From: a bacterium
Lineage (GTDB): Bacteria; CLD3; SB21
Assembly: GCA_013360215.1 (NCBI GenBank)
Contig: JABWCP010000002.1
Coordinates: 62,001-126,000, forward strand
DNA length: 64,000 bases
Direction: 5' to 3'
Part shown: in pieces, positions 1 through 64,000 of the stretch
How positions within the stretch are numbered: the stretch's first letter is position 1
Layout of the letters: each line of letters begins with the position of its first letter
The notes under the pieces: generated by a model
What the model was told of the DNA's origin: nothing
Seen by the model: the letters and a program-made list of their open reading frames with translations, nothing else
Databases searched by the model: none
Translations under genes and position numbers: made by a program

Positions 1-237
1 TGCAACGATCATGTCTTCGATCGTATTGCGCATCGGCACAGCCGAAGGGCAGTTGATATGCCCGCATGTCCCGAGCACCAGATTGCAACCGCATTGGCAA
101 ATCAATTCGCCCGATATCTTATTAAACATCTCATTTTGTTCGGCATTCAGTTTGGTCGTGTGTGCCGATCCGCCTTGGGAATAAAGTACGGAGGTTATTA
201 AAAGCGAAGCGATACAATAAATCTTAAGCTTTTTCAA
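1..237 (-). CDS. ccmH: Cytochrome c biogenesis protein CcmH/CcmL (5' part; runs off window start)
   Basis: Not in ORF track. Hand translation from TTG at 237: MKKLKIYCIASLLITSVLYSQ...ISGELICQCGCNLVLGTCGHINCPSAVPMRNTIEDMIVA; signal peptide plus Cys motif; overlaps the ccmF stop. Confidence 0.75.
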   Translation of the reverse strand, partial: MKKLKIYCIASLLITSVLYSQGGSAHTTKLNAEQNEMFNKISGELICQCGCNLVLGTCGHINCPSAVPMRNTIEDMIVA

Positions 238-2239
238 GCGTTTTTTCCTTTCGCATAGATTTGACGGATTTGCGATCTTCCTGATAAGCGGGGAGCAAAC
301 AAATCAAAGTTCCAAAAACAAGTATCTCGGTGCCGAGCCAAACCAATGAAACCAGCGGATTGACATAAATCTGTAAAACGGCTTTTTTCTCGGTATCATC
401 CAACCCGGTAAAAACGAGATATAAATCTTCTTTGAGTGTTTTATGTAACGCCACTTCTGTCGTAGGTTGTTGGCTGGAGCGATACATACGATATTCGGGC
501 TTCAATTCATCAATCTTCTTATCATCTTTAAATACGGAAACGACCGCATAAGACGATTGATAGTTCGGCGTATTGGTAAAGTCCACTTTATCAACCTTCA
601 AAAGGTAATCTTTCACCTGTCGGGATTCGCCCTGACCCAGCTCCGTTTTGGTTTCATAGTTAAAAATGCTGCCCGTAATACCTACGAAAATCACGACAAT
701 GCCGAAGTGTACGATGTAGCCTCCGTAACGGCGCTTGTTTTTGAGTGTTAAGTTTTTGAGTGCGATTAATACATTTTCACCATTGGAACGCATACGCGCA
801 CTTGTTCCTTTGGCAAATTCAATCACAATAACCGCCGCAACAAAAATATTGAGCACAAACGACATTAATCCGTAAAAATGCTGCGTAACAAACATGAATA
901 TGACAACACCGCCGGCCAGGGCAATGATCGTGGGTAATAAGAAAGCTTTCCGCAAACTCGCAGCCGAAGTCTTACGCCATGCAAAGAGCGGTCCCGCGCC
1001 GGTAAGGAACAGAAGAAATAGCGCGATCGGAATATTTACTTTATTGAAAAACGGCGCACCCACGACAATTTTTTCACCGGTGACGGCTTCTGAAATGATA
1101 GGGAACACCGTACCCCATAATACGGCAAAACAAGAAATCAAAAGCACGAGGTTATTAAACAAAAAACTGCTTTCACGCGATAAGGCCGAATCAAGCTGCC
1201 CTTCGCTCTTAAGCATTGGCAAGCGCTTTACAACAAACCAAACCGAAACCAGTAAAGTCAACGTGATGAAGGATATAAAATAGATTCCTATCGAACCTTG
1301 CGCAAAGGCGTGTACCGAGGAAACAACGCCGGAACGGGTGAGAAATGTACCGAAAATACACAGAAGGTACGTGGCAATGATCAAAGAAACGTTCCAAACT
1401 TTGAACATATTCTTTTTTTCCTGAATCATCACCGAATGTAAAAAAGCCGTTCCGGTAAGCCAAGGCATCAGCGATGCGTTTTCAACCGGATCCCAAGCCC
1501 AATATCCGCCCCAACCGAGCTCTTCGTAAGCCCACCAACCGCCCATCATGATACCGGCGCTTTGAAAAAGCCACGCAAAAAGAGTCCAACGGCGCGATAG
1601 CTTGATCCATTCGTCATTGAGTTGTCCGGAAATCAAAGCTGCCATAGCAAAAGCAAACGGAATAGCAAACCCGACATAACCCACAAAAAGTGTAGGCGGG
1701 TGGATTACCATCGCGGGATGTTGCAAAAGCGGATTTAAACCACGACCGTCCTGCGGGCGGAACATGGTTTCACTCCCGTCACCATGATGGGTTACAAGGA
1801 CATCAAACGGGTTGGAAGAAAAAAGATTGAGAGCCAGAAAAAAAACTTGTGTGATCATCGTGACGACGATAACCCACGGCATGAGCTCACCAAAACTATT
1901 GCGGTATCTGTACACGACGGCAAAACTATATGCCGCTAGCAACAGCGACCACAAAAGCAGTGACCCGGCCTGACCTGCCCAAAATGTATATTTGTAAAAA
2001 AGCGGCAAGTCCCGGTTAGTGTACGATGCGACATATTCGTATGTCATATCACCGGTAACCATCAGATAAATCAAACTTCCGGCGGCAACGACAACCATTG
2101 CAAAAACGACATACACGGCGTTTTGTGCCGAACGCACCAAATCACCGCGCTTGTAATGAACGCCGAGAAACGCCGACAAGATGGCAAAAGCAGCCATCGC
2201 CAGCGCCACTATCAACGCATAATTACCTATTTGACCCAT
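224..2239 (-). CDS. ccmF: Cytochrome c-type biogenesis heme lyase CcmF
   Basis: WGGYWAWDPVEN (WWD) motif, HPP, SVHAF, many TM helices. Confidence 0.95.
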   Translation of the reverse strand: MGQIGNYALIVALAMAAFAILSAFLGVHYKRGDLVRSAQNAVYVVFAMVVVAAGSLIYLMVTGDMTYEYVASYTNRDLPLFYKYTFWAGQAGSLLLWSLLLAAYSFAVVYRYRNSFGELMPWVIVVTMITQVFFLALNLFSSNPFDVLVTHHGDGSETMFRPQDGRGLNPLLQHPAMVIHPPTLFVGYVGFAIPFAFAMAALISGQLNDEWIKLSRRWTLFAWLFQSAGIMMGGWWAYEELGWGGYWAWDPVENASLMPWLTGTAFLHSVMIQEKKNMFKVWNVSLIIATYLLCIFGTFLTRSGVVSSVHAFAQGSIGIYFISFITLTLLVSVWFVVKRLPMLKSEGQLDSALSRESSFLFNNLVLLISCFAVLWGTVFPIISEAVTGEKIVVGAPFFNKVNIPIALFLLFLTGAGPLFAWRKTSAASLRKAFLLPTIIALAGGVVIFMFVTQHFYGLMSFVLNIFVAAVIVIEFAKGTSARMRSNGENVLIALKNLTLKNKRRYGGYIVHFGIVVIFVGITGSIFNYETKTELGQGESRQVKDYLLKVDKVDFTNTPNYQSSYAVVSVFKDDKKIDELKPEYRMYRSSQQPTTEVALHKTLKEDLYLVFTGLDDTEKKAVLQIYVNPLVSLVWLGTEILVFGTLICLLPAYQEDRKSVKSMRKEKTLEKA

Positions 2240-2286
2240 ATATATTCCTTAGCTTATTTGACAGACGATGTTATACACTATTTTTA

Positions 2287-4017
2287 TTAACTTTTCCATA
2301 GAATTTCATACACAGTTACCGGCTCCGCAACACCTTTGAGCGTAACGCGTTCGATCGGCGAGGCGATACTTTTGTTAGGCAAAAGATCATACGTGGACTG
2401 ACTGACGATGATCTGTCCGGCTTTAGCGACGCTGCACAAGCGATTGGCAATGTTGACGGTTTCACCGATCACGGTATATTCAAGGCGTTTATTGGAGCCG
2501 ATATTGCCTACAACGACTTCGCCGGTATTGATGCCGATACCGATATTGATCGGAGGATGTCCCTCGAGTTTGCGTTGAAAATTGAATTTCTCAGCTGCAC
2601 GTTGCATCTGTACGGCGGCATTGATAGCGCGCATATAAAAATCATCGTAGTGAACCGGCGCTCCGTAAAAAGCCATAATGGCATCGCCGATAAATTTATC
2701 CAACGTACCACCATAACTGTCAATAATGTCTATCATTTCATCAAAGTGCGAATTCAGTAAATTAATAAGTTCCTGAGGGTCCATACCGCGCGACATCGGC
2801 GTAAATCCGCGGATGTCGGTAAACATGACGCTGAGTCGGTTCTTTTCGCCTTTGAGAATACCATCAACGGATTGTTCGGACAGAACTTTTTTGGCAACGT
2901 CAGGGGAAAGATATTTACCAAAAAGATTTTCGACACGTTCTTTTTGCTTGAGACCCTGCGTCATCTCATTAAAATTTTTACCCAGCTCACCGAACTCATC
3001 GCGTGATTTGATCTGCAACATGATATTGAGATCGCCGGATTGTACTTTGTGCATAGCGTCGGAAAGCTGATGTACAGGCTTGGTCACGCCGCTGATAATT
3101 GCCAAAGCGATCATAAAAGCTAAAATGGAAACTCCGCCACCGACAAAAACCATCGTACGCTGCGAAGCGACAAGCGGCTCTAAGGCTTTGTCGAGTGAAC
3201 TAAAAAAAACATACGTCGCAATAACCGGGCGATCCTGACCCTGGCTTCCCGTAGCTGCAAAAACGGGATGAGCTACAGCCAAATAACGCTCACCATGAAT
3301 CGTAAACTGAAAAGGATCGCTTGAGGTTTTACGAATCATCGCCTGATCTAAAAAACTTTGGGATGATTTGAATTGGGCGAGAAGTTCGTTTCGATTTTCA
3401 AACTTATCCGTTGCAACGATTTTCCCGTTGATAATAAAGGCAATGGAACTTGTGGTAACTTTAGCGATTTTGGTTGCTACGGTATCCGTCACATCATATC
3501 CCAAAACGATGCCGCCAAGAACTTGATTATTGACGATCGTAGGAGAAGCCGCCACACGGAGAAGTTTACCATTCTCTTCCCAAAAACCACCGTTATCATA
3601 TCCTTCGAGTGCAGCGGCGACTTCAGGGCGCTGTGAAAGATTCATACTCGCGCTCAGTTCCGTGCCGACAAACGCCAATACCTGGCCGGACGGGCTCAAT
3701 GCGACAAATATATCGGATTTGAATTCGCCAATCTGATTGGTTTCTTCCAGCGCTTGTTGTACTGTTTTTTGGTCGCCCGTACTAAGTTGTGCAGCGAACT
3801 TGGGATTATCTGAAACGCTACGGCTCTGGAGTATCAATTGTTCGAAATAGCTGTTATTAAACTCTTCATAGGTGCCGTTACTTTTGATTAGCCGATCGGT
3901 AATATCGGTTTCGATATTTTTAGCCAAACCGAGCGAAACGATGACGTACGCAACGGCCGCCAACGTCAAGGTCACAGTTACGAGAAAAATCAGCTTGTAA
4001 CGGAATTTGATAATCAT
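2287..4017 (-). CDS. Membrane class III adenylate/guanylate cyclase (periplasmic Cache-like sensor, HAMP)
   Basis: FTDIRGFT, LDKFIGDAIMA, GIGINTG, YTVIGETVNIANRL; HAMP DEFGEL; two TM segments. Confidence 0.92.
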   Translation of the reverse strand: MIIKFRYKLIFLVTVTLTLAAVAYVIVSLGLAKNIETDITDRLIKSNGTYEEFNNSYFEQLILQSRSVSDNPKFAAQLSTGDQKTVQQALEETNQIGEFKSDIFVALSPSGQVLAFVGTELSASMNLSQRPEVAAALEGYDNGGFWEENGKLLRVAASPTIVNNQVLGGIVLGYDVTDTVATKIAKVTTSSIAFIINGKIVATDKFENRNELLAQFKSSQSFLDQAMIRKTSSDPFQFTIHGERYLAVAHPVFAATGSQGQDRPVIATYVFFSSLDKALEPLVASQRTMVFVGGGVSILAFMIALAIISGVTKPVHQLSDAMHKVQSGDLNIMLQIKSRDEFGELGKNFNEMTQGLKQKERVENLFGKYLSPDVAKKVLSEQSVDGILKGEKNRLSVMFTDIRGFTPMSRGMDPQELINLLNSHFDEMIDIIDSYGGTLDKFIGDAIMAFYGAPVHYDDFYMRAINAAVQMQRAAEKFNFQRKLEGHPPINIGIGINTGEVVVGNIGSNKRLEYTVIGETVNIANRLCSVAKAGQIIVSQSTYDLLPNKSIASPIERVTLKGVAEPVTVYEILWKS

Positions 4018-4141
4018 GTTTTATTTCTCCGGACGGTTAATCACATGTGGATTCAAATTACCTTTTGGGTGTTGAAAATACAAGCGTTATCGTATTTGTT
4101 CGCTTGCCGTGATTTCAGAGCACTTTTCATCCGGAATTGTG

Positions 4142-4170
4142 TTGATTCGTGTTACATTCGCTTCTATCTT
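4142..4170 (+). promoter_or_regulatory. Putative sigma70 promoter, the likely original promoter of the gene now starting at 9498
   Basis: TTGATT-17 nt-TATCTT, 23 nt upstream of the duplicated ATG at 4194. Confidence 0.5.
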
Positions 4171-4193
4171 AAACAAACGAAACGGATAAAAGT

Positions 4194-4214
4194 ATGACTT
4201 TGATCATAGATGCG
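4194..4214 (+). repeat. 21-bp direct repeat, left copy (attL-like)
   Basis: ATGACTTTGATCATAGATGCG, identical to 9498-9518; flanking bases differ on both sides. Confidence 0.95.
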
Positions 4215-4335
4215 TGCCGCCAAACAGCTTGTTTCGGTTGTGCTTTTTTAAAAAAAGTATTCTTTTAAAAAAAATTACGATATGAATAAATAAATTTTTT
4301 TGCCAAAAAATCTCGCCTGTTTTTTATGCACTTAT

Positions 4336-4368
4336 AAAATCTTGTAGGTAATTTACCTACAAGATTTT
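4336..4368. promoter_or_regulatory. 33-bp perfect palindrome, candidate operator
   Basis: AAAATCTTGTAGGTAA-T-TTACCTACAAGATTTT (16-bp arms); a further CCTACA half-site about 10 bp downstream. Confidence 0.6.
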
Positions 4369-4605
4369 CAGCCATTTCCCTACAGACTTCCACATTTTTT
4401 TGATGTATATTTAGTGTGTAAGTTACTTTTTGATCGATCAAGTAGCGTCCCATTTTGTTCCAATTGTTCTTTTGTTCTTTTTTGTTTGTATTTCGAATTC
4501 GTAGTCCAGAGATAATCAGTTCACCAAAAAAAGTTCGTGATTGATGTCAATGGGCGAGGTGTACCTTTTTTAAATCTTTATTTAATGTATTGAGGAGAAA
4601 CTCAA

Positions 4606-6675
4606 ATGAAACGTATGAAACGTCTGGTCGTAACAGCAAAAAGTTTATGCTTGATGCTCTTGTTTAATGCGGCTCTCTATGCGCAGACAACTAATGTCGT
4701 AACTGAAAATGCAAACCCGGGAACGGCCGGTTATATTCCTTATTTCTACAATGCTAGTACGCTTCGCAACTCACCTTTTTATTATAATGGCGGTAATATC
4801 GGTGTGGGAAACCCCTCGAATATCTCAGCCTATTTCGATGTGAATGGAACTGCAAAATTTCGGGGGAACACGGTTAGCTTTGGTCAATTTTCAGATTATC
4901 AACATTTGTCGGGTATGGACATCGTTTATACTGACGGTGGTTCAGGTACTATTACCTTTCGTGGTCAACGTTGGGGAAGTAATTGGAAATGGGAACACTC
5001 ATATTCCGGGGGTATATACGTTCCTCAAATGCAACTTGATAATAGTACCAACGCTCTTTACTTATTCAACAGCTCAACATCTGTAGGAACTGCAACCGTC
5101 CGTTTGCATCCAAATGGTTTAACGTATTTTAATGGCGGTAATGTCGGTATAGGTACTACGAGTGCAACTCAAAAACTCGAAGTATGGGGTGCAAATTCAG
5201 CACCGGGCACCAGCGGTACTGCCGCAGATGGTATTCTTCGTCTACAGCCTACAGGCAGCAACGCGATGGTTGATTTTGGTATGGTTACAAGTAATGCATA
5301 CGCCTGGATTCAGCCACGCGATCGAAGCAATTATGCCACTAATTTCAATCTTTCACTTAATCCGAATGGCGGTCGTGTCGGTATCGGTACGACAAACCCA
5401 GTAAGTATTTTATCAATTGGCGCAAACAATACAACGATGCCAACTGATGGAGGTATCTCTCTCGGTAGTGATCAAGCAACGCTTCAGATGCTTCATTCTA
5501 ATTGGGGCTCAGGCTATGGCTCAAAAATATACGGTAAGGATGATGGAAATGGGGAAACATCGTTCAGAATAGCTACTCGCCATGGTGTTTCGACATGGAC
5601 TGATCGTGTATATTTATCAACGCAAACAGGCAATGTCGGTATAGGCACTAATACGCCCGGCAATAAACTTGATATTGCAGCTTCTAACCGTCAACTTCGT
5701 TTGACAGATACAGATGATAGCAAATTTTGGCAGCTCAGCGCTTCGTCCAATGCCTTGGCTTTTCGTTATCAAGAAGGACTTGCAGATGAAAAATTAGCCA
5801 TGTGGATGACTAGCAACGGCGATGTTGGGGTTGGGACTAGCAGTCCTACGCAAAAACTCGAAGTGTGGGGTGCTAATTCAGCTCCTGGCACCAGTGGCAC
5901 TGCTGCTGACGGTATCTTGCGTTTGCAACCTGTCGGTAGTGATGCTATGGTTGACTTTGGTATGGTTACCAGTGGGGCTTATGCATGGATACAACCACGC
6001 AATCGAAGCAATTATGCCACTAACTTCAATCTTTCACTTAATCCGAATGGCGGTAATGTCGGGATAGGTACGACAACGCCTAGCTATAAACTTCAAGTTA
6101 ATACTGTTGCATCAGGTAAAGCGGGTTATTTTCAGACAACAGGCAGTTGGCAGGCAATTGACTTCTCGTCTGATGGCGGTACTACAAAAGGTAGTTTAGC
6201 AGCCGCTGGGGGAAATATATATTTGGGCAAGTCCGATGTAGGAACTGATCCCAAGATAACGGTAAATATCACAAATGGCAACGTCGGTATCGGCACGACT
6301 TCTCCCGGAGCAAAACTCCATGTCGAAGGTGGTAATGTGTGGATCGGACAAAAAACGGTTCAGTACACCGGTCCGGATACTTACAAACTCAATGTATTTG
6401 GCAATGTGCGCGCAGACGAAATCGTCGTCAATACCAACGGTGCTGATTTTGTATTCGAAGAAGGATATAAGCTGCCATCTCTGGACGAAGTCGAAAAACA
6501 CATCAAAACCCAAAAACATCTTCCGGGTATCGCCTCGGCCGCCGATATGCAAGCCAATGGCGTCGGTATCTCCGAACTCCAAACCAAACTCCTCCAAAAA
6601 GTCGAAGAACTTACGCTGTATGTGATTCAGCTGAAAAAGGAAAATGAAGAGTTGAGGAGAATGATTCAGTACTAG
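4606..6675 (+). CDS. Secreted tail-fibre/adhesin-like protein with GNVGIGT repeats and C-terminal intramolecular-chaperone-like (peptidase S74-like) coiled-coil domain
   Basis: Signal peptide ending ALYA-Q; seven G(N/R/D)(V/I)G(I/V)G junction motifs; C-terminus DFVFEEGYKLPSLDEVEKHIK..HLPGI..LLQKVEELTLYVIQLKKEN. Confidence 0.75.
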   Translation: MKRMKRLVVTAKSLCLMLLFNAALYAQTTNVVTENANPGTAGYIPYFYNASTLRNSPFYYNGGNIGVGNPSNISAYFDVNGTAKFRGNTVSFGQFSDYQHLSGMDIVYTDGGSGTITFRGQRWGSNWKWEHSYSGGIYVPQMQLDNSTNALYLFNSSTSVGTATVRLHPNGLTYFNGGNVGIGTTSATQKLEVWGANSAPGTSGTAADGILRLQPTGSNAMVDFGMVTSNAYAWIQPRDRSNYATNFNLSLNPNGGRVGIGTTNPVSILSIGANNTTMPTDGGISLGSDQATLQMLHSNWGSGYGSKIYGKDDGNGETSFRIATRHGVSTWTDRVYLSTQTGNVGIGTNTPGNKLDIAASNRQLRLTDTDDSKFWQLSASSNALAFRYQEGLADEKLAMWMTSNGDVGVGTSSPTQKLEVWGANSAPGTSGTAADGILRLQPVGSDAMVDFGMVTSGAYAWIQPRNRSNYATNFNLSLNPNGGNVGIGTTTPSYKLQVNTVASGKAGYFQTTGSWQAIDFSSDGGTTKGSLAAAGGNIYLGKSDVGTDPKITVNITNGNVGIGTTSPGAKLHVEGGNVWIGQKTVQYTGPDTYKLNVFGNVRADEIVVNTNGADFVFEEGYKLPSLDEVEKHIKTQKHLPGIASAADMQANGVGISELQTKLLQKVEELTLYVIQLKKENEELRRMIQY
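5137..6075 (+). repeat. Intragenic duplicated module of about 86 aa (5137-5394 and 5818-6075)
   Basis: TQKLEVWGANSAPGTSGTAADGILRLQP...NYATNFNLSLNPNGG occurs twice, offset 681 bp. Confidence 0.95.
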
Positions 6676-6703
6676 TATATTAATTTTTTTAGGAGTTCTA
6701 TAG

Positions 6704-9340
6704 ATGAGAACAATAAATGCGTTATTATTATTAATTATAAGTCTTACAGCCGGGTCAGTTTTTTCAGCAGAGAGAACGTTAGTTGTTCCAGATGATTATC
6801 ACTATTCTGCATCAGTAATAGTGGTTGACAAACTAGGACGTCCAGTGCCTTATGCTGACATTACATTAAAAGTGCAAGTTTATTTTACTAGAATGGATGG
6901 GTATCAATGTTTGCCTGGCGAATGCCCTTCCCCAACTTCTACTATTATGTCATCCAAAACAAATTTAGCGGGGATAGCAGCTTTCGACTTTATTTTTCCT
7001 AATCCCAATCCACCTGAAGATCCGAATTATTACACTCGTCCTAGATCTGCATGGTATATTGGATTTGCCGATAAAATTTATGATTTAGCAAATGATCAAT
7101 CAAATTTTGTCGAATTAATTAGCCCTCAATATTCTGAGCAAGACCACATCACATATACTTTTATTATTGATGATGATGCTCCTCTACAACCCAATAATTT
7201 AATTTTTCCCAACGACGAAGTTAGTGATGATTTTCAAATCTTTCCAGAAGAGTTTAATTTGGACAATGGGTTTAGTTCACACTCAACCTCGACAACCGGG
7301 TTTAATGTTTATATGTACTACGGATACAATAAGGTACAAGCTATAACCAAACCCATTCTCTTAATTGAAGGGATTGATTTCGACAACGAGAAAAATGATT
7401 GGAAAAGACTATATCCAATGATTGGAAGAGATTTTATTGAAAATAAGCTTAGAGGGAGAGGCTATGATGTGATTATTGTTGATTTCAAAGACGGTACAAA
7501 CTTCTTAGAAAACAATGCTCGTTCTGTAATGAATGCAATAGCATGGACAAATCAGCAACTTGCATTGAATGGGAGTTCAGAAAATATTATTTTAGTAGGC
7601 GCCAGCATGGGGGGCGTGCTTTCTAGATATGCATTGAAGGAGATGGAGAATAGGTATCTATCAGCTTTGATAAATAATCAATCTAATCCTAACCAATGGA
7701 ATCATAATACCAAATTATGGACTTCGTTTGATTCTCCACAACAGGGGGCAAATATACCGATAGCTGATCAAGCTTTTTTAAGTTTCTTCTCTGCACTAGA
7801 TCCGAAAAGCGAAAAAAAATTCAAGAACCTTGGGAAGCCTGCACCAAGACAATTAATGAAAAGTAATTATAAAAACGCATTTATATCTAACGGTCCATTT
7901 GGGATAAAAAATTTAAATTATTCAAATAATAACAGTGATCATGATGTATTCTTCAATGAATTACTTTTTATGGGATATCCGATGTATCTTGAAAAAATTG
8001 GTATCTCAAATGGAAGTGGTTTTGGAAATGACGGGCTCCAAAAAACCTCTGATGGAATTCAATCAATGTCATCTAGTGGTGAATTAATGCTAAAAGTTGG
8101 TTGTGATGGCTCATGTGCAGATGTTGAATGGGACATCAAACTTTATTCATCAAACATAAATAGCTCTGATCAGTTAGTATTTAATGGAATTTATGATGTA
8201 TTAGACGATGACTGGTACTCTTTTTCGTCACTTCTTACATGGGTTCCTTTTGGCATAATTGATTATGCTTTAGACTATGCTGATGATATAGGTGTATCAG
8301 GTACACCGTTAGATGAAAAAATAGAATATTGGTTTGTAAAAAACGCAAATTCATTGTACCAAAGTGTTAGTATGTTCCCCGACAATGCTCCAGGAGGTTA
8401 CAGAGAAACACAAAAAGAAATATATAATAAATCAAAACGAGCATTAAGGTCCGGCGGCGGGGAAATTAATTTGTATTTTTCCAAACATTGCTTTATTCCC
8501 ACGACAAGTGCATTAGATTTAAGAAATAGTACCAATCAACGAGTTAGTCCCTATACTAAGTTAATTGGTACGGACAATGATCTAACTAAGCTTCCTGTAG
8601 GAGTGCAAACGCCTTTTGATCATATAAGGTATCAAACAGAAAATGAAAAGCATGTCTTTATAAGCCAGTCCACTGGAGATTGGTTAGATGAATTGTTGAC
8701 TCCAATGAGTTTAGTTGTTGAAAATAAACTGTTTGACAAATGGAATCGAAAATTCACTGGAACCGAGTTGGTTGAAGTTAAGAACACTCAAATTAAACCA
8801 AACTTGCTCGGGGGCACACCTCCAGTTTTTGAAGTAAGCTCTGGAAAAAAAATAGTTATTAGCTCAGGTACTACAATAAAAAGTGGCGCCAAGTTTTTAG
8901 CAAGTATTGATCCCAACCTCATAGTAAACGGAACTCAAAATAACACTTCGTACCTAATGTCCGCAATGGCTAAATCATCCGAATCTGAATCGGATATGAA
9001 AAAAGATGCTGCGGACAGTGTCAAAACTGAGATTCCGACAAAACCGTTAGAACTTCCTACGACTTTCAGTCTTGATCAAAACTATCCCAATCCTTTTAAC
9101 CCGACGACGACTATGCGTTATGCGTTGAAAGAGGATGTGGCGGTCACGCTGAAGATATACAATATGCTGGGACAGGAAGTAAAAACACTCGTCAATAATC
9201 AGAAACAGGCGGCTGGTTTCAAATCCGTCATGTGGGATGGACGTAATAACTACGGTCACCAGGTACCGAGCGGTACCTATATCTATCGCCTTCAAGCCGG
9301 GACTTTCATCCAAACCCGAAAGATGCTGCTAGTCAAATAG
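6704..9340 (+). CDS. Secreted alpha/beta hydrolase (lipase/PGAP1-like) with C-terminal FlgD-Ig/T9SS-type sorting domain
   Basis: Signal peptide; KPILLIEGID, GASMGG nucleophile elbow, FDSPQQGANIP, HCFIPT; C-terminal LDQNYPNPFNP...TRKMLLVK. Confidence 0.8.
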   Translation: MRTINALLLLIISLTAGSVFSAERTLVVPDDYHYSASVIVVDKLGRPVPYADITLKVQVYFTRMDGYQCLPGECPSPTSTIMSSKTNLAGIAAFDFIFPNPNPPEDPNYYTRPRSAWYIGFADKIYDLANDQSNFVELISPQYSEQDHITYTFIIDDDAPLQPNNLIFPNDEVSDDFQIFPEEFNLDNGFSSHSTSTTGFNVYMYYGYNKVQAITKPILLIEGIDFDNEKNDWKRLYPMIGRDFIENKLRGRGYDVIIVDFKDGTNFLENNARSVMNAIAWTNQQLALNGSSENIILVGASMGGVLSRYALKEMENRYLSALINNQSNPNQWNHNTKLWTSFDSPQQGANIPIADQAFLSFFSALDPKSEKKFKNLGKPAPRQLMKSNYKNAFISNGPFGIKNLNYSNNNSDHDVFFNELLFMGYPMYLEKIGISNGSGFGNDGLQKTSDGIQSMSSSGELMLKVGCDGSCADVEWDIKLYSSNINSSDQLVFNGIYDVLDDDWYSFSSLLTWVPFGIIDYALDYADDIGVSGTPLDEKIEYWFVKNANSLYQSVSMFPDNAPGGYRETQKEIYNKSKRALRSGGGEINLYFSKHCFIPTTSALDLRNSTNQRVSPYTKLIGTDNDLTKLPVGVQTPFDHIRYQTENEKHVFISQSTGDWLDELLTPMSLVVENKLFDKWNRKFTGTELVEVKNTQIKPNLLGGTPPVFEVSSGKKIVISSGTTIKSGAKFLASIDPNLIVNGTQNNTSYLMSAMAKSSESESDMKKDAADSVKTEIPTKPLELPTTFSLDQNYPNPFNPTTTMRYALKEDVAVTLKIYNMLGQEVKTLVNNQKQAAGFKSVMWDGRNNYGHQVPSGTYIYRLQAGTFIQTRKMLLVK

Positions 9341-9373
9341 ATATAATTTTTTGAGAAACCTTCGTAATTTCAC

Positions 9374-9404
9374 AAACCACGCGATCGCATCGCGTGGTTT
9401 TTTT
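9374..9404 (+). terminator. Intrinsic terminator after island genes
   Basis: AAACCACGCGAT-CGC-ATCGCGTGGTTT followed by T tract. Confidence 0.85.
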
Positions 9405-9497
9405 GTTTTATTGTATTTAAGGCGCTTGTTTCAAATATTGCCTTGATGGAATAAGCCATTTATCCATAAATCATAAAATGAATAACACAGAAATCTC

Positions 9498-9518
9498 ATG
9501 ACTTTGATCATAGATGCG
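9498..9518 (+). repeat. 21-bp direct repeat, right copy (attR-like); first 7 codons of the downstream gene
   Basis: Identical to 4194-4214. Confidence 0.95.
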
Positions 9519-10310
9519 CATGGGCAAAACTTACATTTCGAGAAACCGCCCGAACGGGTTGTTTCGCTGATACCGAGCATTACGGAGTCGCTTTTCGAAC
9601 TCGGACTCGGCGATCGCATTGCTGGGATTTCAAAGTATTGCATCTACCCGGAAGACAGAGCCCGGGATAAACCCACAGTCGGAGGGCAGAAAAATCCTGA
9701 TTTTGAAAAAATTTCGAAATTAAACCCGGATTTGATAATTCTTAACGAAGAAGAGAATAAACCGGAGCATATTGCGTTATTTAAAAAAAACTATAGGACT
9801 TTTGTTACATTTCCGCGTATATTTGTCGAAGCAGGGGAGCTGCTTGATCAGCTGGGGTTGATCTTTCATATCCCCGACCGTACAAAAGTTTTTTCTGAAC
9901 AAATACGACTCGATCATAGTCGGCTGACAGCCTTAAGTCCTACACGGCTCCGGGCCTTATATCTTATCTGGCGCAATCCGTGGATGTCTGTCAACCGCGA
10001 TACTTTCATACATGATATTCTGTCTTTGGTTGGTTTGGACAATGTTTTTGCAAACCAAACTCCGCGTTATTTTGAAGTAACACGGGAAATGATTTTGAAT
10101 GCACAGCCGGATGTTATCATTTTACCGGATGAGCCCTATCGTTTTTTGAAAAAACATATTGCAGATTTTGACGGTTTGGACATTCCGGCCGTAAAAAATT
10201 GTAATATTTTTCTGACGGACGGTACTTACTACTGTTGGTACGGTACGCGTACGGCCCGAGCAATAGAGTATATAGACCAAAACATCATACATCGGATTGT
10301 TACATGTTAA
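9498..10310 (+). CDS. BtuF-like helical-backbone metal/cobalamin-binding protein (no signal peptide)
   Basis: PERVVSLIPSITESLFELG, VGGQKNPD, LNPDLII, PDEPYRF. Confidence 0.85.
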   Translation: MTLIIDAHGQNLHFEKPPERVVSLIPSITESLFELGLGDRIAGISKYCIYPEDRARDKPTVGGQKNPDFEKISKLNPDLIILNEEENKPEHIALFKKNYRTFVTFPRIFVEAGELLDQLGLIFHIPDRTKVFSEQIRLDHSRLTALSPTRLRALYLIWRNPWMSVNRDTFIHDILSLVGLDNVFANQTPRYFEVTREMILNAQPDVIILPDEPYRFLKKHIADFDGLDIPAVKNCNIFLTDGTYYCWYGTRTARAIEYIDQNIIHRIVTC

Positions 10311-13300
10311 AACATCTCTTCGTTTTTGTGACGGTATTATCCCTCTCATTACAGGCGCAATATTACGATAATTATTTCGGCACCAATAAGGTGCAGTACA
10401 CGCATTTTCAGTGGAATATTTTAGAAACGGAACATTTTGAGATCTATTATTATCCGGAAATGCGCGAACTCGCTGAACGTGCCGGCGGGTTGGCTGAAGA
10501 GCAATATGCGGAGCTTCAATCCCGGTTTAATCATGCTCTGATTAAAAAAGTACCGATGATTATTTATAGTTCGCACATGCATTTTCAGCAAACAAATACG
10601 ATATCCGCTGAATTACCCGAAGGCATAGGTGGTTTTTTTGAATTTTTCAAAGGTCGGGTAGTATTGCCGAGTGACGGTTCAACCACACACTTTCGTAGGG
10701 TTTTAAGGCACGAATTGGTTCACGTTTTTATGAATTCGAAGGTGAACCGGATCATAAGCCAACATCGAAAATTTAATCATCCCGGCCCCCCGTTGTGGTT
10801 CACCGAAGGTTTAGCGGAATATTGGTCGGGTCAGCCCGATTTTCAGGCTGAAATGGTCATTCGCGATGCGACGCTCAACGGCACACTGTTACCGGTACAG
10901 GAGTTTTGGCGCATTGACGGATCGTACTATATGTATAAACTTGGTGAGAATTTTCTTCATTTTCTCACTGAAAATTACGGTGAAGAAAAAATTCTTCAAC
11001 TCATGGAGAATATTTGGAAATTTGATGAATTTCAAAAAGTCGTAACACATACGGTCGGAAAAAATTACGAGACCTTAAGTCAAGAATGGCTCTACTGGCT
11101 TAAAAAGAAATATTATCCGACTTTATCGAAAAGCGACATGCCGTTTGCGATTTCGCAAACCATTACCAAAGTGGGGTTCAGTTCGAAGCCGGCCTATCTT
11201 TTTGACGGTACTAATGAAGAAATCTTTTTCGTCGCCAATCGCGACGGCTATACCAATATATATCGCCAGAATCTTAAGGAAACCAAGGCAACCGTTTTCA
11301 TCGAAGGTGAAAGAACGCATGAATTTGAGGCGTTTCATTTTTTTAAAAGTAAAATCCACGTCAATGAACAAGGTCAAATAGCATTTGCAACTAAAAGCGG
11401 TGAGCGTGACGTACTATATGTTTATAACACACAAACCGGTAAAAAGGAGCATCAATATACCTACAAAGATTTGACTGGGATCATTTCTCCGCATTGGGCA
11501 CCCGATGGCAAGTCTATTGTCTTTTCCGGACTCCATATGTCGGGTAATAGCGACTTGTATACCGTTCATGTAAGTACGGATGAAACCGACGGTATCCTCA
11601 CACGCATTACCAATGATTTTTATGATGATCGCGATCCGGCATGGAGTCCTGACGGGAAGTACATAACTTTTAGCTCCGATCGTGCGGGTTTTTCGCCGGA
11701 AGGAACATATAATTTATTTATCTATGATCTGGAAACCGCGCGGACATTTCAGTTAACCAGCGGCAAATATCAGGACGCTTCACCAGCATGGTCACCTAAA
11801 GGTGATTACATCGTTTTTACTAGTAATCGTCAGGGAAGTCCGACCAATATTTCAGTTGTTCCGTTTATATATCAAGGTCAATCATTTATAGAAACAGCAG
11901 CGCGAGGCGAATTACAAGACAGTATGTACGCGCACTATGCGCCACGTCAGCTGACCGATCTCACCTCAGCGGTTTTTGACCCGATTTGGACTAAAGACGG
12001 CGATCTTGTAATGACCGCATTCGAGGATTTTAGTTTCAAATTACGACGTATGGAAAAAGCATATGACAAAGCGCGTCAGTTGGTTCCGACAGAACGAAAA
12101 AAAATAGACGGTTTTCGTTATCCATGGACGACACCGAAGGTTTCGATCATTGCAAGCAATACCCGTTCGTATGAAAAAAAATACAGCCTTGATTTCGTCC
12201 AAGGCGCTTTTCAGATCGCACCGACGTACGGCTATGGTGGCGGTGCCACGATAGGATATACCGACATGATGGGCGATGATCAATATTACCTTACCGTTTT
12301 TAATACAGGCCAAACCACTTCCGATATTTTAACGGATTGGAATTTTATTCTGACCAAAGTTAATCTAGGGCAACGTGTAAAATACGCTTATGGTGGTTAT
12401 CGTTTTAAAGGCGAGTTTACTCAAATTGGCGACCAAGGCTTACCAGAGTCAGTGTATGAAGAACGTTATGGAGGGTTTTTTCAAGTTGCGTATCCATTAT
12501 CCAGGTTTGAACGCATTGAAACGGGGGTTTCTGTCAGTCGGTATCAACGCGGAGCTGCTTTTGGCGCGTTACTTCCACTGGATGGGGTAAGCATCGGAAA
12601 TAATATCGGATACGTGTACGATAACGCACTATGGGGAATAACCGGGCCGATAGACGGGCATCGTGCTATGCTATCGCTAGGTTATACATCGGATGCGTAT
12701 AAGTCGCAACAAAACTTTTATACGATTATTGCAGATTACCGTCATTATTTTCGTATCACGATGCGATCAGCGTACGCATTTCGAGCTATGACACAATGGA
12801 ATGACGGTAAAAACCCAAGTAATTTCGTCGTCGGAGGTAGTTGGGATTTACGTGGTTTCCCACGATGGAATATGCCTGGAACACGTTTTTTTGTTATGAA
12901 TCATGAATTGCGATTTCCTTTGATGGACGCTATACAACTGAAGTTCCCGTTTGTAGGCTTGGGTTTCCGTTCAATACGAGGAGCTATATTTACAGACATT
13001 GGAAACGCCTGGGGAGTACAAAAGACCGATGGTCGAGTGATTCTTGGCCATCAAAAATTTGATGGGTTTTTAGGTAGTGTAGGCACAGGGTTCCGCGTTA
13101 ATTTACTTGGCGTTATGGTGCTACGATTCGATTTTGGAAAGATGTTTGATGCGCGCGGTTATAAGTTTGGTAAAATTCGTTTACCCGGTAATCGTGATCG
13201 ATTTGTCGAAACTAAGTTGAATACCAACAAACGATCGGAAGGTTTTGGCGGAATCGACAATGACGGAAGTATAATTGAAAAAAGACGTTGGTCGCGCGGT

Positions 13301-13336
13301 ATATTTTTCCAATTTTGGTTTGGAGCTGATTTCTAA
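10304..13336 (+). CDS. Omp85-family outer membrane protein with N-terminal HExxH peptidase-like domain and TolB/PD40 propeller
   Basis: Likely start ATG 10304 (MLKHLFV..., signal peptide); HELVH..WFTEGLAE; PAWSPDG repeats; GGSWDLRGF and FTDIGNAW Omp85 motifs; terminal F. Confidence 0.8.
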   Translation: MLKHLFVFVTVLSLSLQAQYYDNYFGTNKVQYTHFQWNILETEHFEIYYYPEMRELAERAGGLAEEQYAELQSRFNHALIKKVPMIIYSSHMHFQQTNTISAELPEGIGGFFEFFKGRVVLPSDGSTTHFRRVLRHELVHVFMNSKVNRIISQHRKFNHPGPPLWFTEGLAEYWSGQPDFQAEMVIRDATLNGTLLPVQEFWRIDGSYYMYKLGENFLHFLTENYGEEKILQLMENIWKFDEFQKVVTHTVGKNYETLSQEWLYWLKKKYYPTLSKSDMPFAISQTITKVGFSSKPAYLFDGTNEEIFFVANRDGYTNIYRQNLKETKATVFIEGERTHEFEAFHFFKSKIHVNEQGQIAFATKSGERDVLYVYNTQTGKKEHQYTYKDLTGIISPHWAPDGKSIVFSGLHMSGNSDLYTVHVSTDETDGILTRITNDFYDDRDPAWSPDGKYITFSSDRAGFSPEGTYNLFIYDLETARTFQLTSGKYQDASPAWSPKGDYIVFTSNRQGSPTNISVVPFIYQGQSFIETAARGELQDSMYAHYAPRQLTDLTSAVFDPIWTKDGDLVMTAFEDFSFKLRRMEKAYDKARQLVPTERKKIDGFRYPWTTPKVSIIASNTRSYEKKYSLDFVQGAFQIAPTYGYGGGATIGYTDMMGDDQYYLTVFNTGQTTSDILTDWNFILTKVNLGQRVKYAYGGYRFKGEFTQIGDQGLPESVYEERYGGFFQVAYPLSRFERIETGVSVSRYQRGAAFGALLPLDGVSIGNNIGYVYDNALWGITGPIDGHRAMLSLGYTSDAYKSQQNFYTIIADYRHYFRITMRSAYAFRAMTQWNDGKNPSNFVVGGSWDLRGFPRWNMPGTRFFVMNHELRFPLMDAIQLKFPFVGLGFRSIRGAIFTDIGNAWGVQKTDGRVILGHQKFDGFLGSVGTGFRVNLLGVMVLRFDFGKMFDARGYKFGKIRLPGNRDRFVETKLNTNKRSEGFGGIDNDGSIIEKRRWSRGIFFQFWFGADF

Positions 13337-14487
13337 TGAAAACAATCCTTGTATGCATCATACTGATCTTTCAATTAATGGCTTGCGGCACTACCGGCAA
13401 TATTCGCATTGCTGCTTATTTCAAAAAATCCACGACTTCGCCATGGAGTAATATCGGCGGAAACCCAGGTCGAACCGGATATGCATTAAACGAGCTATCA
13501 GTTCCAATGCAGACAGTATGGACTAAAAAATTATCCACTTCGCTAGGTAAGGCCATTGTCGTATCGGACAGTATCATATATACGACAACGCATGATGGTC
13601 GTTTTTATGCAATACATTCAGGAAGCTCAAAAACGGTCGGATACATTAAATTTATTCACGCATCACAAGCCGGTGCGGCAATAGCCGGTCAGAAAACAGC
13701 TATCGGCATTTCTAACGGGAAACAAAATTTCATCACACACCAAGTTTTTGACGGAAAATTTTTAACAATCAAAAATACCGGTGCCATCGAAACAAACCCT
13801 TTGATATATGACGATCTGGCGTATGCCGGTACACTAAGCAATACGGCCGTTTGCGTGGATATGAATAACGGGGAAACTGTTTGGAGCCACACAACATCTG
13901 CACCGATTCACTCTTCACCTACCATCTCGGGTTCGGCAGTATATTTTGGGGATGATGAAGGAACACTTTTTTCCCTTAATCGCTTCAATGGCAAGTTGCT
14001 CTGGAAACTCAAGCTTGGAGGCCCGATTCTTTCTGCGCCGGTCGCAGACGATAGTCTGGTGTACGTTGCGTGTAACGATAGTACGTTGTACGCAATTCAT
14101 CAAAAGGATGCCGTGATTACTTGGTATTACCGCATAGGATACGATAAACCCGGTAATTTCTATGCTTCACCCGCGGTGGATGAAAAACTTTTATATATAG
14201 GCGCTACCGACGGACGGCTGTACTCATTTGAAAAGCGGAACGGTAATTTAGTATGGATGTATGAAACTAAAGGCCCTATTTCCATCGCACCGGTAATAAG
14301 CAAATCGATTGTCTTTATAGGGTCACAAGATAAAAGCGTATATGCGCTTAATAAACACACCGGGACCTTGGAGTGGCAGTTTGAAACGGAAGGGCGAATT
14401 AAATCTGAAATGGCAATTTACGGCGGTTCACTTTTCGTTGGCTCAGAAAACAACATGCTTTATAAATTTAGCGGGAAACTCAAATGA
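13336..14487 (+). CDS. PQQ-like beta-propeller lipoprotein (BamB-like)
   Basis: Lipobox LMAC; repeated SP/AP...G.L.W propeller blades. Confidence 0.8.
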   Translation: MKTILVCIILIFQLMACGTTGNIRIAAYFKKSTTSPWSNIGGNPGRTGYALNELSVPMQTVWTKKLSTSLGKAIVVSDSIIYTTTHDGRFYAIHSGSSKTVGYIKFIHASQAGAAIAGQKTAIGISNGKQNFITHQVFDGKFLTIKNTGAIETNPLIYDDLAYAGTLSNTAVCVDMNNGETVWSHTTSAPIHSSPTISGSAVYFGDDEGTLFSLNRFNGKLLWKLKLGGPILSAPVADDSLVYVACNDSTLYAIHQKDAVITWYYRIGYDKPGNFYASPAVDEKLLYIGATDGRLYSFEKRNGNLVWMYETKGPISIAPVISKSIVFIGSQDKSVYALNKHTGTLEWQFETEGRIKSEMAIYGGSLFVGSENNMLYKFSGKLK

Positions 14488-15308
14488 ATAGGTACTTACA
14501 GAGCTTGTTATATCTTTTTACTTTAGGGATTCTCGTTCCAGCGATGACTTATTGTCAGAACAAAACTCCATACGGTTATTTAAAGATAATTCCCCTCGAA
14601 AACCGGACTGTTATTTATTTAGACAACGTTGCTTACGAATGGGAAAATGGTAAAGTATTCAAGCTTCTTGCCGGACGACACACTCTCGCGGCCCGGCGAG
14701 ATAATGGTCTTCAAGCGGAACAATTGGACTTTTTACAAAACATTATCATCAACAGAGAGGATACGTTGTCTGTAAATTTGCGTTTCGAAAAAGCCATAAC
14801 GATTCAAACGAATACGCCCAACTCAGCATTTGTTTTTATCAACGATTCGCTATACGGTAAAACACCGTATTTATTTATACCGGATACAGAGGATACCTAC
14901 AATGTTCGCATCAGCAAAACAGGGTATTGGGATACGACCTTTACCATAGTTTCACACGATACGCCATTAACGATGGGATTAAAGCCAAAAAACCATGAGA
15001 TAAAATCGTTAAATGATAATGAGTTTGTTAACGAACGATGGCGCAAACAAGGTATTCATAGTTACAAGAAGCACCTGCTCATAGCGGGTCTAAGCTTGAT
15101 TGTCTCCGGGTACTATACGGCGGCCAATAAAAAAACGGCGGATGACGCTTTTGAAAAAGCGAAGCTGGCCAGACGATCGGGAAATATCGCATTATCAAAA
15201 AAACTGACGGACAAGACCCGCCGTTATGATGATCGCGCCCGAATCGGATTTATCGGTTTACAAATCAGTTCAGCCGGATTTGCAACGCTGCTTTTACTCA
15301 GTCGTTAA
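14484..15308 (+). CDS. PEGA-domain membrane protein
   Basis: AFVFINDSLYGKTP..YNVRISKTGY; C-terminal hydrophobic helices. Confidence 0.65.
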   Translation: MNRYLQSLLYLFTLGILVPAMTYCQNKTPYGYLKIIPLENRTVIYLDNVAYEWENGKVFKLLAGRHTLAARRDNGLQAEQLDFLQNIIINREDTLSVNLRFEKAITIQTNTPNSAFVFINDSLYGKTPYLFIPDTEDTYNVRISKTGYWDTTFTIVSHDTPLTMGLKPKNHEIKSLNDNEFVNERWRKQGIHSYKKHLLIAGLSLIVSGYYTAANKKTADDAFEKAKLARRSGNIALSKKLTDKTRRYDDRARIGFIGLQISSAGFATLLLLSR

Positions 15309-15401
15309 CCATATTAAAAAAAACATTTTTTAAATACGGTGTGACACGCTATATTCTGCCAGTATGTCATTGATTTAGATAAACTGACGTTTCACCCGTT
15401 C

Positions 15402-16628
15402 ATGAAAAAATTCAATATACCTCTTTTTTACCGCAGTTCTATTATCACGGCAATAAAAAATTACCGGCGCACGCTAGATCAACGAAAAAAAGATTTTTCT
15501 CCTACACGTCTTGATTTTGGCCCGGTCGAGTTCCTTATTGCACGCCATTTTGGTTTTTGTTACGGCGTAGAAAACGCAATAGAAATTTCATACAAAGCCA
15601 TTGAAGAAAACCCAGGTAAGCGCGTTTTTTTGCTCAGTGAGATGATCCACAATCCTGAAGTCAATTCCGATCTGCAAAGCCGGGGAGTCCGGTTTATCAT
15701 GCACACACACGGAGAGCAGATCATTCCGTGGACGGATATCAAGAGCGATGATGTTGTTTTAGTACCCGCGTTCGGTACGACCATCGAAATAGAAAACAAA
15801 CTCAAGGATATAGGGATTCAATCCTATACCTACGATACGACATGCCCATTTGTAGAGAAAGTGTGGAACAAAGCGGCTCAAATCGGCAAAGAAAACTATA
15901 CTGTCGTTGTTCACGGAAAACCTTCTCATGAGGAAACACGGGCGACTTTTTCTCATAGCAGACAAGGAGCGCCTACGGTTGTTATTCGCGATATGAAAGA
16001 AGCCGTATTACTCGGACGATTTATTATCGGTGAATTACCCCCGGAAGCGTTTTATCAGTCGTTTGAGAATCAGTACTCTGAGGGATTTGATCCGGGTAAA
16101 GATCTTAAAAGGATCGGTGTGGTCAATCAAACAACGATGCTAGCCAGCGACACCCAAGCCATCGCAGATTATTTGCGCAATCTTATGATTGATAAATATG
16201 ACTTGGACCAAGCATCGGTACATCTGCACTTTGCCGAAACAGGCGATACACTATGTTACGCGACCAACGATAATCAAACTTCCACGTATGGATTGTTATC
16301 GGAAAAAGCAGATTTAGCCGTCGTTGCCGGTGGATACAACAGTTCCAATACGTCTCACATTGTCGAATTATGTGAAGAAAAGTTACCGACCTTTTTTATT
16401 TCATCGGCCGAGAAGATCATCGACTCCCAAACGATAATGCACTGGGACTTTCACCATAAGTTAGAAAAAACCTCTAAGAACTTTATTCCCCAAAAAGAAA
16501 AAGTCATCATTCTGCTTACCAGTGGAGCCTCGTGTCCGGATACGATCGTCGAGGGAATTTTGCTTCGTTTGTTGACTTTTTTTTCAAATGCACGTGATTT
16601 CGATGATGTGATGCATCGCTTCCAATGA
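15402..16628 (+). CDS. ispH: 4-hydroxy-3-methylbut-2-enyl diphosphate reductase
   Basis: GFCYGVENA, IHNP, DTTCPFV, NQTT, TLCYAT, SSNT, SGASCP. Confidence 0.95.
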   Translation: MKKFNIPLFYRSSIITAIKNYRRTLDQRKKDFSPTRLDFGPVEFLIARHFGFCYGVENAIEISYKAIEENPGKRVFLLSEMIHNPEVNSDLQSRGVRFIMHTHGEQIIPWTDIKSDDVVLVPAFGTTIEIENKLKDIGIQSYTYDTTCPFVEKVWNKAAQIGKENYTVVVHGKPSHEETRATFSHSRQGAPTVVIRDMKEAVLLGRFIIGELPPEAFYQSFENQYSEGFDPGKDLKRIGVVNQTTMLASDTQAIADYLRNLMIDKYDLDQASVHLHFAETGDTLCYATNDNQTSTYGLLSEKADLAVVAGGYNSSNTSHIVELCEEKLPTFFISSAEKIIDSQTIMHWDFHHKLEKTSKNFIPQKEKVIILLTSGASCPDTIVEGILLRLLTFFSNARDFDDVMHRFQ

Positions 16629-16692
16629 TGGTTCTCAAGTTAGCGTAAAATCGCTAACATATTTCAAATATTTTATCTTTTATAAAGACCCC

Positions 16693-19600
16693 GTGATCAA
16701 ATCTGTAATAACATATTGCGGGTTTACTTTTTTATTTGTTTTCGGCTCGACGGTATATAGCCAAAACATGGTAAAAGGTTTACCGGTCATTGAGCATTAT
16801 GCCCCACAAACTTACGGAGCGGGCGTAGACAATTTTTGTTTTGTTCAGGATAAACGCGGTTTTATATATGTTGCCAATGGCTCCGGCGTATTGGAGTATG
16901 ACGGCATTCAATGGCGATTGATCCCGTTAGAAAATCGCGCGGCCGCCTCATGGCTTACGATCAGTCCGGAGGGGACGATATTCGTGGCCAGTCTTGGTGA
17001 ATTTGGTTGCTTAGTTCCCGACAGTTCCGGTTTTTTGAAGTATCAATCCCTCGTTAATCGTCAGACTCACCCGCAGTTAAAATTTCAAACATTTTGGGAA
17101 ATGTGCGCTTCGTCGCAAGCGACGTATTTGCGAAGCTATAGGCATTTAGTGCGATACAAAAACGGCAGCATCAAAGTGTGGCCTGCCGATGGAGACGGAT
17201 TCGACATCATGGGTATGGTGTATGATACGATATACACACGTATCAAACATGAAACGATTGTTCGAATCATCGGGGACAGCCTTGTACCGTTGCCGGGCGG
17301 AGACTTCTTTAAAGAAATAAAAATCAACGGCTTCCTTCCTTATCAAAAAAACAAACTACTTATCGCAACCCGTAAAGATGGTCTTTTTATCTACGATGCC
17401 GGCCAAATCAAATCCTTGAAAACGGAAGCGGACGATTACTTAAAAAAATATTTTGTCTATGATACGCGCCAATTGCCGGATGGCGGTTATGTCATCGCGA
17501 CCTTGCAGGGCGGCGTGGTGTTATTCGATGAAGATTTGCGTGTCAAACAAATAATTGATGAAACTTCCGGTTTGCCTGCCAACGGTGTTAATTCGGTGTT
17601 TGTAGATAATAATTTTAATCTGTGGCTGGGCCATAGCTATCACGGCATTACGCGAATCGAGATACACACACCTCTCACGTTGCTCAATGCCTCAACGGGT
17701 ATCAATGGTCGCGTCAAACGCATGCTGCGCCATAAAGGCACTTTATATGTGATGACCAATAGCGGCCTATTTCGATTGACCGAAAAGGGGAATGCATACC
17801 ATTTTGAATCACTGCATTCCGGTGCGCCGTATTATTTTGATATGTTTGTTACGCATGGGCGACTGCTGATCTCTACCGGAAATGGTATTTTAGAGGTGAA
17901 AGATGATAACGTTTTGACACACACTCCTGTATATACGTATGCTGTATTAAATAGCAATCGAGATTCTAATATCGTCTACGCGAGCGAAGGCCTAGGGATG
18001 ACGATTTATCGTGTTGGCAAGTCTGAGAAATGGGAACTTGTAAAAACAATATCTTCTGTCAAAGTAGCCGTACGAACTATGGCGTATGACGAATATGGAG
18101 ACCTTTGGCTGGGTACGGAATATGAAGGCCTCGGGCGTATGCAAATCAATAAAAAGGACCATCTGCCGGATACGGTCGAATTTTTTGATAGCAAATTAGG
18201 ATTGCCTGCCGGTGAAATTTCAGTATGGTCCACCGGTGCAGCGCCATTATTCTCAGGTCATGACGGATTTTATAAATTTTCCCGTCAGCATCACCGTTTC
18301 AATAAATTATCCGAAACTGAAATGGCAATGCATCGAGAAAATAGCGAATATTGGATTGGTTTGAACCAAGGACGGTGGAAGATCACGCCGATGGCTTTAC
18401 AAATAATGCCTGAAAAAACCATCATCAATAGATTACGTGCTATAAAAAACGCCGTTGATTTTATATATTGGCGCGATACGGACGGTACAGAATGGTACGG
18501 CGGTGATTTTCTTATTGCTAAACATAAACCCCAACCCCAAACGCTTTTACCCGAGCGGCCTACGGTTGTACTTCGCCGCGTTATGCAAGGTTTGGAAGTG
18601 ATTTTTTCAGATGATGAAATCAAAAGAAATCATCAGATCGTTTTTGAATCCGAGCCCACGCAGCCGATTCGTTTTGAATTTACTGCACCTGTTTTTGAAA
18701 TGCGGCCTCAGTTTCAGACCCGTATTATCGGTTTGAACGAACAATGGGAATCTTGGGGTAACGATCCTGTTCGTTTGTATGAACGTATACCGGCCGGAAA
18801 CTATCGTTTTGAAGTCAGGGCCCGCGATCATTTTGGACGTATTTCAGAAATAACAGGTGCCGACTTTGTTGTCAATCCACCATGGTATCTTACGCATACG
18901 ATGCTGATGTTATTTGCATTGGTCATTATCGCCTTAGTTTGGCTGTTTATCCGTTATCGGGAACATCGCCTTAAGCAGATGAATCAGGAGCTTGAACGCC
19001 TAGTAGAGGATCGTACGCGTGCGCTTAAAGCCAAAGAGGCACAGCTCATTCAGTCCGAAAAAATGGCAGCACTTGGGCAGATGGTCGGTGGCGTAATGCA
19101 CGAAATCAACAACCCCTTAACATTTATTCAACCCAATCTTGAGTATGTGCAACTTAATTTAAAGAAATTTATCAGTGATATCGCCGCCAACCCCGTAACT
19201 GAAAATCGTCAGGCGGAAATTCGCGAATTTGAGCGCGACACCATCAATGCACTTAAAAGTTCGGCCAAAGGCGCCGAACGCATACGCGATATTGTATCCA
19301 GTCTAAAGAGTTTCAGCGCATACGGTAAAAACCAGGTGATGGATGTTCGTTTGGATCATCAACTATCGGGTGTAGTGGATCTTATTTTTAATCAGAATAA
19401 CGATATTCGTTTTATCCGTTCATTTAACGATACGCGATTTGTACGGATTGATACGATGGAAGTAATGCAATGTGTAGTCGGCATTCTAAATAATGCCGTC
19501 GCCGCAGTTCATGATGCACTGGCTGAAAAGATATTATCGCAGGAAAACGCTGAAATACGCATCCTTACTATGGATGGTCCCGATCAAACAGTGATTTTAC

Positions 19601-19806
19601 AAATAGAAGATAATGGTATCGGTATTCCTGAAGCCGTGCTTCCGAGAATATTTGAACCTTTTTTTACCACGCGCACGATCGGTAAAGGAAAAGGGCTTGG
19701 CCTCTCGGAAGCCTATGCCGTAATTAAGAAACATCATGGTAATATAGAAGTAACGAGCAAAACGCGAAAAGGTACGCGCGTAATCATCACTTTGCCGTCG
19801 GTTTAA
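16693..19806 (+). CDS. Sensor histidine kinase with periplasmic beta-propeller and Y_Y_Y domains
   Basis: HEINNPL H-box, DNGIGI, FEPFFTT, GLGLS; G.YRFEVRA Y_Y_Y; TM after PPWY. Confidence 0.9.
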   Translation: MIKSVITYCGFTFLFVFGSTVYSQNMVKGLPVIEHYAPQTYGAGVDNFCFVQDKRGFIYVANGSGVLEYDGIQWRLIPLENRAAASWLTISPEGTIFVASLGEFGCLVPDSSGFLKYQSLVNRQTHPQLKFQTFWEMCASSQATYLRSYRHLVRYKNGSIKVWPADGDGFDIMGMVYDTIYTRIKHETIVRIIGDSLVPLPGGDFFKEIKINGFLPYQKNKLLIATRKDGLFIYDAGQIKSLKTEADDYLKKYFVYDTRQLPDGGYVIATLQGGVVLFDEDLRVKQIIDETSGLPANGVNSVFVDNNFNLWLGHSYHGITRIEIHTPLTLLNASTGINGRVKRMLRHKGTLYVMTNSGLFRLTEKGNAYHFESLHSGAPYYFDMFVTHGRLLISTGNGILEVKDDNVLTHTPVYTYAVLNSNRDSNIVYASEGLGMTIYRVGKSEKWELVKTISSVKVAVRTMAYDEYGDLWLGTEYEGLGRMQINKKDHLPDTVEFFDSKLGLPAGEISVWSTGAAPLFSGHDGFYKFSRQHHRFNKLSETEMAMHRENSEYWIGLNQGRWKITPMALQIMPEKTIINRLRAIKNAVDFIYWRDTDGTEWYGGDFLIAKHKPQPQTLLPERPTVVLRRVMQGLEVIFSDDEIKRNHQIVFESEPTQPIRFEFTAPVFEMRPQFQTRIIGLNEQWESWGNDPVRLYERIPAGNYRFEVRARDHFGRISEITGADFVVNPPWYLTHTMLMLFALVIIALVWLFIRYREHRLKQMNQELERLVEDRTRALKAKEAQLIQSEKMAALGQMVGGVMHEINNPLTFIQPNLEYVQLNLKKFISDIAANPVTENRQAEIREFERDTINALKSSAKGAERIRDIVSSLKSFSAYGKNQVMDVRLDHQLSGVVDLIFNQNNDIRFIRSFNDTRFVRIDTMEVMQCVVGILNNAVAAVHDALAEKILSQENAEIRILTMDGPDQTVILQIEDNGIGIPEAVLPRIFEPFFTTRTIGKGKGLGLSEAYAVIKKHHGNIEVTSKTRKGTRVIITLPSV

Positions 19807-19902
19807 TGCTATGAAATTTATTGGAACCTTGTAATATAATCTTTCGTACAACCTTAATTCCTAATTCGGTATTTATTTTTTGATCAAGAATCGGAGAAAC
19901 GC

Positions 19903-21039
19903 ATGCGTCTAATTACTTGGATTTTATTGTTTATCTGTTTTGTTTTTAGTGATAGCATAGCTCAAACATTAACCTTTGAGGAATATGAACCGCCTTCCAC
20001 GTTGGTTGTGCCCGAAAATTTTAGATACCAATCAAAATATCCTTTCATTGATGTGCACAATCATCAGTTTGAAATGCCCACACAGGATTTAAAATACCTG
20101 ACCAAACAAATGGACAGTCTCAATATGGCTGTGATGGTCAATCTGAGCGGGCGCGGTTTTAAAAGAGAACAAAATAAGGACGGTTCATTCCGTTTCGGAC
20201 TTCAAGATGGAAGCTATTTGAAGGGAGCTATAGAGAACGCCCGTAAAAATGTTCCCGGTCGTTTGATGGTTTTTACCAATGTCAATTTTGGAGGTATTGA
20301 TGAACCCACTTGGAGCGCCGAAGCCGTACGTCAATTGGAAGAAGATGTCAAAAATGGCGCATGTGGTTTGAAAATATATAAAAACCTTGGTATGACTTTT
20401 AAAGATTCGAGCGGTAATATCATAGCTGTAGATGATCCGCGAATTGATCCGATCTGGAAAAAGGCAGGGGAATTAGGAATACCGGTACTTATTCACTCGG
20501 CAGACCCATTTCAGTTTTGGCAACCCTGGGATAAAAACAATGAGCGATGGCTCGAACTCAAAGAGCGTCCCGATCGTAAACGAGATTCGAGCAAGGAACC
20601 TTCGTTTGAGAGTATTATTGCCGCACAACATCGTGTCTTCAAAAAACATCCCAAAACTATTTTTATTAACGCGCATTTAGGATGGATGGGCAATGATCTT
20701 GCGAAATTCGGCAAACTCATGGATTCGCTCCCCAATATGTACACGGAGATCGGTGCTGTATTGGCAGAGATCGGCCGTCAACCGCGTCAGGCGAGGGAAT
20801 GGTTTATCAAATACCAGGATCGCGTGCTTTTCGGTAAAGATTCATGGAATCCTCAGGAGTATTCCACCTATTTCAGAGTTTTAGAAACAAACGATGAATA
20901 CTTTGATTATTATCGTCGTCGTCATGCTTATTGGAAAATGTATGGTCTCGGACTTCCTGATGATGTCTTAAAAAAATTATATTATAAAAACGCGTTACGC
21001 ATTATACCGGGCATAGACAAATCGCTATTTCCTAAATAG
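19903..21039 (+). CDS. Secreted amidohydrolase (Amidohydro_2 family)
   Basis: IDVHNH, LKIYK, VLIHSAD, NAHLG, DRVLFGKD; signal peptide. Confidence 0.85.
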   Translation: MRLITWILLFICFVFSDSIAQTLTFEEYEPPSTLVVPENFRYQSKYPFIDVHNHQFEMPTQDLKYLTKQMDSLNMAVMVNLSGRGFKREQNKDGSFRFGLQDGSYLKGAIENARKNVPGRLMVFTNVNFGGIDEPTWSAEAVRQLEEDVKNGACGLKIYKNLGMTFKDSSGNIIAVDDPRIDPIWKKAGELGIPVLIHSADPFQFWQPWDKNNERWLELKERPDRKRDSSKEPSFESIIAAQHRVFKKHPKTIFINAHLGWMGNDLAKFGKLMDSLPNMYTEIGAVLAEIGRQPRQAREWFIKYQDRVLFGKDSWNPQEYSTYFRVLETNDEYFDYYRRRHAYWKMYGLGLPDDVLKKLYYKNALRIIPGIDKSLFPK

Positions 21040-21068
21040 AAGCATTGAATTTTATAATTTGAACATTC

Positions 21069-21101
21069 AAAAGCATCGCGATAACAATGCGATGCTTTTT
21101 T
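21069..21101 (+). terminator. Intrinsic terminator
   Basis: AAAAGCATCGC / GCGATGCTTTT stem plus T tract. Confidence 0.8.
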
Positions 21102-21272
21102 GTATAAAAACGGTTATTTCTTACGTTTATTGAAACTTTTTATTAAAACCACCGTTTATCCTCCCAACCGACAGCTTTCCTTATAGTTTGTTTTCATTAC
21201 CGATCAAATAAGTGTCTTACTGAATCGTCTGAATTTGTACATAACACTACAATTTATACCAAAGGATACGGT

Positions 21273-23273
21273 ATGCGCCGCACAATGCTTCTATTATTTG
21301 TATGCATTGCAACAATGGCTCAAGCACAGGATTTACCGGAGATTGACGGCTTTATAAGAGAGGGAGAGTGGTCAGACGCAACCGTTTTTTCAGATTTTCA
21401 TTTGATTTCACCCCGATCTACCGAAAAATATTACGATAGCACGATCGTGTACATAAAACAGTCATCCGATGCCTTGTTTTTTGCCATTCGTTTTTGGCCC
21501 AAAGGACGCGTTATATCTCAATCGTTTGTGCGCGATCGCAGTTCGGATGAAGAAAATGAATTTTTTATTCTTTTAGATTTGGAAAACAAACGGCAAAACG
21601 GATATTTTTTTGCTTTCAATTTTCTCGGTAATCAGCGCGATATGCGCATGTATAATCAACGCCAAATGTCGCAAGAATGGGATTGGAATTGGCAAAACAA
21701 ATCTACGATTTTTGAAGACGCCACGCCGGATAAGCCTGGATACATTGAGACGGAAGTACGAATACCTGTGGATAAACTGCAAAATAAAAACCCAAACACC
21801 ATCGGTATTGATGTACAGCTTTTTGCCTATAAACAAGATGGTACCAGTTATTTTTATTCGATCAGCCCTGAAAGCGAGTTATTATCACTCAAAGGGCCGT
21901 ATCAAATGCATATATCGCCTTTTGTGGAACGGGCTAACATAAACATGAGCGCTATACCTTATGCCGTAGGATACACGTTTACGGATTCTTCATACGAAGC
22001 ACGTGTTGGTGGCGAATTTAGTGTAAGTATGGATCGCCATACGCTTAAAGGTACATATAATACAGACGCATCGACATTAGAAGCGGATCCTTTCGTTTTT
22101 TCGTTTTACAAACGTAAAGTTTCTCTAGCCGAAAAACGCCCATTTTTCAGTCGTGATCTGGATGTGTACCGATCACCGATAAGTTTGCTTTATACCCGCG
22201 GTATAGCCGATATCAACTATGGTGCCAATTATACATTTCGCAGTAATACGCTCAAAGCCGGTGCATTTTATGTAGAAGAAGAGCCGATCCTCGGGGACAC
22301 TACGCATAATATAAGGCGTTTTATGGCCGTTCGACCTAATGTGGTAACCAAATTTGTCAATTTTGGCGGAACCTTTATCCATAACGAACAAACGGACGGA
22401 CCGTCGGAAACGATAATAAGCGGTGATGCGCGTGTGGATCTTCCGTCCCGTTGGATTTTTGTGCCACAGTTGGCAACCAACAAAGACGGATATGCTTCTA
22501 AAGCGTACTTGTATTACGAATTTAACCCTGCGGGCGGACCGTATGCTGATTTTTCATACACTCGATTTGGAAAAAAATTTGATGGAAGGACAGTAATAAA
22601 TCTTTTCGGTAAAAATTACGACGAAATATCCAATTCGGTCGGTTATAATTTCATATACAACCGTTCCTATTTTCATCAGATGAATGCACGTGTCGAATTT
22701 TACAAAGCCGAATCACTAGATCGTGATTTTATGTTGCAGCGCAATATCAACGGCAACTTCTTCTACAAAGTCAACGATTGGTTAAGCGTCAATCATTATG
22801 CTGAAATAAGTAATGCCGATGAAGCCCTAAGCGATACGACCAAAAAAAATCACGATGATTATTCGCAAAAGCACGAAGCTAAAATTTTGATAGGAAATAA
22901 CGCAATTGTTTTGGGCTATAAAGAAGGTACATATTATGGACGGAAGTTACGTAACCCGTATGCGTCGTACGAATCCATGTTTTTTTCCAGAGTTGGCGTA
23001 TCCGCTACGGCGTTTCTTGTCGAAAATGAAGCGCGTATATTTAGCGCAAAAATAAATTACCGTATCATGCCTAAGCTATTTTTAAGATCATTGTATCAAT
23101 GGAAAAGTGAAAAAGGCAATTCCAATAAATACGATAATTTTCAATCATGGAACAGCATGCTCCAGTACGAATTTTTTGCAGGAAGTAATTTGTACTTAGT
23201 GCTCAATCTTCAGGGTGAAGACTTGGAGTATGTCGGTAGGTATTGCAAACTCGCTTACGAATTTAATTTCTAG
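21273..23273 (+). CDS. Outer membrane protein, CBM9-like N-terminus plus DUF5916-like barrel
   Basis: PEIDG..EGEW, EKRPFF, LLYTR; signal peptide; terminal YEFNF. Confidence 0.6.
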   Translation: MRRTMLLLFVCIATMAQAQDLPEIDGFIREGEWSDATVFSDFHLISPRSTEKYYDSTIVYIKQSSDALFFAIRFWPKGRVISQSFVRDRSSDEENEFFILLDLENKRQNGYFFAFNFLGNQRDMRMYNQRQMSQEWDWNWQNKSTIFEDATPDKPGYIETEVRIPVDKLQNKNPNTIGIDVQLFAYKQDGTSYFYSISPESELLSLKGPYQMHISPFVERANINMSAIPYAVGYTFTDSSYEARVGGEFSVSMDRHTLKGTYNTDASTLEADPFVFSFYKRKVSLAEKRPFFSRDLDVYRSPISLLYTRGIADINYGANYTFRSNTLKAGAFYVEEEPILGDTTHNIRRFMAVRPNVVTKFVNFGGTFIHNEQTDGPSETIISGDARVDLPSRWIFVPQLATNKDGYASKAYLYYEFNPAGGPYADFSYTRFGKKFDGRTVINLFGKNYDEISNSVGYNFIYNRSYFHQMNARVEFYKAESLDRDFMLQRNINGNFFYKVNDWLSVNHYAEISNADEALSDTTKKNHDDYSQKHEAKILIGNNAIVLGYKEGTYYGRKLRNPYASYESMFFSRVGVSATAFLVENEARIFSAKINYRIMPKLFLRSLYQWKSEKGNSNKYDNFQSWNSMLQYEFFAGSNLYLVLNLQGEDLEYVGRYCKLAYEFNF

Positions 23274-23276
23274 TAA

Positions 23277-23777
23277 CTATTGGGACGAACGATGCATGCG
23301 GGACATGCGCAGGATCCAGTCCCGGCTTTGTTCCCGATGCATAAAATAACCGATTTCTAAAATGTTACCGTCCGGAGCACGGAGTCCCTTCATAAGCGAA
23401 GTTTTACCTATGGAAGCAACCGGTAAAACAACGCCGATATGTTTAAGCCCGGATTGCGCCGCTTTTGAAAGCCACTCGTTGCGAAGCCAGGCTTGATCAT
23501 CGCTGTCAAGTACGGTCAGGAGTTCGAAATCAGCATGTAATGCGACACTGCGACGGTTTTTAACGTGTTGTAACGCCACATCAAATGCCGTACGAAACGC
23601 GCCGGTGGCTGAAAATTTTTTCCAGACTATTTCCGGTAACATCGGCCCGGAAAGCCATCGTACCGACATGAATAAATCATCATGAAGGGCAACGATCCCA
23701 TCGTTTGAATCCGGTTGTTGCAAGGGTTGTAAAAGTTTGATAAACGGTTTACCGCACAATATCAAAAAAACAAACAA
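23277..23777 (-). CDS. Hypothetical protein, SpoIIAA/STAS-SEC14-like; true start may be downstream
   Basis: DQAWLRNEWLSKAAQSGLKHIGVVLP, YF..EQSRDW pattern. Confidence 0.45.
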   Translation of the reverse strand: MFVFLILCGKPFIKLLQPLQQPDSNDGIVALHDDLFMSVRWLSGPMLPEIVWKKFSATGAFRTAFDVALQHVKNRRSVALHADFELLTVLDSDDQAWLRNEWLSKAAQSGLKHIGVVLPVASIGKTSLMKGLRAPDGNILEIGYFMHREQSRDWILRMSRMHRSSQ

Positions 23778-23926
23778 ACTAAAGCAATACCCGATTTGGG
23801 TGATACGAAAATTTTTATATCATTCCTTTTAGTTTTGAAAATCGGCGTGTATATTGGTTTTAGTAATTTCACTTCTTTTAAAAATCGAACCCGTTTCCTT
23901 AACCCTTTATCACAGGAATATTATTC

Positions 23927-26900
23927 ATGCGACACCTACGCCATTCGTTGATGACCGCACTGAGTATTCTCATAGTATGTTCTGATTACGCAACAGCTCA
24001 AAATTTTGAAAAGGATGTTGCGGCAGCCTTTCGATGGCGCATGATCGGACCCTTTCGTGGCGGACGAACTGTCGGCGCCGTCGGCGTGCGTCAACAACCG
24101 AATGTATTTTACATCGGTGTTAATAATGGCGGCGTTTGGAAAACGGAAGATTTTGGCCGAACATGGTTCCCGATATTTGACGATCAGCCGACCGGTTCCA
24201 TAGGCGATATCGTCGTGGCGCCTTCGGATCCTAATATTTTATATGTGGGCAGCGGCGAAGGTTTGCAACGTCCCGATTTATCGGTCGGTGACGGCGTTTA
24301 TAAATCAACGGATGCCGGTAAAACATGGAAACATACCGGATTGCGTGATGGTCAACAAATCGGCGGATTGGCGATAGATCCCGAGGATCCCAATCGCGTT
24401 TTTGCCGCCGTATTAGGCCACCCGTACGGCGCAAATACGGAACGTGGTGTTTTTAGGACGATTAACGGCGGTGCATCGTGGGAAAAAGTTTTATATATCG
24501 ATGAAAATACCGGCGCCATTCAGGTAACTCTGGACCCCAAAGATTCTAAAACCGTCTATGCTACACTTTGGGCCGCCAGGCAAGGTCCATGGGAAAACGG
24601 TTCCTGGCAAGGGCCCGCAAGCGGTCTGTACAAATCGACCGATGGCGGTACAACTTGGAAGAAGCTCACGCAAGGTCTGCCTACCACCAAAGAAGGGCTC
24701 GGGCGTATCGGTTTTTGTATCGCACCGAGTTTATCATCCCGCTTATATGCAACCGTTGATTCCCCGGAAAAAGGCGGAATATACCGATCAGATGATGGCG
24801 GTAATTCATGGCGTTTGATGAACCCGGATAATCGTCTTTGGGGACGCGGTGGAGACTTTGCCGAAGTCAAAGTAGATCCGCGTAATCCGGATATCGTTTA
24901 CTCTGCGAACGTAGCATTTTGGAAATCCACCGACGGGGGCAAAAACTGGACGTGCGTACGAGGAGCGCCGGGCGGGGATGATTATCACCGTATATGGATC
25001 AATCAGGATAATCCGGATATTATGCTTTTGGCCGCCGATCAAGGTGCGATCATCACTGTTAACGGAGGCAAAACTTATTCATCGTGGTACAATCAGCCGA
25101 CAGCACAGTTTTACCATGTGTCAACGGATAACGCATTTCCTTACAACGTTCTCGGAGGTCAACAGGAAAGCGGATCAGCCAGCGTAAGTTCACGTGGTCA
25201 TGGCGGACAAATAACGTACCGCGATTGGTTGCCCGTCGGCGTCGAAGAGTGGGGATATGTGGCCGCTGATCCTCTTAATCCGGACTTGGTCTACGGCGGA
25301 AAATTAACCAAATACGATCGTAAAACCGGCCATACCCAATCCGTCGGTCCTTTTCCGACAGGTCATTATCAACCCAATCGCAGTCCGTATCGTTTTTTGA
25401 GAACGGCTCCGGTTATTTTTTCTCAAGCGGATCCTACGGCTTTATATTACGCGGGTAATGTATTATTCAAGTCACAGGATGGCGGACACGCGTGGCGGGT
25501 TATCAGTCCCGATCTTTCGCGTGAGTCATGGGATGTTCCAAAAAGCATTGGTGTATATACTACCGAATCTATGAAAACCATGCCGCGTCGCGGTGTGATC
25601 TATACTGTCGCACCTTCGCCCTTGGACTCGTCGGTGATATGGGCTGGTACGGACGACGGCTTAATCCATATAACCCGGGATGGCGGTAAAACATGGCAAA
25701 ACGTAACCCCAACTGAAATTACCTCATGGAGCAAGATTTCACTTATAGATGCGGGTCATTTTGATGTCAATACGGCCTACGTTGCGGTCAATCGCATTCG
25801 TTTGGATGATATGAAGCCGTACATTTATAAAACGCACGACGGTGGAAAAACATGGATCAAAATAGTCGAAGGGTTGCCCGATGACCCAATTAACGCCGTT
25901 CGCGAAGATCACATCAAAGAAGGTTTGCTTATATGCGGGTCTGAACGGGCAGTCTATGCTTCCGTCAATGATGGCCAAAATTGGATTAGCCTTCGAAATA
26001 ACATGCCTGCTACTTCTATTCGTGATGTTGTAATCAAAGACAACGATATCGTTGCAGGTACGCACGGGCGTTCGTTTTGGATCATGGATGACATAATGCC
26101 TCTTCGCCACATCACCGAAGTATCACGTCAAGCACCGGTATGGCTTTTCAAACCATCTAACGCGTACCGTGTTCGTTGGAATCTGTATACCGATACACCG
26201 CTGCCGCAGGAAGAGCCGGCGGGCGAAAATCCTCCGGATGGAGCAATCATCTATTATCATCTAAAGCAGGATGCGCAAACCCCAGTAGTCATCGAAATTA
26301 AAAATTCGCGTGGTGAAGTCGTACGGCGTTTTTCGAGCAATGATTCGACCCCTATGTCACGGAATAATAATTTCCCATCATACTGGCTTGCATCGCCACA
26401 ACGTGTTTCCGCCAAAGCCGGATCGCATCGCCTGATATGGGATCTTCGTCATAGTCCATTGCCGACAGAGCCGGAATTTTCCATTGCCGCAATTTATGGT
26501 AAGACTACACCTGCGCCGACATCGCCATTGGTCATGCCCGGTTTTTATTCTGTCGTCATTTCAGCTAACGGGTTAACCATGGGTGAAAGTTTAACCCTCG
26601 TCATGGATCCGCGTGTACGGATGACGGACACGGAAATAAAAGATCAATTTGATCTGTCAATGCGGTGCTACGAAATAAGAAAAAAAGGAATGCTTGTTAC
26701 TCGACACATTCAGTCGTGGCGTGCCCAAGCTGATAAATATATGGGGCGGTTAAAAAGTAATTCGAGTGAAATCAAAAAATTTTTAGGTTACATAGATGCT
26801 GTCGAAAAAGGTAACGCCTCTACCGGCGATAAAGGGTTGCAAACTATTATGCAATCAACAACCAATATGTTTGACGTAATACAACATGCCGACATGCCAC

Positions 26901-27049
26901 CAACCGCGGCAATGTACAATACCGTTCGCGAAACTGAAAAGAGTTGGGAAAAACTAACGGCTGAATGGGAAAAACTAAAAACCGTGCATCTTGATGCCGT
27001 AAATAAGCATTTAATAAAACTTAAATGGCCTGAAATATCAAACCCATGA
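23927..27049 (+). CDS. VPS10/sortilin-like BNR-repeat glycosyl hydrolase-like protein
   Basis: WRMIGPFRGGR; many S/T-x-D-G-G-x-T/S-W Asp boxes; signal peptide. Confidence 0.88.
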   Translation: MRHLRHSLMTALSILIVCSDYATAQNFEKDVAAAFRWRMIGPFRGGRTVGAVGVRQQPNVFYIGVNNGGVWKTEDFGRTWFPIFDDQPTGSIGDIVVAPSDPNILYVGSGEGLQRPDLSVGDGVYKSTDAGKTWKHTGLRDGQQIGGLAIDPEDPNRVFAAVLGHPYGANTERGVFRTINGGASWEKVLYIDENTGAIQVTLDPKDSKTVYATLWAARQGPWENGSWQGPASGLYKSTDGGTTWKKLTQGLPTTKEGLGRIGFCIAPSLSSRLYATVDSPEKGGIYRSDDGGNSWRLMNPDNRLWGRGGDFAEVKVDPRNPDIVYSANVAFWKSTDGGKNWTCVRGAPGGDDYHRIWINQDNPDIMLLAADQGAIITVNGGKTYSSWYNQPTAQFYHVSTDNAFPYNVLGGQQESGSASVSSRGHGGQITYRDWLPVGVEEWGYVAADPLNPDLVYGGKLTKYDRKTGHTQSVGPFPTGHYQPNRSPYRFLRTAPVIFSQADPTALYYAGNVLFKSQDGGHAWRVISPDLSRESWDVPKSIGVYTTESMKTMPRRGVIYTVAPSPLDSSVIWAGTDDGLIHITRDGGKTWQNVTPTEITSWSKISLIDAGHFDVNTAYVAVNRIRLDDMKPYIYKTHDGGKTWIKIVEGLPDDPINAVREDHIKEGLLICGSERAVYASVNDGQNWISLRNNMPATSIRDVVIKDNDIVAGTHGRSFWIMDDIMPLRHITEVSRQAPVWLFKPSNAYRVRWNLYTDTPLPQEEPAGENPPDGAIIYYHLKQDAQTPVVIEIKNSRGEVVRRFSSNDSTPMSRNNNFPSYWLASPQRVSAKAGSHRLIWDLRHSPLPTEPEFSIAAIYGKTTPAPTSPLVMPGFYSVVISANGLTMGESLTLVMDPRVRMTDTEIKDQFDLSMRCYEIRKKGMLVTRHIQSWRAQADKYMGRLKSNSSEIKKFLGYIDAVEKGNASTGDKGLQTIMQSTTNMFDVIQHADMPPTAAMYNTVRETEKSWEKLTAEWEKLKTVHLDAVNKHLIKLKWPEISNP

Positions 27050-27097
27050 TATCAATTTGATCATTATTCATCATTCATTTAAAATCGGAGAATTACT

Positions 27098-30000
27098 ATG
27101 AATGTACGCGTTTGGTTCGTGTTATGTACAATGCTGCTTTCAGCGCAAGGCATTGCGCAAAAGAAAGCTACCGAAACTAAAGATCCCATGCCTTCTTCAA
27201 CCTTTGGAGGACTCAAGTTCCGTAGTGTCGGTCCTGCTCTGACAAGCGGTCGTGTGGCAGACTTCGCTGTCAATCCTAAAAATATTTTCGAATATTATGT
27301 TGCGGTTGCATCCGGCGGTGTCTGGAAAACAACCAATGCCGGTGTGACTTACGAACCTGTATTTGACGGCGAAGGGTCATACTCCATAGGCTGTGTTGCG
27401 ATTGATCCTTCCAATCCTAATGTGGTATGGGTTGGCAGCGGAGAGAATAACAACCAAAGATCGGTGGCGTACGGCGATGGTATATACAAATCTGTGGACG
27501 GGGGAAAGTCCTGGACCAATATGGGTCTTAAAAATTCAGAACATATCGGTCGTATCGCCATTGATCCCAATAATTCAGACATCGTTTACGTAGCGGCATA
27601 TGGTCCGGTTTGGAGTGCCGGCGGTGATCGTGGTATTTACAAAACGACAGACGGCGGTAAAACGTGGAAGGCCGTTCTCACGGTCAGCGAAAACACCGGA
27701 TTCAATGAAGTGATCATGGATCCGCGTAACTCCAATGTACTCTATGCGGCAGCCCATCAACGCCGCAGAACCGTTTTCACTTACATCGGCGGCGGTCCCG
27801 AGTCTGCGTTGTACAAATCTACAGATGGCGGTGCCAACTGGCGTAAAATCAATTCCGGTTTGCCCACGGTAGATCTCGGTCGCATCGGAATCGCCATTTC
27901 ACCGGTTAATCCCGACGTGTTGTATGCGATCGTTGAAGCCGCCGAAGGAAAAAGCGGCGTCTACCGTTCCGATAATCGTGGTGAAAGCTGGGAAAAACGT
28001 GGAAATAATTCCTCATCCGGAAATTATTATCAGGAAATTTTTTGCGATCCACAAAATATAGACAAAGTTTATTATGTGGATTTTTTTGTAATGGTATCTT
28101 TGGACGGAGGAAAATCTTTTAATCCAATCGGTGAAAAATACAAACACGTAGACAATCACGCGCTTTGGATCAACCCAGCCAATACCGGCCATATGCGTGT
28201 CGGTTGTGATGGCGGCATATACGAAACATACGATAACGGTGCAAATTGGGAATATAAATGGAATCTTCCTGTAACGCAGTTTTACAAAGTGGCCACAGAC
28301 AACGCCACACCGTTTTATTATATCTACGGCGGTACGCAAGACAATAACAGCATCGGCGGACCTTCGCGCACACTAAGCGCCAATGGCATCATCAACACGG
28401 ATTGGTTTATAACCAATGAAGGCGACGGTTTTGAATCGCAAATAGATCCTTTTGATGCCAATATCGTGTACGCACAATCGCAATACGGCGGACTTGTGCG
28501 CTACGATAAAAAGAGCGGGGAAGTCATTGACATCAAACCGGTCGAAGGGGAAAACGAACCGGGATTGCGTTGGAATTGGGATGCTCCGCTGCTGGTGTCT
28601 CGTCACAAAGCCAATCGTGTGTATTTCGGAGCCAATATCCTTTTCCGAAGTGATGACCGTGGTCATTCATGGAAAGCGATTAGTAAAGACATGAGCCGCG
28701 GTTTGGATCGCAATAAGTTATCCGTAATGGGACGTGTTTGGAGTATTGACGCTGTAGCTAAAAACGGCTCAACGGATATTTACGGTCAGCTCGTAAGTAT
28801 CGCCGAATCACCGTTGGACGAGAATGTTCTTTATACCGGCACAGATGATGGGCTTATCCATGTATCGCGTGACGGCGGCGCATCTTGGACTGTCGTGGAC
28901 AATATTCCCGGAGTTCCTGAACGCACGTATGTCAATCAAATCATCGCAAGCCAACATGATAAAGGAACGGTATACGCGATTTTCAATCATCATCGCTACG
29001 GTGATTTCAAACCGTATATCTTCCGTAGCCGTGATTTTGGAAAAACGTGGTCGGCCATTCAAAACAACTTGCCGGAACGCGGATCAGTTTATTGCGTAGG
29101 TGAGGATCATGTGCGCGCTGATTTGTTATTCGTAGGAACGGAATTTGGTGTGTTTTTTACGATTGACGGCGGCCAGAAATGGGTGCAACTCAAATCAGGG
29201 CTACCGACAATAGCTGTTCGTGATCTTGAAATTCAACGTCGCGAAAATGATCTTGTCCTCGGTACGTTCGGTCGTGGGTTCTATGTACTCGATGATTACA
29301 CGCCCCTTCGTCATCTCAAAAAAGAAGACCTTTCCAAAGAAGCTATGCTTTATCCTGTAAAAGATGCGTTGATGTTTTCCGAATCACGCCCGTTGGGACT
29401 TAGCGAAAAATCATACATGGGTGAAAATCTATTTAGTACCCCTAATCCGACAGTCGGCGCTGTGTTTACGTATTATCTGGCCGAAGACATCAAAACGGTC
29501 AAAGAAAAACGCCGCGCTTCAGAAAAAGAAAAGGCTTCCAAAGGCGAATCGGTATTTTATCCGCCTATGGATTCACTCAAAACAGAGGAACTGCAAACTG
29601 AACCGACGTTGGTTTTTACGATTAAAGATGATGGCGGACGTATCGTACGCCGCCTCAAGGCACCGGCCAAAAAAGGTATGAATCGTATTACTTGGGATTT
29701 CCGTTATCCATCGCCGGGCCCGGTTACTTTTAATACCCCCGTGTCATATAATTTTTATGATGTTCTTGAAAAAGGCCACGTCGCCATGCCTGGAAATTAT
29801 AGTGTCACGATGGGTAAAATCGAAGATGGTAAATATACGGAATTGACTCCGGCACAATCCTTTAAGGCTGTTGCTTTGAATGCATCTGCATTGTCGGCCA
29901 CGGACAAAAATGCATTTGATACGTTTGCGAAATCTGTCTCGGATTGGCGTCGTCAAATCAGTTCCGCCGATGCGTATCGCGGTGAATTGGCAGGTAAAAT

Positions 30001-30370
30001 CAAGTTTATGAAAACTGCTGCATTAGATGCCGTGGAACCCGGATCAGAAATCATTGAAGCCGTTTACGCGGTCGAACGCCGCTTAAAGGAATTTAATCTC
30101 AAACTCAATGGTGATAATATCCGCGACAAATATCAGTTTGAACGTGCTCCGTCCGTCAGCGATCGAATTGGTCAAATAGAGTACAGTATATGGAACGCTA
30201 CCGCAGCACCGACCGAAACTCAAAAACAATCTTTGACTGTAGTAGCCAAACAAACACCGGCGCTTATGGATGAATTGAAATCCATAGACACCGAAATCAA
30301 ACGTATCGAATCCATGCTTGAGCGTAGTAAAGCGCCTTACACCCCCGGACGTATTCCAGAGAAAAAATAA
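27098..30370 (+). CDS. VPS10/sortilin-like BNR-repeat protein (second family member)
   Basis: FRSVGPALTSGR; Asp boxes; GGTQDN; signal peptide. Confidence 0.88.
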   Translation: MNVRVWFVLCTMLLSAQGIAQKKATETKDPMPSSTFGGLKFRSVGPALTSGRVADFAVNPKNIFEYYVAVASGGVWKTTNAGVTYEPVFDGEGSYSIGCVAIDPSNPNVVWVGSGENNNQRSVAYGDGIYKSVDGGKSWTNMGLKNSEHIGRIAIDPNNSDIVYVAAYGPVWSAGGDRGIYKTTDGGKTWKAVLTVSENTGFNEVIMDPRNSNVLYAAAHQRRRTVFTYIGGGPESALYKSTDGGANWRKINSGLPTVDLGRIGIAISPVNPDVLYAIVEAAEGKSGVYRSDNRGESWEKRGNNSSSGNYYQEIFCDPQNIDKVYYVDFFVMVSLDGGKSFNPIGEKYKHVDNHALWINPANTGHMRVGCDGGIYETYDNGANWEYKWNLPVTQFYKVATDNATPFYYIYGGTQDNNSIGGPSRTLSANGIINTDWFITNEGDGFESQIDPFDANIVYAQSQYGGLVRYDKKSGEVIDIKPVEGENEPGLRWNWDAPLLVSRHKANRVYFGANILFRSDDRGHSWKAISKDMSRGLDRNKLSVMGRVWSIDAVAKNGSTDIYGQLVSIAESPLDENVLYTGTDDGLIHVSRDGGASWTVVDNIPGVPERTYVNQIIASQHDKGTVYAIFNHHRYGDFKPYIFRSRDFGKTWSAIQNNLPERGSVYCVGEDHVRADLLFVGTEFGVFFTIDGGQKWVQLKSGLPTIAVRDLEIQRRENDLVLGTFGRGFYVLDDYTPLRHLKKEDLSKEAMLYPVKDALMFSESRPLGLSEKSYMGENLFSTPNPTVGAVFTYYLAEDIKTVKEKRRASEKEKASKGESVFYPPMDSLKTEELQTEPTLVFTIKDDGGRIVRRLKAPAKKGMNRITWDFRYPSPGPVTFNTPVSYNFYDVLEKGHVAMPGNYSVTMGKIEDGKYTELTPAQSFKAVALNASALSATDKNAFDTFAKSVSDWRRQISSADAYRGELAGKIKFMKTAALDAVEPGSEIIEAVYAVERRLKEFNLKLNGDNIRDKYQFERAPSVSDRIGQIEYSIWNATAAPTETQKQSLTVVAKQTPALMDELKSIDTEIKRIESMLERSKAPYTPGRIPEKK

Positions 30371-30396
30371 AAAATAAATTTTATTTTTTAGATTCT

Positions 30397-30440
30397 AAAG
30401 GCTGCCTGACGAATACAAAATTCTCAGACAGCCTTTTTTT
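30397..30440 (+). terminator. Intrinsic terminator
   Basis: AAAGGCTG.CTGA / TCAG.CAGCCTTT stem then T tract. Confidence 0.7.
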
Positions 30441-30510
30441 GTTTGATTCATGCTTTGATTTTTAGTACTCTTTTTCGGTTTTCTAATCCCGTCTATTAAA
30501 TAATATCTTC

Positions 30511-33500
30511 ATGACATCCCTCAGAATTTCAATATTCGTATTTTACTTTTTTATTTTGCACGCGCTTTATGCACAGAATGAAGAAGGATTGATTCCCACC
30601 CAATATTATTCGACCAGTCAATTTTTTGCGCATAATCAGAATTGGGCCGTAACACAGGATCAGCAAACAGGATTGATCTACGCGGGAAATAATGTTGGCG
30701 TGTTGGAGTTTGACGGAGCCACGTGGCGCATCATTCACACGGCAAACCGAACGATGGTACGTTCGCTGGCTTATGATCCGGTTGGTCAACGTGTTTTAGT
30801 AGGAGCACAGGGCGAATTCGGTTACCTCAAGCCGGATTCAGTTGGTATTATGCGTTACGTATCATTATCTGCCGCCTTGCCGGAGGAAGCGCGTCGTTTT
30901 GTCAACGTATGGCGCATATGGGTTACAAATAAAGGTATCTTCTTTCAAACCAATACGGAAGTTTTTATACTGCAAAACGAAACATTGCGAATCATAAAAC
31001 CGGATCAGTCTTCATTTCATTTTTCTTTTTTTGCTAACGGAAATATATATGTGACTTTGCGCAATGTGGGTTTGCAAAAATTCAATGGCGATCAATTCGA
31101 AACCGTTCCCGGTGGAGATCGTTTTCATAAAACTCCTATTTATGCTGTATTATCGTATGCGCCTGATACCGTATTGATAGCAACACAAGAAGGATTGTTT
31201 CTTGGGTTAAATAACGGAGTGATTCCGTTTGGCGAATCCAGCAAATCGTTTCTCAAAACTAAGCGTGTATATAACGGACTGTCCTTGCCCGATGGACGTT
31301 TCGCTCTGGCTACCTTGACGGGCGGTGTAGCGATTTTAGATCGTAACGGCACAATCGCACGGGTACTGGACAAAAGCAATGGGCTCGGTGACAACGCAGC
31401 AAAAAGTATATTTCTTGACCGGGATAAAGCTTTGTGGGTTCCGTTGGAAAAAGGAATTTGCCGAATAGAATATTTTTCACCGTTCACTTATTTCGATGAT
31501 CGCGTCGGGCTATTAAGCCAGTTTGAGACTTTCGTACGGTGGAAGGGGAAATTTTATATAGGCACTAAGGACGCATTGTATGTGTTGGATCGCCAACAAA
31601 GTTTACATATCCCATACCAATTCAAAACATTATACGATGTACCCGAGGAGCATTGGTCCTTACTGCCGATGGGTGATATTATGTTGGATGCGACATTTCG
31701 AAATGGTATTTATGAAATTTCATCCCACGGCAGAAAACGTATTTCACCCAATAGTACGGCGTTTTTACTGCGATCACGATTGGATACGCATCGTGTTTAT
31801 GCGGCACTCTGGGATGGTTTGTCGTCGGTATATTTGCGTAATGGGATCTGGGTGGATGAAGGTCGTTATGCGGGTATTTCCGACGAAGTGCGCGTCATAG
31901 CCGAAGACAGCGACGGTTCATTATGGATGGATCAAAAAACCGGCGGTTGCGCACGTATGTCCCGCATCAACGATAGTATATACGTGCAGCGGTTTTCAGT
32001 AAAAGACGGTTTGCCTAACCTGACTATTAATCCTTATTTTTTCTTTGGACGAATGTGGTTTGCTACCGATAATGGCGCACTCTACAGATATGATGAAAAA
32101 GCATCACGATTTTATCCTGATACAACGTTGCATCATCGGTTAGGAATCGCAACATCTAAAATGATCTCTCCGATTGGGGAAACATCCGATGGGACATTGT
32201 GGTTTGCTTTGGGTAATGACGAATCAATGCGTTTTGAACCTGCCTATGCCGTGCCTGACGGCGATACTTACCGTGTTACAATTTTGGCACATGGACGATT
32301 AAAGATCAAACTTTCGCCGGGTAATTTTTTCATTGAAGAAAACGCCGTCTGGTTTTATGGACATGACAATTTTTATCGCGTAGATCGTTTACGCGCCAAT
32401 GGGCTTTCACATGATTTCAAAGTAAATATCCGTAAATTTACTCTCAACGATTCGTTATTATACGGCGGTGCTCTTCATAGCGCTTTACCGACGATCGTCG
32501 TACCGTTCGGAACATCTGTCATTCGGGTTGATTACGCAGCCACGGCGTTTGAAAATCAAAATGATATACATTTCAAATTTAAACTTGATGGGTTTGACGA
32601 AGAATGGTCTGCACGTACTACAGAAGCTTTCAAAGAATATACACATCTACCTGAAGGCAAATACACATTTCGCGTCAAAGGTTACAATGTCTACGAATTT
32701 GAATCGTCGGAAGCATTCATAGATTTTATCGTTTTACCGCCATGGTATAGGACATGGTGGAGTTTTGTTCTGTATTTTTTTGTCGGAGCAGGGGTAGTGT
32801 ACGCCGGTTTCCGTTGGCGAGTACGTTTGTTGCGCTTGCGAAATAAAGAGTTATCCGCCAGAGTAGAAGAAAGAACACGCGAACTGGCTTCAGCCAATCA
32901 CGAGATTGAGACGCAACGCGACTTTCTTAAAAATATGAATCAGCAACTTGAAAGCGCACTCAAAGATCTTCGCGAAACGCAAACACAACTCATCCAAACT
33001 GAAAAAATGGCTACTGTCGGACAAATGGTTGCCGGCGTAATGCACGAAATTAATAATCCACTTACTTTTATTTTGCCCAATATCGAATACATCGAAAAAA
33101 GCTGGAAAAAATTAGTAATATATACCGAACGTTCCAAACCGCATGTAGCAGGAGCGCAAGATCCGGAACTATTAGCCATTATCCAAGACATCGAACGCGG
33201 CCTTCTTATTGATGAAACCTTCGGAGCACTAGATTCCATGCGGCGCGGTAGTCAGCGTATCAAACAGGTGGTCGTCAATTTGCGTGCTTTCGCTGCTATG
33301 GACTACTTGCCCAAATCCGAAACCGTAGTGGACGTCCATATTGAGCAGACCGTTGATTTGTTCTTTGGGACTGTAAAGGATATATCATTTGTTAAAAAAC
33401 TTGCTTATCCGACGCCGATTAGGGTGCGCATTCAGGAGTTCAATCAATCCGTCGTTGCGATACTAAACAATGCTGTGCAAGCTATACGTGATGCGGAAAT

Positions 33501-33786
33501 GCAGGGTACGCTCGAACGGGGAAAAGGTGTTATCGAAATTCGTACCCAATCACATAAAGGCGATGCTAACACACTTGAGTTTAGTATCTCCGATAATGGT
33601 ATTGGCATTCCGGAAGATATTCTTCCGAGAATTTTTGAACCTTTTTTTACAACGCGGTCCGTCGGTCAGGGCAGGGGACTCGGACTTTCGGAAGTATATG
33701 CCGTCGTCCATAAGCATAACGGCCTTATTACCACACAGAGTAAAGTCGGGCATGGGACAACCCTTACCATCACGTTACCGGCTTGA
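30511..33786 (+). CDS. Sensor histidine kinase with beta-propeller and Y_Y_Y domains (paralog of 16693)
   Basis: HEINNPLTFI, DNGIGIP, FEPFFTT; YTHLPEGKYTFRVKG. Confidence 0.9.
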   Translation: MTSLRISIFVFYFFILHALYAQNEEGLIPTQYYSTSQFFAHNQNWAVTQDQQTGLIYAGNNVGVLEFDGATWRIIHTANRTMVRSLAYDPVGQRVLVGAQGEFGYLKPDSVGIMRYVSLSAALPEEARRFVNVWRIWVTNKGIFFQTNTEVFILQNETLRIIKPDQSSFHFSFFANGNIYVTLRNVGLQKFNGDQFETVPGGDRFHKTPIYAVLSYAPDTVLIATQEGLFLGLNNGVIPFGESSKSFLKTKRVYNGLSLPDGRFALATLTGGVAILDRNGTIARVLDKSNGLGDNAAKSIFLDRDKALWVPLEKGICRIEYFSPFTYFDDRVGLLSQFETFVRWKGKFYIGTKDALYVLDRQQSLHIPYQFKTLYDVPEEHWSLLPMGDIMLDATFRNGIYEISSHGRKRISPNSTAFLLRSRLDTHRVYAALWDGLSSVYLRNGIWVDEGRYAGISDEVRVIAEDSDGSLWMDQKTGGCARMSRINDSIYVQRFSVKDGLPNLTINPYFFFGRMWFATDNGALYRYDEKASRFYPDTTLHHRLGIATSKMISPIGETSDGTLWFALGNDESMRFEPAYAVPDGDTYRVTILAHGRLKIKLSPGNFFIEENAVWFYGHDNFYRVDRLRANGLSHDFKVNIRKFTLNDSLLYGGALHSALPTIVVPFGTSVIRVDYAATAFENQNDIHFKFKLDGFDEEWSARTTEAFKEYTHLPEGKYTFRVKGYNVYEFESSEAFIDFIVLPPWYRTWWSFVLYFFVGAGVVYAGFRWRVRLLRLRNKELSARVEERTRELASANHEIETQRDFLKNMNQQLESALKDLRETQTQLIQTEKMATVGQMVAGVMHEINNPLTFILPNIEYIEKSWKKLVIYTERSKPHVAGAQDPELLAIIQDIERGLLIDETFGALDSMRRGSQRIKQVVVNLRAFAAMDYLPKSETVVDVHIEQTVDLFFGTVKDISFVKKLAYPTPIRVRIQEFNQSVVAILNNAVQAIRDAEMQGTLERGKGVIEIRTQSHKGDANTLEFSISDNGIGIPEDILPRIFEPFFTTRSVGQGRGLGLSEVYAVVHKHNGLITTQSKVGHGTTLTITLPA

Positions 33787-33790
33787 TGTC

Positions 33791-33825
33791 AAAAAAAACT
33801 GCGTCGGAAAATATTCCAACGCAGT
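33791..33825 (-). terminator. Terminator between convergent genes
   Basis: ACTGCGT.GGAA / TTCC.ACGCAGT stem preceded by A8 (T8 on minus strand). Confidence 0.7.
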
Positions 33826-33869
33826 CTTAATCTTAAAAATAAAAGCTGTATTTATTAATTCTTACAGCA

Positions 33870-34940
33870 CTATTTACTGTCTTGTAATCTCTTAAGTGTA
33901 TCACCGATACGTTTTTTATTCGCATCGTCTTTGACCAATTTTTGTGCTTTAGTAAAACTTTCAATAGCTCCCTTTTTGTCACCGATAGCCTCAAGCCCGT
34001 CACCAAGACTGTCGTAAACATTCCATGAATCTGGAAATTTTTTAGCGTTAGCACGAAAAACTTCAACCGCTTCGGCGGTTTTGCCTTGACCTAGCAATTG
34101 ATACCCGAATGTATTGAGGTCTGCTTCGGTGGCGTTATCTATAGCTCTTTTTTTGATGGCATCAGCCTCTGTTTTTTTGCCTTGTTTGTCCAAAATAATT
34201 GATTTCAGAAAAAAAGCACTTGTGCCGCCGCCGCTATTAATGGCGCGATCAGTCCATGACAAGGCTTCATCGAGTGAATTATTGCGCAGCGCAAACTGTG
34301 CGGCCTGTGATAACGAACCATGATCCCACGCTTCACGATTTTTGAGGCGTTGGCGAATATAATTGAGTACGATCTGAGGCGTATCAAAGCTGATTGTAAA
34401 CGGAACTTTGACTTTTTCCCAGCGCAGATAGGCGATAGTTTTATTGCGATCGGTATTATCGAAACCGTAACTGAGACGATCTTGAGAATCCGCCATCATC
34501 TGTGGTTTGACGGTAACACGCAGAGCGTCTTCAGATTCTTCATAAAAAAAACTACCCCATGAAGTATAGTTATTATTAAAAATGATTACCCATTGATCCG
34601 TTTCAGGAATCATGTGTATGCTATACGTGCCGGCTTTGAGTATCTGCCCTTCTATTTTAGCATCATGTGTCAAAGTAATCGTCGTATTTTCGTTAGCACC
34701 GGCACGCCAGGGCATAGGTTTTCCATGTCCGAATGGATTGCTTTTTTCCATCCCATAGGGTACTAAATTACCCCAAATCTCACGACCATTGACCGCAGGA
34801 CTACTGTAGGAAATCGTAACTTTGGAAATGCCAACCTCTTGCATGACCATTGCTTCAGGACTGGCATCCGGCAAACGCAAATCCTGCGCTGTAGCCATCA
34901 TGCCGCAAGCCAAGATTACAAAACATAACAACTTTTTCAT
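33870..34940 (-). CDS. DUF2911 domain protein with C-terminal TPR
   Basis: ISYSSPAVNGREIWGNLVPYG, WRAGANENT; NVYDSLGD TPR; signal peptide. Confidence 0.85.
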   Translation of the reverse strand: MKKLLCFVILACGMMATAQDLRLPDASPEAMVMQEVGISKVTISYSSPAVNGREIWGNLVPYGMEKSNPFGHGKPMPWRAGANENTTITLTHDAKIEGQILKAGTYSIHMIPETDQWVIIFNNNYTSWGSFFYEESEDALRVTVKPQMMADSQDRLSYGFDNTDRNKTIAYLRWEKVKVPFTISFDTPQIVLNYIRQRLKNREAWDHGSLSQAAQFALRNNSLDEALSWTDRAINSGGGTSAFFLKSIILDKQGKKTEADAIKKRAIDNATEADLNTFGYQLLGQGKTAEAVEVFRANAKKFPDSWNVYDSLGDGLEAIGDKKGAIESFTKAQKLVKDDANKKRIGDTLKRLQDSK

Positions 34941-35123
34941 GGTTTCTCCTAAAAGGATTAATTAAAAGATATGGGACAACGAAAAGTATATGAATAACGT
35001 ATAGATGATGATTTTGTTCCGCGATATTTTCATATTTGATACTTTATAAAAAAAATGTTTATCATAGTTTTTTAATACCTCATATTGTATGTGTAACTAA
35101 AATATCCATTATCTTTAGTTTTT

Positions 35124-36197
35124 ATGATTCTTATTGCCGGTGTCAGCATAGCCGCATTTATAGCCGCTTTATTGATTTCTAAAAAACAAAAAGCACAAGG
35201 CGACGTTATTCTTACGGCATGGATGATGATTATCGCAGTACAAATGCTGTTTTACCATGCGTACATAACCGACATTATTTTCAGATATCCTGCCTTTCTT
35301 GCCTGGGAAAGACCGCTTCCGTTGTTACATGGTGTATTATTGTATTGGTACGTTGCCACGATGACCGATCAAATGCCATCCTCTAAGTTTCTTTTGTATC
35401 TTCATTTTATTCCAACTTTGATTTTTTATCTGGTACTTATTCCATTTTTTTTGCGACCGGTTGAAGAAAAAATTTGGGTTTATCGTAACGAAGGCGCCGG
35501 ATATGAAACATTGGATACACTTCGGATGGGAATGATAATCTTATCGGGTACCATTTACATCATCTGGTCAGCTATTCTTTTGTCCAGGCACAAACGGCGC
35601 ATTTTAAACCGTTTTTCATATGAAGAAAAGATCAATCTTCAATGGTTGCGCATTCTTACATGGGGCTTAGGCGCAGTTTGGTTGCTCATTTTTGTATCCG
35701 ATGAAGTGTTATCCGTTGGTGTTACAATTTTTGTATTTATGATCGGCTTTTTTGGTATTCGGCAATCACGCATTTTTAAAACAACTGAAATTAATTTAGA
35801 AGAACCCGAAAAAGAAAAATATGCCAAATCCGGCTTGACCAAAGAAACAGCTGAGACCCTATACGCAGGCCTGATGAGATTGATGAATGAAGATGCAGTG
35901 TATCAGAAAAATGATCTCTCCATTTATGATCTCGCTACGCGACTTGACGTTCATCCTAATTACCTTTCTCAAGTTATCAACGAACTTGAAAAGAAAAATT
36001 TTTACGATTTCGTTAACCAATATCGGTTAAATCATTTTATCAAACTGATATCCGACACACGAAACCGTCATTTAACGTTTCTTGCTCTAGCCTATGAAAG
36101 TGGGTTCAATTCTAAATCTTCATTCAATCGATATTTCAAAAAGGCGACCGGCAAAACGCCGTCAGAGTATTTTTCGAGCGAAGGACTAGTGAATTAA
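35124..36197 (+). CDS. Membrane-anchored AraC family regulator
   Basis: N-terminal TM helices; YLSQVIN, FYDFVNQYR, GFNSKSSFNRYFKK..GKTPSEY. Confidence 0.9.
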   Translation: MILIAGVSIAAFIAALLISKKQKAQGDVILTAWMMIIAVQMLFYHAYITDIIFRYPAFLAWERPLPLLHGVLLYWYVATMTDQMPSSKFLLYLHFIPTLIFYLVLIPFFLRPVEEKIWVYRNEGAGYETLDTLRMGMIILSGTIYIIWSAILLSRHKRRILNRFSYEEKINLQWLRILTWGLGAVWLLIFVSDEVLSVGVTIFVFMIGFFGIRQSRIFKTTEINLEEPEKEKYAKSGLTKETAETLYAGLMRLMNEDAVYQKNDLSIYDLATRLDVHPNYLSQVINELEKKNFYDFVNQYRLNHFIKLISDTRNRHLTFLALAYESGFNSKSSFNRYFKKATGKTPSEYFSSEGLVN

Positions 36198-36242
36198 CTC
36201 TGAATCAGAAAACGAATTTAACAAATATTCACCAATCATCGC

Positions 36243-36833
36243 ATGACCTCTTTTCTTCTTTACATCATATTCGCTTATCTCATCGGGGGTCTGTGTGGGG
36301 CGTATTATCTGCTACGCTGGAAAATAGGCGAAAACCTCCGCGATCACGGGAGTGGAAACCTGGGTGCGACGAACGCTGGAAGAGTACTTGGAAAAGCAGG
36401 CTTTATTATTACGTTTTTATGGGATGCTGGTAAAGGCTCAGCGATCATTTATGTGGCTCGAATTTTGGATTATGATCAACCTCTTATCTGGATTTGCGCC
36501 ATCGCCGTAGTGGCCGGCCATATCTGGCCGATCCAATTGCAATTTAAAGGAGGCAAAGGCGCTGCTACACTGATTGGAATATTAGTAGTATTGGACGCAT
36601 ATTTGCTGTGGCCATTACTTATTATTTTTCTGACGTCTTTTGTGATTCTACGAAAATTCGGTATAGCCGGTGCTCTGGCTTTCTTTACTTTACCATTCGT
36701 CGTATGGCTGCGAGGCTATGAACCACTCTCTGTAATACTCAGTATCATTCTGACGATCATTGTCATTTTCGCATACCGCGATCATATCGTTACGTTTGTA
36801 AGTGTATTTAAAAAAAGAAGCCGGAATAAATAA
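36243..36833 (+). CDS. plsY: Glycerol-3-phosphate acyltransferase PlsY
   Basis: GSGNLGATN, DAGKG, GHIWP, FKGGKGAAT. Confidence 0.9.
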   Translation: MTSFLLYIIFAYLIGGLCGAYYLLRWKIGENLRDHGSGNLGATNAGRVLGKAGFIITFLWDAGKGSAIIYVARILDYDQPLIWICAIAVVAGHIWPIQLQFKGGKGAATLIGILVVLDAYLLWPLLIIFLTSFVILRKFGIAGALAFFTLPFVVWLRGYEPLSVILSIILTIIVIFAYRDHIVTFVSVFKKRSRNK

Positions 36834-36883
36834 GCCGCTATCTATATTATAAAGTAAATTGCAAAAATTTTAGGAGAAACTAT

Positions 36884-37789
36884 ATGTCCATACGTCCAGT
36901 CAAACGCATTATTCAGTCCACACCTACGATGGAAGGTGCCGGCGTAAGGCTACGACGCGCTTTTGGTTTTGGTAATACGGAGGATTATGATCCTTTTTTG
37001 ATGTTAGACGATTTTAGAAATGATAATCCAAATGATTATATGGCCGGTTTCCCATGGCATCCGCATCGTGGTATAGAAACCATTACTTATGTATTAGCCG
37101 GTAATGTAGAGCACAAAGACAGTTTAGGCAATGCGGGTTCGCTTGGCGCAGGTGATGTACAGTGGATGACAGCCGGCAGCGGCATTTTACATCAGGAAAT
37201 GCCCCAAGGCGATGCGCAAGGGCGAATGCACGGTTTTCAGTTGTGGGCCAATCTTCCTTCTTCGCTCAAAATGACAGGCCCGCGTTATCAAGATGTCAAA
37301 AGTAAAGACATCCCGGAGATTTCAGAAGATGACGGCACAAAAATACGTGTTGTATGCGGCGACTACGGAGGACAGAAAGGGCCAGTGGACGGTATTGCCG
37401 CAGATCCTCGGTATCTTGATGTGTTTGTTCCGCCGGGAAAACGTAAAACTTTAAAAGTAGAAACTTACCGGCAAGCATTTGCATATATATTTGAAGGCTC
37501 CGGTTCGTTTCGCGATGCTTCACAGCCGCATGGTGTTTTGACTGAGGCGCCGGATGACCATGATAATGTGTTACGCTCGAAGGCCGGAAATCGTTCATTG
37601 GTGCTTTTTGACTCCGGTGACGAAGTCACCGTACAAGCGGGCGATGAAGGGATTCGATTTTTATTAGTTTCCGGGCGACCGATCAAAGAACCCGTCGCAT
37701 GGTATGGCCCGATCGTGATGAATACCAATGCTGAGCTTCAACAAGCCGTTTCCGAATTACGAAACGGAACTTTTATCAAACATGGATAA
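36884..37789 (+). CDS. Pirin family protein
   Basis: DPFLMLD, HPHRGIET, WMTAGSGILHQE, GPIVMN. Confidence 0.92.
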   Translation: MSIRPVKRIIQSTPTMEGAGVRLRRAFGFGNTEDYDPFLMLDDFRNDNPNDYMAGFPWHPHRGIETITYVLAGNVEHKDSLGNAGSLGAGDVQWMTAGSGILHQEMPQGDAQGRMHGFQLWANLPSSLKMTGPRYQDVKSKDIPEISEDDGTKIRVVCGDYGGQKGPVDGIAADPRYLDVFVPPGKRKTLKVETYRQAFAYIFEGSGSFRDASQPHGVLTEAPDDHDNVLRSKAGNRSLVLFDSGDEVTVQAGDEGIRFLLVSGRPIKEPVAWYGPIVMNTNAELQQAVSELRNGTFIKHG

Positions 37790-37806
37790 TTTATTTTAAA
37801 ACATTC

Positions 37807-38403
37807 ATGGCTAAGCCGCTGTCAAAACCTCTTTTTTTTCCTACCTCGGAAGATCTGCGACGTTGGTTCGAAAAATATCATGACACCGCCGACGAATTAG
37901 TTGTAGGTTATTACAAAAAAGCTACAGGGAAGCCTAGCATTACTTGGCAGGATTCAGTAGATCAGGCTTTGTGTTTTGGATGGATTGACAGCATACGGCA
38001 TAAGATTAACGCCGAAGCGTTTCAGAATCGATTTACACCGCGTAAGCCGGGTAGCATCTGGAGCGAGGTGAATACAAAGAGATTTAGAGAACTCAACAAA
38101 GAAGGAATGATACATCCCTCTGGTTTGGAGGCGTTCAAAAAACGCGATATAAAAAAATCTAAACTATATTCCTACGAAAGAGCAAATGCAGATTTACCGG
38201 ATGCCCTCATTTCGATCTTTCAGAGCAATGTCGTAGCGTGGGATTTCTTTGAATTGCAATCACCATCGTATCGCAAAGCGGCAATTTGGTGGGTGGTAAG
38301 CGCCAAACAGGATGCCACACAAAAAAAGCGTCTTAATATCCTCGTCAAGGATTCAGAAAATAAGCGCCCCATTGCACTTTTACGCCGCCCTTCAAAAAAG
38401 TAG
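37807..38403 (+). CDS. YdeI/OmpD-associated family protein
   Basis: ALCFGWIDS, FTPRKPGSIWS, SAKQDAT. Confidence 0.85.
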   Translation: MAKPLSKPLFFPTSEDLRRWFEKYHDTADELVVGYYKKATGKPSITWQDSVDQALCFGWIDSIRHKINAEAFQNRFTPRKPGSIWSEVNTKRFRELNKEGMIHPSGLEAFKKRDIKKSKLYSYERANADLPDALISIFQSNVVAWDFFELQSPSYRKAAIWWVVSAKQDATQKKRLNILVKDSENKRPIALLRRPSKK

Positions 38404-38468
38404 TTGCCACGCGCTCAAAGCGGTTGTATTTTGCACCAACATATCACATTATTTCCTAATTCATCAAT

Positions 38469-39032
38469 ATGGCGCGCACACCTTCGAACATGGCCTCGCT
38501 CGGGACATTCGCTCCTGATTTTGACCTTCCTGATGTTATCTCCAAAAAAAACATTAAACTGGCGGGTTTCAATGAAAAACCAGCTTTGCTCGTTATGTTT
38601 ATCAGCAGGCATTGCCCTTTTGTAGTGCATGTCGAAAATGAATTAGCGCGTATCGGAAAAGATTACCCGCAGATCGGCATTGTAGCCATTTGTTCCAATG
38701 ATATCGAAAATTATCCTGAAGACGCACCGGATCAATTACGCGAACAAGCTAACCGGTTACAATTTACTTTTCCGTATTTGTACGATGCCTCGCAAGAGAC
38801 CGCTAAGAATTATAAAGCAGCTTGTACTCCGGATTTCTTTTTATATGACCAGTCGCGCCGTTTGGTTTACAGGGGACAGTTGGACGATAGTCGCCCTAAT
38901 AGCGGCATTCCGGTTACAGGAAGCGATCTACGCAATGCGATAGAGGCCGTGCTTTCCGGTCATCGGCCTTCATTAGAGCAGCGGCCGAGCCTCGGCTGCA
39001 ATATCAAATGGAAATCCGGTAATGAACCTTAA
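38469..39032 (+). CDS. Thioredoxin-fold AhpC/TSA (PRX-like1) protein
   Basis: APDFDLPD, SRHCPFV, AACTPDFF, GCNIKW. Confidence 0.88.
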   Translation: MARTPSNMASLGTFAPDFDLPDVISKKNIKLAGFNEKPALLVMFISRHCPFVVHVENELARIGKDYPQIGIVAICSNDIENYPEDAPDQLREQANRLQFTFPYLYDASQETAKNYKAACTPDFFLYDQSRRLVYRGQLDDSRPNSGIPVTGSDLRNAIEAVLSGHRPSLEQRPSLGCNIKWKSGNEP

Positions 39033-39098
39033 TGTAGTATGCGTATCCACGTATTGGCATTATATATTGAGAGCAACAATAAAACAAAAGGCGCGATC

Positions 39099-39344
39099 AT
39101 GTTTGATTGGTTTAAGAAGAAGAATAAACTCAACCCAAACCCCAATCAAAATACAAATTTTGACTCCGGTACAATGTACGATCAATTTTCGCCAACATAT
39201 GTTGCTGCCGGTTTAGCTTCTGGAGCTATTGAGAATGAAACTGTAGAAGATCGAAATACTGAAGATTCTTCGAATTCAGATAATACATCGGAAAGCAGTT
39301 CAGATTCATCCGATAGCGGTAGTGACTCCGGCGGATCCGACTAA
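39099..39344 (+). CDS. Small hypothetical protein with Ser/Asp/Gly-rich tail
   Basis: Likely start MFDWFKKK (ATG 39099 after AAAGG); tail DSSNSDNTSESSSDSSDSGSDSGGSD. Confidence 0.55.
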   Translation: MFDWFKKKNKLNPNPNQNTNFDSGTMYDQFSPTYVAAGLASGAIENETVEDRNTEDSSNSDNTSESSSDSSDSGSDSGGSD

Positions 39345-39433
39345 TTTTTAAGAGTAAATGAAACAAATTGACTTCTGAAGCAGTATCATATCTTCTATTC
39401 AACTTTATTCAACCCTAAAGAAGGATTACAACT

Positions 39434-39982
39434 ATGGCTGTTCGTTCTAAAAAAGCTGTTTCCAAAAAAAACGTGGCCCGTAAATCCGCAAAGAAAAAAC
39501 AAGTCAAAAAGAAGGTTCATTTTATTCCCAAAGGTTTTCATACATTGACACCTTATCTCAGTGTACACGACGGTAAAGCGGCGGTTGAGTTTTATGAAAA
39601 AGCGTTTGGCGCCAAAGAAAGAAAAGGCCGCATGTCCGATGAAAAAGGTAAAATCATGCATACGGAGATTAAAATCGGCGTATCACACTTTATGCTTTCT
39701 GATGAATTCCCGGAATACGGCAATGTAAGCCCTAAAACCGTAGGGAAGTCGCCTGTACAACTCATGATTTACGTACCCAATGTTGACATCTTATTCGAAA
39801 AAGCTATTGCCGCAGGAGCCACCGTGGTTATGGCCGTGGAAGATCAGTTTTACGGTGACCGCTCGGGACGCCTTTTAGATCCGTTCGGTTATCAATGGCA
39901 TATTGCGACCCATCTGGAAAACGTTTCTCCCAAAGAAATGGCTCGCCGCGCCGCAAAGCTATATGGCGCACAGGCTTCATAA
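39434..39982 (+). CDS. VOC/glyoxalase (PhnB-like) protein with Lys-rich N-terminal extension
   Basis: LTPYL, AVEFYEKAFGA, DQFYGDRSGRLLDPFG. Confidence 0.88.
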   Translation: MAVRSKKAVSKKNVARKSAKKKQVKKKVHFIPKGFHTLTPYLSVHDGKAAVEFYEKAFGAKERKGRMSDEKGKIMHTEIKIGVSHFMLSDEFPEYGNVSPKTVGKSPVQLMIYVPNVDILFEKAIAAGATVVMAVEDQFYGDRSGRLLDPFGYQWHIATHLENVSPKEMARRAAKLYGAQAS

Positions 39983-39997
39983 AACGTTTTTTAAAAC

Positions 39998-40567
39998 ATG
40001 GTACATTATAAGTCATGTACAACGGATGGTGAATTGCTTCAAATTCTAGACTTGCAAAAGCGCAATCATCCGGATTTGTTAACGGATGAGGAACGCCAAA
40101 GCCAGGGATTTGTTACGGTAAAACATGATTTTGAGACGCTTGAAGTTATGAATACGCCGTTTGCCCATAGTTTGGCCATCTCCGATGATCGTGTTGTGGG
40201 TTATGCTTTGACGATGGAGCGTTCGATGAAAGCACGAATACCCATCCTTCAACCAATGTTCGTTACGTTGGATACCTTATCCATCCAAAACAGAAAAATG
40301 TCCGATGGAGGATATATCGTCATGGGGCAGATCTGCGTCGAAAGAGCTTTTCGCGGAAAAGGTGTTTTTCGTGGGCTCTATTCGCATATGCGTTCACGCC
40401 TTGGACCTCATTTTCGATATCTCATCACAGAAATATCAGAGCGTAATACACGCTCGCTTAATGCCCACTCCGCTGTCGGCTTTCAAAAACTAATCACGTA
40501 TGATGCGCCCGATGGTGAAAGGTGGGTGATAGTCGGATGGAATTGGAATCAATCAAATACAAAGTAA
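39998..40567 (+). CDS. GNAT family acetyltransferase
   Basis: QICVERAFRGKG, NTRSLNAH..VGF. Confidence 0.85.
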   Translation: MVHYKSCTTDGELLQILDLQKRNHPDLLTDEERQSQGFVTVKHDFETLEVMNTPFAHSLAISDDRVVGYALTMERSMKARIPILQPMFVTLDTLSIQNRKMSDGGYIVMGQICVERAFRGKGVFRGLYSHMRSRLGPHFRYLITEISERNTRSLNAHSAVGFQKLITYDAPDGERWVIVGWNWNQSNTK

Positions 40568-40579
40568 GGATACAAGTCC

Positions 40580-40996
40580 ATGGCCGAAAACAAAACCAAA
40601 GCTACTAAGCTGAGTGTCCAGGATTTCTTAAAGACGATTAAAGATGAGCAAACCATTGAGGATTGTAATGCACTGATCAAACTAATGAAAAAAATAACAG
40701 GCAAACCAGCTGTTATGTGGGGCCCATCGATTATCGGTTTTGACAGCTATCATTACAAATATGAAAGCGGACGTGAAGGCGATATGTGCATTACCGGTTT
40801 TTCACCGCGCAAAGGTAAAATATCTATTTACATTACATCTGGTTTTGAGCGTTATACTGCTCATCTAAAAAAGATCGGCAAATGTAAAACGAGCAAAGCA
40901 TGTCTGTATGTGAAGTCGCTTTCAGATATTGATACCCAAGTTCTTGAAGAAATGATAAAGGATTCGATCATTTTCATGAAAAAGAAGTGGGAATAA
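40580..40996 (+). CDS. DUF1801 (YdhG-like) protein
   Basis: MWGPSIIGF..YHYKYESGREG, GFSPRK, CLYVK. Confidence 0.85.
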   Translation: MAENKTKATKLSVQDFLKTIKDEQTIEDCNALIKLMKKITGKPAVMWGPSIIGFDSYHYKYESGREGDMCITGFSPRKGKISIYITSGFERYTAHLKKIGKCKTSKACLYVKSLSDIDTQVLEEMIKDSIIFMKKKWE

Positions 40997-41192
40997 GAGT
41001 TTAAGCTAACTCGAGAGTCAAAAAAACAAATCATCCCAAGTTGTTATTTATTATAAAATTGGCCATGTCACCCTATAAGACGATACCTGTTTCATGTCTC
41101 ATTTGACACGCTGAAGCGATCTTATCAACCCTTTTTATTAAATTTTAACTGTTTGTCAGTAAAAAGTTATCATTTAAAAAGAAGGGTAGTGT

Positions 41193-42002
41193 ATGAAACA
41201 TGTAAAAACAGTTATTCTGTTAATGGTTTTTGTCAGTTCGTTTGTTTTTGGTCACGGCGGCGGAAAAAATGTAAAACTTCACGTCAATCCAAAGTGGAAA
41301 CAGTGCTCAATCCAACTTGATTCGGCATTAAACCAATCAGCATGGCGCCAGTTTACACGTGAAGCAGGGCTTGTATCATATTTTCGACCGTTGACAGATG
41401 CTAAGCCGATGGGTAAGGGAAAATATGAATTTTCTTTGCTTCAGTGGCAGTCCAAATTTAATGATACGGATGACGCGTGGAATCATACTTTTGTTCATCC
41501 GGATTCCACGCACTGGCTTAAAGAAAATGATAGGCTGCCTTTCCCGGGATTGACTTTTCGATTTGGTGTATCAGAAAAAATGGACTTAGCGGCTTATTGG
41601 ACATCATCACCTGGAGCTAATTATGGTTTTTTTGGCGCTCAGGTACAATATAATCTAGTTCAAAATTGGCTTAATCAGTGGTCGGCCTCGGCACGCCTAA
41701 GTTTTGTGTCTCTCTATGGGCCAAAAGATGTCGATCTTTCGGTATATGGTTTTGATGTGATTGCCAGCCGTGATTTTACTGTTTATTCCAAATGGCTGAA
41801 AGTTACACCATATGTCGGTTTATCAAGTTACGTGTCAGATTCTCATGAAAAATCTTCAAAATTAAATCTGCACGATGAAACCGCTTGGGGTGTTCAAAGT
41901 ATGGTCGGGGGAGTTATTGCTATTTCAAAAGCTAGACTTGCCGCAGAATATAATATTTCAAATATCAGCACATTTTCCGTAAAACTAGGTATTGTTTTCT
42001 GA
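41193..42002 (+). CDS. Hypothetical exported protein, probable beta-barrel
   Basis: Signal peptide, alternating aromatic strands, ends KLGIVF. Confidence 0.6.
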   Translation: MKHVKTVILLMVFVSSFVFGHGGGKNVKLHVNPKWKQCSIQLDSALNQSAWRQFTREAGLVSYFRPLTDAKPMGKGKYEFSLLQWQSKFNDTDDAWNHTFVHPDSTHWLKENDRLPFPGLTFRFGVSEKMDLAAYWTSSPGANYGFFGAQVQYNLVQNWLNQWSASARLSFVSLYGPKDVDLSVYGFDVIASRDFTVYSKWLKVTPYVGLSSYVSDSHEKSSKLNLHDETAWGVQSMVGGVIAISKARLAAEYNISNISTFSVKLGIVF

Positions 42003-42028
42003 ATTAATTGATTATCATTCTCCACGGT

Positions 42029-42070
42029 AAAACGCTTTGTTCTTATACTATAAAAGACAAAGCGTTTTTT
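42029..42070 (+). terminator. Intrinsic terminator
   Basis: AAAACGCTTTGT / ACAAAGCGTTTT. Confidence 0.75.
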
Positions 42071-42185
42071 ATTAATATCTATCAGCTTTCCGATAACAAT
42101 TCGAAAACCCGAAATCCAAAAGCATTGAATTACTAATTAACCGATACAGTACGCTGTAAATTATAGTTTTATAGTTTTCTTTATT

Positions 42186-42200
42186 CGGCATATAAATTGT
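42186..42200 (+). promoter_or_regulatory. Possible sigma54 promoter
   Basis: CGGCATA-TAAA-TTGT vs consensus TGGCACG-N4-TTGC, 47 nt before the ATG at 42248. Confidence 0.35.
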
Positions 42201-42247
42201 AGTATCAAATAGGCCAACATTTGTTAAAATAACCCAAGAGGGGATTT

Positions 42248-42664
42248 ATGAGAACTCTAACATTGGTTATAATTTCATGTTTTGCTTTGAGCTGTGAGTC
42301 AATCAATCAATCATTGTGGAACCATGATGGTTCGGAAGAAAACTTGTTGTCCTACGAAGTAACCCTAATAAATAATGATGGTAATTATTCAAGATCGGGC
42401 GTTCTTCGGATTCAATGGAATAATGAAGGATTAATTACCGGTCAATGGATTATTAACCAAAACGATTCTTATGAGGTCGAAGGACAAAAACAAGATTCAG
42501 GTTTTATCATTGAGTTATTTCCTTATGGGGTAGATTCAGGAGAAAGCATCAGTGGCTCTTTTTCAACTGATAAACAGACTATCAGTGGCGATTGGGAGCA
42601 AATGACTATAGCCGGCCCTTTAACTGGTAGCTTTAATGGATTCTCAACGGGCATTCATCCTTGA
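42248..42664 (+). CDS. Hypothetical lipoprotein
   Basis: RBS GAGGGG; lipobox ALSC; AT-rich. Confidence 0.65.
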   Translation: MRTLTLVIISCFALSCESINQSLWNHDGSEENLLSYEVTLINNDGNYSRSGVLRIQWNNEGLITGQWIINQNDSYEVEGQKQDSGFIIELFPYGVDSGESISGSFSTDKQTISGDWEQMTIAGPLTGSFNGFSTGIHP

Positions 42665-42753
42665 TGATGTGGATTTGGAATTAACAACACATTATTTAAA
42701 AATACTTATTTAAAGAAATTTCTCTTATTCATTCTTTTGAATGACTCCTGTAT

Positions 42754-42781
42754 AGGGTGCGACCTTGTTGGCGCACCTTTT
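42754..42781 (+). terminator. Intrinsic terminator
   Basis: GGTGCG / CGCACC stem plus T tract. Confidence 0.6.
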
Positions 42782-42841
42782 ATTTTTTAGTCATATGTTA
42801 AATGTGATTCTTTTTTAAATAGAATTTTATTCGTATTATTA

Positions 42842-43594
42842 ATGAAAATAAAACTGTTTAAATCTATGGATACTCCCGTTGCACTTGTTACAGGCTCTGG
42901 TAAAAGGTTGGGCCGAAAAATAGCATTGGCTTTAGCTGAAACCGGCTACGATATCATTGTCAATTATCATCAGTCCGTTGCCGATGCCCGTAAAACAGAA
43001 AAACTTATACGTCAAATGGGACGCAAAACGGTGTTGATCAAAGCGGATGTTCGACGTCCGGATCACATAAAAAAAATGTTCAATGAAGTGATTAAGAAAT
43101 TCGGTAAAATTGATGTTCTGATCAATAACGCTGCGATTTTTCCCAAAAAAACCGAACTCCCAAATATCCCCGAATCTATATGGGATGATGTGATTGACTC
43201 GAATCTTAAATCAAGTTTTTTGTGTGCGCAAGAAGCTGCAAAATACATGCTACGCCAAAAATCCGGCAAAATAATTAACATCGCATCGTTAGGCGCATTT
43301 TTATCGTGGAAAAACTACATCCCATATAATGTATCTAAAGCCGGCGTAGTTATGCTAACGCGCAGCTTGGCTAAGGCTTTGGCGCCATATATCACTGTCA
43401 ATGCTGTCGCGCCCGGTACGATCATAGTCCCGGGAGAAGAGGTGTTGTCTGAACATTTACCGACAATGGATCGTATTCCTATGAAAAAATACGGCAAACC
43501 AGCCGATATCACGGCCGCAGTTTTATTCCTACTGCAAAGCGAATACATCACCGGTCAGATCATTGGTGTGGATGGAGGGGCTACAATTCCATAA
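42842..43594 (+). CDS. Short-chain dehydrogenase/reductase (pteridine reductase/FolM-like)
   Basis: TGSGKRLG, NNAA, YNVSK, VNAVAPG. Confidence 0.9.
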   Translation: MKIKLFKSMDTPVALVTGSGKRLGRKIALALAETGYDIIVNYHQSVADARKTEKLIRQMGRKTVLIKADVRRPDHIKKMFNEVIKKFGKIDVLINNAAIFPKKTELPNIPESIWDDVIDSNLKSSFLCAQEAAKYMLRQKSGKIINIASLGAFLSWKNYIPYNVSKAGVVMLTRSLAKALAPYITVNAVAPGTIIVPGEEVLSEHLPTMDRIPMKKYGKPADITAAVLFLLQSEYITGQIIGVDGGATIP

Positions 43595-43637
43595 TACGTG
43601 AGCCGTTCAAAGAAAAAAATTAAAAGGTAAAATTTTA

Positions 43638-43665
43638 TTGATTTTTATTTATAATTCTATATATT
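43638..43665 (+). promoter_or_regulatory. Putative promoter of the split host tRNA
   Basis: TTGATT-16 nt-TATATT (also reads TAnnTTTG), just upstream of 43680. Confidence 0.45.
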
Positions 43666-43679
43666 TGCGACCGGATTTT

Positions 43680-43716
43680 GCCACAATAGCTCAGCGGTAG
43701 AGCAGCTGTTTCGTAA
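43680..43716 (+). pseudogene. 5' half of interrupted tRNA-Thr(CGU)
   Basis: GCCACAA TA GCTC AGCGGTA GAGC A GCTGT TTCGTAA: acceptor 5' strand, D arm, anticodon stem 5' strand and loop. Confidence 0.92.
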
Positions 43717-43736
43717 CCGGCTGCTTTTTTTCTTTT
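43701..43736 (+). terminator. Terminator-like hairpin at the left junction of the insert
   Basis: AGCAGCTG-TTTCGTAAC-CGGCTGCT (8 bp with one G-U) followed by TTTTTTTCTTTT. Confidence 0.6.
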
Positions 43737-44136
43737 ACACCAATAATTAGAAGTAGTTATAATACTAAGTTCACTTGACAGGCGATTTAGCTGATAAGTG
43801 ATATTAGTAATAGTTGTGTTTTTTATTATTTTATTGTGTTAAGTTTGACACAGTTGATTAATATCAACATAAGATATGTCAACGTTTTGTTTTGAATCTT
43901 TTTACAATAATATAATGTGAAGGTGGATAAGGAAAGGGGTATTTCAAAAGATATTTCAATTTATATAATAAGATTTCTACGACCTTGTTTTTTTTATGCT
44001 TGCGCGCGTAAAAAAGAGTATCCCTGAATTAGTTGGAACATGGCACGTCAAAAACACATTGACAGTCAAGTCAAAAAGCAGGGATCATGTATAATGAACC
44101 TAATAGTTTCTCGTTTTTTGTAATAATGAGAAAATC

Positions 44137-44544
44137 ATGAAACAGTTATTTGTCTTTTCTATATTGGCTCTCACATCATGTGAAATTCAAAAAGAGCAAC
44201 AAACTTGTTTAAACGAAAATCATACAAGAAAACTTCATGCTACTGTATGGCGCGAACAGAACAATTCAATGTATGTCGTCTTTCATGAGAATGGATTTCG
44301 TTATGATGTTTATTTTTCAATCGAACCGCCAGTAGGTGAATGCTATAAAGTTCGTACTGCAAAATATACTGAGGGAGACGGGATTGTCCGGATAGGTGAC
44401 GTTGATTATATCTATACGCTCAAAGGCGACACACTACGACGCTACTTACAAGCAAGCTCTTTGATACTACAGGAAGTACTAATCGTAACAACAGTATCGT
44501 TTGACACACTTACTTACTGCCTTGGAAGCGAGAATCCGTTTTAA
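44137..44544 (+). CDS. Hypothetical lipoprotein (cargo of the tRNA insert)
   Basis: MKQLFVFSILALTSC lipobox; 135 aa; no family recognised. Confidence 0.65.
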   Translation: MKQLFVFSILALTSCEIQKEQQTCLNENHTRKLHATVWREQNNSMYVVFHENGFRYDVYFSIEPPVGECYKVRTAKYTEGDGIVRIGDVDYIYTLKGDTLRRYLQASSLILQEVLIVTTVSFDTLTYCLGSENPF

Positions 44545-44569
44545 ACATGGTTATATTAAACGTGAGGAT

Positions 44570-44645
44570 TGGAGCCGATGATCAGGATCGAACTGATGAC
44601 CTTTTGATTACGAATCAAACGCTCTACCAACTGAGCTACATCGGC
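44570..44645 (-). tRNA. tRNA-Thr(CGU), intact with encoded CCA, inside the insert
   Basis: GCCGATG TA GCTC AGTTGGTA GAGC G TTTGA TTCGTAA TCAAA AGGTC ATCAG TTCGATC CTGAT CATCGGC T CCA; all four stems pair; 76 nt. Confidence 0.97.
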
Positions 44646-44661
44646 CAAAAAAATGCGCGTA

Positions 44662-44690
44662 ATTATAACTAATTTTAATTATATTTTCAA
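44662..44690 (-). promoter_or_regulatory. Near-consensus sigma70 promoter for the insert tRNA
   Basis: Minus strand TTGAAA-17 nt-TATAAT, 16 nt upstream of the tRNA, followed by a GC-rich CGCGC discriminator-like segment. Confidence 0.8.
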
Positions 44691-44815
44691 GCCTAAAATA
44701 TGTTGTTTTTTGTAAGTTTAAAGTGATAAGTAAACTGATCAGTGCTGTTAAGTAAAAAGTTCTTTTAAATTATTGTTTTATTAGCGATTAGGTAAGTGGG
44801 GTTACTGTTTCGTAA

Positions 44816-44850
44816 ACAGCAGGTCGCAGGTTCGAATCCCGCTTGTGGCT
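44816..44850 (+). pseudogene. 3' half of interrupted tRNA-Thr(CGU)
   Basis: ACAGC AGGTC GCAGG TTCGAAT CCCGC TTGTGGC T; ACAGC pairs with GCTGT and TTGTGGC with GCCACAA of the 5' half; one A-C mismatch in the T stem; no encoded CCA. Confidence 0.92.
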
Positions 44851-44854
44851 CTTC

Positions 44855-44889
44855 AAAACCTGATCATCATGTGATCAGGTTTTCTTTTT
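44855..44889 (+). terminator. Terminator of the original host tRNA gene
   Basis: AAAACCTGATCA-TCATG-TGATCAGGTTTT then CTTTTT. Confidence 0.85.
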
Positions 44890-45034
44890 AGCTCTCACTT
44901 ATCACGCTAATTAGCTTTTTACAAAACACCTCGTTCCAAATCCCATTTAAGGTTAATTCAAATTTTCTTGAATAAACCTTTATTTGCATTTATCTTTACA
45001 TCACTTTTCCTTTCCAAATAATATATACCCATTT

Positions 45035-46516
45035 ATGAACACAAGTGATGCCATTCAGTTTTATAACGTATTGGTAAAAAATCACGAACGGCGCATTCAA
45101 ACCGTTTTTGAAAAACATCTGAAGCAATGCGCAAAGGAAAAACTGACCTTTGGCGGGCGGCATATGTACAGTTTCCTGAGACCCAATTTTATTACACTGG
45201 AACAATACCGTTATATCCAATACGTTTGCAAGATACTTCGTAATGCCGTTACGAAATTTAAAAATGCCGCGCTCGAAAATCCAATCATCATGGAACAAGC
45301 CGGTCTTTTAGATAGGGAACGCGAACTCGTAATGATGGACCCGGGATATGACAGACTATCGATCACCGCCCGATGGGATTCATTTATGGCCGGCGACGAA
45401 TTAAAGTTCGTGGAGCTTAATGCCGAATGCCCTGCAGGGATTGCTTATTCCGATATTGCAGCCAAGGTGTATGATAGGTTACCGATGATACGCGAATTCA
45501 AAAAACACTATAACGTTGAAAAATTCGCCATCCGTCAGGAATTACTGAACGGATTATTATCTACGTACGCCGTTTGGCGAGGAAACAAAAAGAACAAGAA
45601 GCCACGCATCGCCATAGTAGACTGGAGAGAAGTACCGACATTTACCGAGTTTCAACTTTTTAAGGAATTTTTTAAATCTAAAAAATTAGACTGTATTATC
45701 GTAGATCCGCGTGATCTGACGTATGAAAAAGGTCGCCTCATGGCTGGAAAAAAGGAAATAGATCTGGTTTATAAGCGGATATTGACCAACGACTGTGTTG
45801 AAAAACCGGAGGAAACAAAAGCCTTAGTGCAAGCGTACTGCGATCAAAACGTATGTATGATCAATCCTTTTCGGGCTAAGCTTGTTCACAAAAAATCAAT
45901 GTTCGCTGTTTTGACCCATGAAAAAAATCAAAACCTTTTTAATGGTGAAGAGCTTTCAGTCGTACTCAAACATATCCCATGGACTCGAATGCTCCGTGAT
46001 GAAATCACATACTTTAACGGGAAACAGATTGATCTTTTTGACTACGTATCTACACATAAAAACAATTTCGTCATAAAGCCCAATGATGAGTACGGAGGAA
46101 AAGGGGTTTGTTTAGGAATGGAAGCTACCGACCAGCAGTGGAGCGCTGTGCTCCACGAGGCAAAAAACGGGGAGCACTATGTAGTGCAGGAGCTTGTAAA
46201 AATACCCAAACAACCTTTTCCAACAGTTATCAATGGTAATTTAGAGTTTGTTGATATGGTTGTTGATATGGATCCGTATGCATTCGGTCCGAATGTTGAA
46301 GGTATATTGACACGGTTATCGGCATCTTCACTAGCAAATGTTACTGCTGGCGGGGGTACAACCCCGACTTTTGTTATTACTAAAAAAACAAAAAAAGCAA
46401 AAAAAACTTTTAAAATTAAGGCGAGTAGAGTCAAATCCAAACAAAAGCCTAAATCAAGTTATTTAAAAACAAACATTAAAAAGACTAAAAAGAGCACTAC
46501 TATAAAAAAGGCGTAA
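45035..46516 (+). CDS. Circularly permuted ATP-grasp / glutathionylspermidine-synthase-like ligase with Lys-rich tail
   Basis: Likely start ATG 45035; ARWDSF, FVELNAECPAG, VIKPNDEYGGKGV, VVQE, LANVTAGGG. Confidence 0.75.
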   Translation: MNTSDAIQFYNVLVKNHERRIQTVFEKHLKQCAKEKLTFGGRHMYSFLRPNFITLEQYRYIQYVCKILRNAVTKFKNAALENPIIMEQAGLLDRERELVMMDPGYDRLSITARWDSFMAGDELKFVELNAECPAGIAYSDIAAKVYDRLPMIREFKKHYNVEKFAIRQELLNGLLSTYAVWRGNKKNKKPRIAIVDWREVPTFTEFQLFKEFFKSKKLDCIIVDPRDLTYEKGRLMAGKKEIDLVYKRILTNDCVEKPEETKALVQAYCDQNVCMINPFRAKLVHKKSMFAVLTHEKNQNLFNGEELSVVLKHIPWTRMLRDEITYFNGKQIDLFDYVSTHKNNFVIKPNDEYGGKGVCLGMEATDQQWSAVLHEAKNGEHYVVQELVKIPKQPFPTVINGNLEFVDMVVDMDPYAFGPNVEGILTRLSASSLANVTAGGGTTPTFVITKKTKKAKKTFKIKASRVKSKQKPKSSYLKTNIKKTKKSTTIKKA

Positions 46517-46548
46517 AAAAGAAAAATAGAACTGATCAATAAAAACAA

Positions 46549-47673
46549 ATGTTTAATAATATGAATAACCCCGCTTTCACGATAGGAATTGAAGAAGAAT
46601 TTCAAACTGTAGACCCTGAAACGCGTGAATTGCGTTCTCATGTCAGTGGTCAAATGATCGAGGAAGGTAAATTACTTCTTTCCGAGCAGATCAAAATGGA
46701 AATGCATCAGTCCGTAGTAGAAGTTGGAACGAACATTTGTCAAAACATAGCTGAAGCAAAGGCTGATGTTATAAAGCTGCGTCGTACCATCCATGAACTT
46801 GCCACCAAACGGGGGCTTGGTATCGTTGCTGCCAGTACACACCCGTTTAGTGATTGGAAAACTCAACCCATTACGGAGCATGAACGGTATAAAGAGATAG
46901 TCGAAAACATGGGGGATGTGGCACGTGCCAATCTAATTTTCGGATTACACGTTCATATAGGCATGCCGGATAATGAATCGTGCATTGCGATTCAAAACCA
47001 AATAAGATACTTTTTACCTCATATTTTAGCACTTTCGACAAGTTCACCGTTTTGGATCGGTCGAAGTACTGGCTTAAGCTCGATCAGGACCCAAATTTTT
47101 AGGCGTTTTCCACGAACTGATATCCCACCGATTTTCGACTCATGGTCAGATTTTGAAGATTATGTAAACCTCTTAATTCAAACGAAATGCATTGATAACG
47201 GCAAAAGAATTTGGTGGGATGCACGACCTCATCCGAGCTTTGGAACTTTGGAAGTTAGGATTTGCGATTTGCCTACGCGCGTAGATGAAACGATAGCAAT
47301 TGCGGCTTTGATACAAGCGCTAATGCATACATTATACAGAACTTATAAGAAAAATATGTCCTGGCGCATCTATCCCAATCAATTGATATCAGAAAATAAA
47401 TGGAGGGCAAGTAGGTACGGGTTACATGGTAAATTGATTGACTTTGGTAAAAAAGAAGAAGTACCGACAAAAGAACTAATTTATGAACTAATTCGTTTTG
47501 TAGATGATTCTGTCGAAGAACTTGGAAGTCGCAATGAAATTAACTATATTTATAAAATTTTAGACGGTGGCACCAGTTCTGATCGGCAGTTGGCCGTGTA
47601 CGAACAGTCCGGCAGGGACTTAAAAGCCGTTGTAGATTTTCTATTACGCGATACTTTGGAAGGCTTGTATTGA
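46549..47673 (+). CDS. ybdK: YbdK-family carboxylate-amine ligase (glutamate-cysteine ligase 2)
   Basis: FTIGIEEEFQ, STHPF, FGLHVHIG, SSPFW, WWDARPHP..GTLEVRICD, ENKWRA.RYG. Confidence 0.9.
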   Translation: MFNNMNNPAFTIGIEEEFQTVDPETRELRSHVSGQMIEEGKLLLSEQIKMEMHQSVVEVGTNICQNIAEAKADVIKLRRTIHELATKRGLGIVAASTHPFSDWKTQPITEHERYKEIVENMGDVARANLIFGLHVHIGMPDNESCIAIQNQIRYFLPHILALSTSSPFWIGRSTGLSSIRTQIFRRFPRTDIPPIFDSWSDFEDYVNLLIQTKCIDNGKRIWWDARPHPSFGTLEVRICDLPTRVDETIAIAALIQALMHTLYRTYKKNMSWRIYPNQLISENKWRASRYGLHGKLIDFGKKEEVPTKELIYELIRFVDDSVEELGSRNEINYIYKILDGGTSSDRQLAVYEQSGRDLKAVVDFLLRDTLEGLY

Positions 47674-47722
47674 CAATTTTTTTCATAAAATAATATCAAC
47701 TTATTAAATAATTGGAGGTTAT

Positions 47723-48385
47723 ATGGGTATTTTCACACGTATGGCGGATATCGTAAAAGCCAACATCAATGACTTTTTGGACAAGGCCGAAGATCCTGAA
47801 AAAATGATCAAACAAATGGTCATCGAAATGGAAGAAGCAGTAAATAAGGCTACAACAGCCGTTGGAACAGCTATCGCTAATCAAAAAAGACTCGAAAAAC
47901 AGTTCAATGAAAACAAAAAGCTGGCCGATGAATGGCAAAACAAGGCTGTTCAGGCGGTTAATGCCGGACGCGATGATTTGGCTTCACAGGCTTTGGCAAA
48001 GAAAAACTCGTATGCGACGGCTGCCGCTTCTTTAGAGCCGACGTTACAACAAGCTACGGCTACAGCCGAACAAATGAAGACACAGTTGCAACAATTAAAA
48101 GCTAAACTTGACGAAGCTCGTGTCAAACAAAACACCTTGATAGCTCGCCACCAAGCTGCAAAAGCTAAAAAAATGATTGCTCAACAAATGTCTGGCATCG
48201 GCGGCGGCGCTTTTGGCAACTTCGATAAGTTTGAGAAAAAGGTTGAAGATGTCGAAGCGGAAGCAGATGCGCATGTTGAACTTTCAGGACAAAATACAAG
48301 TCTAGATGATGAATTTAAAAAGCTATCAACAGATACCACAGTTGATTCTGAATTAGCCGCTTTGAAAGCTCAATTAGGTAAATAA
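47723..48385 (+). CDS. pspA: PspA/IM30 family protein
   Basis: MGIFTRMADIVKANIN..LDKAEDPEKM; coiled coil; VDSELAALKA. Confidence 0.92.
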   Translation: MGIFTRMADIVKANINDFLDKAEDPEKMIKQMVIEMEEAVNKATTAVGTAIANQKRLEKQFNENKKLADEWQNKAVQAVNAGRDDLASQALAKKNSYATAAASLEPTLQQATATAEQMKTQLQQLKAKLDEARVKQNTLIARHQAAKAKKMIAQQMSGIGGGAFGNFDKFEKKVEDVEAEADAHVELSGQNTSLDDEFKKLSTDTTVDSELAALKAQLGK

Positions 48386-48401
48386 TATTTTAATTTTTAT
48401 C

Positions 48402-48434
48402 AGGGGCTGATTCAATTCTGAAACAGCCCCTTTT
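48402..48434 (+). terminator. Intrinsic terminator after pspA
   Basis: AGGGGCTG / CAGCCCCT plus TTT. Confidence 0.8.
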
Positions 48435-48446
48435 ATTCATTCTGAT

Positions 48447-48474
48447 TCGATGCATAATATATATTATGTAAACT
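48447..48474 (+). other. dif site (XerC/XerD chromosome dimer resolution)
   Basis: TCGATGCATAA-TATATA-TTATGTAAACT, 11-6-11 layout; spacer and right arm match the B. subtilis dif as I recall it; left arm ends GCATAA as in E. coli dif; intergenic. Confidence 0.85.
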
Positions 48475-48487
48475 TATTAAAATCCAC

Positions 48488-49957
48488 TTACTTCCTTATT
48501 TTTATTACAAATTGAGTTCCTTTTCCTAGTGCTGTTTTAAACTCGAGATCTGAATTGATCTGCTTTATAATTCCAAAAGCTACGCTAAGCCCGAGTCCAC
48601 TACCTTTGCCTACATCTTTGGTAGTAAAGAATGGGTCAAACATTCTTTCTTGTACTTCTTTTGATATGCCTAAGCCATTATCTGTAATACTTATGTTAAT
48701 CTCTTCTGGATTAGCGAACAAACTTACTATTATTTTAGGAATTTCTGATTTGTTTAAACGAGCTGCATCAATTCCATTTTCGATAATAGCCATGATAGCT
48801 TGATTTAGTAATCCTGGATTGCACGCAAGTTCAGCCGATTCAGTTCGATCACATTTTTTTGAATAATTAAATTCTACATCGGTATATTGGCTTTTCACTA
48901 AATAAATCATCGTTTCAAGACTATCGCACAAATTGACTGTTTTGAATTCGGCGGAATCTAAATTACTGAAATTTTTTAGTTTATTTACTATGTCAACAAT
49001 TCTTTTAGAGCCATTATTGCAAGAAGCCAGTAATTTATCTAAGTCATTGATCAAAAACTGATAGTCAATTCGTTCTTTAATCGAATTAACATAATGTTTT
49101 TGTTGATCTATGGTGTCGAAATCCTTATCCCAAACAGATACTAATGCTTTTAAATCGTTGACATATTCCGCTAATGATTGCAGGTTACCATCTATAAAAG
49201 TCAAAGGATTGTTTATTTCGTGAGCAATACCTGCTGTCATAGTTCCAAGCGATGCCAATTTTTCCTTCTGTACGAGTTGTAGTTCTTTTTCTTCCAATTG
49301 TTTATAAGCTTTTTCTAATTCAGATTTACGCTGACTTAATTCAAACTGCGCTTGAAATGACTTTTTCCTCAAATGCACATGTATATAAGCGCCGGACAAT
49401 GCAACCATGTACAAAAATAGCATCACCGACTGACGATAGATATAGCTATCGGTTTCGACATCTGTTTCAAGAAAATAAATACACGCATTAGAAAAAAATA
49501 TAATCACATATAAGTACAAATATTGCCTGAAGGTGTAATTAAAAAAGGCTAAAATATACACGGCTATCACGATGTAAACCGGATACGTTGGCGCTTCATA
49601 CCCTCCTAAACGTATGATAAAAAAAGGAAACGTAATGGCCCAAACCGTGAAAAGAATCAGAGATATCTGTGTAACATTTTGCCTGAATGAACGGTAACGA
49701 AATAAAAATAATAGAAGTACACCCAAACCAATCAAAGCTAAATTATAATACGGAACGCCTCCCCATCCGCTTATAATTCGTACAATGCCAACAATGAACT
49801 GAGTAAAAATCAAAAACCATATAAATACGACTGCATTTTTCCTATTTTGATTATTAGCTATTCGATGAAATTCGGTACGCGCATTCGGATTCGAATCGAA
49901 AAAACTTGCAAGCTCCGATTCATGGAAGCCCGTAATTTTTTCTAAAAATGAAACCAT
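48488..49957 (-). CDS. Membrane sensor histidine kinase (NtrB-like core)
   Basis: About 6 TM helices; AHEINNPL, DNGLGI, FDPFFTTK.VGKGSGLGLS. Confidence 0.9.
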   Translation of the reverse strand: MVSFLEKITGFHESELASFFDSNPNARTEFHRIANNQNRKNAVVFIWFLIFTQFIVGIVRIISGWGGVPYYNLALIGLGVLLLFLFRYRSFRQNVTQISLILFTVWAITFPFFIIRLGGYEAPTYPVYIVIAVYILAFFNYTFRQYLYLYVIIFFSNACIYFLETDVETDSYIYRQSVMLFLYMVALSGAYIHVHLRKKSFQAQFELSQRKSELEKAYKQLEEKELQLVQKEKLASLGTMTAGIAHEINNPLTFIDGNLQSLAEYVNDLKALVSVWDKDFDTIDQQKHYVNSIKERIDYQFLINDLDKLLASCNNGSKRIVDIVNKLKNFSNLDSAEFKTVNLCDSLETMIYLVKSQYTDVEFNYSKKCDRTESAELACNPGLLNQAIMAIIENGIDAARLNKSEIPKIIVSLFANPEEINISITDNGLGISKEVQERMFDPFFTTKDVGKGSGLGLSVAFGIIKQINSDLEFKTALGKGTQFVIKIRK

Positions 49958-50114
49958 AGTTGTGTTTTATGATATATGTGAATAGGCAAACTAATAAATG
50001 ATAATCATTTAAAATCCAGTTATCAAAATATTTCTTGTATATGCTGCATTCTGATGTTAATTTGATCGCCGTAGGTCGGTTTCTCACACTAATAATATAA
50101 ATATATCTTCTCTC

Positions 50115-51263
50115 ATGGAACAAGTAGGCATTAATAGTAATGTATATGCCGGTGGTAAGATTTTTCATATCCAAACCGCTGGAAGCTATAATGATCTCGT
50201 TGTACAATCTGAAATTTTTGAAGCCGGGCGCATTATTTCTGTTCAAAAGAAACGTATTACTGATGTAACAGAAATGCCGGAAGATGATTTTCGAGAATTC
50301 GTCAAAAAGTATCATCATGAAGTAGCGTGGGAAGTTGAACTCATGTTTTTTATGCGTGAAAAGATCAGAAACACCACGCATACGGTATCCAATAGCAAAA
50401 TTGGCCTTTTATTCTTGAGAAAAGGCTTTCTTGATGAAGCCATTTCCGAATTTCAACATACGATCGAGCATGATCCGGATCTTGTGGAAGTTTACAATCA
50501 TTTAGGACTCGCCTATCTACAGCGTGGCGATTTTTCGCTAGCTATCGAATCTATTCAAAAAGGCATCGAACTGAGACCTCAATTTCCTGATCTGCGTAAT
50601 AACCTCGGGTTTGCATATGGTAAAGCGAAAAAGTATAGTGAAGCGATAACGGAATATGATAAAGCATTAGCGATTAACCCCCACTATGTAGTCGTGCATC
50701 TAAATAAAGCGATAACTTTCCTCGAAAGTATTCTCAACAATGGCGATACAGGAAGTCTTCCGGAAGTTCAAGATCGAATACTCACCGTAAGCTCTATTTT
50801 TAAAACCACATTGATGACAAATCCTGATTTTGCAAATTATCGTTTTTATACATTTAGATTTGAAAAGATTTTAAAACATTTGACCGCATCAGCTTATGTC
50901 CAAGCCATTGACATTATTTTGGAAGTTAAAGAATCTATTCAAAAACCAAGTCTTGATGAGACTATTCACGGATTTTATTTAAAGTTCCTTTTCGGAGGAG
51001 CCGGTAAGGATGAAAAAGTTATTAACGACTACCGCGCACAATTAGAGCAACATATAAACGAAAATCCGACTTACGCCGATTTGCATAATTCGCTTGGTTT
51101 AGTATATCTGATTCAATGCCGAAATTTATTCCTTAAGGCCATGTCGCAATTCAAAAAAGCTTACGAAATAAACCCTTCTTACAAAACCGCGTATAAAAAT
51201 TTTCGTTTAGTACAGAATGACGGGCGCGAATTCCTCAATCTACTTCGCGCTATCTTAAAATAA
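50115..51263 (+). CDS. TPR-repeat protein
   Basis: YNHLGLAY, DLRNNLGFAY, ADLHNSLG repeats. Confidence 0.85.
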   Translation: MEQVGINSNVYAGGKIFHIQTAGSYNDLVVQSEIFEAGRIISVQKKRITDVTEMPEDDFREFVKKYHHEVAWEVELMFFMREKIRNTTHTVSNSKIGLLFLRKGFLDEAISEFQHTIEHDPDLVEVYNHLGLAYLQRGDFSLAIESIQKGIELRPQFPDLRNNLGFAYGKAKKYSEAITEYDKALAINPHYVVVHLNKAITFLESILNNGDTGSLPEVQDRILTVSSIFKTTLMTNPDFANYRFYTFRFEKILKHLTASAYVQAIDIILEVKESIQKPSLDETIHGFYLKFLFGGAGKDEKVINDYRAQLEQHINENPTYADLHNSLGLVYLIQCRNLFLKAMSQFKKAYEINPSYKTAYKNFRLVQNDGREFLNLLRAILK

Positions 51264-51522
51264 TTCCCACCTTTTTTATCATCACTTTATTTCTATTAAT
51301 TTCTCATTTCATGACTGTTTTATCGTTTCGGAGTATAATCTAATAATGGTAGTCTCTACCTCAAAAAGCATCAATATTTGTATTTTTTTGAGAAAGTGAA
51401 TTATTATCGAACAAATATAATAATTTGGAGTGTTAAGCTCATCACAGAAACCCTGTAAACTGCATCACACTAATTTATTTAAGTTCTATAAAAACAAGTC
51501 GTTAATATTCTAATATTAACAT

Positions 51523-51537
51523 TGGTACGTATTTTGT
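51523..51537 (+). promoter_or_regulatory. Putative sigma54 promoter
   Basis: TGGTACG-TATT-TTGT; preceded by inverted repeat GTTAATATT-CT-AATATTAAC (51501-51520). Confidence 0.5.
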
Positions 51538-51562
51538 TCTAAATGATTATCAGTAATAAATA

Positions 51563-51994
51563 ATGAAAGAAGGTTATCTGATGATCCCCGGTGTCAAGCT
51601 AAATAGTGAAGTTTTCGATAACATGAAACTTTGTAACCGAAAAACGGTGCTTGTGGTAGAAGATGAACCTGGAATTCGTTTTGTAACGTCAGAATTCTTA
51701 AAGATGAGTAATTTTCAGGTCGTAACGGCGGAAAACGGTCAAGAGGCTATGAAAATTATAGTGGATAATAAGATCGATGTCGTAGTAACGGATATCATGA
51801 TGCCTAAAGTAAACGGGTTGGAACTTTTAAAATTTGTTCGTCGACTCAAAGGTGAGTCATTCCCTGTCGTTGTTGTTTCGGGTTCGGATTTAGAAAGTTT
51901 GCGCGTCATTGAAAGTGAACATACACGCACGCTGAGAAAACCTTACGGATTAGATCGTTTGGCAAAAGAAATACAAAGCATATCTCAAAACTAA
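51563..51994 (+). CDS. Single-domain response regulator (start uncertain)
   Basis: VLVVEDE, VTDIMMPKVNG, KP. Confidence 0.88.
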   Translation: MKEGYLMIPGVKLNSEVFDNMKLCNRKTVLVVEDEPGIRFVTSEFLKMSNFQVVTAENGQEAMKIIVDNKIDVVVTDIMMPKVNGLELLKFVRRLKGESFPVVVVSGSDLESLRVIESEHTRTLRKPYGLDRLAKEIQSISQN

Positions 51995-51999
51995 ACTCA

Positions 52000-52560
52000 T
52001 TAACTGCCTTTAATCAAAGTTATTTCATCAATTTTATCGTATTCTTCCAAACAAACTTTTACTTTATCATTCATTTCTGAAGTAATTTTTTTTCCATAAA
52101 TATCCGATTGGATCGGCAACTCGCGACATCCCCTGTCTATAAGTACGGCCAACTGAATCCGTGACGGTCGCCCGAAATCCATAAGTTCATCCATTGCCGC
52201 TCGCACCGATCGACCCGTAAAAAGCACATCATCGACAAGCACCAGGGGGCGTTCATTGATGTTAAAACGTATCTCGGTACTTTGTACTAATGGTTGCTTT
52301 AGCTTCGCTCTCGTATCATCCCGATAAAAGCTCACATCTAATACTCCCATCGGCAGCTCAATATCGGAAAATTTTTTAATCAAAATTTGTAATCGACGCG
52401 CAATAAATTCACCGCGGGTCCTCATCCCTATTAAAGCTAGAGACTCTATGTTCGGATTGGAAGAAATGAGCGATCGCGCCATACTTTCAAGCATGGTATT
52501 AATTTCCTGTGCCCTTGCTATGGTTATAGTTTTTTCTACGGCATTCATCTCTAATTCCAT
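52000..52560 (-). CDS. pyrR: Bifunctional pyr operon regulator / uracil phosphoribosyltransferase
   Basis: LDVSFYRDD, LVDDVLFTGRSVRAA, DRGCRELPI. Confidence 0.92.
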   Translation of the reverse strand: MELEMNAVEKTITIARAQEINTMLESMARSLISSNPNIESLALIGMRTRGEFIARRLQILIKKFSDIELPMGVLDVSFYRDDTRAKLKQPLVQSTEIRFNINERPLVLVDDVLFTGRSVRAAMDELMDFGRPSRIQLAVLIDRGCRELPIQSDIYGKKITSEMNDKVKVCLEEYDKIDEITLIKGS

Positions 52561-54671
52561 TATTTATTGGTATTACGTTGCAAACGATGAATTTGACCAA
52601 GTGTTAATTCGAATAACATAAGAATTATCGCAAAGGCAATAAACCATTTCCAGCTTTCGATGCCAAATCGTGATTGTAAAATATAGTGCTCAATAGATTC
52701 TTTTTCAGTTAAAAACGTAATATTTGCAATGCCGCTAAATATTTTAAGAGAGTCCGATTCCCATGTCGCAAATTCACTTTCTTGGTTTGGGATATTGGCA
52801 CTTACCAACGTAAGCACTCGAGAATCATTTTTATCCACTAGAGAATAATTACCCGCCATATCGAGTTTATCAATTTGAGCTATTTTGATGTTATTTTGGA
52901 CTACTAAAGATGGGATGTAGTCACTCTGTTCACCAGTAAGACTGCGCATACGGACCATATCATTCGCATCTCTTTGAATACGAACTTTGACAGCGTCGCC
53001 GACAACGAATTGATTTTTATCATTTTCCTTACCATACAAGGCATATAAACAACGGTGCATAAGTGGTACGAAAAACGCACGAATGGGCAGATCATTCCAA
53101 GTCATAACTGGCATTGATGTCATAAGCATAAAATGACCGTTGTAAATAGCATATTCGGTTAAAAAATTACCGCTTTTTCCAAACGTTAGGATGTTTTGAC
53201 CTTGGCGGGAATCTGTATTAAAGTAACGATAAAATTTTGGGGACTCAATATTCTTCAAAGAAGTGCGGTCCGTAAAAATATCTGCAATCAAAGGATGCGG
53301 CTGAGCATCAAATTGAAGTTCAATAAACGAATGGTTTTCGCTATTGAGCGAAACCATCTGAATCAAACGCGATACATCTAGTCTATCCGCGATTTGTTTA
53401 TTAAATTGGGTGATATCCGTTTTAGTACCCGGAATCATGAGAATTCCGCCACCCTCTTTCAAGAATTCTACGACTCGGTTAGTCTGAGATTCGTCCCAAC
53501 GGCCAGGGTTTACAAGAATCAGAACATCAAATTTTTTCAGGTCAACGGTTGCAAGTTTGTCAAACAAAACTGATTTGGTAATGATGTTACCCGCTTGTTG
53601 GTCATGCGCTTTAAGCGCAAGCTCTATAAATTCTTTGTCTGCGAGTTCACCGGCCACAAGAACTTTGATATCTGATGGAACATAATAATGAAAATAATAT
53701 CTATTATTTGCTAAAAAACCATCATCATCTAACTCCGCGTAACCGGAAACAAAGCCTGATTCGGATGCTGGGAATGAAATGCGCACATCGTTATCAGTTT
53801 TAGCATCAACCTGTAAAACGGACTGGCCTACTCGTTTCCCATTAGCATAGACGTGCAAAATTCTTTCACCGGACTGGGTTGACAATGAATTTCGTATCGT
53901 ACAAACCATTTCGATCGGGCGATTTTTTTGAAAAAAACGATTTTCGGTCTCAGTTTTTAATATGGCTAGGTCCGATTCCGGTTTCCCATCGATAGCGATG
54001 ACAACTAAATGCGGCTTGATATGGCCGTAATCTGGAATTTGAGTATTAAATCGGTCGGATTTTTGCAAATCAGAGATGATATAAATTTCACGGTTGGGGT
54101 TTTTAGCCTGTGCTAAAAGGCTCACGGATTCGTGCAGAGCTTTATCTATAGCAAATGAATAATTTTCGATAACAATATTTTTAAGTCGAGCCCGTGCTTC
54201 AGAAAAATTAGAACTCCAATTTAAATTAGAAGCTTTTTTTAATCCTGACGCATCTATAATAACAAATTCATCGCCTTCTTGAAGATGCGAAATGACTTCC
54301 ATTGCCTTATTTTTTATGCGTTCCAGCGCTTGTCCGCGTTGATTTACGGACGAAGCGCTGAGTGAATTATCAAGTATAAGTACAACAGAAGTTTTAGCAT
54401 GGGCGTTTATGTTTCCGTTTGTTGCGGACCACTTCCACACCGGTCGCCCAAATGCTATAACGAGGCACGCTACGATCATCGCTCTGATAATTAACAATAA
54501 TATCTGTTGCCAACGTAACTTTTTAATTTGTTTTTTTTGGAGTGCTTTTAAAAAACGATTGGAGCTAAAAGGAACAACACGTGCTTTTTTTCGATTGAGC
54601 AGATGAATCAATATTGGAATAGATGCCAATACCAGACCATACAATAAAAAAGCATTTAAGAAACTAAACAT
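52560..54671 (-). CDS. BatA-domain / vWA membrane protein
   Basis: IPILIHLLN, LLLIIR, LDNSLS, ISDLQ, terminal TM. Confidence 0.85.
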   Translation of the reverse strand: MFSFLNAFLLYGLVLASIPILIHLLNRKKARVVPFSSNRFLKALQKKQIKKLRWQQILLLIIRAMIVACLVIAFGRPVWKWSATNGNINAHAKTSVVLILDNSLSASSVNQRGQALERIKNKAMEVISHLQEGDEFVIIDASGLKKASNLNWSSNFSEARARLKNIVIENYSFAIDKALHESVSLLAQAKNPNREIYIISDLQKSDRFNTQIPDYGHIKPHLVVIAIDGKPESDLAILKTETENRFFQKNRPIEMVCTIRNSLSTQSGERILHVYANGKRVGQSVLQVDAKTDNDVRISFPASESGFVSGYAELDDDGFLANNRYYFHYYVPSDIKVLVAGELADKEFIELALKAHDQQAGNIITKSVLFDKLATVDLKKFDVLILVNPGRWDESQTNRVVEFLKEGGGILMIPGTKTDITQFNKQIADRLDVSRLIQMVSLNSENHSFIELQFDAQPHPLIADIFTDRTSLKNIESPKFYRYFNTDSRQGQNILTFGKSGNFLTEYAIYNGHFMLMTSMPVMTWNDLPIRAFFVPLMHRCLYALYGKENDKNQFVVGDAVKVRIQRDANDMVRMRSLTGEQSDYIPSLVVQNNIKIAQIDKLDMAGNYSLVDKNDSRVLTLVSANIPNQESEFATWESDSLKIFSGIANITFLTEKESIEHYILQSRFGIESWKWFIAFAIILMLFELTLGQIHRLQRNTNK

Positions 54672-54672
54672 A

Positions 54673-55389
54673 TCATGCTTTCCGTATATCGGAATCTATT
54701 CCGCCGTCTTCGATACGAATCACTCGTTGTGCACGTTCAGCCAAAGCTTCGTTATGTGTTACCACGACGAATGTTTTATTAAATTCGCGGCAAAGATCAA
54801 ACATGAGTTGATGCAGGTGCTCGCTAGCGCGCTTATCCAAATTTCCGGAAGGTTCATCGGCCAGAATAAGGCCCGGATCATTCATCAAAGCGCGTGCAAA
54901 CGCAACGCGTTGCTGTTCGCCGCCGGATAGCTCAGAGGGTCTATGATAATAACGCTCGGCAAGACCCACATTTTTCAAAAGATTTTTGCCCCTTTCATAA
55001 CTTGACGGATCGTTCGAAGGTTTTCCGGCAATCAATGCGGGCATAATTACGTTTTCCAGCGCAGTAAACTCCGGCAGCAAATAATGGAACTGAAAAACAA
55101 AACCAACACGCGCATTACGCAAACGTGCCATAGCAACGTCTGATAACTGACTCACCTGTGTGTTTTCAAAGAAAACATCACCGGAAGAAGGCTTATCTAA
55201 TATACCTAAAATGTGCAATAGTGTACTTTTTCCTGCGCCGGATGGTCCTAAAATTACAATAAATTCGCCCTCGTGTATATCTAGACTAATGTTATTTAAA
55301 ACAGTTAGCTCACCTTTGGCCATGGTATAATTTTTACTAATGGCTTGTGCCCGAACGAGAATTTTTTTGGATTCGGCCGAAGCTATCAT
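54673..55389 (-). CDS. lolD: Lipoprotein-releasing ABC ATPase LolD
   Basis: [19 protein letters not shown] LolD motif, [16 protein letters not shown]. Confidence 0.9.
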
Positions 55390-56222
55390 TGCGCCTCTTC
55401 GATAGTAAAAGTTGTATTAAGCGATCCCGAATATTCGACCGCCGTCGAACCGACGGTACCTGTTCCGGCAAGCTGAGTAACCAAAGACCCGTTAAGAATT
55501 CGTCCCTCCGAAAAACTGTACACCATCGTGCCTTCGATTATAACTAGAAAATTAATTTTAGACTGCTCTTGATGTTCAGGAATAGCGCCTTCTCCATTAA
55601 CTTCCAATGATAGTTTGATCTTAGCCGTAGATTTATCCGCTTCTTCCAGTTTATACCGTACGGTAAGCGTCGGATCAGTTATTTTGAGTAATTTTTTAAA
55701 GGGTAAAATGATCGCAGAATCACCTGCTGCATCGTTTAATGTCCATGTTTCTCCAATTTTGAGAGTTTTTTCAGGAAATGGTATAAACATATAACGCCAA
55801 ATGTTTTCAATACCGCTTTCCGCTAAAACTCCGTTTTTTAAGGTCAACGATTTTTCTAACAATGTCCCAAAACGATCAACACCGATTTCTACATGATCAT
55901 TGGCAAAAAGTTTAGCCATTTTGTAAGTAAGATTTTGCCCATTGATCGTGTATCGTGTTAATTCGATGTCATTAGCTATCTGCGCACTGCCTTCACCGTC
56001 AACGTGCAAGATATTTTGATGAATATCATAGGCGGTTTCACCATATATTGAATTATTGTATGCGGACGAAATCGTTGAAAAATTCTTATACGTACTGACA
56101 GCAACGCGGTATTTATCGCCTTCATTAAATTTGTAAGTTAATACAACGAGTCTGTCTTTTTGTGAAAAAGCTGTACTCGCAACAGTTAAAAACAAAATTA
56201 AATAGAATTTTAAAAATCGCAT
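55386..56222 (-). CDS. Hypothetical exported protein
   Basis: Signal peptide; LTYKFNEGD, FPEKTLKIGETW; embedded in the lol operon. Confidence 0.65.
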   Translation of the reverse strand: MRFLKFYLILFLTVASTAFSQKDRLVVLTYKFNEGDKYRVAVSTYKNFSTISSAYNNSIYGETAYDIHQNILHVDGEGSAQIANDIELTRYTINGQNLTYKMAKLFANDHVEIGVDRFGTLLEKSLTLKNGVLAESGIENIWRYMFIPFPEKTLKIGETWTLNDAAGDSAIILPFKKLLKITDPTLTVRYKLEEADKSTAKIKLSLEVNGEGAIPEHQEQSKINFLVIIEGTMVYSFSEGRILNGSLVTQLAGTGTVGSTAVEYSGSLNTTFTIEEAQ

Positions 56223-56229
56223 AGAATCC

Positions 56230-57459
56230 TTATGATTTTAAAGCTTCGAGTGGTAAAAGTTTTGCGGCTTTTCTGGCGGGATAGTACGTAGCGAAAAGAC
56301 ACAATAAAACGGACATGACGATGACCGCAAAAAAATCAATCCACTGGAGTTCCATAGGTATGGCATCCAAAAAGAAAATGTCTCCCGGCAGCTTAAAAAT
56401 GCCCCATTGTAGTTGAATAAAACAAATCGAATAACCTACAATACATCCGGCGACAATTCCTATGCTCCCGACGATCAGGCCTTGTCTTACAAAGATGGAC
56501 GAAATAAATTTTTGATTAGCGCCTATTGATTTGAGAATTCCAATTTCTTGTGTTTTCTGCATAACGACCATGATCAATGTGCTAACGATATTAAAACCGG
56601 CTACCATGATAATCATACTCAGCAGTAAAAGCGACCCCCATTTTTCCAGTTTCATCGCGGCATACAAGTCGCGGTGCATATCATACCATGTTTCATATAC
56701 AAAACTCTCACCTAACTCAGTGCGTATCGCATTTTCGTATTCGGACGCTTGTGCTATATTCTCAAAACGAATATCCAAGCCGGTAATCGCCTCCTCTTTT
56801 TCAAATAGTTTCTGGGCTTCCGGTATGGATATAAATACGTAGGCATTATCATACTCGTACATATCGGTTTTAAACAAACCCGTTACCACATATCGACGCA
56901 TGGGTGGAGCGCTAAAAGGCCCTGTAACCCCGGAAGGACTAATAACTGTCACCGTATCGCCTGTACTCACATCAAGGTTAATTGCAACACTCAAACCAAG
57001 CAGTATTCCTGATAATCCTTCAGATTGCACTTCAAAATCAATTTTACCGGCAGCCATGTTTTTAGAAAGATCGGAAACTTGAACTAAACGCTTTTCTTCG
57101 GTGCCCTTTACAAATACGATGTGGCTGGATTGACGGCTGGTTATCATTGCTTTTTCAAGTATGTAAGGCGCCGCTCCGTTGATTGGGTACTGTTTTCGCA
57201 AAATGTTTTCTACGGAATCCGGTGATTTCATAGGAATTTCATTTTGCATTTTTATTTTACCGTGTGCATCGAATCCTACAAAACGGTTTTTAATTTCCGT
57301 TTCAAACCCATTGAGCACCGTAAGTACAAGGATGATTGACATTACCCCAACCATTACCCCTAATACTGAAATACCGCCGATAAGTGTTACAAAAAAGTTA
57401 TCTTTGCGGGGTTTCAGGTAACGTAAAGCTATAAACCATTCCGATGGCATTTTTTTCAT
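56230..57459 (-). CDS. LolC/E family lipoprotein-releasing permease
   Basis: IALRYL, VLNGFE, EIGILKSIGA, YPARKAA. Confidence 0.9.
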   Translation of the reverse strand: MKKMPSEWFIALRYLKPRKDNFFVTLIGGISVLGVMVGVMSIILVLTVLNGFETEIKNRFVGFDAHGKIKMQNEIPMKSPDSVENILRKQYPINGAAPYILEKAMITSRQSSHIVFVKGTEEKRLVQVSDLSKNMAAGKIDFEVQSEGLSGILLGLSVAINLDVSTGDTVTVISPSGVTGPFSAPPMRRYVVTGLFKTDMYEYDNAYVFISIPEAQKLFEKEEAITGLDIRFENIAQASEYENAIRTELGESFVYETWYDMHRDLYAAMKLEKWGSLLLLSMIIMVAGFNIVSTLIMVVMQKTQEIGILKSIGANQKFISSIFVRQGLIVGSIGIVAGCIVGYSICFIQLQWGIFKLPGDIFFLDAIPMELQWIDFFAVIVMSVLLCLFATYYPARKAAKLLPLEALKS

Positions 57460-58727
57460 TCGTATCGCACGGCCTCCACAGGATCTAAAAAAGCGGCCTT
57501 ACGACTCGGATACAACGTCGCCAACAGGCATAACAATACGGAAAATGAAGCAATCACAAAAAAATATTCGCCTCTTATTTCCATTGGAACAGAATCCATA
57601 AAATAGACATCGGAATCCAAACTTAGCCATTTGAAATATATCTGTGACAGCATCAATGCGAGAGCCAATATCGAACCGACAACCGCGCCGATAAAACCAA
57701 TAATGAGCCCTTCGGCAAGAAAAATGCGACGTATTTCAGAACGCGTAGCACCCATAGATCGTAAAACGCCAATCTCCTTAGTCTTCTCTATGACAATCAT
57801 GAATAAGGTTCCAACAATATTAAACGCCGCAACAAAAATGATAAGACTAAAAATTATCACCATTATGAAATTGTTAGTTTCTAACCAACCAAATAAGTTA
57901 CGGTGATTATCATACCAGGTTTTCGCGTAATACGGGAAGCCCAATTCACCATTAAGAGCTTCGGCTGTGGGTTTTGCCGATTCCGGATCATTTAGTTTTA
58001 TTTCATAACCTGACACGGACGTACCGTAATCAAACAATTTAGATGCTTCCGTAATATCCACGTAAACATAGACATTATCATATTCCGCTAACCCGCTTCG
58101 GTAAATGGCCGTTACACGATACTGGCGGACAACCGGTTGCTGCAAAAACGACGGTGAATTTTGGAGGCTAAACAAAGTAAGTTTATCGCCTATTCCGACT
58201 GCAAGTTTATCGGCTAATTTTTTTCCAATAACGATACCCGGTAATTTCTTGGAGGTACTGTCGTTTGAAATATAATCACGCAAACCCAGTGGAGTTGATA
58301 CAGATACATGTGTTTTGAGGATATCTTTTTTCAGATCCAAGACCGAATGGAAACGTTGTTCATTAATTCCCTTAACGATAACACCGTCTGTAATTTGAGA
58401 CGAACGAATCATGGCCTCTTTTTCAATATAAGGGGAAAATCCGATGATGGATTTATATTCCTGAAGTCGTTCCTCTATCATATTCGTATCACCTATCGGT
58501 TCTGTGCCATCAAATGTCTTCAAACGAATATGTGCGTCAAAATTAATAAATTTGGTAATCAATTGATTTTCAAAACCGGATATGATGCACAACGTTATGA
58601 TAAGCGCGGCTGTGCCTAAGGCCACGCCGGCCATGGAAATAATGGAAATAATGGAAATGAAACCATTTTTACGTTTGGCCCACAAATAACGGCGAGCTAT
58701 AAAAGAAGGATACGAAAACAAATTCAT
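57456..58727 (-). CDS. LolC/E family lipoprotein-releasing permease
   Basis: IARRYL, IISGFE, EIGVLRSMGA, YPSRKAA.LDPVEA. Confidence 0.9.
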   Translation of the reverse strand: MNLFSYPSFIARRYLWAKRKNGFISIISIISMAGVALGTAALIITLCIISGFENQLITKFINFDAHIRLKTFDGTEPIGDTNMIEERLQEYKSIIGFSPYIEKEAMIRSSQITDGVIVKGINEQRFHSVLDLKKDILKTHVSVSTPLGLRDYISNDSTSKKLPGIVIGKKLADKLAVGIGDKLTLFSLQNSPSFLQQPVVRQYRVTAIYRSGLAEYDNVYVYVDITEASKLFDYGTSVSGYEIKLNDPESAKPTAEALNGELGFPYYAKTWYDNHRNLFGWLETNNFIMVIIFSLIIFVAAFNIVGTLFMIVIEKTKEIGVLRSMGATRSEIRRIFLAEGLIIGFIGAVVGSILALALMLSQIYFKWLSLDSDVYFMDSVPMEIRGEYFFVIASFSVLLCLLATLYPSRKAAFLDPVEAVRYE

Positions 58728-59461
58728 GATTCCCCTTGAGCAATACGATCGGAGAGATGAAACAATGCCTCACGACACTCAAAGTGTTTTTGCGGGTCAT
58801 ATTGTATGCTTTGAAGTTCTGTTTTGAGCGCATCCAATAGTCCGGTTTCACGTCGAATCATTGTTTTATAAGTCAATTTATGTTTTAGTTTTTGCATTTC
58901 GTCCGACAAAATCCTCACGTCTTTTTCGGCTTTGTGTGCCTGTTCTATAAAAAACTCATTCGCAATTAAACGTTTTTCTACATCGGGAAATAATTTTAAA
59001 TCATTTTCTATCAAAAGATATTCTTCCCTTAGACGCGTTAATTCCTTTTGGGTTTGATCCAATCGTATAAGCCAATCAGACTTCGTAACAATCAATTGGT
59101 CTATTTGTTGTTGTAACAATTCGAGTTCGATACGATCCTTAAGACCTTGTTTGGTAATCTGATCCTGCTTTTCACGAATTTTAGTCAACCGATGGAATTC
59201 ACGCGTCAGAGTTTCATGCTCTCGCTCCAGATCCGGAAGATAAGCGGTTAACTTGCGCGCGTCTTCCAAACGAACTTCAATTAATTTACATTCCGTCTCC
59301 GTATTATCAATGATGCGTTTAACGGTTTCTGAAACAGAAAATATTTTTTCATTAATATCATCGTATTTCAGTTTCTTTTTATACCACTCTTCTTCTTCCT
59401 TTAGCAAACGAATTAATTCGTTAATATCGTTTTCTTTTACTTCAGGTAACCTTTTTTCCAT
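58724..59461 (-). CDS. Hypothetical coiled-coil protein
   Basis: Likely start ATG 59461 (MEKR); heptad-rich; overlaps lolC/E start. Confidence 0.6.
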   Translation of the reverse strand: MEKRLPEVKENDINELIRLLKEEEEWYKKKLKYDDINEKIFSVSETVKRIIDNTETECKLIEVRLEDARKLTAYLPDLEREHETLTREFHRLTKIREKQDQITKQGLKDRIELELLQQQIDQLIVTKSDWLIRLDQTQKELTRLREEYLLIENDLKLFPDVEKRLIANEFFIEQAHKAEKDVRILSDEMQKLKHKLTYKTMIRRETGLLDALKTELQSIQYDPQKHFECREALFHLSDRIAQGES

Positions 59462-59554
59462 AATATAGTTTACCAATTTTACGCAATAAAACAAAGTTTT
59501 TGATTATATCAGCAGCCTTATCCATATTGATCAATCACATTTACAATACTAGAA

Positions 59555-62500
59555 ATGAATAACCCTGGAAGTCTAATTATCTATCGAGCTTCGGCAGGAT
59601 CCGGCAAAACTTTCGTTTTGGTGCGCGATTATCTTAAAATCACTCTGGGTAAACCTGAGCAATTTCGTCATATTCTCGCTATTACGTTTACAAATAAAGC
59701 CGCCCAAGAAATGAAAATCCGGATTATTGAGGCGCTGCGAACTTTTTCTTCCGACCATACATTATCGACATCGGACCAGCATTTATTTGAATATTTACGT
59801 AATTCTCTGGGTTTTTCAGATGAACAATTGAGAACTGCCGCTCAAAAACTTTTAATTACCATTCTGCATGAATATAGCGATTTTGCTGTTTCGACCATTG
59901 ACAGTTTTATGCAACGCATATTGAAGGCATTTGCTGCTGATACTGGGCTTCCGATCAGCTTTTCGATGGAACTCGACAGCATGCGGATTGCTAAGTCTAT
60001 TTTAGAACGACTATATAATGCGATTGACCAGAACGAAGAATTATCCGATTTCCTCATCCAATGGGCACAAGAACGGTCCAGCGAGGGTAAAACACATAAT
60101 TTAGACGGCGAATTATTGCGTTTTATCCCCATAATTTTTGAAGAAAATCATGCTGCTCCTTTAGAACGAATCAAAACGCATGAATTGATTGATTTCGTGC
60201 GTTTACGCAATACAATACGCCATCAAATGTCAAGCATTACTCTGGAATGGCAGAATAAACTAAAACAAATAGTTGATGAAATTGTGTCGTTAGGATTAAC
60301 TGATGAGGATTTTTATAGAAAATCAAAAGGTGTATTTTCGTTCATTAAAAAAAGCTTTGAAAATCCATTTAACATAGAGCCTAATCAATACGTCGTTGCG
60401 GCCTTAACCGATCGTTCGTTGGTACATCCTGATTCTTCGAAAAAAGACATTTTAAAAACTATTGAACATAAAATATTACAATTAATTGACCAGTACTTGA
60501 CGGTTCAAAAAAAAATCACTTCTTATGATTTGATAAATAAAGCGTTACCGCAACTAACTTTAATGCGGACATTCACCGAACTTTACGATCAATTCCGTGA
60601 CGAAGAACTTACGATACATATTTCAGAAGTAAATCATCGTATAAACAAAATCGTTCGTAGTGAGCCGGTTCCGTACATATATGAATTTATTTCGTCTAAA
60701 TATAATCACTTTTTTTTGGACGAATTTCAAGATACCTCTGCTATGCAATGGCAAAACTTAGTACCGTTGATTCATGAAAGCCTCTCTTACGGCACGTATC
60801 GACACAACTTGATCGTCGGTGACGTCAAACAATCCATCTACCGCTGGCGTGGTGGCCGCGCTGAGATATTAGCAAATCTACCCTATCTTACCGAAAAAAT
60901 TAAACTCGAACTAGAAGAAGGCGACGCCATTGAGTCTAAGTTTTTAGAAACGTATAACATCGTCAACCTTAATACAAACTATCGAAGTAAGGAAGTAATA
61001 GTTAATTTTAACAATCGTTTTTTTGAATTCTTAAAAACATCGCCCTGGTTCAAATTCAATCATTACTATGATCAATGTGCGCAGGAAACCGCCCATTCGC
61101 AAACTGGGGGTTATGTCAAAATTGAATTTTTGACTCAAAATGACAGTAATAGCGAATTGTACTACGAAACCGCTCTTAAAACTAAAAAAATAATACAAAC
61201 GTGTTGTGAAGAGTTAAAATACTCCCCTCACGACATTGCCATTCTCGTTCGATCTCAGCACGAAGCTATTGCGATCTCTGATATTTTATCAGAATACCAA
61301 ATTCCCATCACAACTGAAGAATCCCTATTACTTAGAAACGCTCCCAAAGTTCGATACTTAATTGCATTTTTGCATTGGGTCCACAATCCAAAAAACAAAA
61401 ACCATCTTGTCACTTGGCTGACTTTGGCAGCGCAGTTAACACATAGACATCAAGACTTTTTTGAAAACATATTTTTAATCGGGTACTCTTCCCAATCTAT
61501 TCCTGAAGTTTTTGATTTCGTCATCAATGAATTAAAATTGGATACATCAATAAGAAAAATCAACGAACAACCATTACACGAGGCGCTGCTAACCCTCATA
61601 TATGCAAGTCATCACATCATTGGTACAACGGACCAATTTGTCGAGTGTTTTGTAAATATGGCTTTAGAATACGCACAAACACAGTCCTTGTTATTAAATG
61701 AATTTTTGAATTATTGGGAGGAAAACCACGAAACACTTGCGTTACGAAATGACGGTTTACGTAGCGGTGTTCGCATCATGACGGTACATAAATCAAAAGG
61801 ATTAGAATTTCCGGTAGTTATTATTCCCATTGCTGACTGGTCACTTAGTTCGACCGGGAAAAATAAATTATGGGTTAATACTGATCCCGAGCGCTTTTTT
61901 GGTATGGATACGCTACTTATTCCAGAAGTAAAAAAAATTCAAAACTCTGATTTTTATGAGTTTTATAAAAATGAAAATGAATTATTGCAACTGGATGCGA
62001 TAAACCTTTTGTACGTCGCGATGACACGGAGCCGTGATCAACTCTATGTCATGTGTCCTACTACAACCACCAATGCGTCAAAAGAACACGTTCAGAATGT
62101 TGGCGAAATTATAAACCAATTTGTTATTCATGAATTCGGTCAGATAAATACATATGAAGCAGGTAGCCTCACCTATGCGAATCAAACGCAGTACGTAAAG
62201 GAACAGGAGAAGAGCTTCGTATATACGCATAACGAAGCCGTTAAAGATAAACCATGGCGTTCTTGGATCCAATTACAAAGCCGATTTGACAGCTCAAGCG
62301 AAATAGATACAATATGGGACGGTGATAAAAACACACGCTGGGGTAACCTCATTCATTACGTTCTTGTACAAATGTCTAGATCTGAAGATCTGATGATGGC
62401 AATTGAACACTTTAAAAAAATAAGCCTCGTAAATGAGGAAGAAGCGCATCATATCCACACTGTTCTTACAAGGTTTTTTGAAAATAAATCAATTGTAACG

Positions 62501-62755
62501 CTGTTTGACGCTAAAGCATCCATTATTCGTGAATCCGAATTTTTTGATAATGAAGGTCGTTTGCGACGATTTGATCGTATGCAAATCGAAGATGACCGTA
62601 TCACGATTATTGATTTTAAAACAGGGCAAAAAAAAGATTCGCATGTAACACAAATGCAATCATACATGAAACCGTTTGTTCAAATTCATCACAGAAAAGT
62701 ACAAGGTGCACTGCTTTATATAGATCCTCCCGAGATCGTTGAGGTACATCTATGA
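59555..62755 (+). CDS. addA: AddA/RecB-like UvrD helicase-nuclease
   Basis: ASAGSGKT, TFTNKAA, DEFQD, VGDVKQSIYRWR, TVHKSKGLEF, LYVAMTR, C-terminal DR..IIDFKTG. Confidence 0.88.
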   Translation: MNNPGSLIIYRASAGSGKTFVLVRDYLKITLGKPEQFRHILAITFTNKAAQEMKIRIIEALRTFSSDHTLSTSDQHLFEYLRNSLGFSDEQLRTAAQKLLITILHEYSDFAVSTIDSFMQRILKAFAADTGLPISFSMELDSMRIAKSILERLYNAIDQNEELSDFLIQWAQERSSEGKTHNLDGELLRFIPIIFEENHAAPLERIKTHELIDFVRLRNTIRHQMSSITLEWQNKLKQIVDEIVSLGLTDEDFYRKSKGVFSFIKKSFENPFNIEPNQYVVAALTDRSLVHPDSSKKDILKTIEHKILQLIDQYLTVQKKITSYDLINKALPQLTLMRTFTELYDQFRDEELTIHISEVNHRINKIVRSEPVPYIYEFISSKYNHFFLDEFQDTSAMQWQNLVPLIHESLSYGTYRHNLIVGDVKQSIYRWRGGRAEILANLPYLTEKIKLELEEGDAIESKFLETYNIVNLNTNYRSKEVIVNFNNRFFEFLKTSPWFKFNHYYDQCAQETAHSQTGGYVKIEFLTQNDSNSELYYETALKTKKIIQTCCEELKYSPHDIAILVRSQHEAIAISDILSEYQIPITTEESLLLRNAPKVRYLIAFLHWVHNPKNKNHLVTWLTLAAQLTHRHQDFFENIFLIGYSSQSIPEVFDFVINELKLDTSIRKINEQPLHEALLTLIYASHHIIGTTDQFVECFVNMALEYAQTQSLLLNEFLNYWEENHETLALRNDGLRSGVRIMTVHKSKGLEFPVVIIPIADWSLSSTGKNKLWVNTDPERFFGMDTLLIPEVKKIQNSDFYEFYKNENELLQLDAINLLYVAMTRSRDQLYVMCPTTTTNASKEHVQNVGEIINQFVIHEFGQINTYEAGSLTYANQTQYVKEQEKSFVYTHNEAVKDKPWRSWIQLQSRFDSSSEIDTIWDGDKNTRWGNLIHYVLVQMSRSEDLMMAIEHFKKISLVNEEEAHHIHTVLTRFFENKSIVTLFDAKASIIRESEFFDNEGRLRRFDRMQIEDDRITIIDFKTGQKKDSHVTQMQSYMKPFVQIHHRKVQGALLYIDPPEIVEVHL

Positions 62756-64000
62756 ACGCATTTCTTGATGATATAGCAACCTATTTACTCAAAGATTCCT
62801 CAGCAAATTTAAATGATCGTTGTGTTATTTTTCAAAACCAACGCGCGAAATTGTATTTCAAAAAGTATGTCGGTCAAAGAGCCCTGCCCGGCTTGATATT
62901 ACCTGAAATGTTAACCATCGAAGAATTAGCCGAACGTTTATCGGGTAAACGTATTACGGATAATTTTGATCTTTTGATTGAGTTGTATTTATGCCACCAA
63001 AAGTTGAACCAGCCTGAAACTTTTATAAAATTTTATGATCTAGGTTTAAAAATTATAGAAGATTTTAGCGATATGGATATGTATGCCGTTGATCCGGCCA
63101 AGTTATTTATAAATCTTGATTACCTGAAATCAACTGAATTTTGGGATAAAAACGATGAAGATTTAACCGCTTTACAACTACGACAAAAGAACTTTTGGAA
63201 ATATCTGTTCGCTCTGCATAATGAATTTAAACGTGTGCTTGAAAAAAAAGGTAAAGCCTACGCCGGTATGGCTTATCGCGAAGCCGCCAATCAAATTCGC
63301 AGTCATAACTACACTTTACCTTGGTCAAAAGTATTTTTTGCGGGAATTAATGCGCTCAGTTTATGCGAGGAAGAAATAATTGATCATCTACTAAGAAGAA
63401 AACAGGCAGAAATTTTTTGGGATGCCGATGTTTTTTACATTAATCAGAAGCACCATGAAGCCGGTAACTTCATTCGTCGTTATATCAAAAAATGGTCTGA
63501 AACAGATAAACATTGGATCGGAGATCGTCTATCACGCGATAATAAAACGATACGCATCACACGCGCCTCTCAAAATAGTGCACAAGCACGCGCAGCGATT
63601 ATTGCTCTGAAAGAAAGTGTAAAAAATAAAACGGCATCCATTGCCGTCGTATTAGGTGATGAATCTCTTTTAATACCTGTTTTGGAAGAATTGCCGGAAA
63701 GCTTAACTAAATCAGCACGCATCAATGTAAGTATGGGTTATCCCCTTTCCATGACGACGATTTATAGTTTCATGATGTGTGTACTACAACTGCATGCCGA
63801 TGCATTATCAAATCAAACAAAACGAAAAGAATATTCATTTTTAAATCAACACGTAATTCAATTTTTTTCGTTATCCTTAGTTCGCAATTTAATTAAAGAT
63901 AAGGTTTACGCTATACACGAGGCCATCATACGACAAAATTCAACTAAAATATCGTCTGAATTTATTCAGTCACTTACAAAGCTACCATCTTTAAAGCTTG
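62752..64000 (+). CDS. addB: AddB-like protein (5' part; runs off window end)
   Basis: Not in ORF track. ATG overlaps the addA stop: MNAFLDDIATYLL...VIFQNQRAKLYF, DFSDMD.Y, YAGMAYR, FAGINALS..E, NVSMGYPL. Confidence 0.75.
   Translation, partial: MNAFLDDIATYLLKDSSANLNDRCVIFQNQRAKLYFKKYVGQRALPGLILPEMLTIEELAERLSGKRITDNFDLLIELYLCHQKLNQPETFIKFYDLGLKIIEDFSDMDMYAVDPAKLFINLDYLKSTEFWDKNDEDLTALQLRQKNFWKYLFALHNEFKRVLEKKGKAYAGMAYREAANQIRSHNYTLPWSKVFFAGINALSLCEEEIIDHLLRRKQAEIFWDADVFYINQKHHEAGNFIRRYIKKWSETDKHWIGDRLSRDNKTIRITRASQNSAQARAAIIALKESVKNKTASIAVVLGDESLLIPVLEELPESLTKSARINVSMGYPLSMTTIYSFMMCVLQLHADALSNQTKRKEYSFLNQHVIQFFSLSLVRNLIKDKVYAIHEAIIRQNSTKISSEFIQSLTKLPSLKL

Follow-up and report, generated by a model that had tools for sequence, protein, structure and literature searches.

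A segment of 5,304 bp has very probably been inserted between codons 7 and 8 of a gene for a TroA/BtuF-like protein, in the 64-kb stretch of bacterial DNA analysed here (the window). This reading follows from the arrangement at the two ends of the segment, where an ancestral promoter precedes the left copy of a 21-bp direct repeat and the right copy opens an intact gene. As read from the sequence, the right junction regenerates the start codon, the first seven codons and the full reading frame of the target, and the left junction appears to strand the old promoter together with a 24-codon relic, both reading toward the insert. Comparison with relatives indicates that the insertion is real and specific to this lineage. 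The complete explanation that we favour adds site-specific recombination as the mechanism, and that whole statement is given roughly an even chance (about 0.5).

The repeat and its junctions

A scan of the window found the exact direct repeat ATGACTTTGATCATAGATGCG at 4194–4214 and at 9498–9518, both on the + strand. It is the only perfect direct repeat of at least 17 nt in the window, where no further copy occurs with up to three mismatches allowed; its chance expectation is 0.01 matches, and two or more copies arose in none of 100 shuffles. Since the bases immediately outside both copies differ, the repeat is exactly 21 bp long. The first-pass annotation, made from the sequence alone, had reported such a repeat at 4194 and 9498, and it was right to do so: there are two exact copies only, and their flanks diverge at once. 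The repeats at the island ends are 21/21 identical, and no target bases have been lost. On the upstream side, the sequence beyond the 21-mer holds no decayed homology (the score was reached by 174 of 500 shuffles), and on the downstream side a single marginal match of 21 nt scored at a level attained in 12 of 500; it is taken as chance because it has no counterpart in the 5′ ends of relatives.

The left copy (4194–4214, + strand), attL-like in its position, consists of the ATG and codons 2–7 of the host gene. It now opens a frame of only 24 codons (4194–4268, with the stop at 4266–4268), as the earlier annotation had claimed, and this frame is a relic rather than a gene. The right copy (9498–9518, + strand) is attR-like and serves as the functional start of the host gene, opening a 270-aa Peripla_BP_2/TroA-like ORF. 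What had been described there as a BtuF-like ORF proves to be an intact 270-aa TroA/BtuF-like gene with a normal N-terminus.

The interrupted gene, its operon and its promoter

The target of the insertion (9498–10310, + strand) encodes a TroA/BtuF-like "helical backbone metal receptor" of 270 aa without a signal peptide. The gene matches Pfam PF01497 at 2.5e-22 and NCBIfam NF038402 at 133 bits against a cut-off of 30, and its protein keeps 55/55 invariant columns of the alignment with relatives. Its N-terminus falls in the same alignment column as the start in 15 of 25 relatives, and D6 is nearly invariant; for these reasons the right copy is read as the true N-terminus. The gene is the first of an overlapping four-gene run, followed by an Omp85/PD40 gene (10304–13336), a PQQ propeller gene (13336–14487) and a PEGA gene (14484–15308). 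A homologue of the Omp85/PD40 gene also lies downstream of the orthologue in all 11 of the closest loci. One orthologue of the target, 97% identical, sits on a contig of 1,346 nt.

The promoter that this run appears to have lost lies at 4142–4170 (+ strand), 23 nt upstream of the left copy, and reads TTGATT, a 17-nt spacer and TATCTT. The general motif, TTGMTT-N17-TATYTT, has its single match in the window at this place. In 7/11 closest loci it recurs about 5–40 nt ahead of the orthologue's start codon, and only three other matches occur elsewhere across all 80 related loci. Given its conservation ahead of the orthologue in relatives, the promoter at 4142–4170 is read as the ancestral promoter of the TroA/BtuF-like operon, one that would now read into the island. 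The first-pass annotation had already seen a "plausible promoter" before the left copy, and its presence ahead of the orthologue in seven of the 11 closest relatives bears that suggestion out. Before the right copy the lineage motif has no match, with up to three mismatches allowed. Alignment of the junctions gives the same picture, in that the left junction aligns with the promoters of relatives and the right junction does not.

An uninterrupted arrangement of promoter and gene is found in 11/11 close relatives (the motif itself being matched in 7/11). The nearest upstream ORF ends no more than 281 nt from the start codon in all ten close relatives that offer at least 700 nt of upstream sequence; in the window, the distance from the upstream ORF is 5,480 nt to the right copy and 176 nt to the left copy. 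Both island genes are missing from all 80 related loci. A comparison of cyclase–btuF adjacency among relatives, which had been proposed as a check, was run and turned out to be uninformative because the upstream neighbour varies: none of the 11 close loci has a cyclase or CcmF gene upstream, and the neighbours there encode a response regulator with an HD domain, DUF6962, Peptidase_M64 or MutL. Two further results count against the best explanation, namely that a duplicated gene start occurs in 0/79 related loci and that relatives do not conserve the DNA sequence of the 21-mer. With these and a single instance of the insertion, recurrent targeting of the site lacks support.

Contents of the insert

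The island carries two genes, both accessory and both on the + strand. The first (4606–6675) encodes a fibre-like protein of 689 aa that has a signal peptide, a body made up of repeats and a C-terminal tail that is coiled; the gene contains a 260-nt internal repeat (at 5136 and 5817). It matches the PHROG tail fiber families phrog_18345 (6.5e-23) and phrog_9942 (4.9e-12) and, in the PDB, the bd2133 entry 8ond_A (1.5e-6). Its relatives number 3055; those listed, its own copy aside, are 27–54% identical over local alignments, and PF13884 is present in several of them. The fibre protein is also recorded in the database at 523 aa, which is only a different start call and no variant.

The second gene (6704–9340) encodes a secreted esterase-like protein of 878 aa, with a PGAP1-like alpha/beta-hydrolase region that includes a GASMG motif and with a C-terminal T9SS sorting domain. 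Its Pfam matches are FlgD_ig, CHU_C, Por_Secre_tail and PGAP1, and it scores 37.5 bits against NCBIfam TIGR04183 (type IX sorting; cut-off 23). The nearest relative is 37% identical, and relatives carry the esterase families PF07819, PF05057 and PF02089. An identical 878-aa protein is recorded on six contigs, the longest of 604 kb; the gene is thus seen repeatedly, but these records do not inform on the junctions.

An AGGAG ribosome-binding site precedes both cargo genes, as against 4/37 other genes. Their codon-usage distances, 0.148 and 0.126, are the largest among the 11 genes of at least 2 kb (the rest ranging over 0.072–0.118), and the 878-aa gene, with a GC3 of 0.305, has the largest in that set. 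On the evidence of codon usage, ribosome-binding sites and the 37% nearest identity, the cargo has a foreign flavour, and its products are predicted to be exported or surface proteins. Its GC and GC3 both fall inside the window's range, which counts against the best explanation; GC was not accepted as proving that the cargo is foreign, as the window itself spans 0.35–0.50 per 2 kb.

The genes are flanked by two non-coding ends. The left end (4215–4605, no strand assigned) is AT-rich, with a GC of about 0.33, and holds no credible gene. Within it, at 4336–4368, lies a perfect hairpin with 16-bp arms (z = -5.55; 0/200 shuffles fold as well). A Pfam search of the left-end ORFs at E values up to 10 returned only VtrC, at 0.024. 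A 62-aa ORF on the minus strand (4265–4453) has no Pfam or PHROG match; it is taken as spurious because it has 0 homologues among 1.84 billion representatives and contains the 33-nt palindrome. Rfam, run over 3900–9700, gave two matches with E of at least 0.56, far below the gathering score, and no riboswitch.

Behind the cargo genes stands a strong intrinsic terminator (9374–9400, + strand), in which a T run comes after a 12-bp stem; its fold has a z of -4.26 and was equalled by none of 200 shuffles. The right non-coding end (9401–9497, + strand) is the remaining 97 nt, of which the last five bases, 9493–9497, extend the dyad of the repeat. A scan found no σ70-type site on the + strand of this end, and the lack of a recognisable promoter there is a point against the best explanation. 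The scan is a weak test, since the conserved promoter at 4142–4170, which lay in the scanned range, was missed as well.

Recombination features and proposed mechanism

Searches with Pfam, NCBIfam and PHROGs revealed no integrase, excisionase, transposase or relaxase in the island, nor any remnant of one, and this counts against the best explanation; the first-pass annotation had likewise seen no integrase or transposase there. The 45 ORFs of the whole window include no recombinase or transposase, and no pseudogene remnants of ICE/IME genes were detected in the island. A blastn search of the island against phage and plasmid collections gave no match, again a point against the best explanation. 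The island ends share no terminal inverted repeat, just as the sequence had first been described. The longest word common to the two ends was reached by 69 of 300 shuffles, and no arm-type sites are evident, since the words that the ends share do not exceed chance. The island therefore offers neither the transposase and terminal inverted repeats by which transposons and insertion sequences are recognised nor the internal, att-proximal integrase of a site-specific element. The only tRNA gene in the window is at 44570–44645.

Two features of the repeat bear on its possible role as an attachment site. Its length falls inside the 10–60 bp that is given as typical of the direct repeats of integrated elements in the relevant passage of PMC5812530. 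The first-pass annotation had also drawn attention to an ATGA/TCAT dyad in the 21-mer as support for integration; the dyad is present, with 4-bp arms, but within the 21-mer it is no better than chance, since 81 of 200 shuffles fold at least as well. The dyad symmetry of the repeat is AT-rich and weak. Tyrosine and serine recombinases act on cores in which inverted binding half-sites surround an overlap region of 6–8 bp. An extended dyad at 9493–9515 reaches from the island end into the repeat and comprises eight pairs with one bulge and a 6-nt spacer; its score is matched by 2% of 53-nt background windows, under a scoring chosen post hoc with the site already seen.

In the explanation that we favour, the attP of a circular element and an attB at the start of the gene would have shared a 21-bp core, and conservative site-specific recombination between them would have produced attL and attR. 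Two parts of the original proposal fared differently here: the 5′-end insertion with a restored start is supported by the promoter–gene layout of relatives, whereas the site-specific recombinase that it calls for is found neither in the island nor in the 64-kb window. That enzyme may since have been lost from the island or may never have been in it. With no recombinase inside, the island would now be non-autonomous, and it could represent a CIME-like element in decay or else a cassette mobilised in trans. Both cargo genes may now be driven by the stranded promoter of the host, and the displaced four-gene run would depend for its transcription either on a start in the final 97 nt of the insert or on transcripts that read through the terminator.

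A bolder version, which we regard as improbable, would make the island a recombinase-less "promoter-capture" cassette, moved in trans, which uses the opening 21 bp of a conserved operon as its attachment site. Attachment at that position would mean that integration places two secreted-protein genes under a conserved promoter, and the displaced operon would get its start codon back from the cassette, possibly along with a weaker promoter. If this were true, promoter-capture cassettes in uncultured Bacteroidota would use gene starts much as integron cassettes use attI.

Alternative explanations

The same insertion could conceivably have arisen without any dedicated recombinase, as a one-off illegitimate or short-homology event, and we consider this possible if somewhat doubtful. 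Replication template switching, homology-facilitated illegitimate recombination after DNA uptake, and a Campbell-type crossover by which a circular fragment enters through about 21 bp of homology are all candidates; the second of these is described, in the part of PMC3240628 that treats it, as homologous at one end with illegitimate joining at the other. The event would have left the 21-bp duplication, and selection would have kept only those outcomes that preserved a whole gene. Such an origin agrees with the lack of any recombinase or remnant in the island or the 64-kb window and of arm-type repeats, with the single instance and the lack of duplicated gene starts in 79 related loci, and with the upstream edge of the operon, which is a recurrent synteny breakpoint among relatives. 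The composition of the cargo is also close to that of the host, so that its source could be a relative or even the same genome. On the other side, the insertion is perfectly conservative and the duplication clean, beginning exactly at the A of the ATG, and deletion or scrambling is the more usual result of illegitimate joining. A stretch of 21 bp is short for a RecA-dependent crossover, a circular donor with exactly this 21-mer would itself require explanation, and nothing in this model leads one to expect the right-junction dyad with its 6-nt spacer.

The remaining explanations all seem unlikely. The 21 bp might be a target-site duplication produced by the staggered cuts of a trans-acting transposase or casposase-like enzyme acting on a non-autonomous element, and transposition does yield a direct duplication of its target without loss. 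This is quite improbable for an island that has no terminal inverted repeats or common end sequences and no transposase within it or in the window; moreover, target-site duplications are usually 2–15 bp long, shorter than the present 21 bp. An assembly artefact, in which the contig path ran twice through the 21-mer and so linked a chromosome bearing the empty site to DNA that is unrelated or circular, has in its favour that metagenome assemblers commonly have 21 as their smallest k-mer. We hold it very unlikely, because a shared k-mer gives a single crossover and not a duplicated k-mer around a coherent insert, and because both junctions make biological sense, with promoter and relic on the left and terminator and intact gene on the right. 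It is also extremely improbable that the arrangement is native, with a repeat that arose by chance or with a promoter and seven codons copied in front of the fibre gene, even though the GC of the cargo lies inside the window's range. Chance is excluded as the source of the repeat by the shuffles described above, and a copied promoter would have left its original before the right copy, where there is none. The short spacing ahead of the start in ten of ten relatives, the motif in 7/11 loci and the lack of the cargo genes at all 80 related loci argue against both forms of this idea.

Significance and comparison with known systems

Read as an insertion, the locus would provide a clean case at the 5′ end of a gene, dated by comparison, in which the gene stays intact and a conserved four-gene run is severed from its promoter, one that is itself conserved across distant relatives. 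For annotation, the ORF of 24 codons at 4194 should be treated as a relic and the two cargo genes as accessory. The locus would also be a testable case of an island that captures a promoter while the host operon receives a replacement, and it may offer a lead toward a trans-acting recombinase in a little-known lineage.

Among elements of known type, the CIMEs of streptococcal ICE/IME sites keep their att repeats and have lost their integration and transfer genes, and the present island would resemble them if its repeats are att sites. CIMEs, however, are identified through kinship with a known ICE/IME family, as decay products of such an element or as elements mobilised by a related integrase, and usually lie at the 3′ end of the target and beside an active element, whereas no parent element, decayed genes or neighbouring element are seen in this island or its 64-kb window. 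The 18-bp direct repeats of ICEclc, as given in a passage of PMC5812530, are close in length to the 21 bp found here. That element targets a tRNA gene through its IntB13 integrase, and the present island involves neither a tRNA nor an integrase.

The closest likeness in geometry is to the elements that target dusA (for example IMEVchUSA3) and to the SXT/R391 ICEs at prfC. For dusA islands and for SXT at prfC, the relevant part of PMC8409611 describes targeting of the 5′ end in which the reading frame is restored and a new promoter supplied, and precedent for the same arrangement appears in a section of PMC2791158. According to these sources and to PMC5812530, such elements are likewise bounded by direct repeats, attL and attR; as here, integration displaces the native promoter of the target and rebuilds its reading frame at the right-hand repeat, attR. 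They differ in carrying their own tyrosine integrase and directionality factor over tens of kb, where the present island has 5.3 kb and no recombination or transfer genes. The N-terminus that they supply is divergent and the one supplied here is identical to the original; a new promoter has been demonstrated in them, and none is recognisable in the right end of this island. The layout is one already known from mobile islands, namely the dusA- and prfC-targeting elements, and adds no new class of system. With a TroA/BtuF-like gene as the target, in place of the prfC or dusA used by the SXT/R391 and dusA families, the likeness is one of geometry only.

A perfect direct repeat at the start of a host gene

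A perfect 21-bp direct repeat, ATGACTTTGATCATAGATGCG, occurs at 4194–4214 and again at 9498–9518, exactly where the first-pass annotation had placed it, and no further copy was found in the window with up to 3 mismatches. No other perfect direct repeat of at least 17 nt exists in the 64 kb, and the two copies’ flanks diverge at once on both sides. The first base of each identical copy is the A of an ATG. As had also been read from the sequence earlier, the left copy opens just a 24-codon frame with its stop at 4266–4268, while the right copy begins a BtuF-like ORF, here a 270-aa TroA-like frame (9498–10310, plus strand).

This host gene encodes a Peripla_BP_2/TroA-like “helical backbone metal receptor” (NF038402, 133 bits). 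The protein and its 25 closest relatives belong to a family with the periplasmic-binding-protein fold and have no signal peptide; Cys48 and Cys246 are invariant among them and a CWYG motif occurs. A role as a classical BtuF is unlikely. In the alignment the window’s protein retains all 55 invariant columns, and the right copy encodes the real N-terminus, with the same start column in 15 of the 25 relatives and a nearly invariant Asp6. In this set the gene always lies 5′ of that for a 1,000-aa protein with peptidase-MA-like, PD40 and Omp85 parts. Here, the host gene’s stop overlaps the start of the Omp85/PD40 gene, which is followed by an abutting PQQ-propeller gene and a PEGA-domain gene, and because of this overlap and abutment the four genes appear to form a single transcription unit. 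The Omp85/PD40 start is most likely ATG 10304, which provides a signal peptide and a 7-nt overlap with the upstream stop, rather than that of a TTG-start ORF at 10235, since relatives align only from residue 40–41 of the longer form.

A conserved promoter now separated from its gene

The decisive evidence for insertion is the DNA of relatives. A genome scan returned 80 loci, the 11 closest being from uncultured Bacteroidota-type MAGs with proteins 45–58% identical to the window’s (58% for the closest relative in the genome collection); an orthologue with 97% identity, P0001, lies on a 1,346-nt contig. The Omp85/PD40 homologue is downstream in all 11, with the PQQ gene also shown in six. The cyclase–btuF adjacency proposed earlier for comparison was uninformative: the cyclase, CcmF and both island genes are missing from all 11 loci, where the upstream neighbor is variously a response regulator with an HD domain, DUF6962, a divergent Peptidase_M64 or MutL. 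Ten of the loci extend at least 700 nt further upstream, and in these no more than 281 nt separate the start codon from the end of the closest ORF on that side.

Common to this short spacer is a promoter-like element in which 17 nt separate TTGATT or TTGCTT from a following TATCTT or TATTTT. It sits just 5′ of the start codon in seven of the 11 closest loci (L001 189–217, L002 1655–1683, L003 9936–9964, L005 653–681, L006 9937–9965, L007 4679–4707 and L010 9939–9967), and other hits number 3 in all 80 loci. The window’s single match, at 4142–4170, lies 23 nt 5′ of the left copy, and the plausible promoter noted there at first pass is thus the element conserved upstream of the orthologue in relatives. 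Of 100 shuffles, 17 also give a single hit somewhere in the 64 kb, and the weight rests on position. The motif is missing before the right copy even when 3 mismatches are tolerated, and when upstream regions are aligned it is the left junction, not the right, that agrees with the relatives. Insertion is therefore the simplest reading: with a probability of about 90%, the promoter originally adjoined the host gene, until a segment of 5,304 bp entered between codons 7 and 8 and left 21 bp duplicated.

Additional conserved bases surround both hexamers, and the element is kept despite 45–58% protein identity and differing upstream neighbors. Such conservation is unusually strong for a promoter, and the sequence may include a regulator site.

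Gene content of the insert

The left flank carries CcmF (224–2239) and a dCache-HAMP nucleotide cyclase (2287–4017), both on the minus strand. After the left repeat, the island begins with 391 nt of AT-rich non-coding DNA containing a perfect palindrome at 4336–4368 (16-bp arms, 1-nt centre; z = −5.55), which may be a protein-binding site or a bidirectional terminator that shields the cargo against the captured promoter. The sole sizeable ORF of this end, 62 aa on the minus strand, spans the palindrome, matches no family and has 0 homologues in 1.84 billion representatives.

Two plus-strand cargo genes follow. The first (4606–6675) encodes 689 aa with a signal peptide and a fibre-like body rich in repeats, matching PHROG tail-fibre families (6.5e-23, 4.9e-12) and bd2133 (PDB 8ond, 1.5e-6); it belongs to a very large family whose members are only loosely related. 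Within the gene lie a 260-nt direct repeat (5136–5395 and 5817–6076, copies 681 nt apart and 80% identical) and a 22-nt unit, present five times, that encodes GN(V/I)GIGT, an architecture that could expand or contract through recombination. The second (6704–9340) encodes 878 aa, with a GASMG motif inside a PGAP1-like alpha/beta-hydrolase segment and, at the C-terminus, a type IX secretion sorting domain (TIGR04183, 37.5 bits; cut-off 23). An intrinsic terminator with a 12-bp stem (9374–9400) lies 3′ of it, followed by 97 nt of non-coding DNA before the right repeat.

Elsewhere in the window, propeller-type histidine kinases at 16768–19806 and 30511–33786 are paralogues, with DNA segments 74–76% identical (19040–19145/32984–33089 and 19609–19739/33592–33722). 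This pair flanks on both sides two tandem paralogues encoding BNR/sortilin-like 1,000-aa proteins (23927–27049 and 27098–30370).

Evidence for a foreign origin of the insert is modest. Codon-usage distance among the 11 genes of at least 2 kb is largest for the island genes (0.148 and 0.126 versus 0.072–0.118), and both have an AGGAG ribosome-binding site, versus four of 37 other genes. Setting aside an identical copy known from six contigs, the nearest relative of the 878-aa protein is a single one with 37% identity. Island DNA had no match in phage and plasmid collections. GC content is not decisive, as values across the window already span 0.35 to 0.50.

Possible transcriptional consequences

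The conserved promoter at 4142–4170 now faces into the island. No other plus-strand promoter was recognised within 4215–4605, where one 3-mismatch motif hit occurs at 4400–4428, and for these reasons the captured host promoter may drive the cargo genes, provided transcription passes the 4336–4368 hairpin. The displaced four-gene run has a strong terminator upstream and then 97 nt, in which neither a sigma-70-type scan nor the lineage motif (up to 3 mismatches) revealed a recognisable promoter. The scan’s silence is weak evidence, since it reports no plus-strand site across 3950–4700 despite the conserved promoter there.

How the insert may have arrived

The insertion is real, conservative and of a kind already known. 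That the arrangement is native or due to chance is the least credible account: the expectation for the 21-mer is 0.01 matches, and two copies appeared in 0 of 100 shuffles. An assembly artefact is scarcely more credible. Target duplication of the transposition type would also leave direct repeats and is improbable; no terminal inverted repeats were found at the island’s ends. The earlier statement that the island holds no integrase, transposase or terminal inverted repeat held up: integrase, transposase, relaxase and phage structural modules had no match among 45 ORFs scanned across the window, and the island has neither recombinase nor recombinase remnant.

The main rival, possible though doubtful, is insertion in a one-off event of illegitimate or short-homology type. 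Words common to the island’s two ends do not exceed chance (69 of 300 shuffles). Positions 4217–4236, inside the island after the left repeat, resemble 9546–9566, 48 nt into the host coding region (17 of 21 positions, one gap; equal score in 12 of 500 shuffles), and relatives’ 5′ ends offer no better match; the likeness is probably chance and might instead be left over from a longer homology that element and target once shared. Favored, at roughly even odds, is site-specific integration, after which the recombination module was lost, or else mobilisation in trans, because of the repeats’ geometry, on balance that of attL/attR, the documented elements targeting gene 5′ ends and the possible fit to a cis-mobilizable element (CIME). 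Of the first-pass proposal of site-specific integration at a gene’s 5′ end, the insertion with a restored gene start stands, and the site-specific mechanism is plausible and unproven. The accompanying dyad is present with its 6-nt spacer and 4-bp arms, but within the 21-mer it is no better than chance (81 of 200 shuffles fold as well). Extended into the island’s last bases (9493–9515), it has 8 pairs, one bulge and a 6-nt spacer, a score that 2% of the 53-nt windows in this sequence equal; the scoring was chosen after seeing the site, and the extended dyad is a lead only.

Comparison with known systems

Direct repeats of 10–60 bp are described as typical of integrated elements in a passage of the review PMC5812530, with 18 bp for ICEclc. 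Passages of PMC8409611 and PMC2791158 describe dusA-specific islands, and likewise SXT at prfC, as supplying a new promoter and restoring the reading frame. The present island resembles them in its place at a gene’s 5′ end with the frame restored. If its repeats are att sites, the island, without integration genes, would fit the CIME definition as worded in an excerpt of PMC5704250, in which att sites are kept and integration genes lost.

What the first reader, a model, noticed from the sequence alone, without database searches (positions are those of the whole stretch)
43680..44883. Split tRNA-Thr(CGU) whose 1.1-kb insert carries a different, intact tRNA-Thr(CGU)
Seen: the 5' half (43680-43716) and 3' half (44816-44850) join into a normal 72-nt cloverleaf. 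They keep a likely host promoter upstream and a terminator downstream, and the 11-mer CTGTTTCGTAA is duplicated at both junctions. The insert does not rebuild the target gene. Instead it encodes, on the opposite strand, a complete 76-nt tRNA with the same CGU anticodon but different acceptor, anticodon and T stems. Known: most tRNA-targeting elements restore the target by carrying its 3' part; complementation by a same-isotype tRNA has been described for some full-size mycobacterial prophages. Inference: this is a minimal non-autonomous 'tRNA-replacement' element (att ends, tRNA, one lipoprotein) or the retained remnant of a larger one. I know of no description of such a unit at this size.
Basis: partly seen in the sequence, partly recalled or inferred. 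Interest (0 to 1): 0.9.

Follow-up and report, generated by a model that had tools for sequence, protein, structure and literature searches.

The report
Split tRNA-Thr gene with replacement tRNA
A bacterium from activated sludge has its own threonine tRNA gene cut in two by a 1.1-kb piece of foreign DNA that carries a different tRNA with the same anticodon, which looks like the shrunken remains of a kind of integrating element known so far only as whole prophages.

Summary
43680-43716 and 44816-44850 are the two halves of the family's own tRNA-Thr(CGU). Rejoined in silico, ARAGORN calls them tRNA-Thr(cgt), and 72 of 72 bases match the intact gene of two other genera. All 15 relatives examined have the gene intact, 12 beside the same SDR and/or ATP-grasp genes. 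The 1099-bp insert (43717-44815) is 33% G+C against 44.8% for the genome and is single-copy. An 11-bp direct repeat in the anticodon loop bounds it. It carries an orphan lipoprotein gene and the genome's only tRNA-Thr(CGU), with no integrase. Contigs from three other studies bridge the junctions. A fourth study has 99%-identical flanks that stop exactly at the insert's borders with no insert cover, so it probably holds an empty allele. The anatomy matches "tRNA-dependent lysogeny" (PMC10865867), except that integrase and phage genes are missing. Best reading (0.55): a deletion relic of such an element, kept because its tRNA reads the commonest Thr codon. Main rival (0.25): a non-autonomous mini-element moved in trans. 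This is a new variant of a known kind. No parent element was found.

The parts
42842..43594 (+). Flanking host gene: short-chain dehydrogenase (SDR), left neighbour of the tRNA locus
   Evidence: Pfam adh_short_C2 E 7.8e-57. The orthologue lies beside tRNA-Thr(CGU) in 8 of the 15 relatives' loci.
43660..43667 (+). Promoter-like TATATTTG of the host tRNA gene
   Evidence: Sequence. The same TAnnTTTG-like motif lies upstream of the orthologous tRNA in relatives. Its meaning as a promoter is recalled, not tested.
43680..43716 (+). 5' half of the host tRNA-Thr(CGU): acceptor 5' strand, D arm, anticodon stem 5' strand and anticodon loop
   Evidence: 100% identical to the intact orthologues.
43706..43716 (+). 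Left copy of the 11-bp direct repeat (common core, attL)
   Evidence: (family D5).
43699..43731 (+). Hairpin across the left junction (10-pair stem, 9-nt loop) followed by a T run. It looks like a terminator and would stop transcripts from the host tRNA promoter.
   Evidence: RNAfold gives -13.1 kcal/mol for 43696-43735. The terminator scan missed it because its loop limit is 8. Function is inferred.
43717..44815 (.). The 1099-bp insert
   Evidence: 33.3% G+C against 44.8% for the genome. Single-copy in the genome. Absent from all 15 relatives' loci.
43734..43763 (+). Sigma-70-like promoter match (TTTACA, 18 nt, TATAAT) facing inward
   Evidence: 11 of 12 matches. It overlaps the left arm of the inverted repeat.
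43743..43763 (.). Left arm of a 21-nt inverted repeat (19 of 21 complementary) whose partner is 44662-44682
   Evidence: I1. 1 of 100 dinucleotide shuffles of the insert reaches 19 of 21.
44137..44544 (+). Cargo ORF of 135 aa with a signal peptide and lipobox-like LTSC. An orphan, possibly lipocalin-like, lipoprotein.
   Evidence: No Pfam or PHROG family. One close homologue at 83% identity among 5.8 billion proteins. The 1.84-billion representative library adds two weak hits. The Atlas lead to Lipocalin_4 clusters is a lead only. Thr codons are 11 of 12 ACA or ACT, against 36% ACG in the genome.
44570..44645 (-). Inner, intact tRNA-Thr(CGU), 76 nt with CCA encoded. It is the only Thr(CGU) gene in the assembly.
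   Evidence: ARAGORN. Rfam tRNA 73.8 bits.
44662..44690 (-). Sigma-70-like promoter match (TTGAAA, 17 nt, TATAAT) about 17 nt upstream of the inner tRNA. It contains the right arm of the inverted repeat (44662-44682).
   Evidence: 11 of 12 matches. (I1).
44805..44815 (+). Right copy of the 11-bp direct repeat (common core, attR)
44816..44850 (+). 3' half of the host tRNA-Thr(CGU): anticodon stem 3' strand, variable loop, T arm, acceptor 3' strand and discriminator
   Evidence: 95-100% identical to the intact orthologues.
44855..44883 (+). Host terminator hairpin with a T run, downstream of the 3' half
   Evidence: 13 pairs. RNAfold -16.0 kcal/mol. A similar hairpin follows the tRNA in G004.
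45026..46516 (+). Flanking host gene: circularly permuted ATP-grasp protein, right neighbour. A GCS2 gene follows at 46549-47673.
   Evidence: Pfam. The orthologues lie beside the tRNA in 11 of the 15 relatives' loci.

Best explanation
A circular foreign element entered the anticodon loop of the host's single tRNA-Thr(CGU) gene. Entry was by site-specific recombination, most likely by a tyrosine integrase, across a common core of only 11 bp. A core that short cannot rebuild the tRNA at either junction, so the host gene was destroyed. The element brought its own tRNA-Thr(CGU), which took over decoding of ACG. This is the arrangement described as tRNA-dependent lysogeny.

Later, one or a few deletions removed the integrase and every other element gene. 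What remains is both junctions, about 0.4 kb of non-coding DNA, a lipoprotein gene and the tRNA. The tRNA could not be lost because it is now the only one of its kind and ACG is the commonest threonine codon. In effect it anchors the relic, and a foreign tRNA gene has replaced the native one.

Shown:
- the split, the core and the foreign composition of the insert
- the intact ancestral gene in relatives
- the sole-copy status of the inner tRNA
- the absence of an integrase in the insert

Inferred:
- that an integrase made the insertion
- that a larger element once existed
- that the inner tRNA is expressed and charged
For: - Split confirmed: the halves rejoin into a tRNA-Thr(cgt), identical at 72 of 72 bases to the intact gene of two other genera.
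- Ancestral state: 15 of 15 relatives' loci hold the intact gene, and 12 of them have it beside the same ATP-grasp and/or SDR genes. G004 shows the same strand and adjacency with no insert.
- Junctions: an 11-bp direct repeat bounds the insert. It covers the 7-nt anticodon loop plus 4 nt of the stem. By recalled knowledge (Williams 2002) this is a classic tyrosine-integrase crossover site.
- No rebuilt tRNA at either junction.
- Foreign insert: 33% G+C against 44.8%, single-copy. Cargo Thr codons are 11 of 12 ACA or ACT.
- Foreign tRNA: its acceptor stem and encoded CCA are unlike the family's own gene. It is up to 90% identical to tRNA-Thr(CGU) of another phylum. The best match in its own phylum is 83%, to a tRNA-Ala.
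- Selection to keep it: it is the only Thr(CGU) among 46 tRNA genes. ACG makes up 36% of Thr codons in 1538 long ORFs.
- Precedent: the published system has common cores of 8-17 bp, no reconstruction of the host tRNA, and a same-isotype tRNA on the element (PMC10865867: abstract and sections 5, 10, 11). Similar intact prophages occur in S. meliloti (PMC11476347, passages only).
- Assembly: junction-bridging contigs come from three other studies.
Against: - Nothing in the insert betrays a former larger element. It has no integrase, no phage or conjugation gene, and no recognisable gene fragment. No ORF other than the lipoprotein exceeds 41 aa, and that 41-aa frame overlaps the tRNA. Six small ORFs gave no Pfam hit at E up to 1.
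- No parent element or relative of the insert was found anywhere I could search:
  - own genome
  - 185,579 species genomes, by two exact tRNA words
  - IMG/VR
  - JGI metagenomes
  - phage and plasmid records, where only the tRNA part matched
- The insertion looks young. The halves carry no changes, and a strain with 99%-identical flanks probably lacks the insert. That leaves little time for a full-size element to shrink to a tidy 1.1 kb.
- Whether tRNA-Thr(UGU) could read ACG by wobble in this organism is unknown, so the anchoring role of the tRNA is not shown.
- Expression of the inner tRNA was not tested.
Confidence: 0.55

Rival explanations
1. The 1.1-kb unit is a complete, non-autonomous mini-element. 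It consists of two att ends, a replacement tRNA and one cargo gene. An integrase encoded elsewhere excises and inserts it in trans, or in cis by accretion next to a related element, as with CIMEs of streptococci. It entered the tRNA at its present size.
For: - Both junctions are intact and the unit is compact, with no pseudogene debris.
- The insertion appears recent and polymorphic.
- A diverged copy of the cargo gene (83% aa identity) exists on another contig, so the cargo at least has a history outside this strain.
- An inverted repeat of 19 of 21 lies near the two ends and overlaps two inward-facing promoter-like sites. 1 of 100 shuffles reaches it.
- The genome encodes 5 tyrosine recombinases that could act in trans.
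Against: - There is one copy only in the genome, and no other sequence there resembles its ends.
- No related unit turned up in any collection searched.
- None of the 5 recombinase genes lies within 8 kb of a tRNA gene.
- No circular form or excision product was seen in the contigs laid, though contigs cannot show rare forms.
Confidence: 0.25
2. No site-specific recombinase was involved. A circular piece of foreign DNA was inserted by illegitimate (microhomology) recombination at an 11-bp match that happened to lie in the anticodon loop. The same-anticodon tRNA supplied that microhomology, because all Thr(CGU) anticodon loops share the 7-nt loop sequence.
For: - The inner tRNA itself contains the 7-nt loop TTCGTAA, so DNA that carries a Thr(CGU) gene has built-in likeness to the target (I3, 35).
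- No integrase is present.
Against: - The repeat that bounds the insert is not the inner tRNA's own anticodon loop. That loop lies about 190 bp inside the insert on the other strand.
- The element therefore carried a separate copy of the 11-mer, with likeness running on to 14 of 16, as an attP core would.
- The position and size of the core match a documented integrase system.
Confidence: 0.08
3. The split is an artefact: a metagenome assembly chimera, or a mis-join of two strains or organisms at a shared tRNA sequence.
For: - The genome has 56 contigs, and the runs that hold the stretch are metagenomes.
- tRNA sequences are shared between organisms and break assembly graphs. Depth spikes over the tRNA parts show this.
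Against: - A contig of run X9 (another study) covers 43329-43811 without a difference, across the left junction.
- Contigs of X3 (44754-44959) and X5 (44511-44994), from two further studies, cross the right junction.
- X3 also holds 43700-44639 in one piece.
- The exact lipoprotein sequence is on record from 7 contigs, the longest 604 kb.
Confidence: 0.02
4. The interrupted gene is still functional. Either the insert is an intron-like sequence removed from the transcript, or the two halves are joined in trans as in archaeal split tRNA genes.
For: - The halves, their promoter-like motif and their terminator are undamaged.
- The interruption lies in the anticodon loop, where bacterial group I introns sit (recalled).
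Against: - No Rfam intron family matches at E up to 1.
- The 11-bp duplication is a mark of DNA recombination, not of an intron.
- A terminator-like hairpin follows the 5' half at once.
- The insert carries its own same-anticodon tRNA on the other strand, which would be redundant.
- The lack of decay is explained well enough by a young insertion.
Confidence: 0.02

Closest known systems
tRNA-dependent lysogeny of actinobacteriophages (Fionnbharth, LeBron, Gaia, Cain, BrutonGaster and others). Guerrero-Bustamante and Hatfull, mBio 2024, PMC10865867. I read the abstract and sections 5, 10 and 11.
   Same: The attB site overlaps a host tRNA gene. The common core is only 8-17 bp (here 11 bp), so no tRNA is rebuilt at attL or attR. 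[quoted passage not shown] A passage of section 8 says that cores over the anticodon loop are common for mycobacteriophage att sites.
   Different: The published cases are complete temperate phages of tens of kb with their own tyrosine integrase, in Actinobacteria. Here the unit is 1.1 kb with no integrase and no phage gene. The host belongs to a small, distant phylum (20 species genomes held). The paper's main text contains neither 'remnant' nor 'cryptic'.
Lo5R7ANS-like intact prophages in Sinorhizobium meliloti that disrupt tRNA-Leu(UAG) and carry a replacement (PMC11476347, passages only). Also prophage Lj965 of Lactobacillus johnsonii, as cited in PMC10865867 section 11.
   Same: Integration is into the central part of a tRNA gene. 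The host gene is inactivated. A replacement tRNA on the element is more like genes of unrelated taxa than like the host's own gene.
   Different: Those are intact prophages with integrases. The smallest phage-related sequence in that survey is 3.24 kb. Its supplementary tables were not available to me and might list smaller or integrase-less cases.
Cis-mobilizable elements (CIMEs) of streptococci. The definition is recalled. I saw only search listings, including ICEberg 2.0, PMC6323972.
   Same: An insert flanked by attL and attR with no recombination or transfer genes. CIMEs are thought to arise from a larger integrative element by deletion and can still be moved by a related element's integrase.
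   Different: As recalled, CIMEs sit at sites that leave the target gene intact and share their att sites with known ICEs. Here the target gene is destroyed and replaced, and no related autonomous element is known.
Canonical tRNA-gene genomic islands and prophages, as in the Islander abstract (PMC4383910). Williams 2002 on integrase sublocation classes is recalled and was seen only in a reference list.
   Same: Insertion into a tRNA gene with a direct repeat at both ends. The anticodon loop flanked by the symmetric stem serves as the crossover site.
   Different: Canonical islands carry the 3' part of the tRNA and restore the gene, leaving only a displaced fragment. Here identity stops after 11 bp and nothing is restored.
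Split tRNA genes of Archaea, such as Nanoarchaeum (recalled; no paper read)
   Same: Two tRNA halves are encoded apart, with the break near the anticodon loop.
   Different: Archaeal halves are separately transcribed and joined by the splicing endonuclease through complementary leaders. No such leaders or machinery are evident here, and a terminator-like hairpin follows the 5' half.

Membership tests
tRNA-dependent lysogeny system (PMC10865867) | The attachment site overlaps a host tRNA gene | tested here: met
   The insert lies in the anticodon loop of the host tRNA-Thr(CGU).
tRNA-dependent lysogeny system (PMC10865867) | The common core is short (8-17 bp in Table 2 of the paper), so no functional tRNA is rebuilt at attL or attR | tested here: met
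   The core is 11 bp. ARAGORN and Rfam find no tRNA at either junction.
tRNA-dependent lysogeny system (PMC10865867) | [quoted passage not shown] | tested here: met
   The inner tRNA-Thr(cgt) at 44570-44645 has the same anticodon and scores 73.8 bits against Rfam tRNA.
tRNA-dependent lysogeny system (PMC10865867) | The disrupted host tRNA is single-copy and needed, so the element's tRNA is required | tested here: inconclusive
   The inner tRNA is the only Thr(CGU) among 46 tRNA genes, and ACG is 36% of Thr codons. Essentiality, and wobble reading by tRNA-Thr(UGU), cannot be tested here. The assembly has 56 contigs.
tRNA-dependent lysogeny system (PMC10865867) | The element encodes its own tyrosine integrase next to attP | tested here: not met
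   The only ORFs over 40 aa in the insert are the 135-aa lipoprotein and a 41-aa frame over the tRNA. Neither the lipoprotein nor 6 small ORFs have a Pfam family. The nearest Phage_integrase matches are on other contigs.
tRNA-dependent lysogeny system (PMC10865867) | The element is a temperate phage (structural, lysis and immunity genes) | tested here: not met
   No PHROG family below E 0.1. Blastn to 50,697 phage records matches only the tRNA part.
Cis-mobilizable element (CIME; definition recalled) | Flanked by attL and attR direct repeats and lacking integrase and transfer genes | tested here: met
Cis-mobilizable element (CIME; definition recalled) | Shares its att sites with a related autonomous integrative element that can mobilise it | tested here: not met
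   No related sequence in the own genome or in the collections searched. The searches were by exact tRNA words, by the cargo protein, and by blastn against phage and plasmid records. The att ends themselves were not used as a query in the large collections.
Cis-mobilizable element (CIME; definition recalled) | Excision or mobilisation demonstrated | not testable with these tools
   Only contigs could be laid, and they drop rare forms.
Group I intron in a bacterial tRNA anticodon loop | The insert folds as a group I intron and has no target duplication | tested here: not met
   Rfam at E up to 1 returns only the inner tRNA. An 11-bp duplication is present.
DDE transposon or MITE with target-site duplication | Terminal inverted repeats at the very ends of the insert | tested here: not met
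   No inverted repeat reaches the ends. The nearest arms begin 20 and 27 nt inside the left end and end 35 and 133 nt short of the right end (I17, I1).
Canonical tRNA-gene genomic island (Islander definition, PMC4383910 abstract) | Island sequence restores the disrupted tRNA gene, and a displaced fragment marks the far end | tested here: not met
   Nothing is restored at attL or attR.

The most novel reading that the evidence does not exclude
The 1.1-kb unit is not debris. It is a minimal selfish 'tRNA-swap cassette' made of two att ends, a replacement tRNA and one cargo gene. It is moved in trans by integrases of anticodon-loop-targeting elements. It holds its place through tRNA addiction: it destroys the host's only tRNA for its commonest threonine codon and supplies the substitute, so any imprecise loss is punished. 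A terminator-like hairpin built across attL silences the orphaned host promoter. Such cassettes would be a general route by which native tRNA genes are replaced by foreign ones across phyla.
Probability: 0.17. Interest if true: 0.8.

Novelty: new variant of a known kind. Interest (0 to 1): 0.55.

Why it matters
tRNA-dependent lysogeny was described in 2024 for whole phages of Actinobacteria. Its authors asked how widespread it is (PMC10865867, section 11).

- **Wider range:** this locus shows the same junction anatomy in a distant, little-known phylum from activated sludge.
- **A possible end state:** everything is gone except the tRNA, one cargo gene and the two scars.
- **Lasting replacement:** if the relic reading is right, such elements do more than borrow a tRNA site. 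They can permanently replace a conserved native tRNA gene with a foreign one, and the replacement tRNA protects a stub of the element from deletion.
- **Annotation:** a genome can seem to have a normal tRNA set while the ancestral gene lies in two pieces around the working one.
- **Testable in nature:** filled alleles occur in samples of four studies, and a probable empty allele occurs in a fifth.

Tried and rejected
**Alternative mechanisms**
- Group I intron: Rfam at E up to 1 gave only the inner tRNA.
- Transposon with an 11-bp target duplication: no terminal inverted repeats.

**Search for a parent element or donor**
- Own genome: blastn of the insert found only itself and weak tRNA likeness.
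- Own-genome recombinases: none of the 5 genes lies beside a tRNA. One 'tRNA-Ala(cgc)' on C4 looks like a false call.
- Donor of the inner tRNA:
  - Two exact words of 35 and 33 nt gave 0 hits in 185,579 species genomes and 0 in IMG/VR.
  - Blast within the own phylum (20 genomes) gave at best 83%, to tRNA-Ala.
  - In the phylum of G024 (261 genomes), 181 matched at E 1e-12 or better, best 90%.
  - That tRNA type seems widespread among bacteria (recalled), so no donor can be named.
- Phage and plasmid records: only the tRNA part matches.

**Search for an empty or filled allele in JGI metagenomes**
- A 40-nt word of the leader plus the 5' half gave 0 hits.

**Lipoprotein**
- No relatives in IMG/VR or JGI metagenomes.
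- The representative search gave only P0002 and two weak repeat proteins with uninformative Pfam hits.
- The AlphaFold model had mean pLDDT 37, so no fold search was run.
- The Atlas suggests lipocalin-like lipoproteins as a lead only.

**Other**
- Small ORFs of the non-coding parts had no Pfam hit.
- The strand difference is not part of the insertion. In 11 of the 12 syntenic relatives the tRNA lies on the strand opposite to SDR and ATP-grasp. Those relatives have two extra genes between the tRNA and ATP-grasp. G004 shares G000's arrangement with an intact tRNA. The difference is therefore an older rearrangement.
- No joint for the empty allele was reported.
Full report
**1.

- The window is part of contig C52 of a 3.72-Mb, 56-contig genome. 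The public runs that hold the stretch are activated-sludge metagenomes.
- ARAGORN finds a single tRNA in the 64-kb window. It is tRNA-Thr(cgt) at 44570-44645 on the minus strand, 76 nt with CCA encoded.
- When 43717-44815 is removed in silico, ARAGORN calls a 73-nt tRNA-Thr(cgt) made of 43680-43716 and 44816 onward.
- The 11-mer CTGTTTCGTAA stands at both borders (43706-43716 and 44805-44815). Likeness continues to 14 of 16 positions. The 11-mer occurs 6 times in the whole genome, these two included.
- A terminator hairpin follows the 3' half at 44855-44883.
- A TATATTTG motif precedes the 5' half at 43660-43667. Similar TAT-rich motifs (TATATTTG, TATCTTTG) precede the same tRNA in several relatives. 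Reading it as a promoter rests on recalled knowledge of Bacteroidota-type promoters.

**2. The split gene is the ancestral, native one**

- A DNA search of 40 related genomes and 15 fetched loci were analysed.
- All 15 relatives' loci carry an intact tRNA-Thr(cgt) of the split gene's type.
- 12 of the 15 have it beside the orthologous ATP-grasp and/or SDR genes. The remaining 3 are from another family of the same order.
- The rejoined G000 sequence matches the genes of G008 and G009 at 72 of 72 bases. It differs by one base from 10 others.
- The A.C mismatch in its T stem is shared by the relatives, so it is native.
- In 11 of the 12 syntenic loci the tRNA lies on the strand opposite to SDR and ATP-grasp. 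Two further conserved genes sit between it and ATP-grasp.
- G004 alone has the G000 arrangement: same strand, directly upstream of ATP-grasp, with a similar promoter motif and terminator, and an intact tRNA.
- The strand difference is therefore an older rearrangement. G004 serves as an empty-site model. None of the 15 relatives has an insert.

**3. The insert is foreign and small**

- It is 1099 bp and 33.3% G+C, against 44.8% for the genome. It is single-copy.
- It holds one real ORF, 44137-44544, of 135 aa with a signal peptide and a lipobox-like LTSC.
  - No Pfam or PHROG family matches.
  - Only one close homologue exists among 5.8 billion proteins: P0002, 83% identity. The 1.84-billion representative library adds only two weak hits.
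  - Its threonine codons are 11 of 12 ACA or ACT, while the genome prefers ACG.
  - The Atlas points to lipocalin-like lipoproteins as a lead only. My own model was too poor to use, with pLDDT 37.
- The remaining roughly 0.6 kb has no ORF over 41 aa. Its small ORFs match no Pfam family.
- There is no integrase. The genome's 5 tyrosine-recombinase genes are on other contigs and not next to tRNA genes.
- Rfam finds nothing but the inner tRNA, so the insert is not a known intron.
- Two sigma-70-like promoter matches face inward at 43734-43763 (+) and 44690-44662 (-). They overlap the arms of a 21-nt inverted repeat with 19 of 21 complementary, which 1 of 100 shuffles reaches. The minus-strand match lies about 17 nt upstream of the inner tRNA.
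- Across the left junction, the host's D-arm and anticodon-stem strand pairs with element sequence in a 10-pair hairpin of -13.1 kcal/mol, followed by a T run. This would terminate transcripts from the orphaned host promoter. That function is inferred.

**4. The inner tRNA**

- It scores 73.8 bits against the Rfam tRNA model, and all its stems pair.
- It is the only Thr(CGU) among the genome's 46 tRNA genes.
- It shares 54 of 76 aligned positions with the host-type gene.
- Within its own phylum, of which only 20 species genomes are held, the best match is 82-83%, to tRNA-Ala(CGC) genes.
- In the phylum of G024 (261 small genomes), 181 genomes match at E 1e-12 or better.
- All 12 top loci that I read are tRNA-Thr(cgt). 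They have the same acceptor stem as the inner tRNA and encoded CCA, and the best is 90% identical.
- Two exact words from it, of 35 and 33 nt, occur in none of 185,579 species genomes. The 35-nt word is also absent from IMG/VR.
- The tRNA is clearly not native, but no donor can be named.
- ACG, its cognate codon, is the commonest threonine codon: 36% of Thr codons and 22 per 1000 codons in 1538 long ORFs.

**5. Assembly and population**

I laid contigs of four runs from four other studies on 43000-45500.

| Run | Piece(s) laid | What it shows |
|---|---|---|
| X9 | 43329-43811, no difference | Bridges the left junction |
| X3 | 44754-44959 | Bridges the right junction |
| X3 | 43700-44639 | Has only 17 letters left of the junction, so not counted as a bridge |
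| X5 | 44511-44994 | Bridges the right junction |
| X13 | 43176-43716 (6 differences), running on for 9 unlike letters | Stops at the left border of the insert |
| X13 | 44805-45500 (4 differences), beginning 9 unlike letters earlier | Starts at the right border of the insert |

- X13 has no cover on 43756-44511.
- An intact, insert-free tRNA in a 99%-identical strain would give exactly this pattern. No single contig joins the two sides, so the empty allele is probable, not proven.
- An exact 40-nt word of the leader and 5' half found nothing in JGI metagenomes.

**6. What it is**

- The junction anatomy fits a published system point by point: tRNA-dependent lysogeny (Guerrero-Bustamante and Hatfull 2024, PMC10865867). 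I read its abstract and sections 5, 10 and 11.
  - A tyrosine integrase recombines attP with an attB inside a host tRNA gene across a core of only 8-17 bp.
  - The tRNA is not rebuilt.
  - A phage tRNA of the same isotype complements the loss.
- That paper names Lj965 of L. johnsonii as a likely case outside Actinobacteria.
- Passages of PMC11476347 describe intact S. meliloti prophages that disrupt the central part of tRNA-Leu(UAG) and carry a foreign replacement.
- All those elements are whole prophages with integrases. The main text of the 2024 paper contains neither 'remnant' nor 'cryptic'.
- Four full-text searches found no report of an integrase-less unit of about 1 kb. Supplementary tables of these papers were not open to me and might list small cases.

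**7. Mechanism and rivals**

- **Relic (0.55).** An element of this type integrated, its tRNA took over ACG decoding, and deletion then removed everything that selection did not protect.
  - For: the match to the known system, the sole-copy tRNA for the commonest Thr codon, and the lack of any sign of autonomous function.
  - Against: no debris of other genes, no parent element anywhere I could search, and an apparently young insertion.
- **Mini-element (0.25).** The unit entered at its present size as a non-autonomous element served in trans, comparable to a CIME.
  - For: its tidiness, its youth, the diverged second copy of the cargo gene, and the inverted repeat near the ends.
  - Against: the single copy, and the absence of any related unit or matching integrase-bearing element.
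- **Microhomology insertion without an integrase (0.08).** This is less likely because the element carried its own separate copy of the core, with extended likeness.
- **Assembly artefact (0.02) and a still-functional split or intron-bearing gene (0.02).** The evidence is largely against both.

**8. Verdict**

- It is a new variant of a known kind: the smallest, integrase-less form of a tRNA-destroying, tRNA-replacing integrative element. It occurs in a phylum far from those where the system is known and is probably polymorphic in nature.
- The single most useful missing datum is the context of the P0002 contig.

Noticed in passing
L026 (G003:C75) 2960-3150: About 35 nt upstream of G003's intact tRNA-Thr(CGU) lies a partial second copy of the same gene (D arm through anticodon arm, about 34 nt). 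It is preceded by a second copy of the leader and by an unrelated hairpin in place of the acceptor strand. It may be the scar of an earlier integration or excision at the same anticodon-arm site, which would make this tRNA a recurrent target in the family.
   Followed up: partly
L021-L030 (relatives), between tRNA-Thr(CGU) and the ATP-grasp gene: Most relatives carry a conserved pair of genes there, of about 127 aa (HEPN-like by eye, not tested) and about 334 aa. These genes are missing at this place in G000 and G004, where the tRNA is also inverted. This is a lineage-specific rearrangement of the locus.
   Followed up: partly
G000:C4:81386-81464: ARAGORN calls a second 'tRNA-Ala(cgc)' here. 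Its sequence looks unlike a normal tRNA, so it is probably a false positive. It lies 12 kb from a 390-aa tyrosine recombinase gene (C4:93527-94012).
   Followed up: no
window 43764-44136: The 373-nt non-coding stretch between the left promoter-like site and the lipoprotein gene folds better than all 100 shuffles (z = -3.4) and has no Rfam match. It could be a leader, a small RNA or decayed coding sequence.
   Followed up: no
The genome search tallies: The window's phylum holds only 20 species genomes. Its tRNA upstream regions carry a Bacteroidota-like TAnnTTTG motif. Upstream of the 12 tRNA-Thr(CGU) genes read from the phylum of G024 I saw no such motif, and they looked sigma-70-like by eye. 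The inner tRNA's promoter-like site is of the sigma-70 type.
   Followed up: no
window 46549-48385: Downstream of the ATP-grasp gene lie a GCS2-family glutamate-cysteine-ligase-like gene and a PspA/IM30 gene. The ATP-grasp and GCS2 pair is conserved across the family.
   Followed up: no
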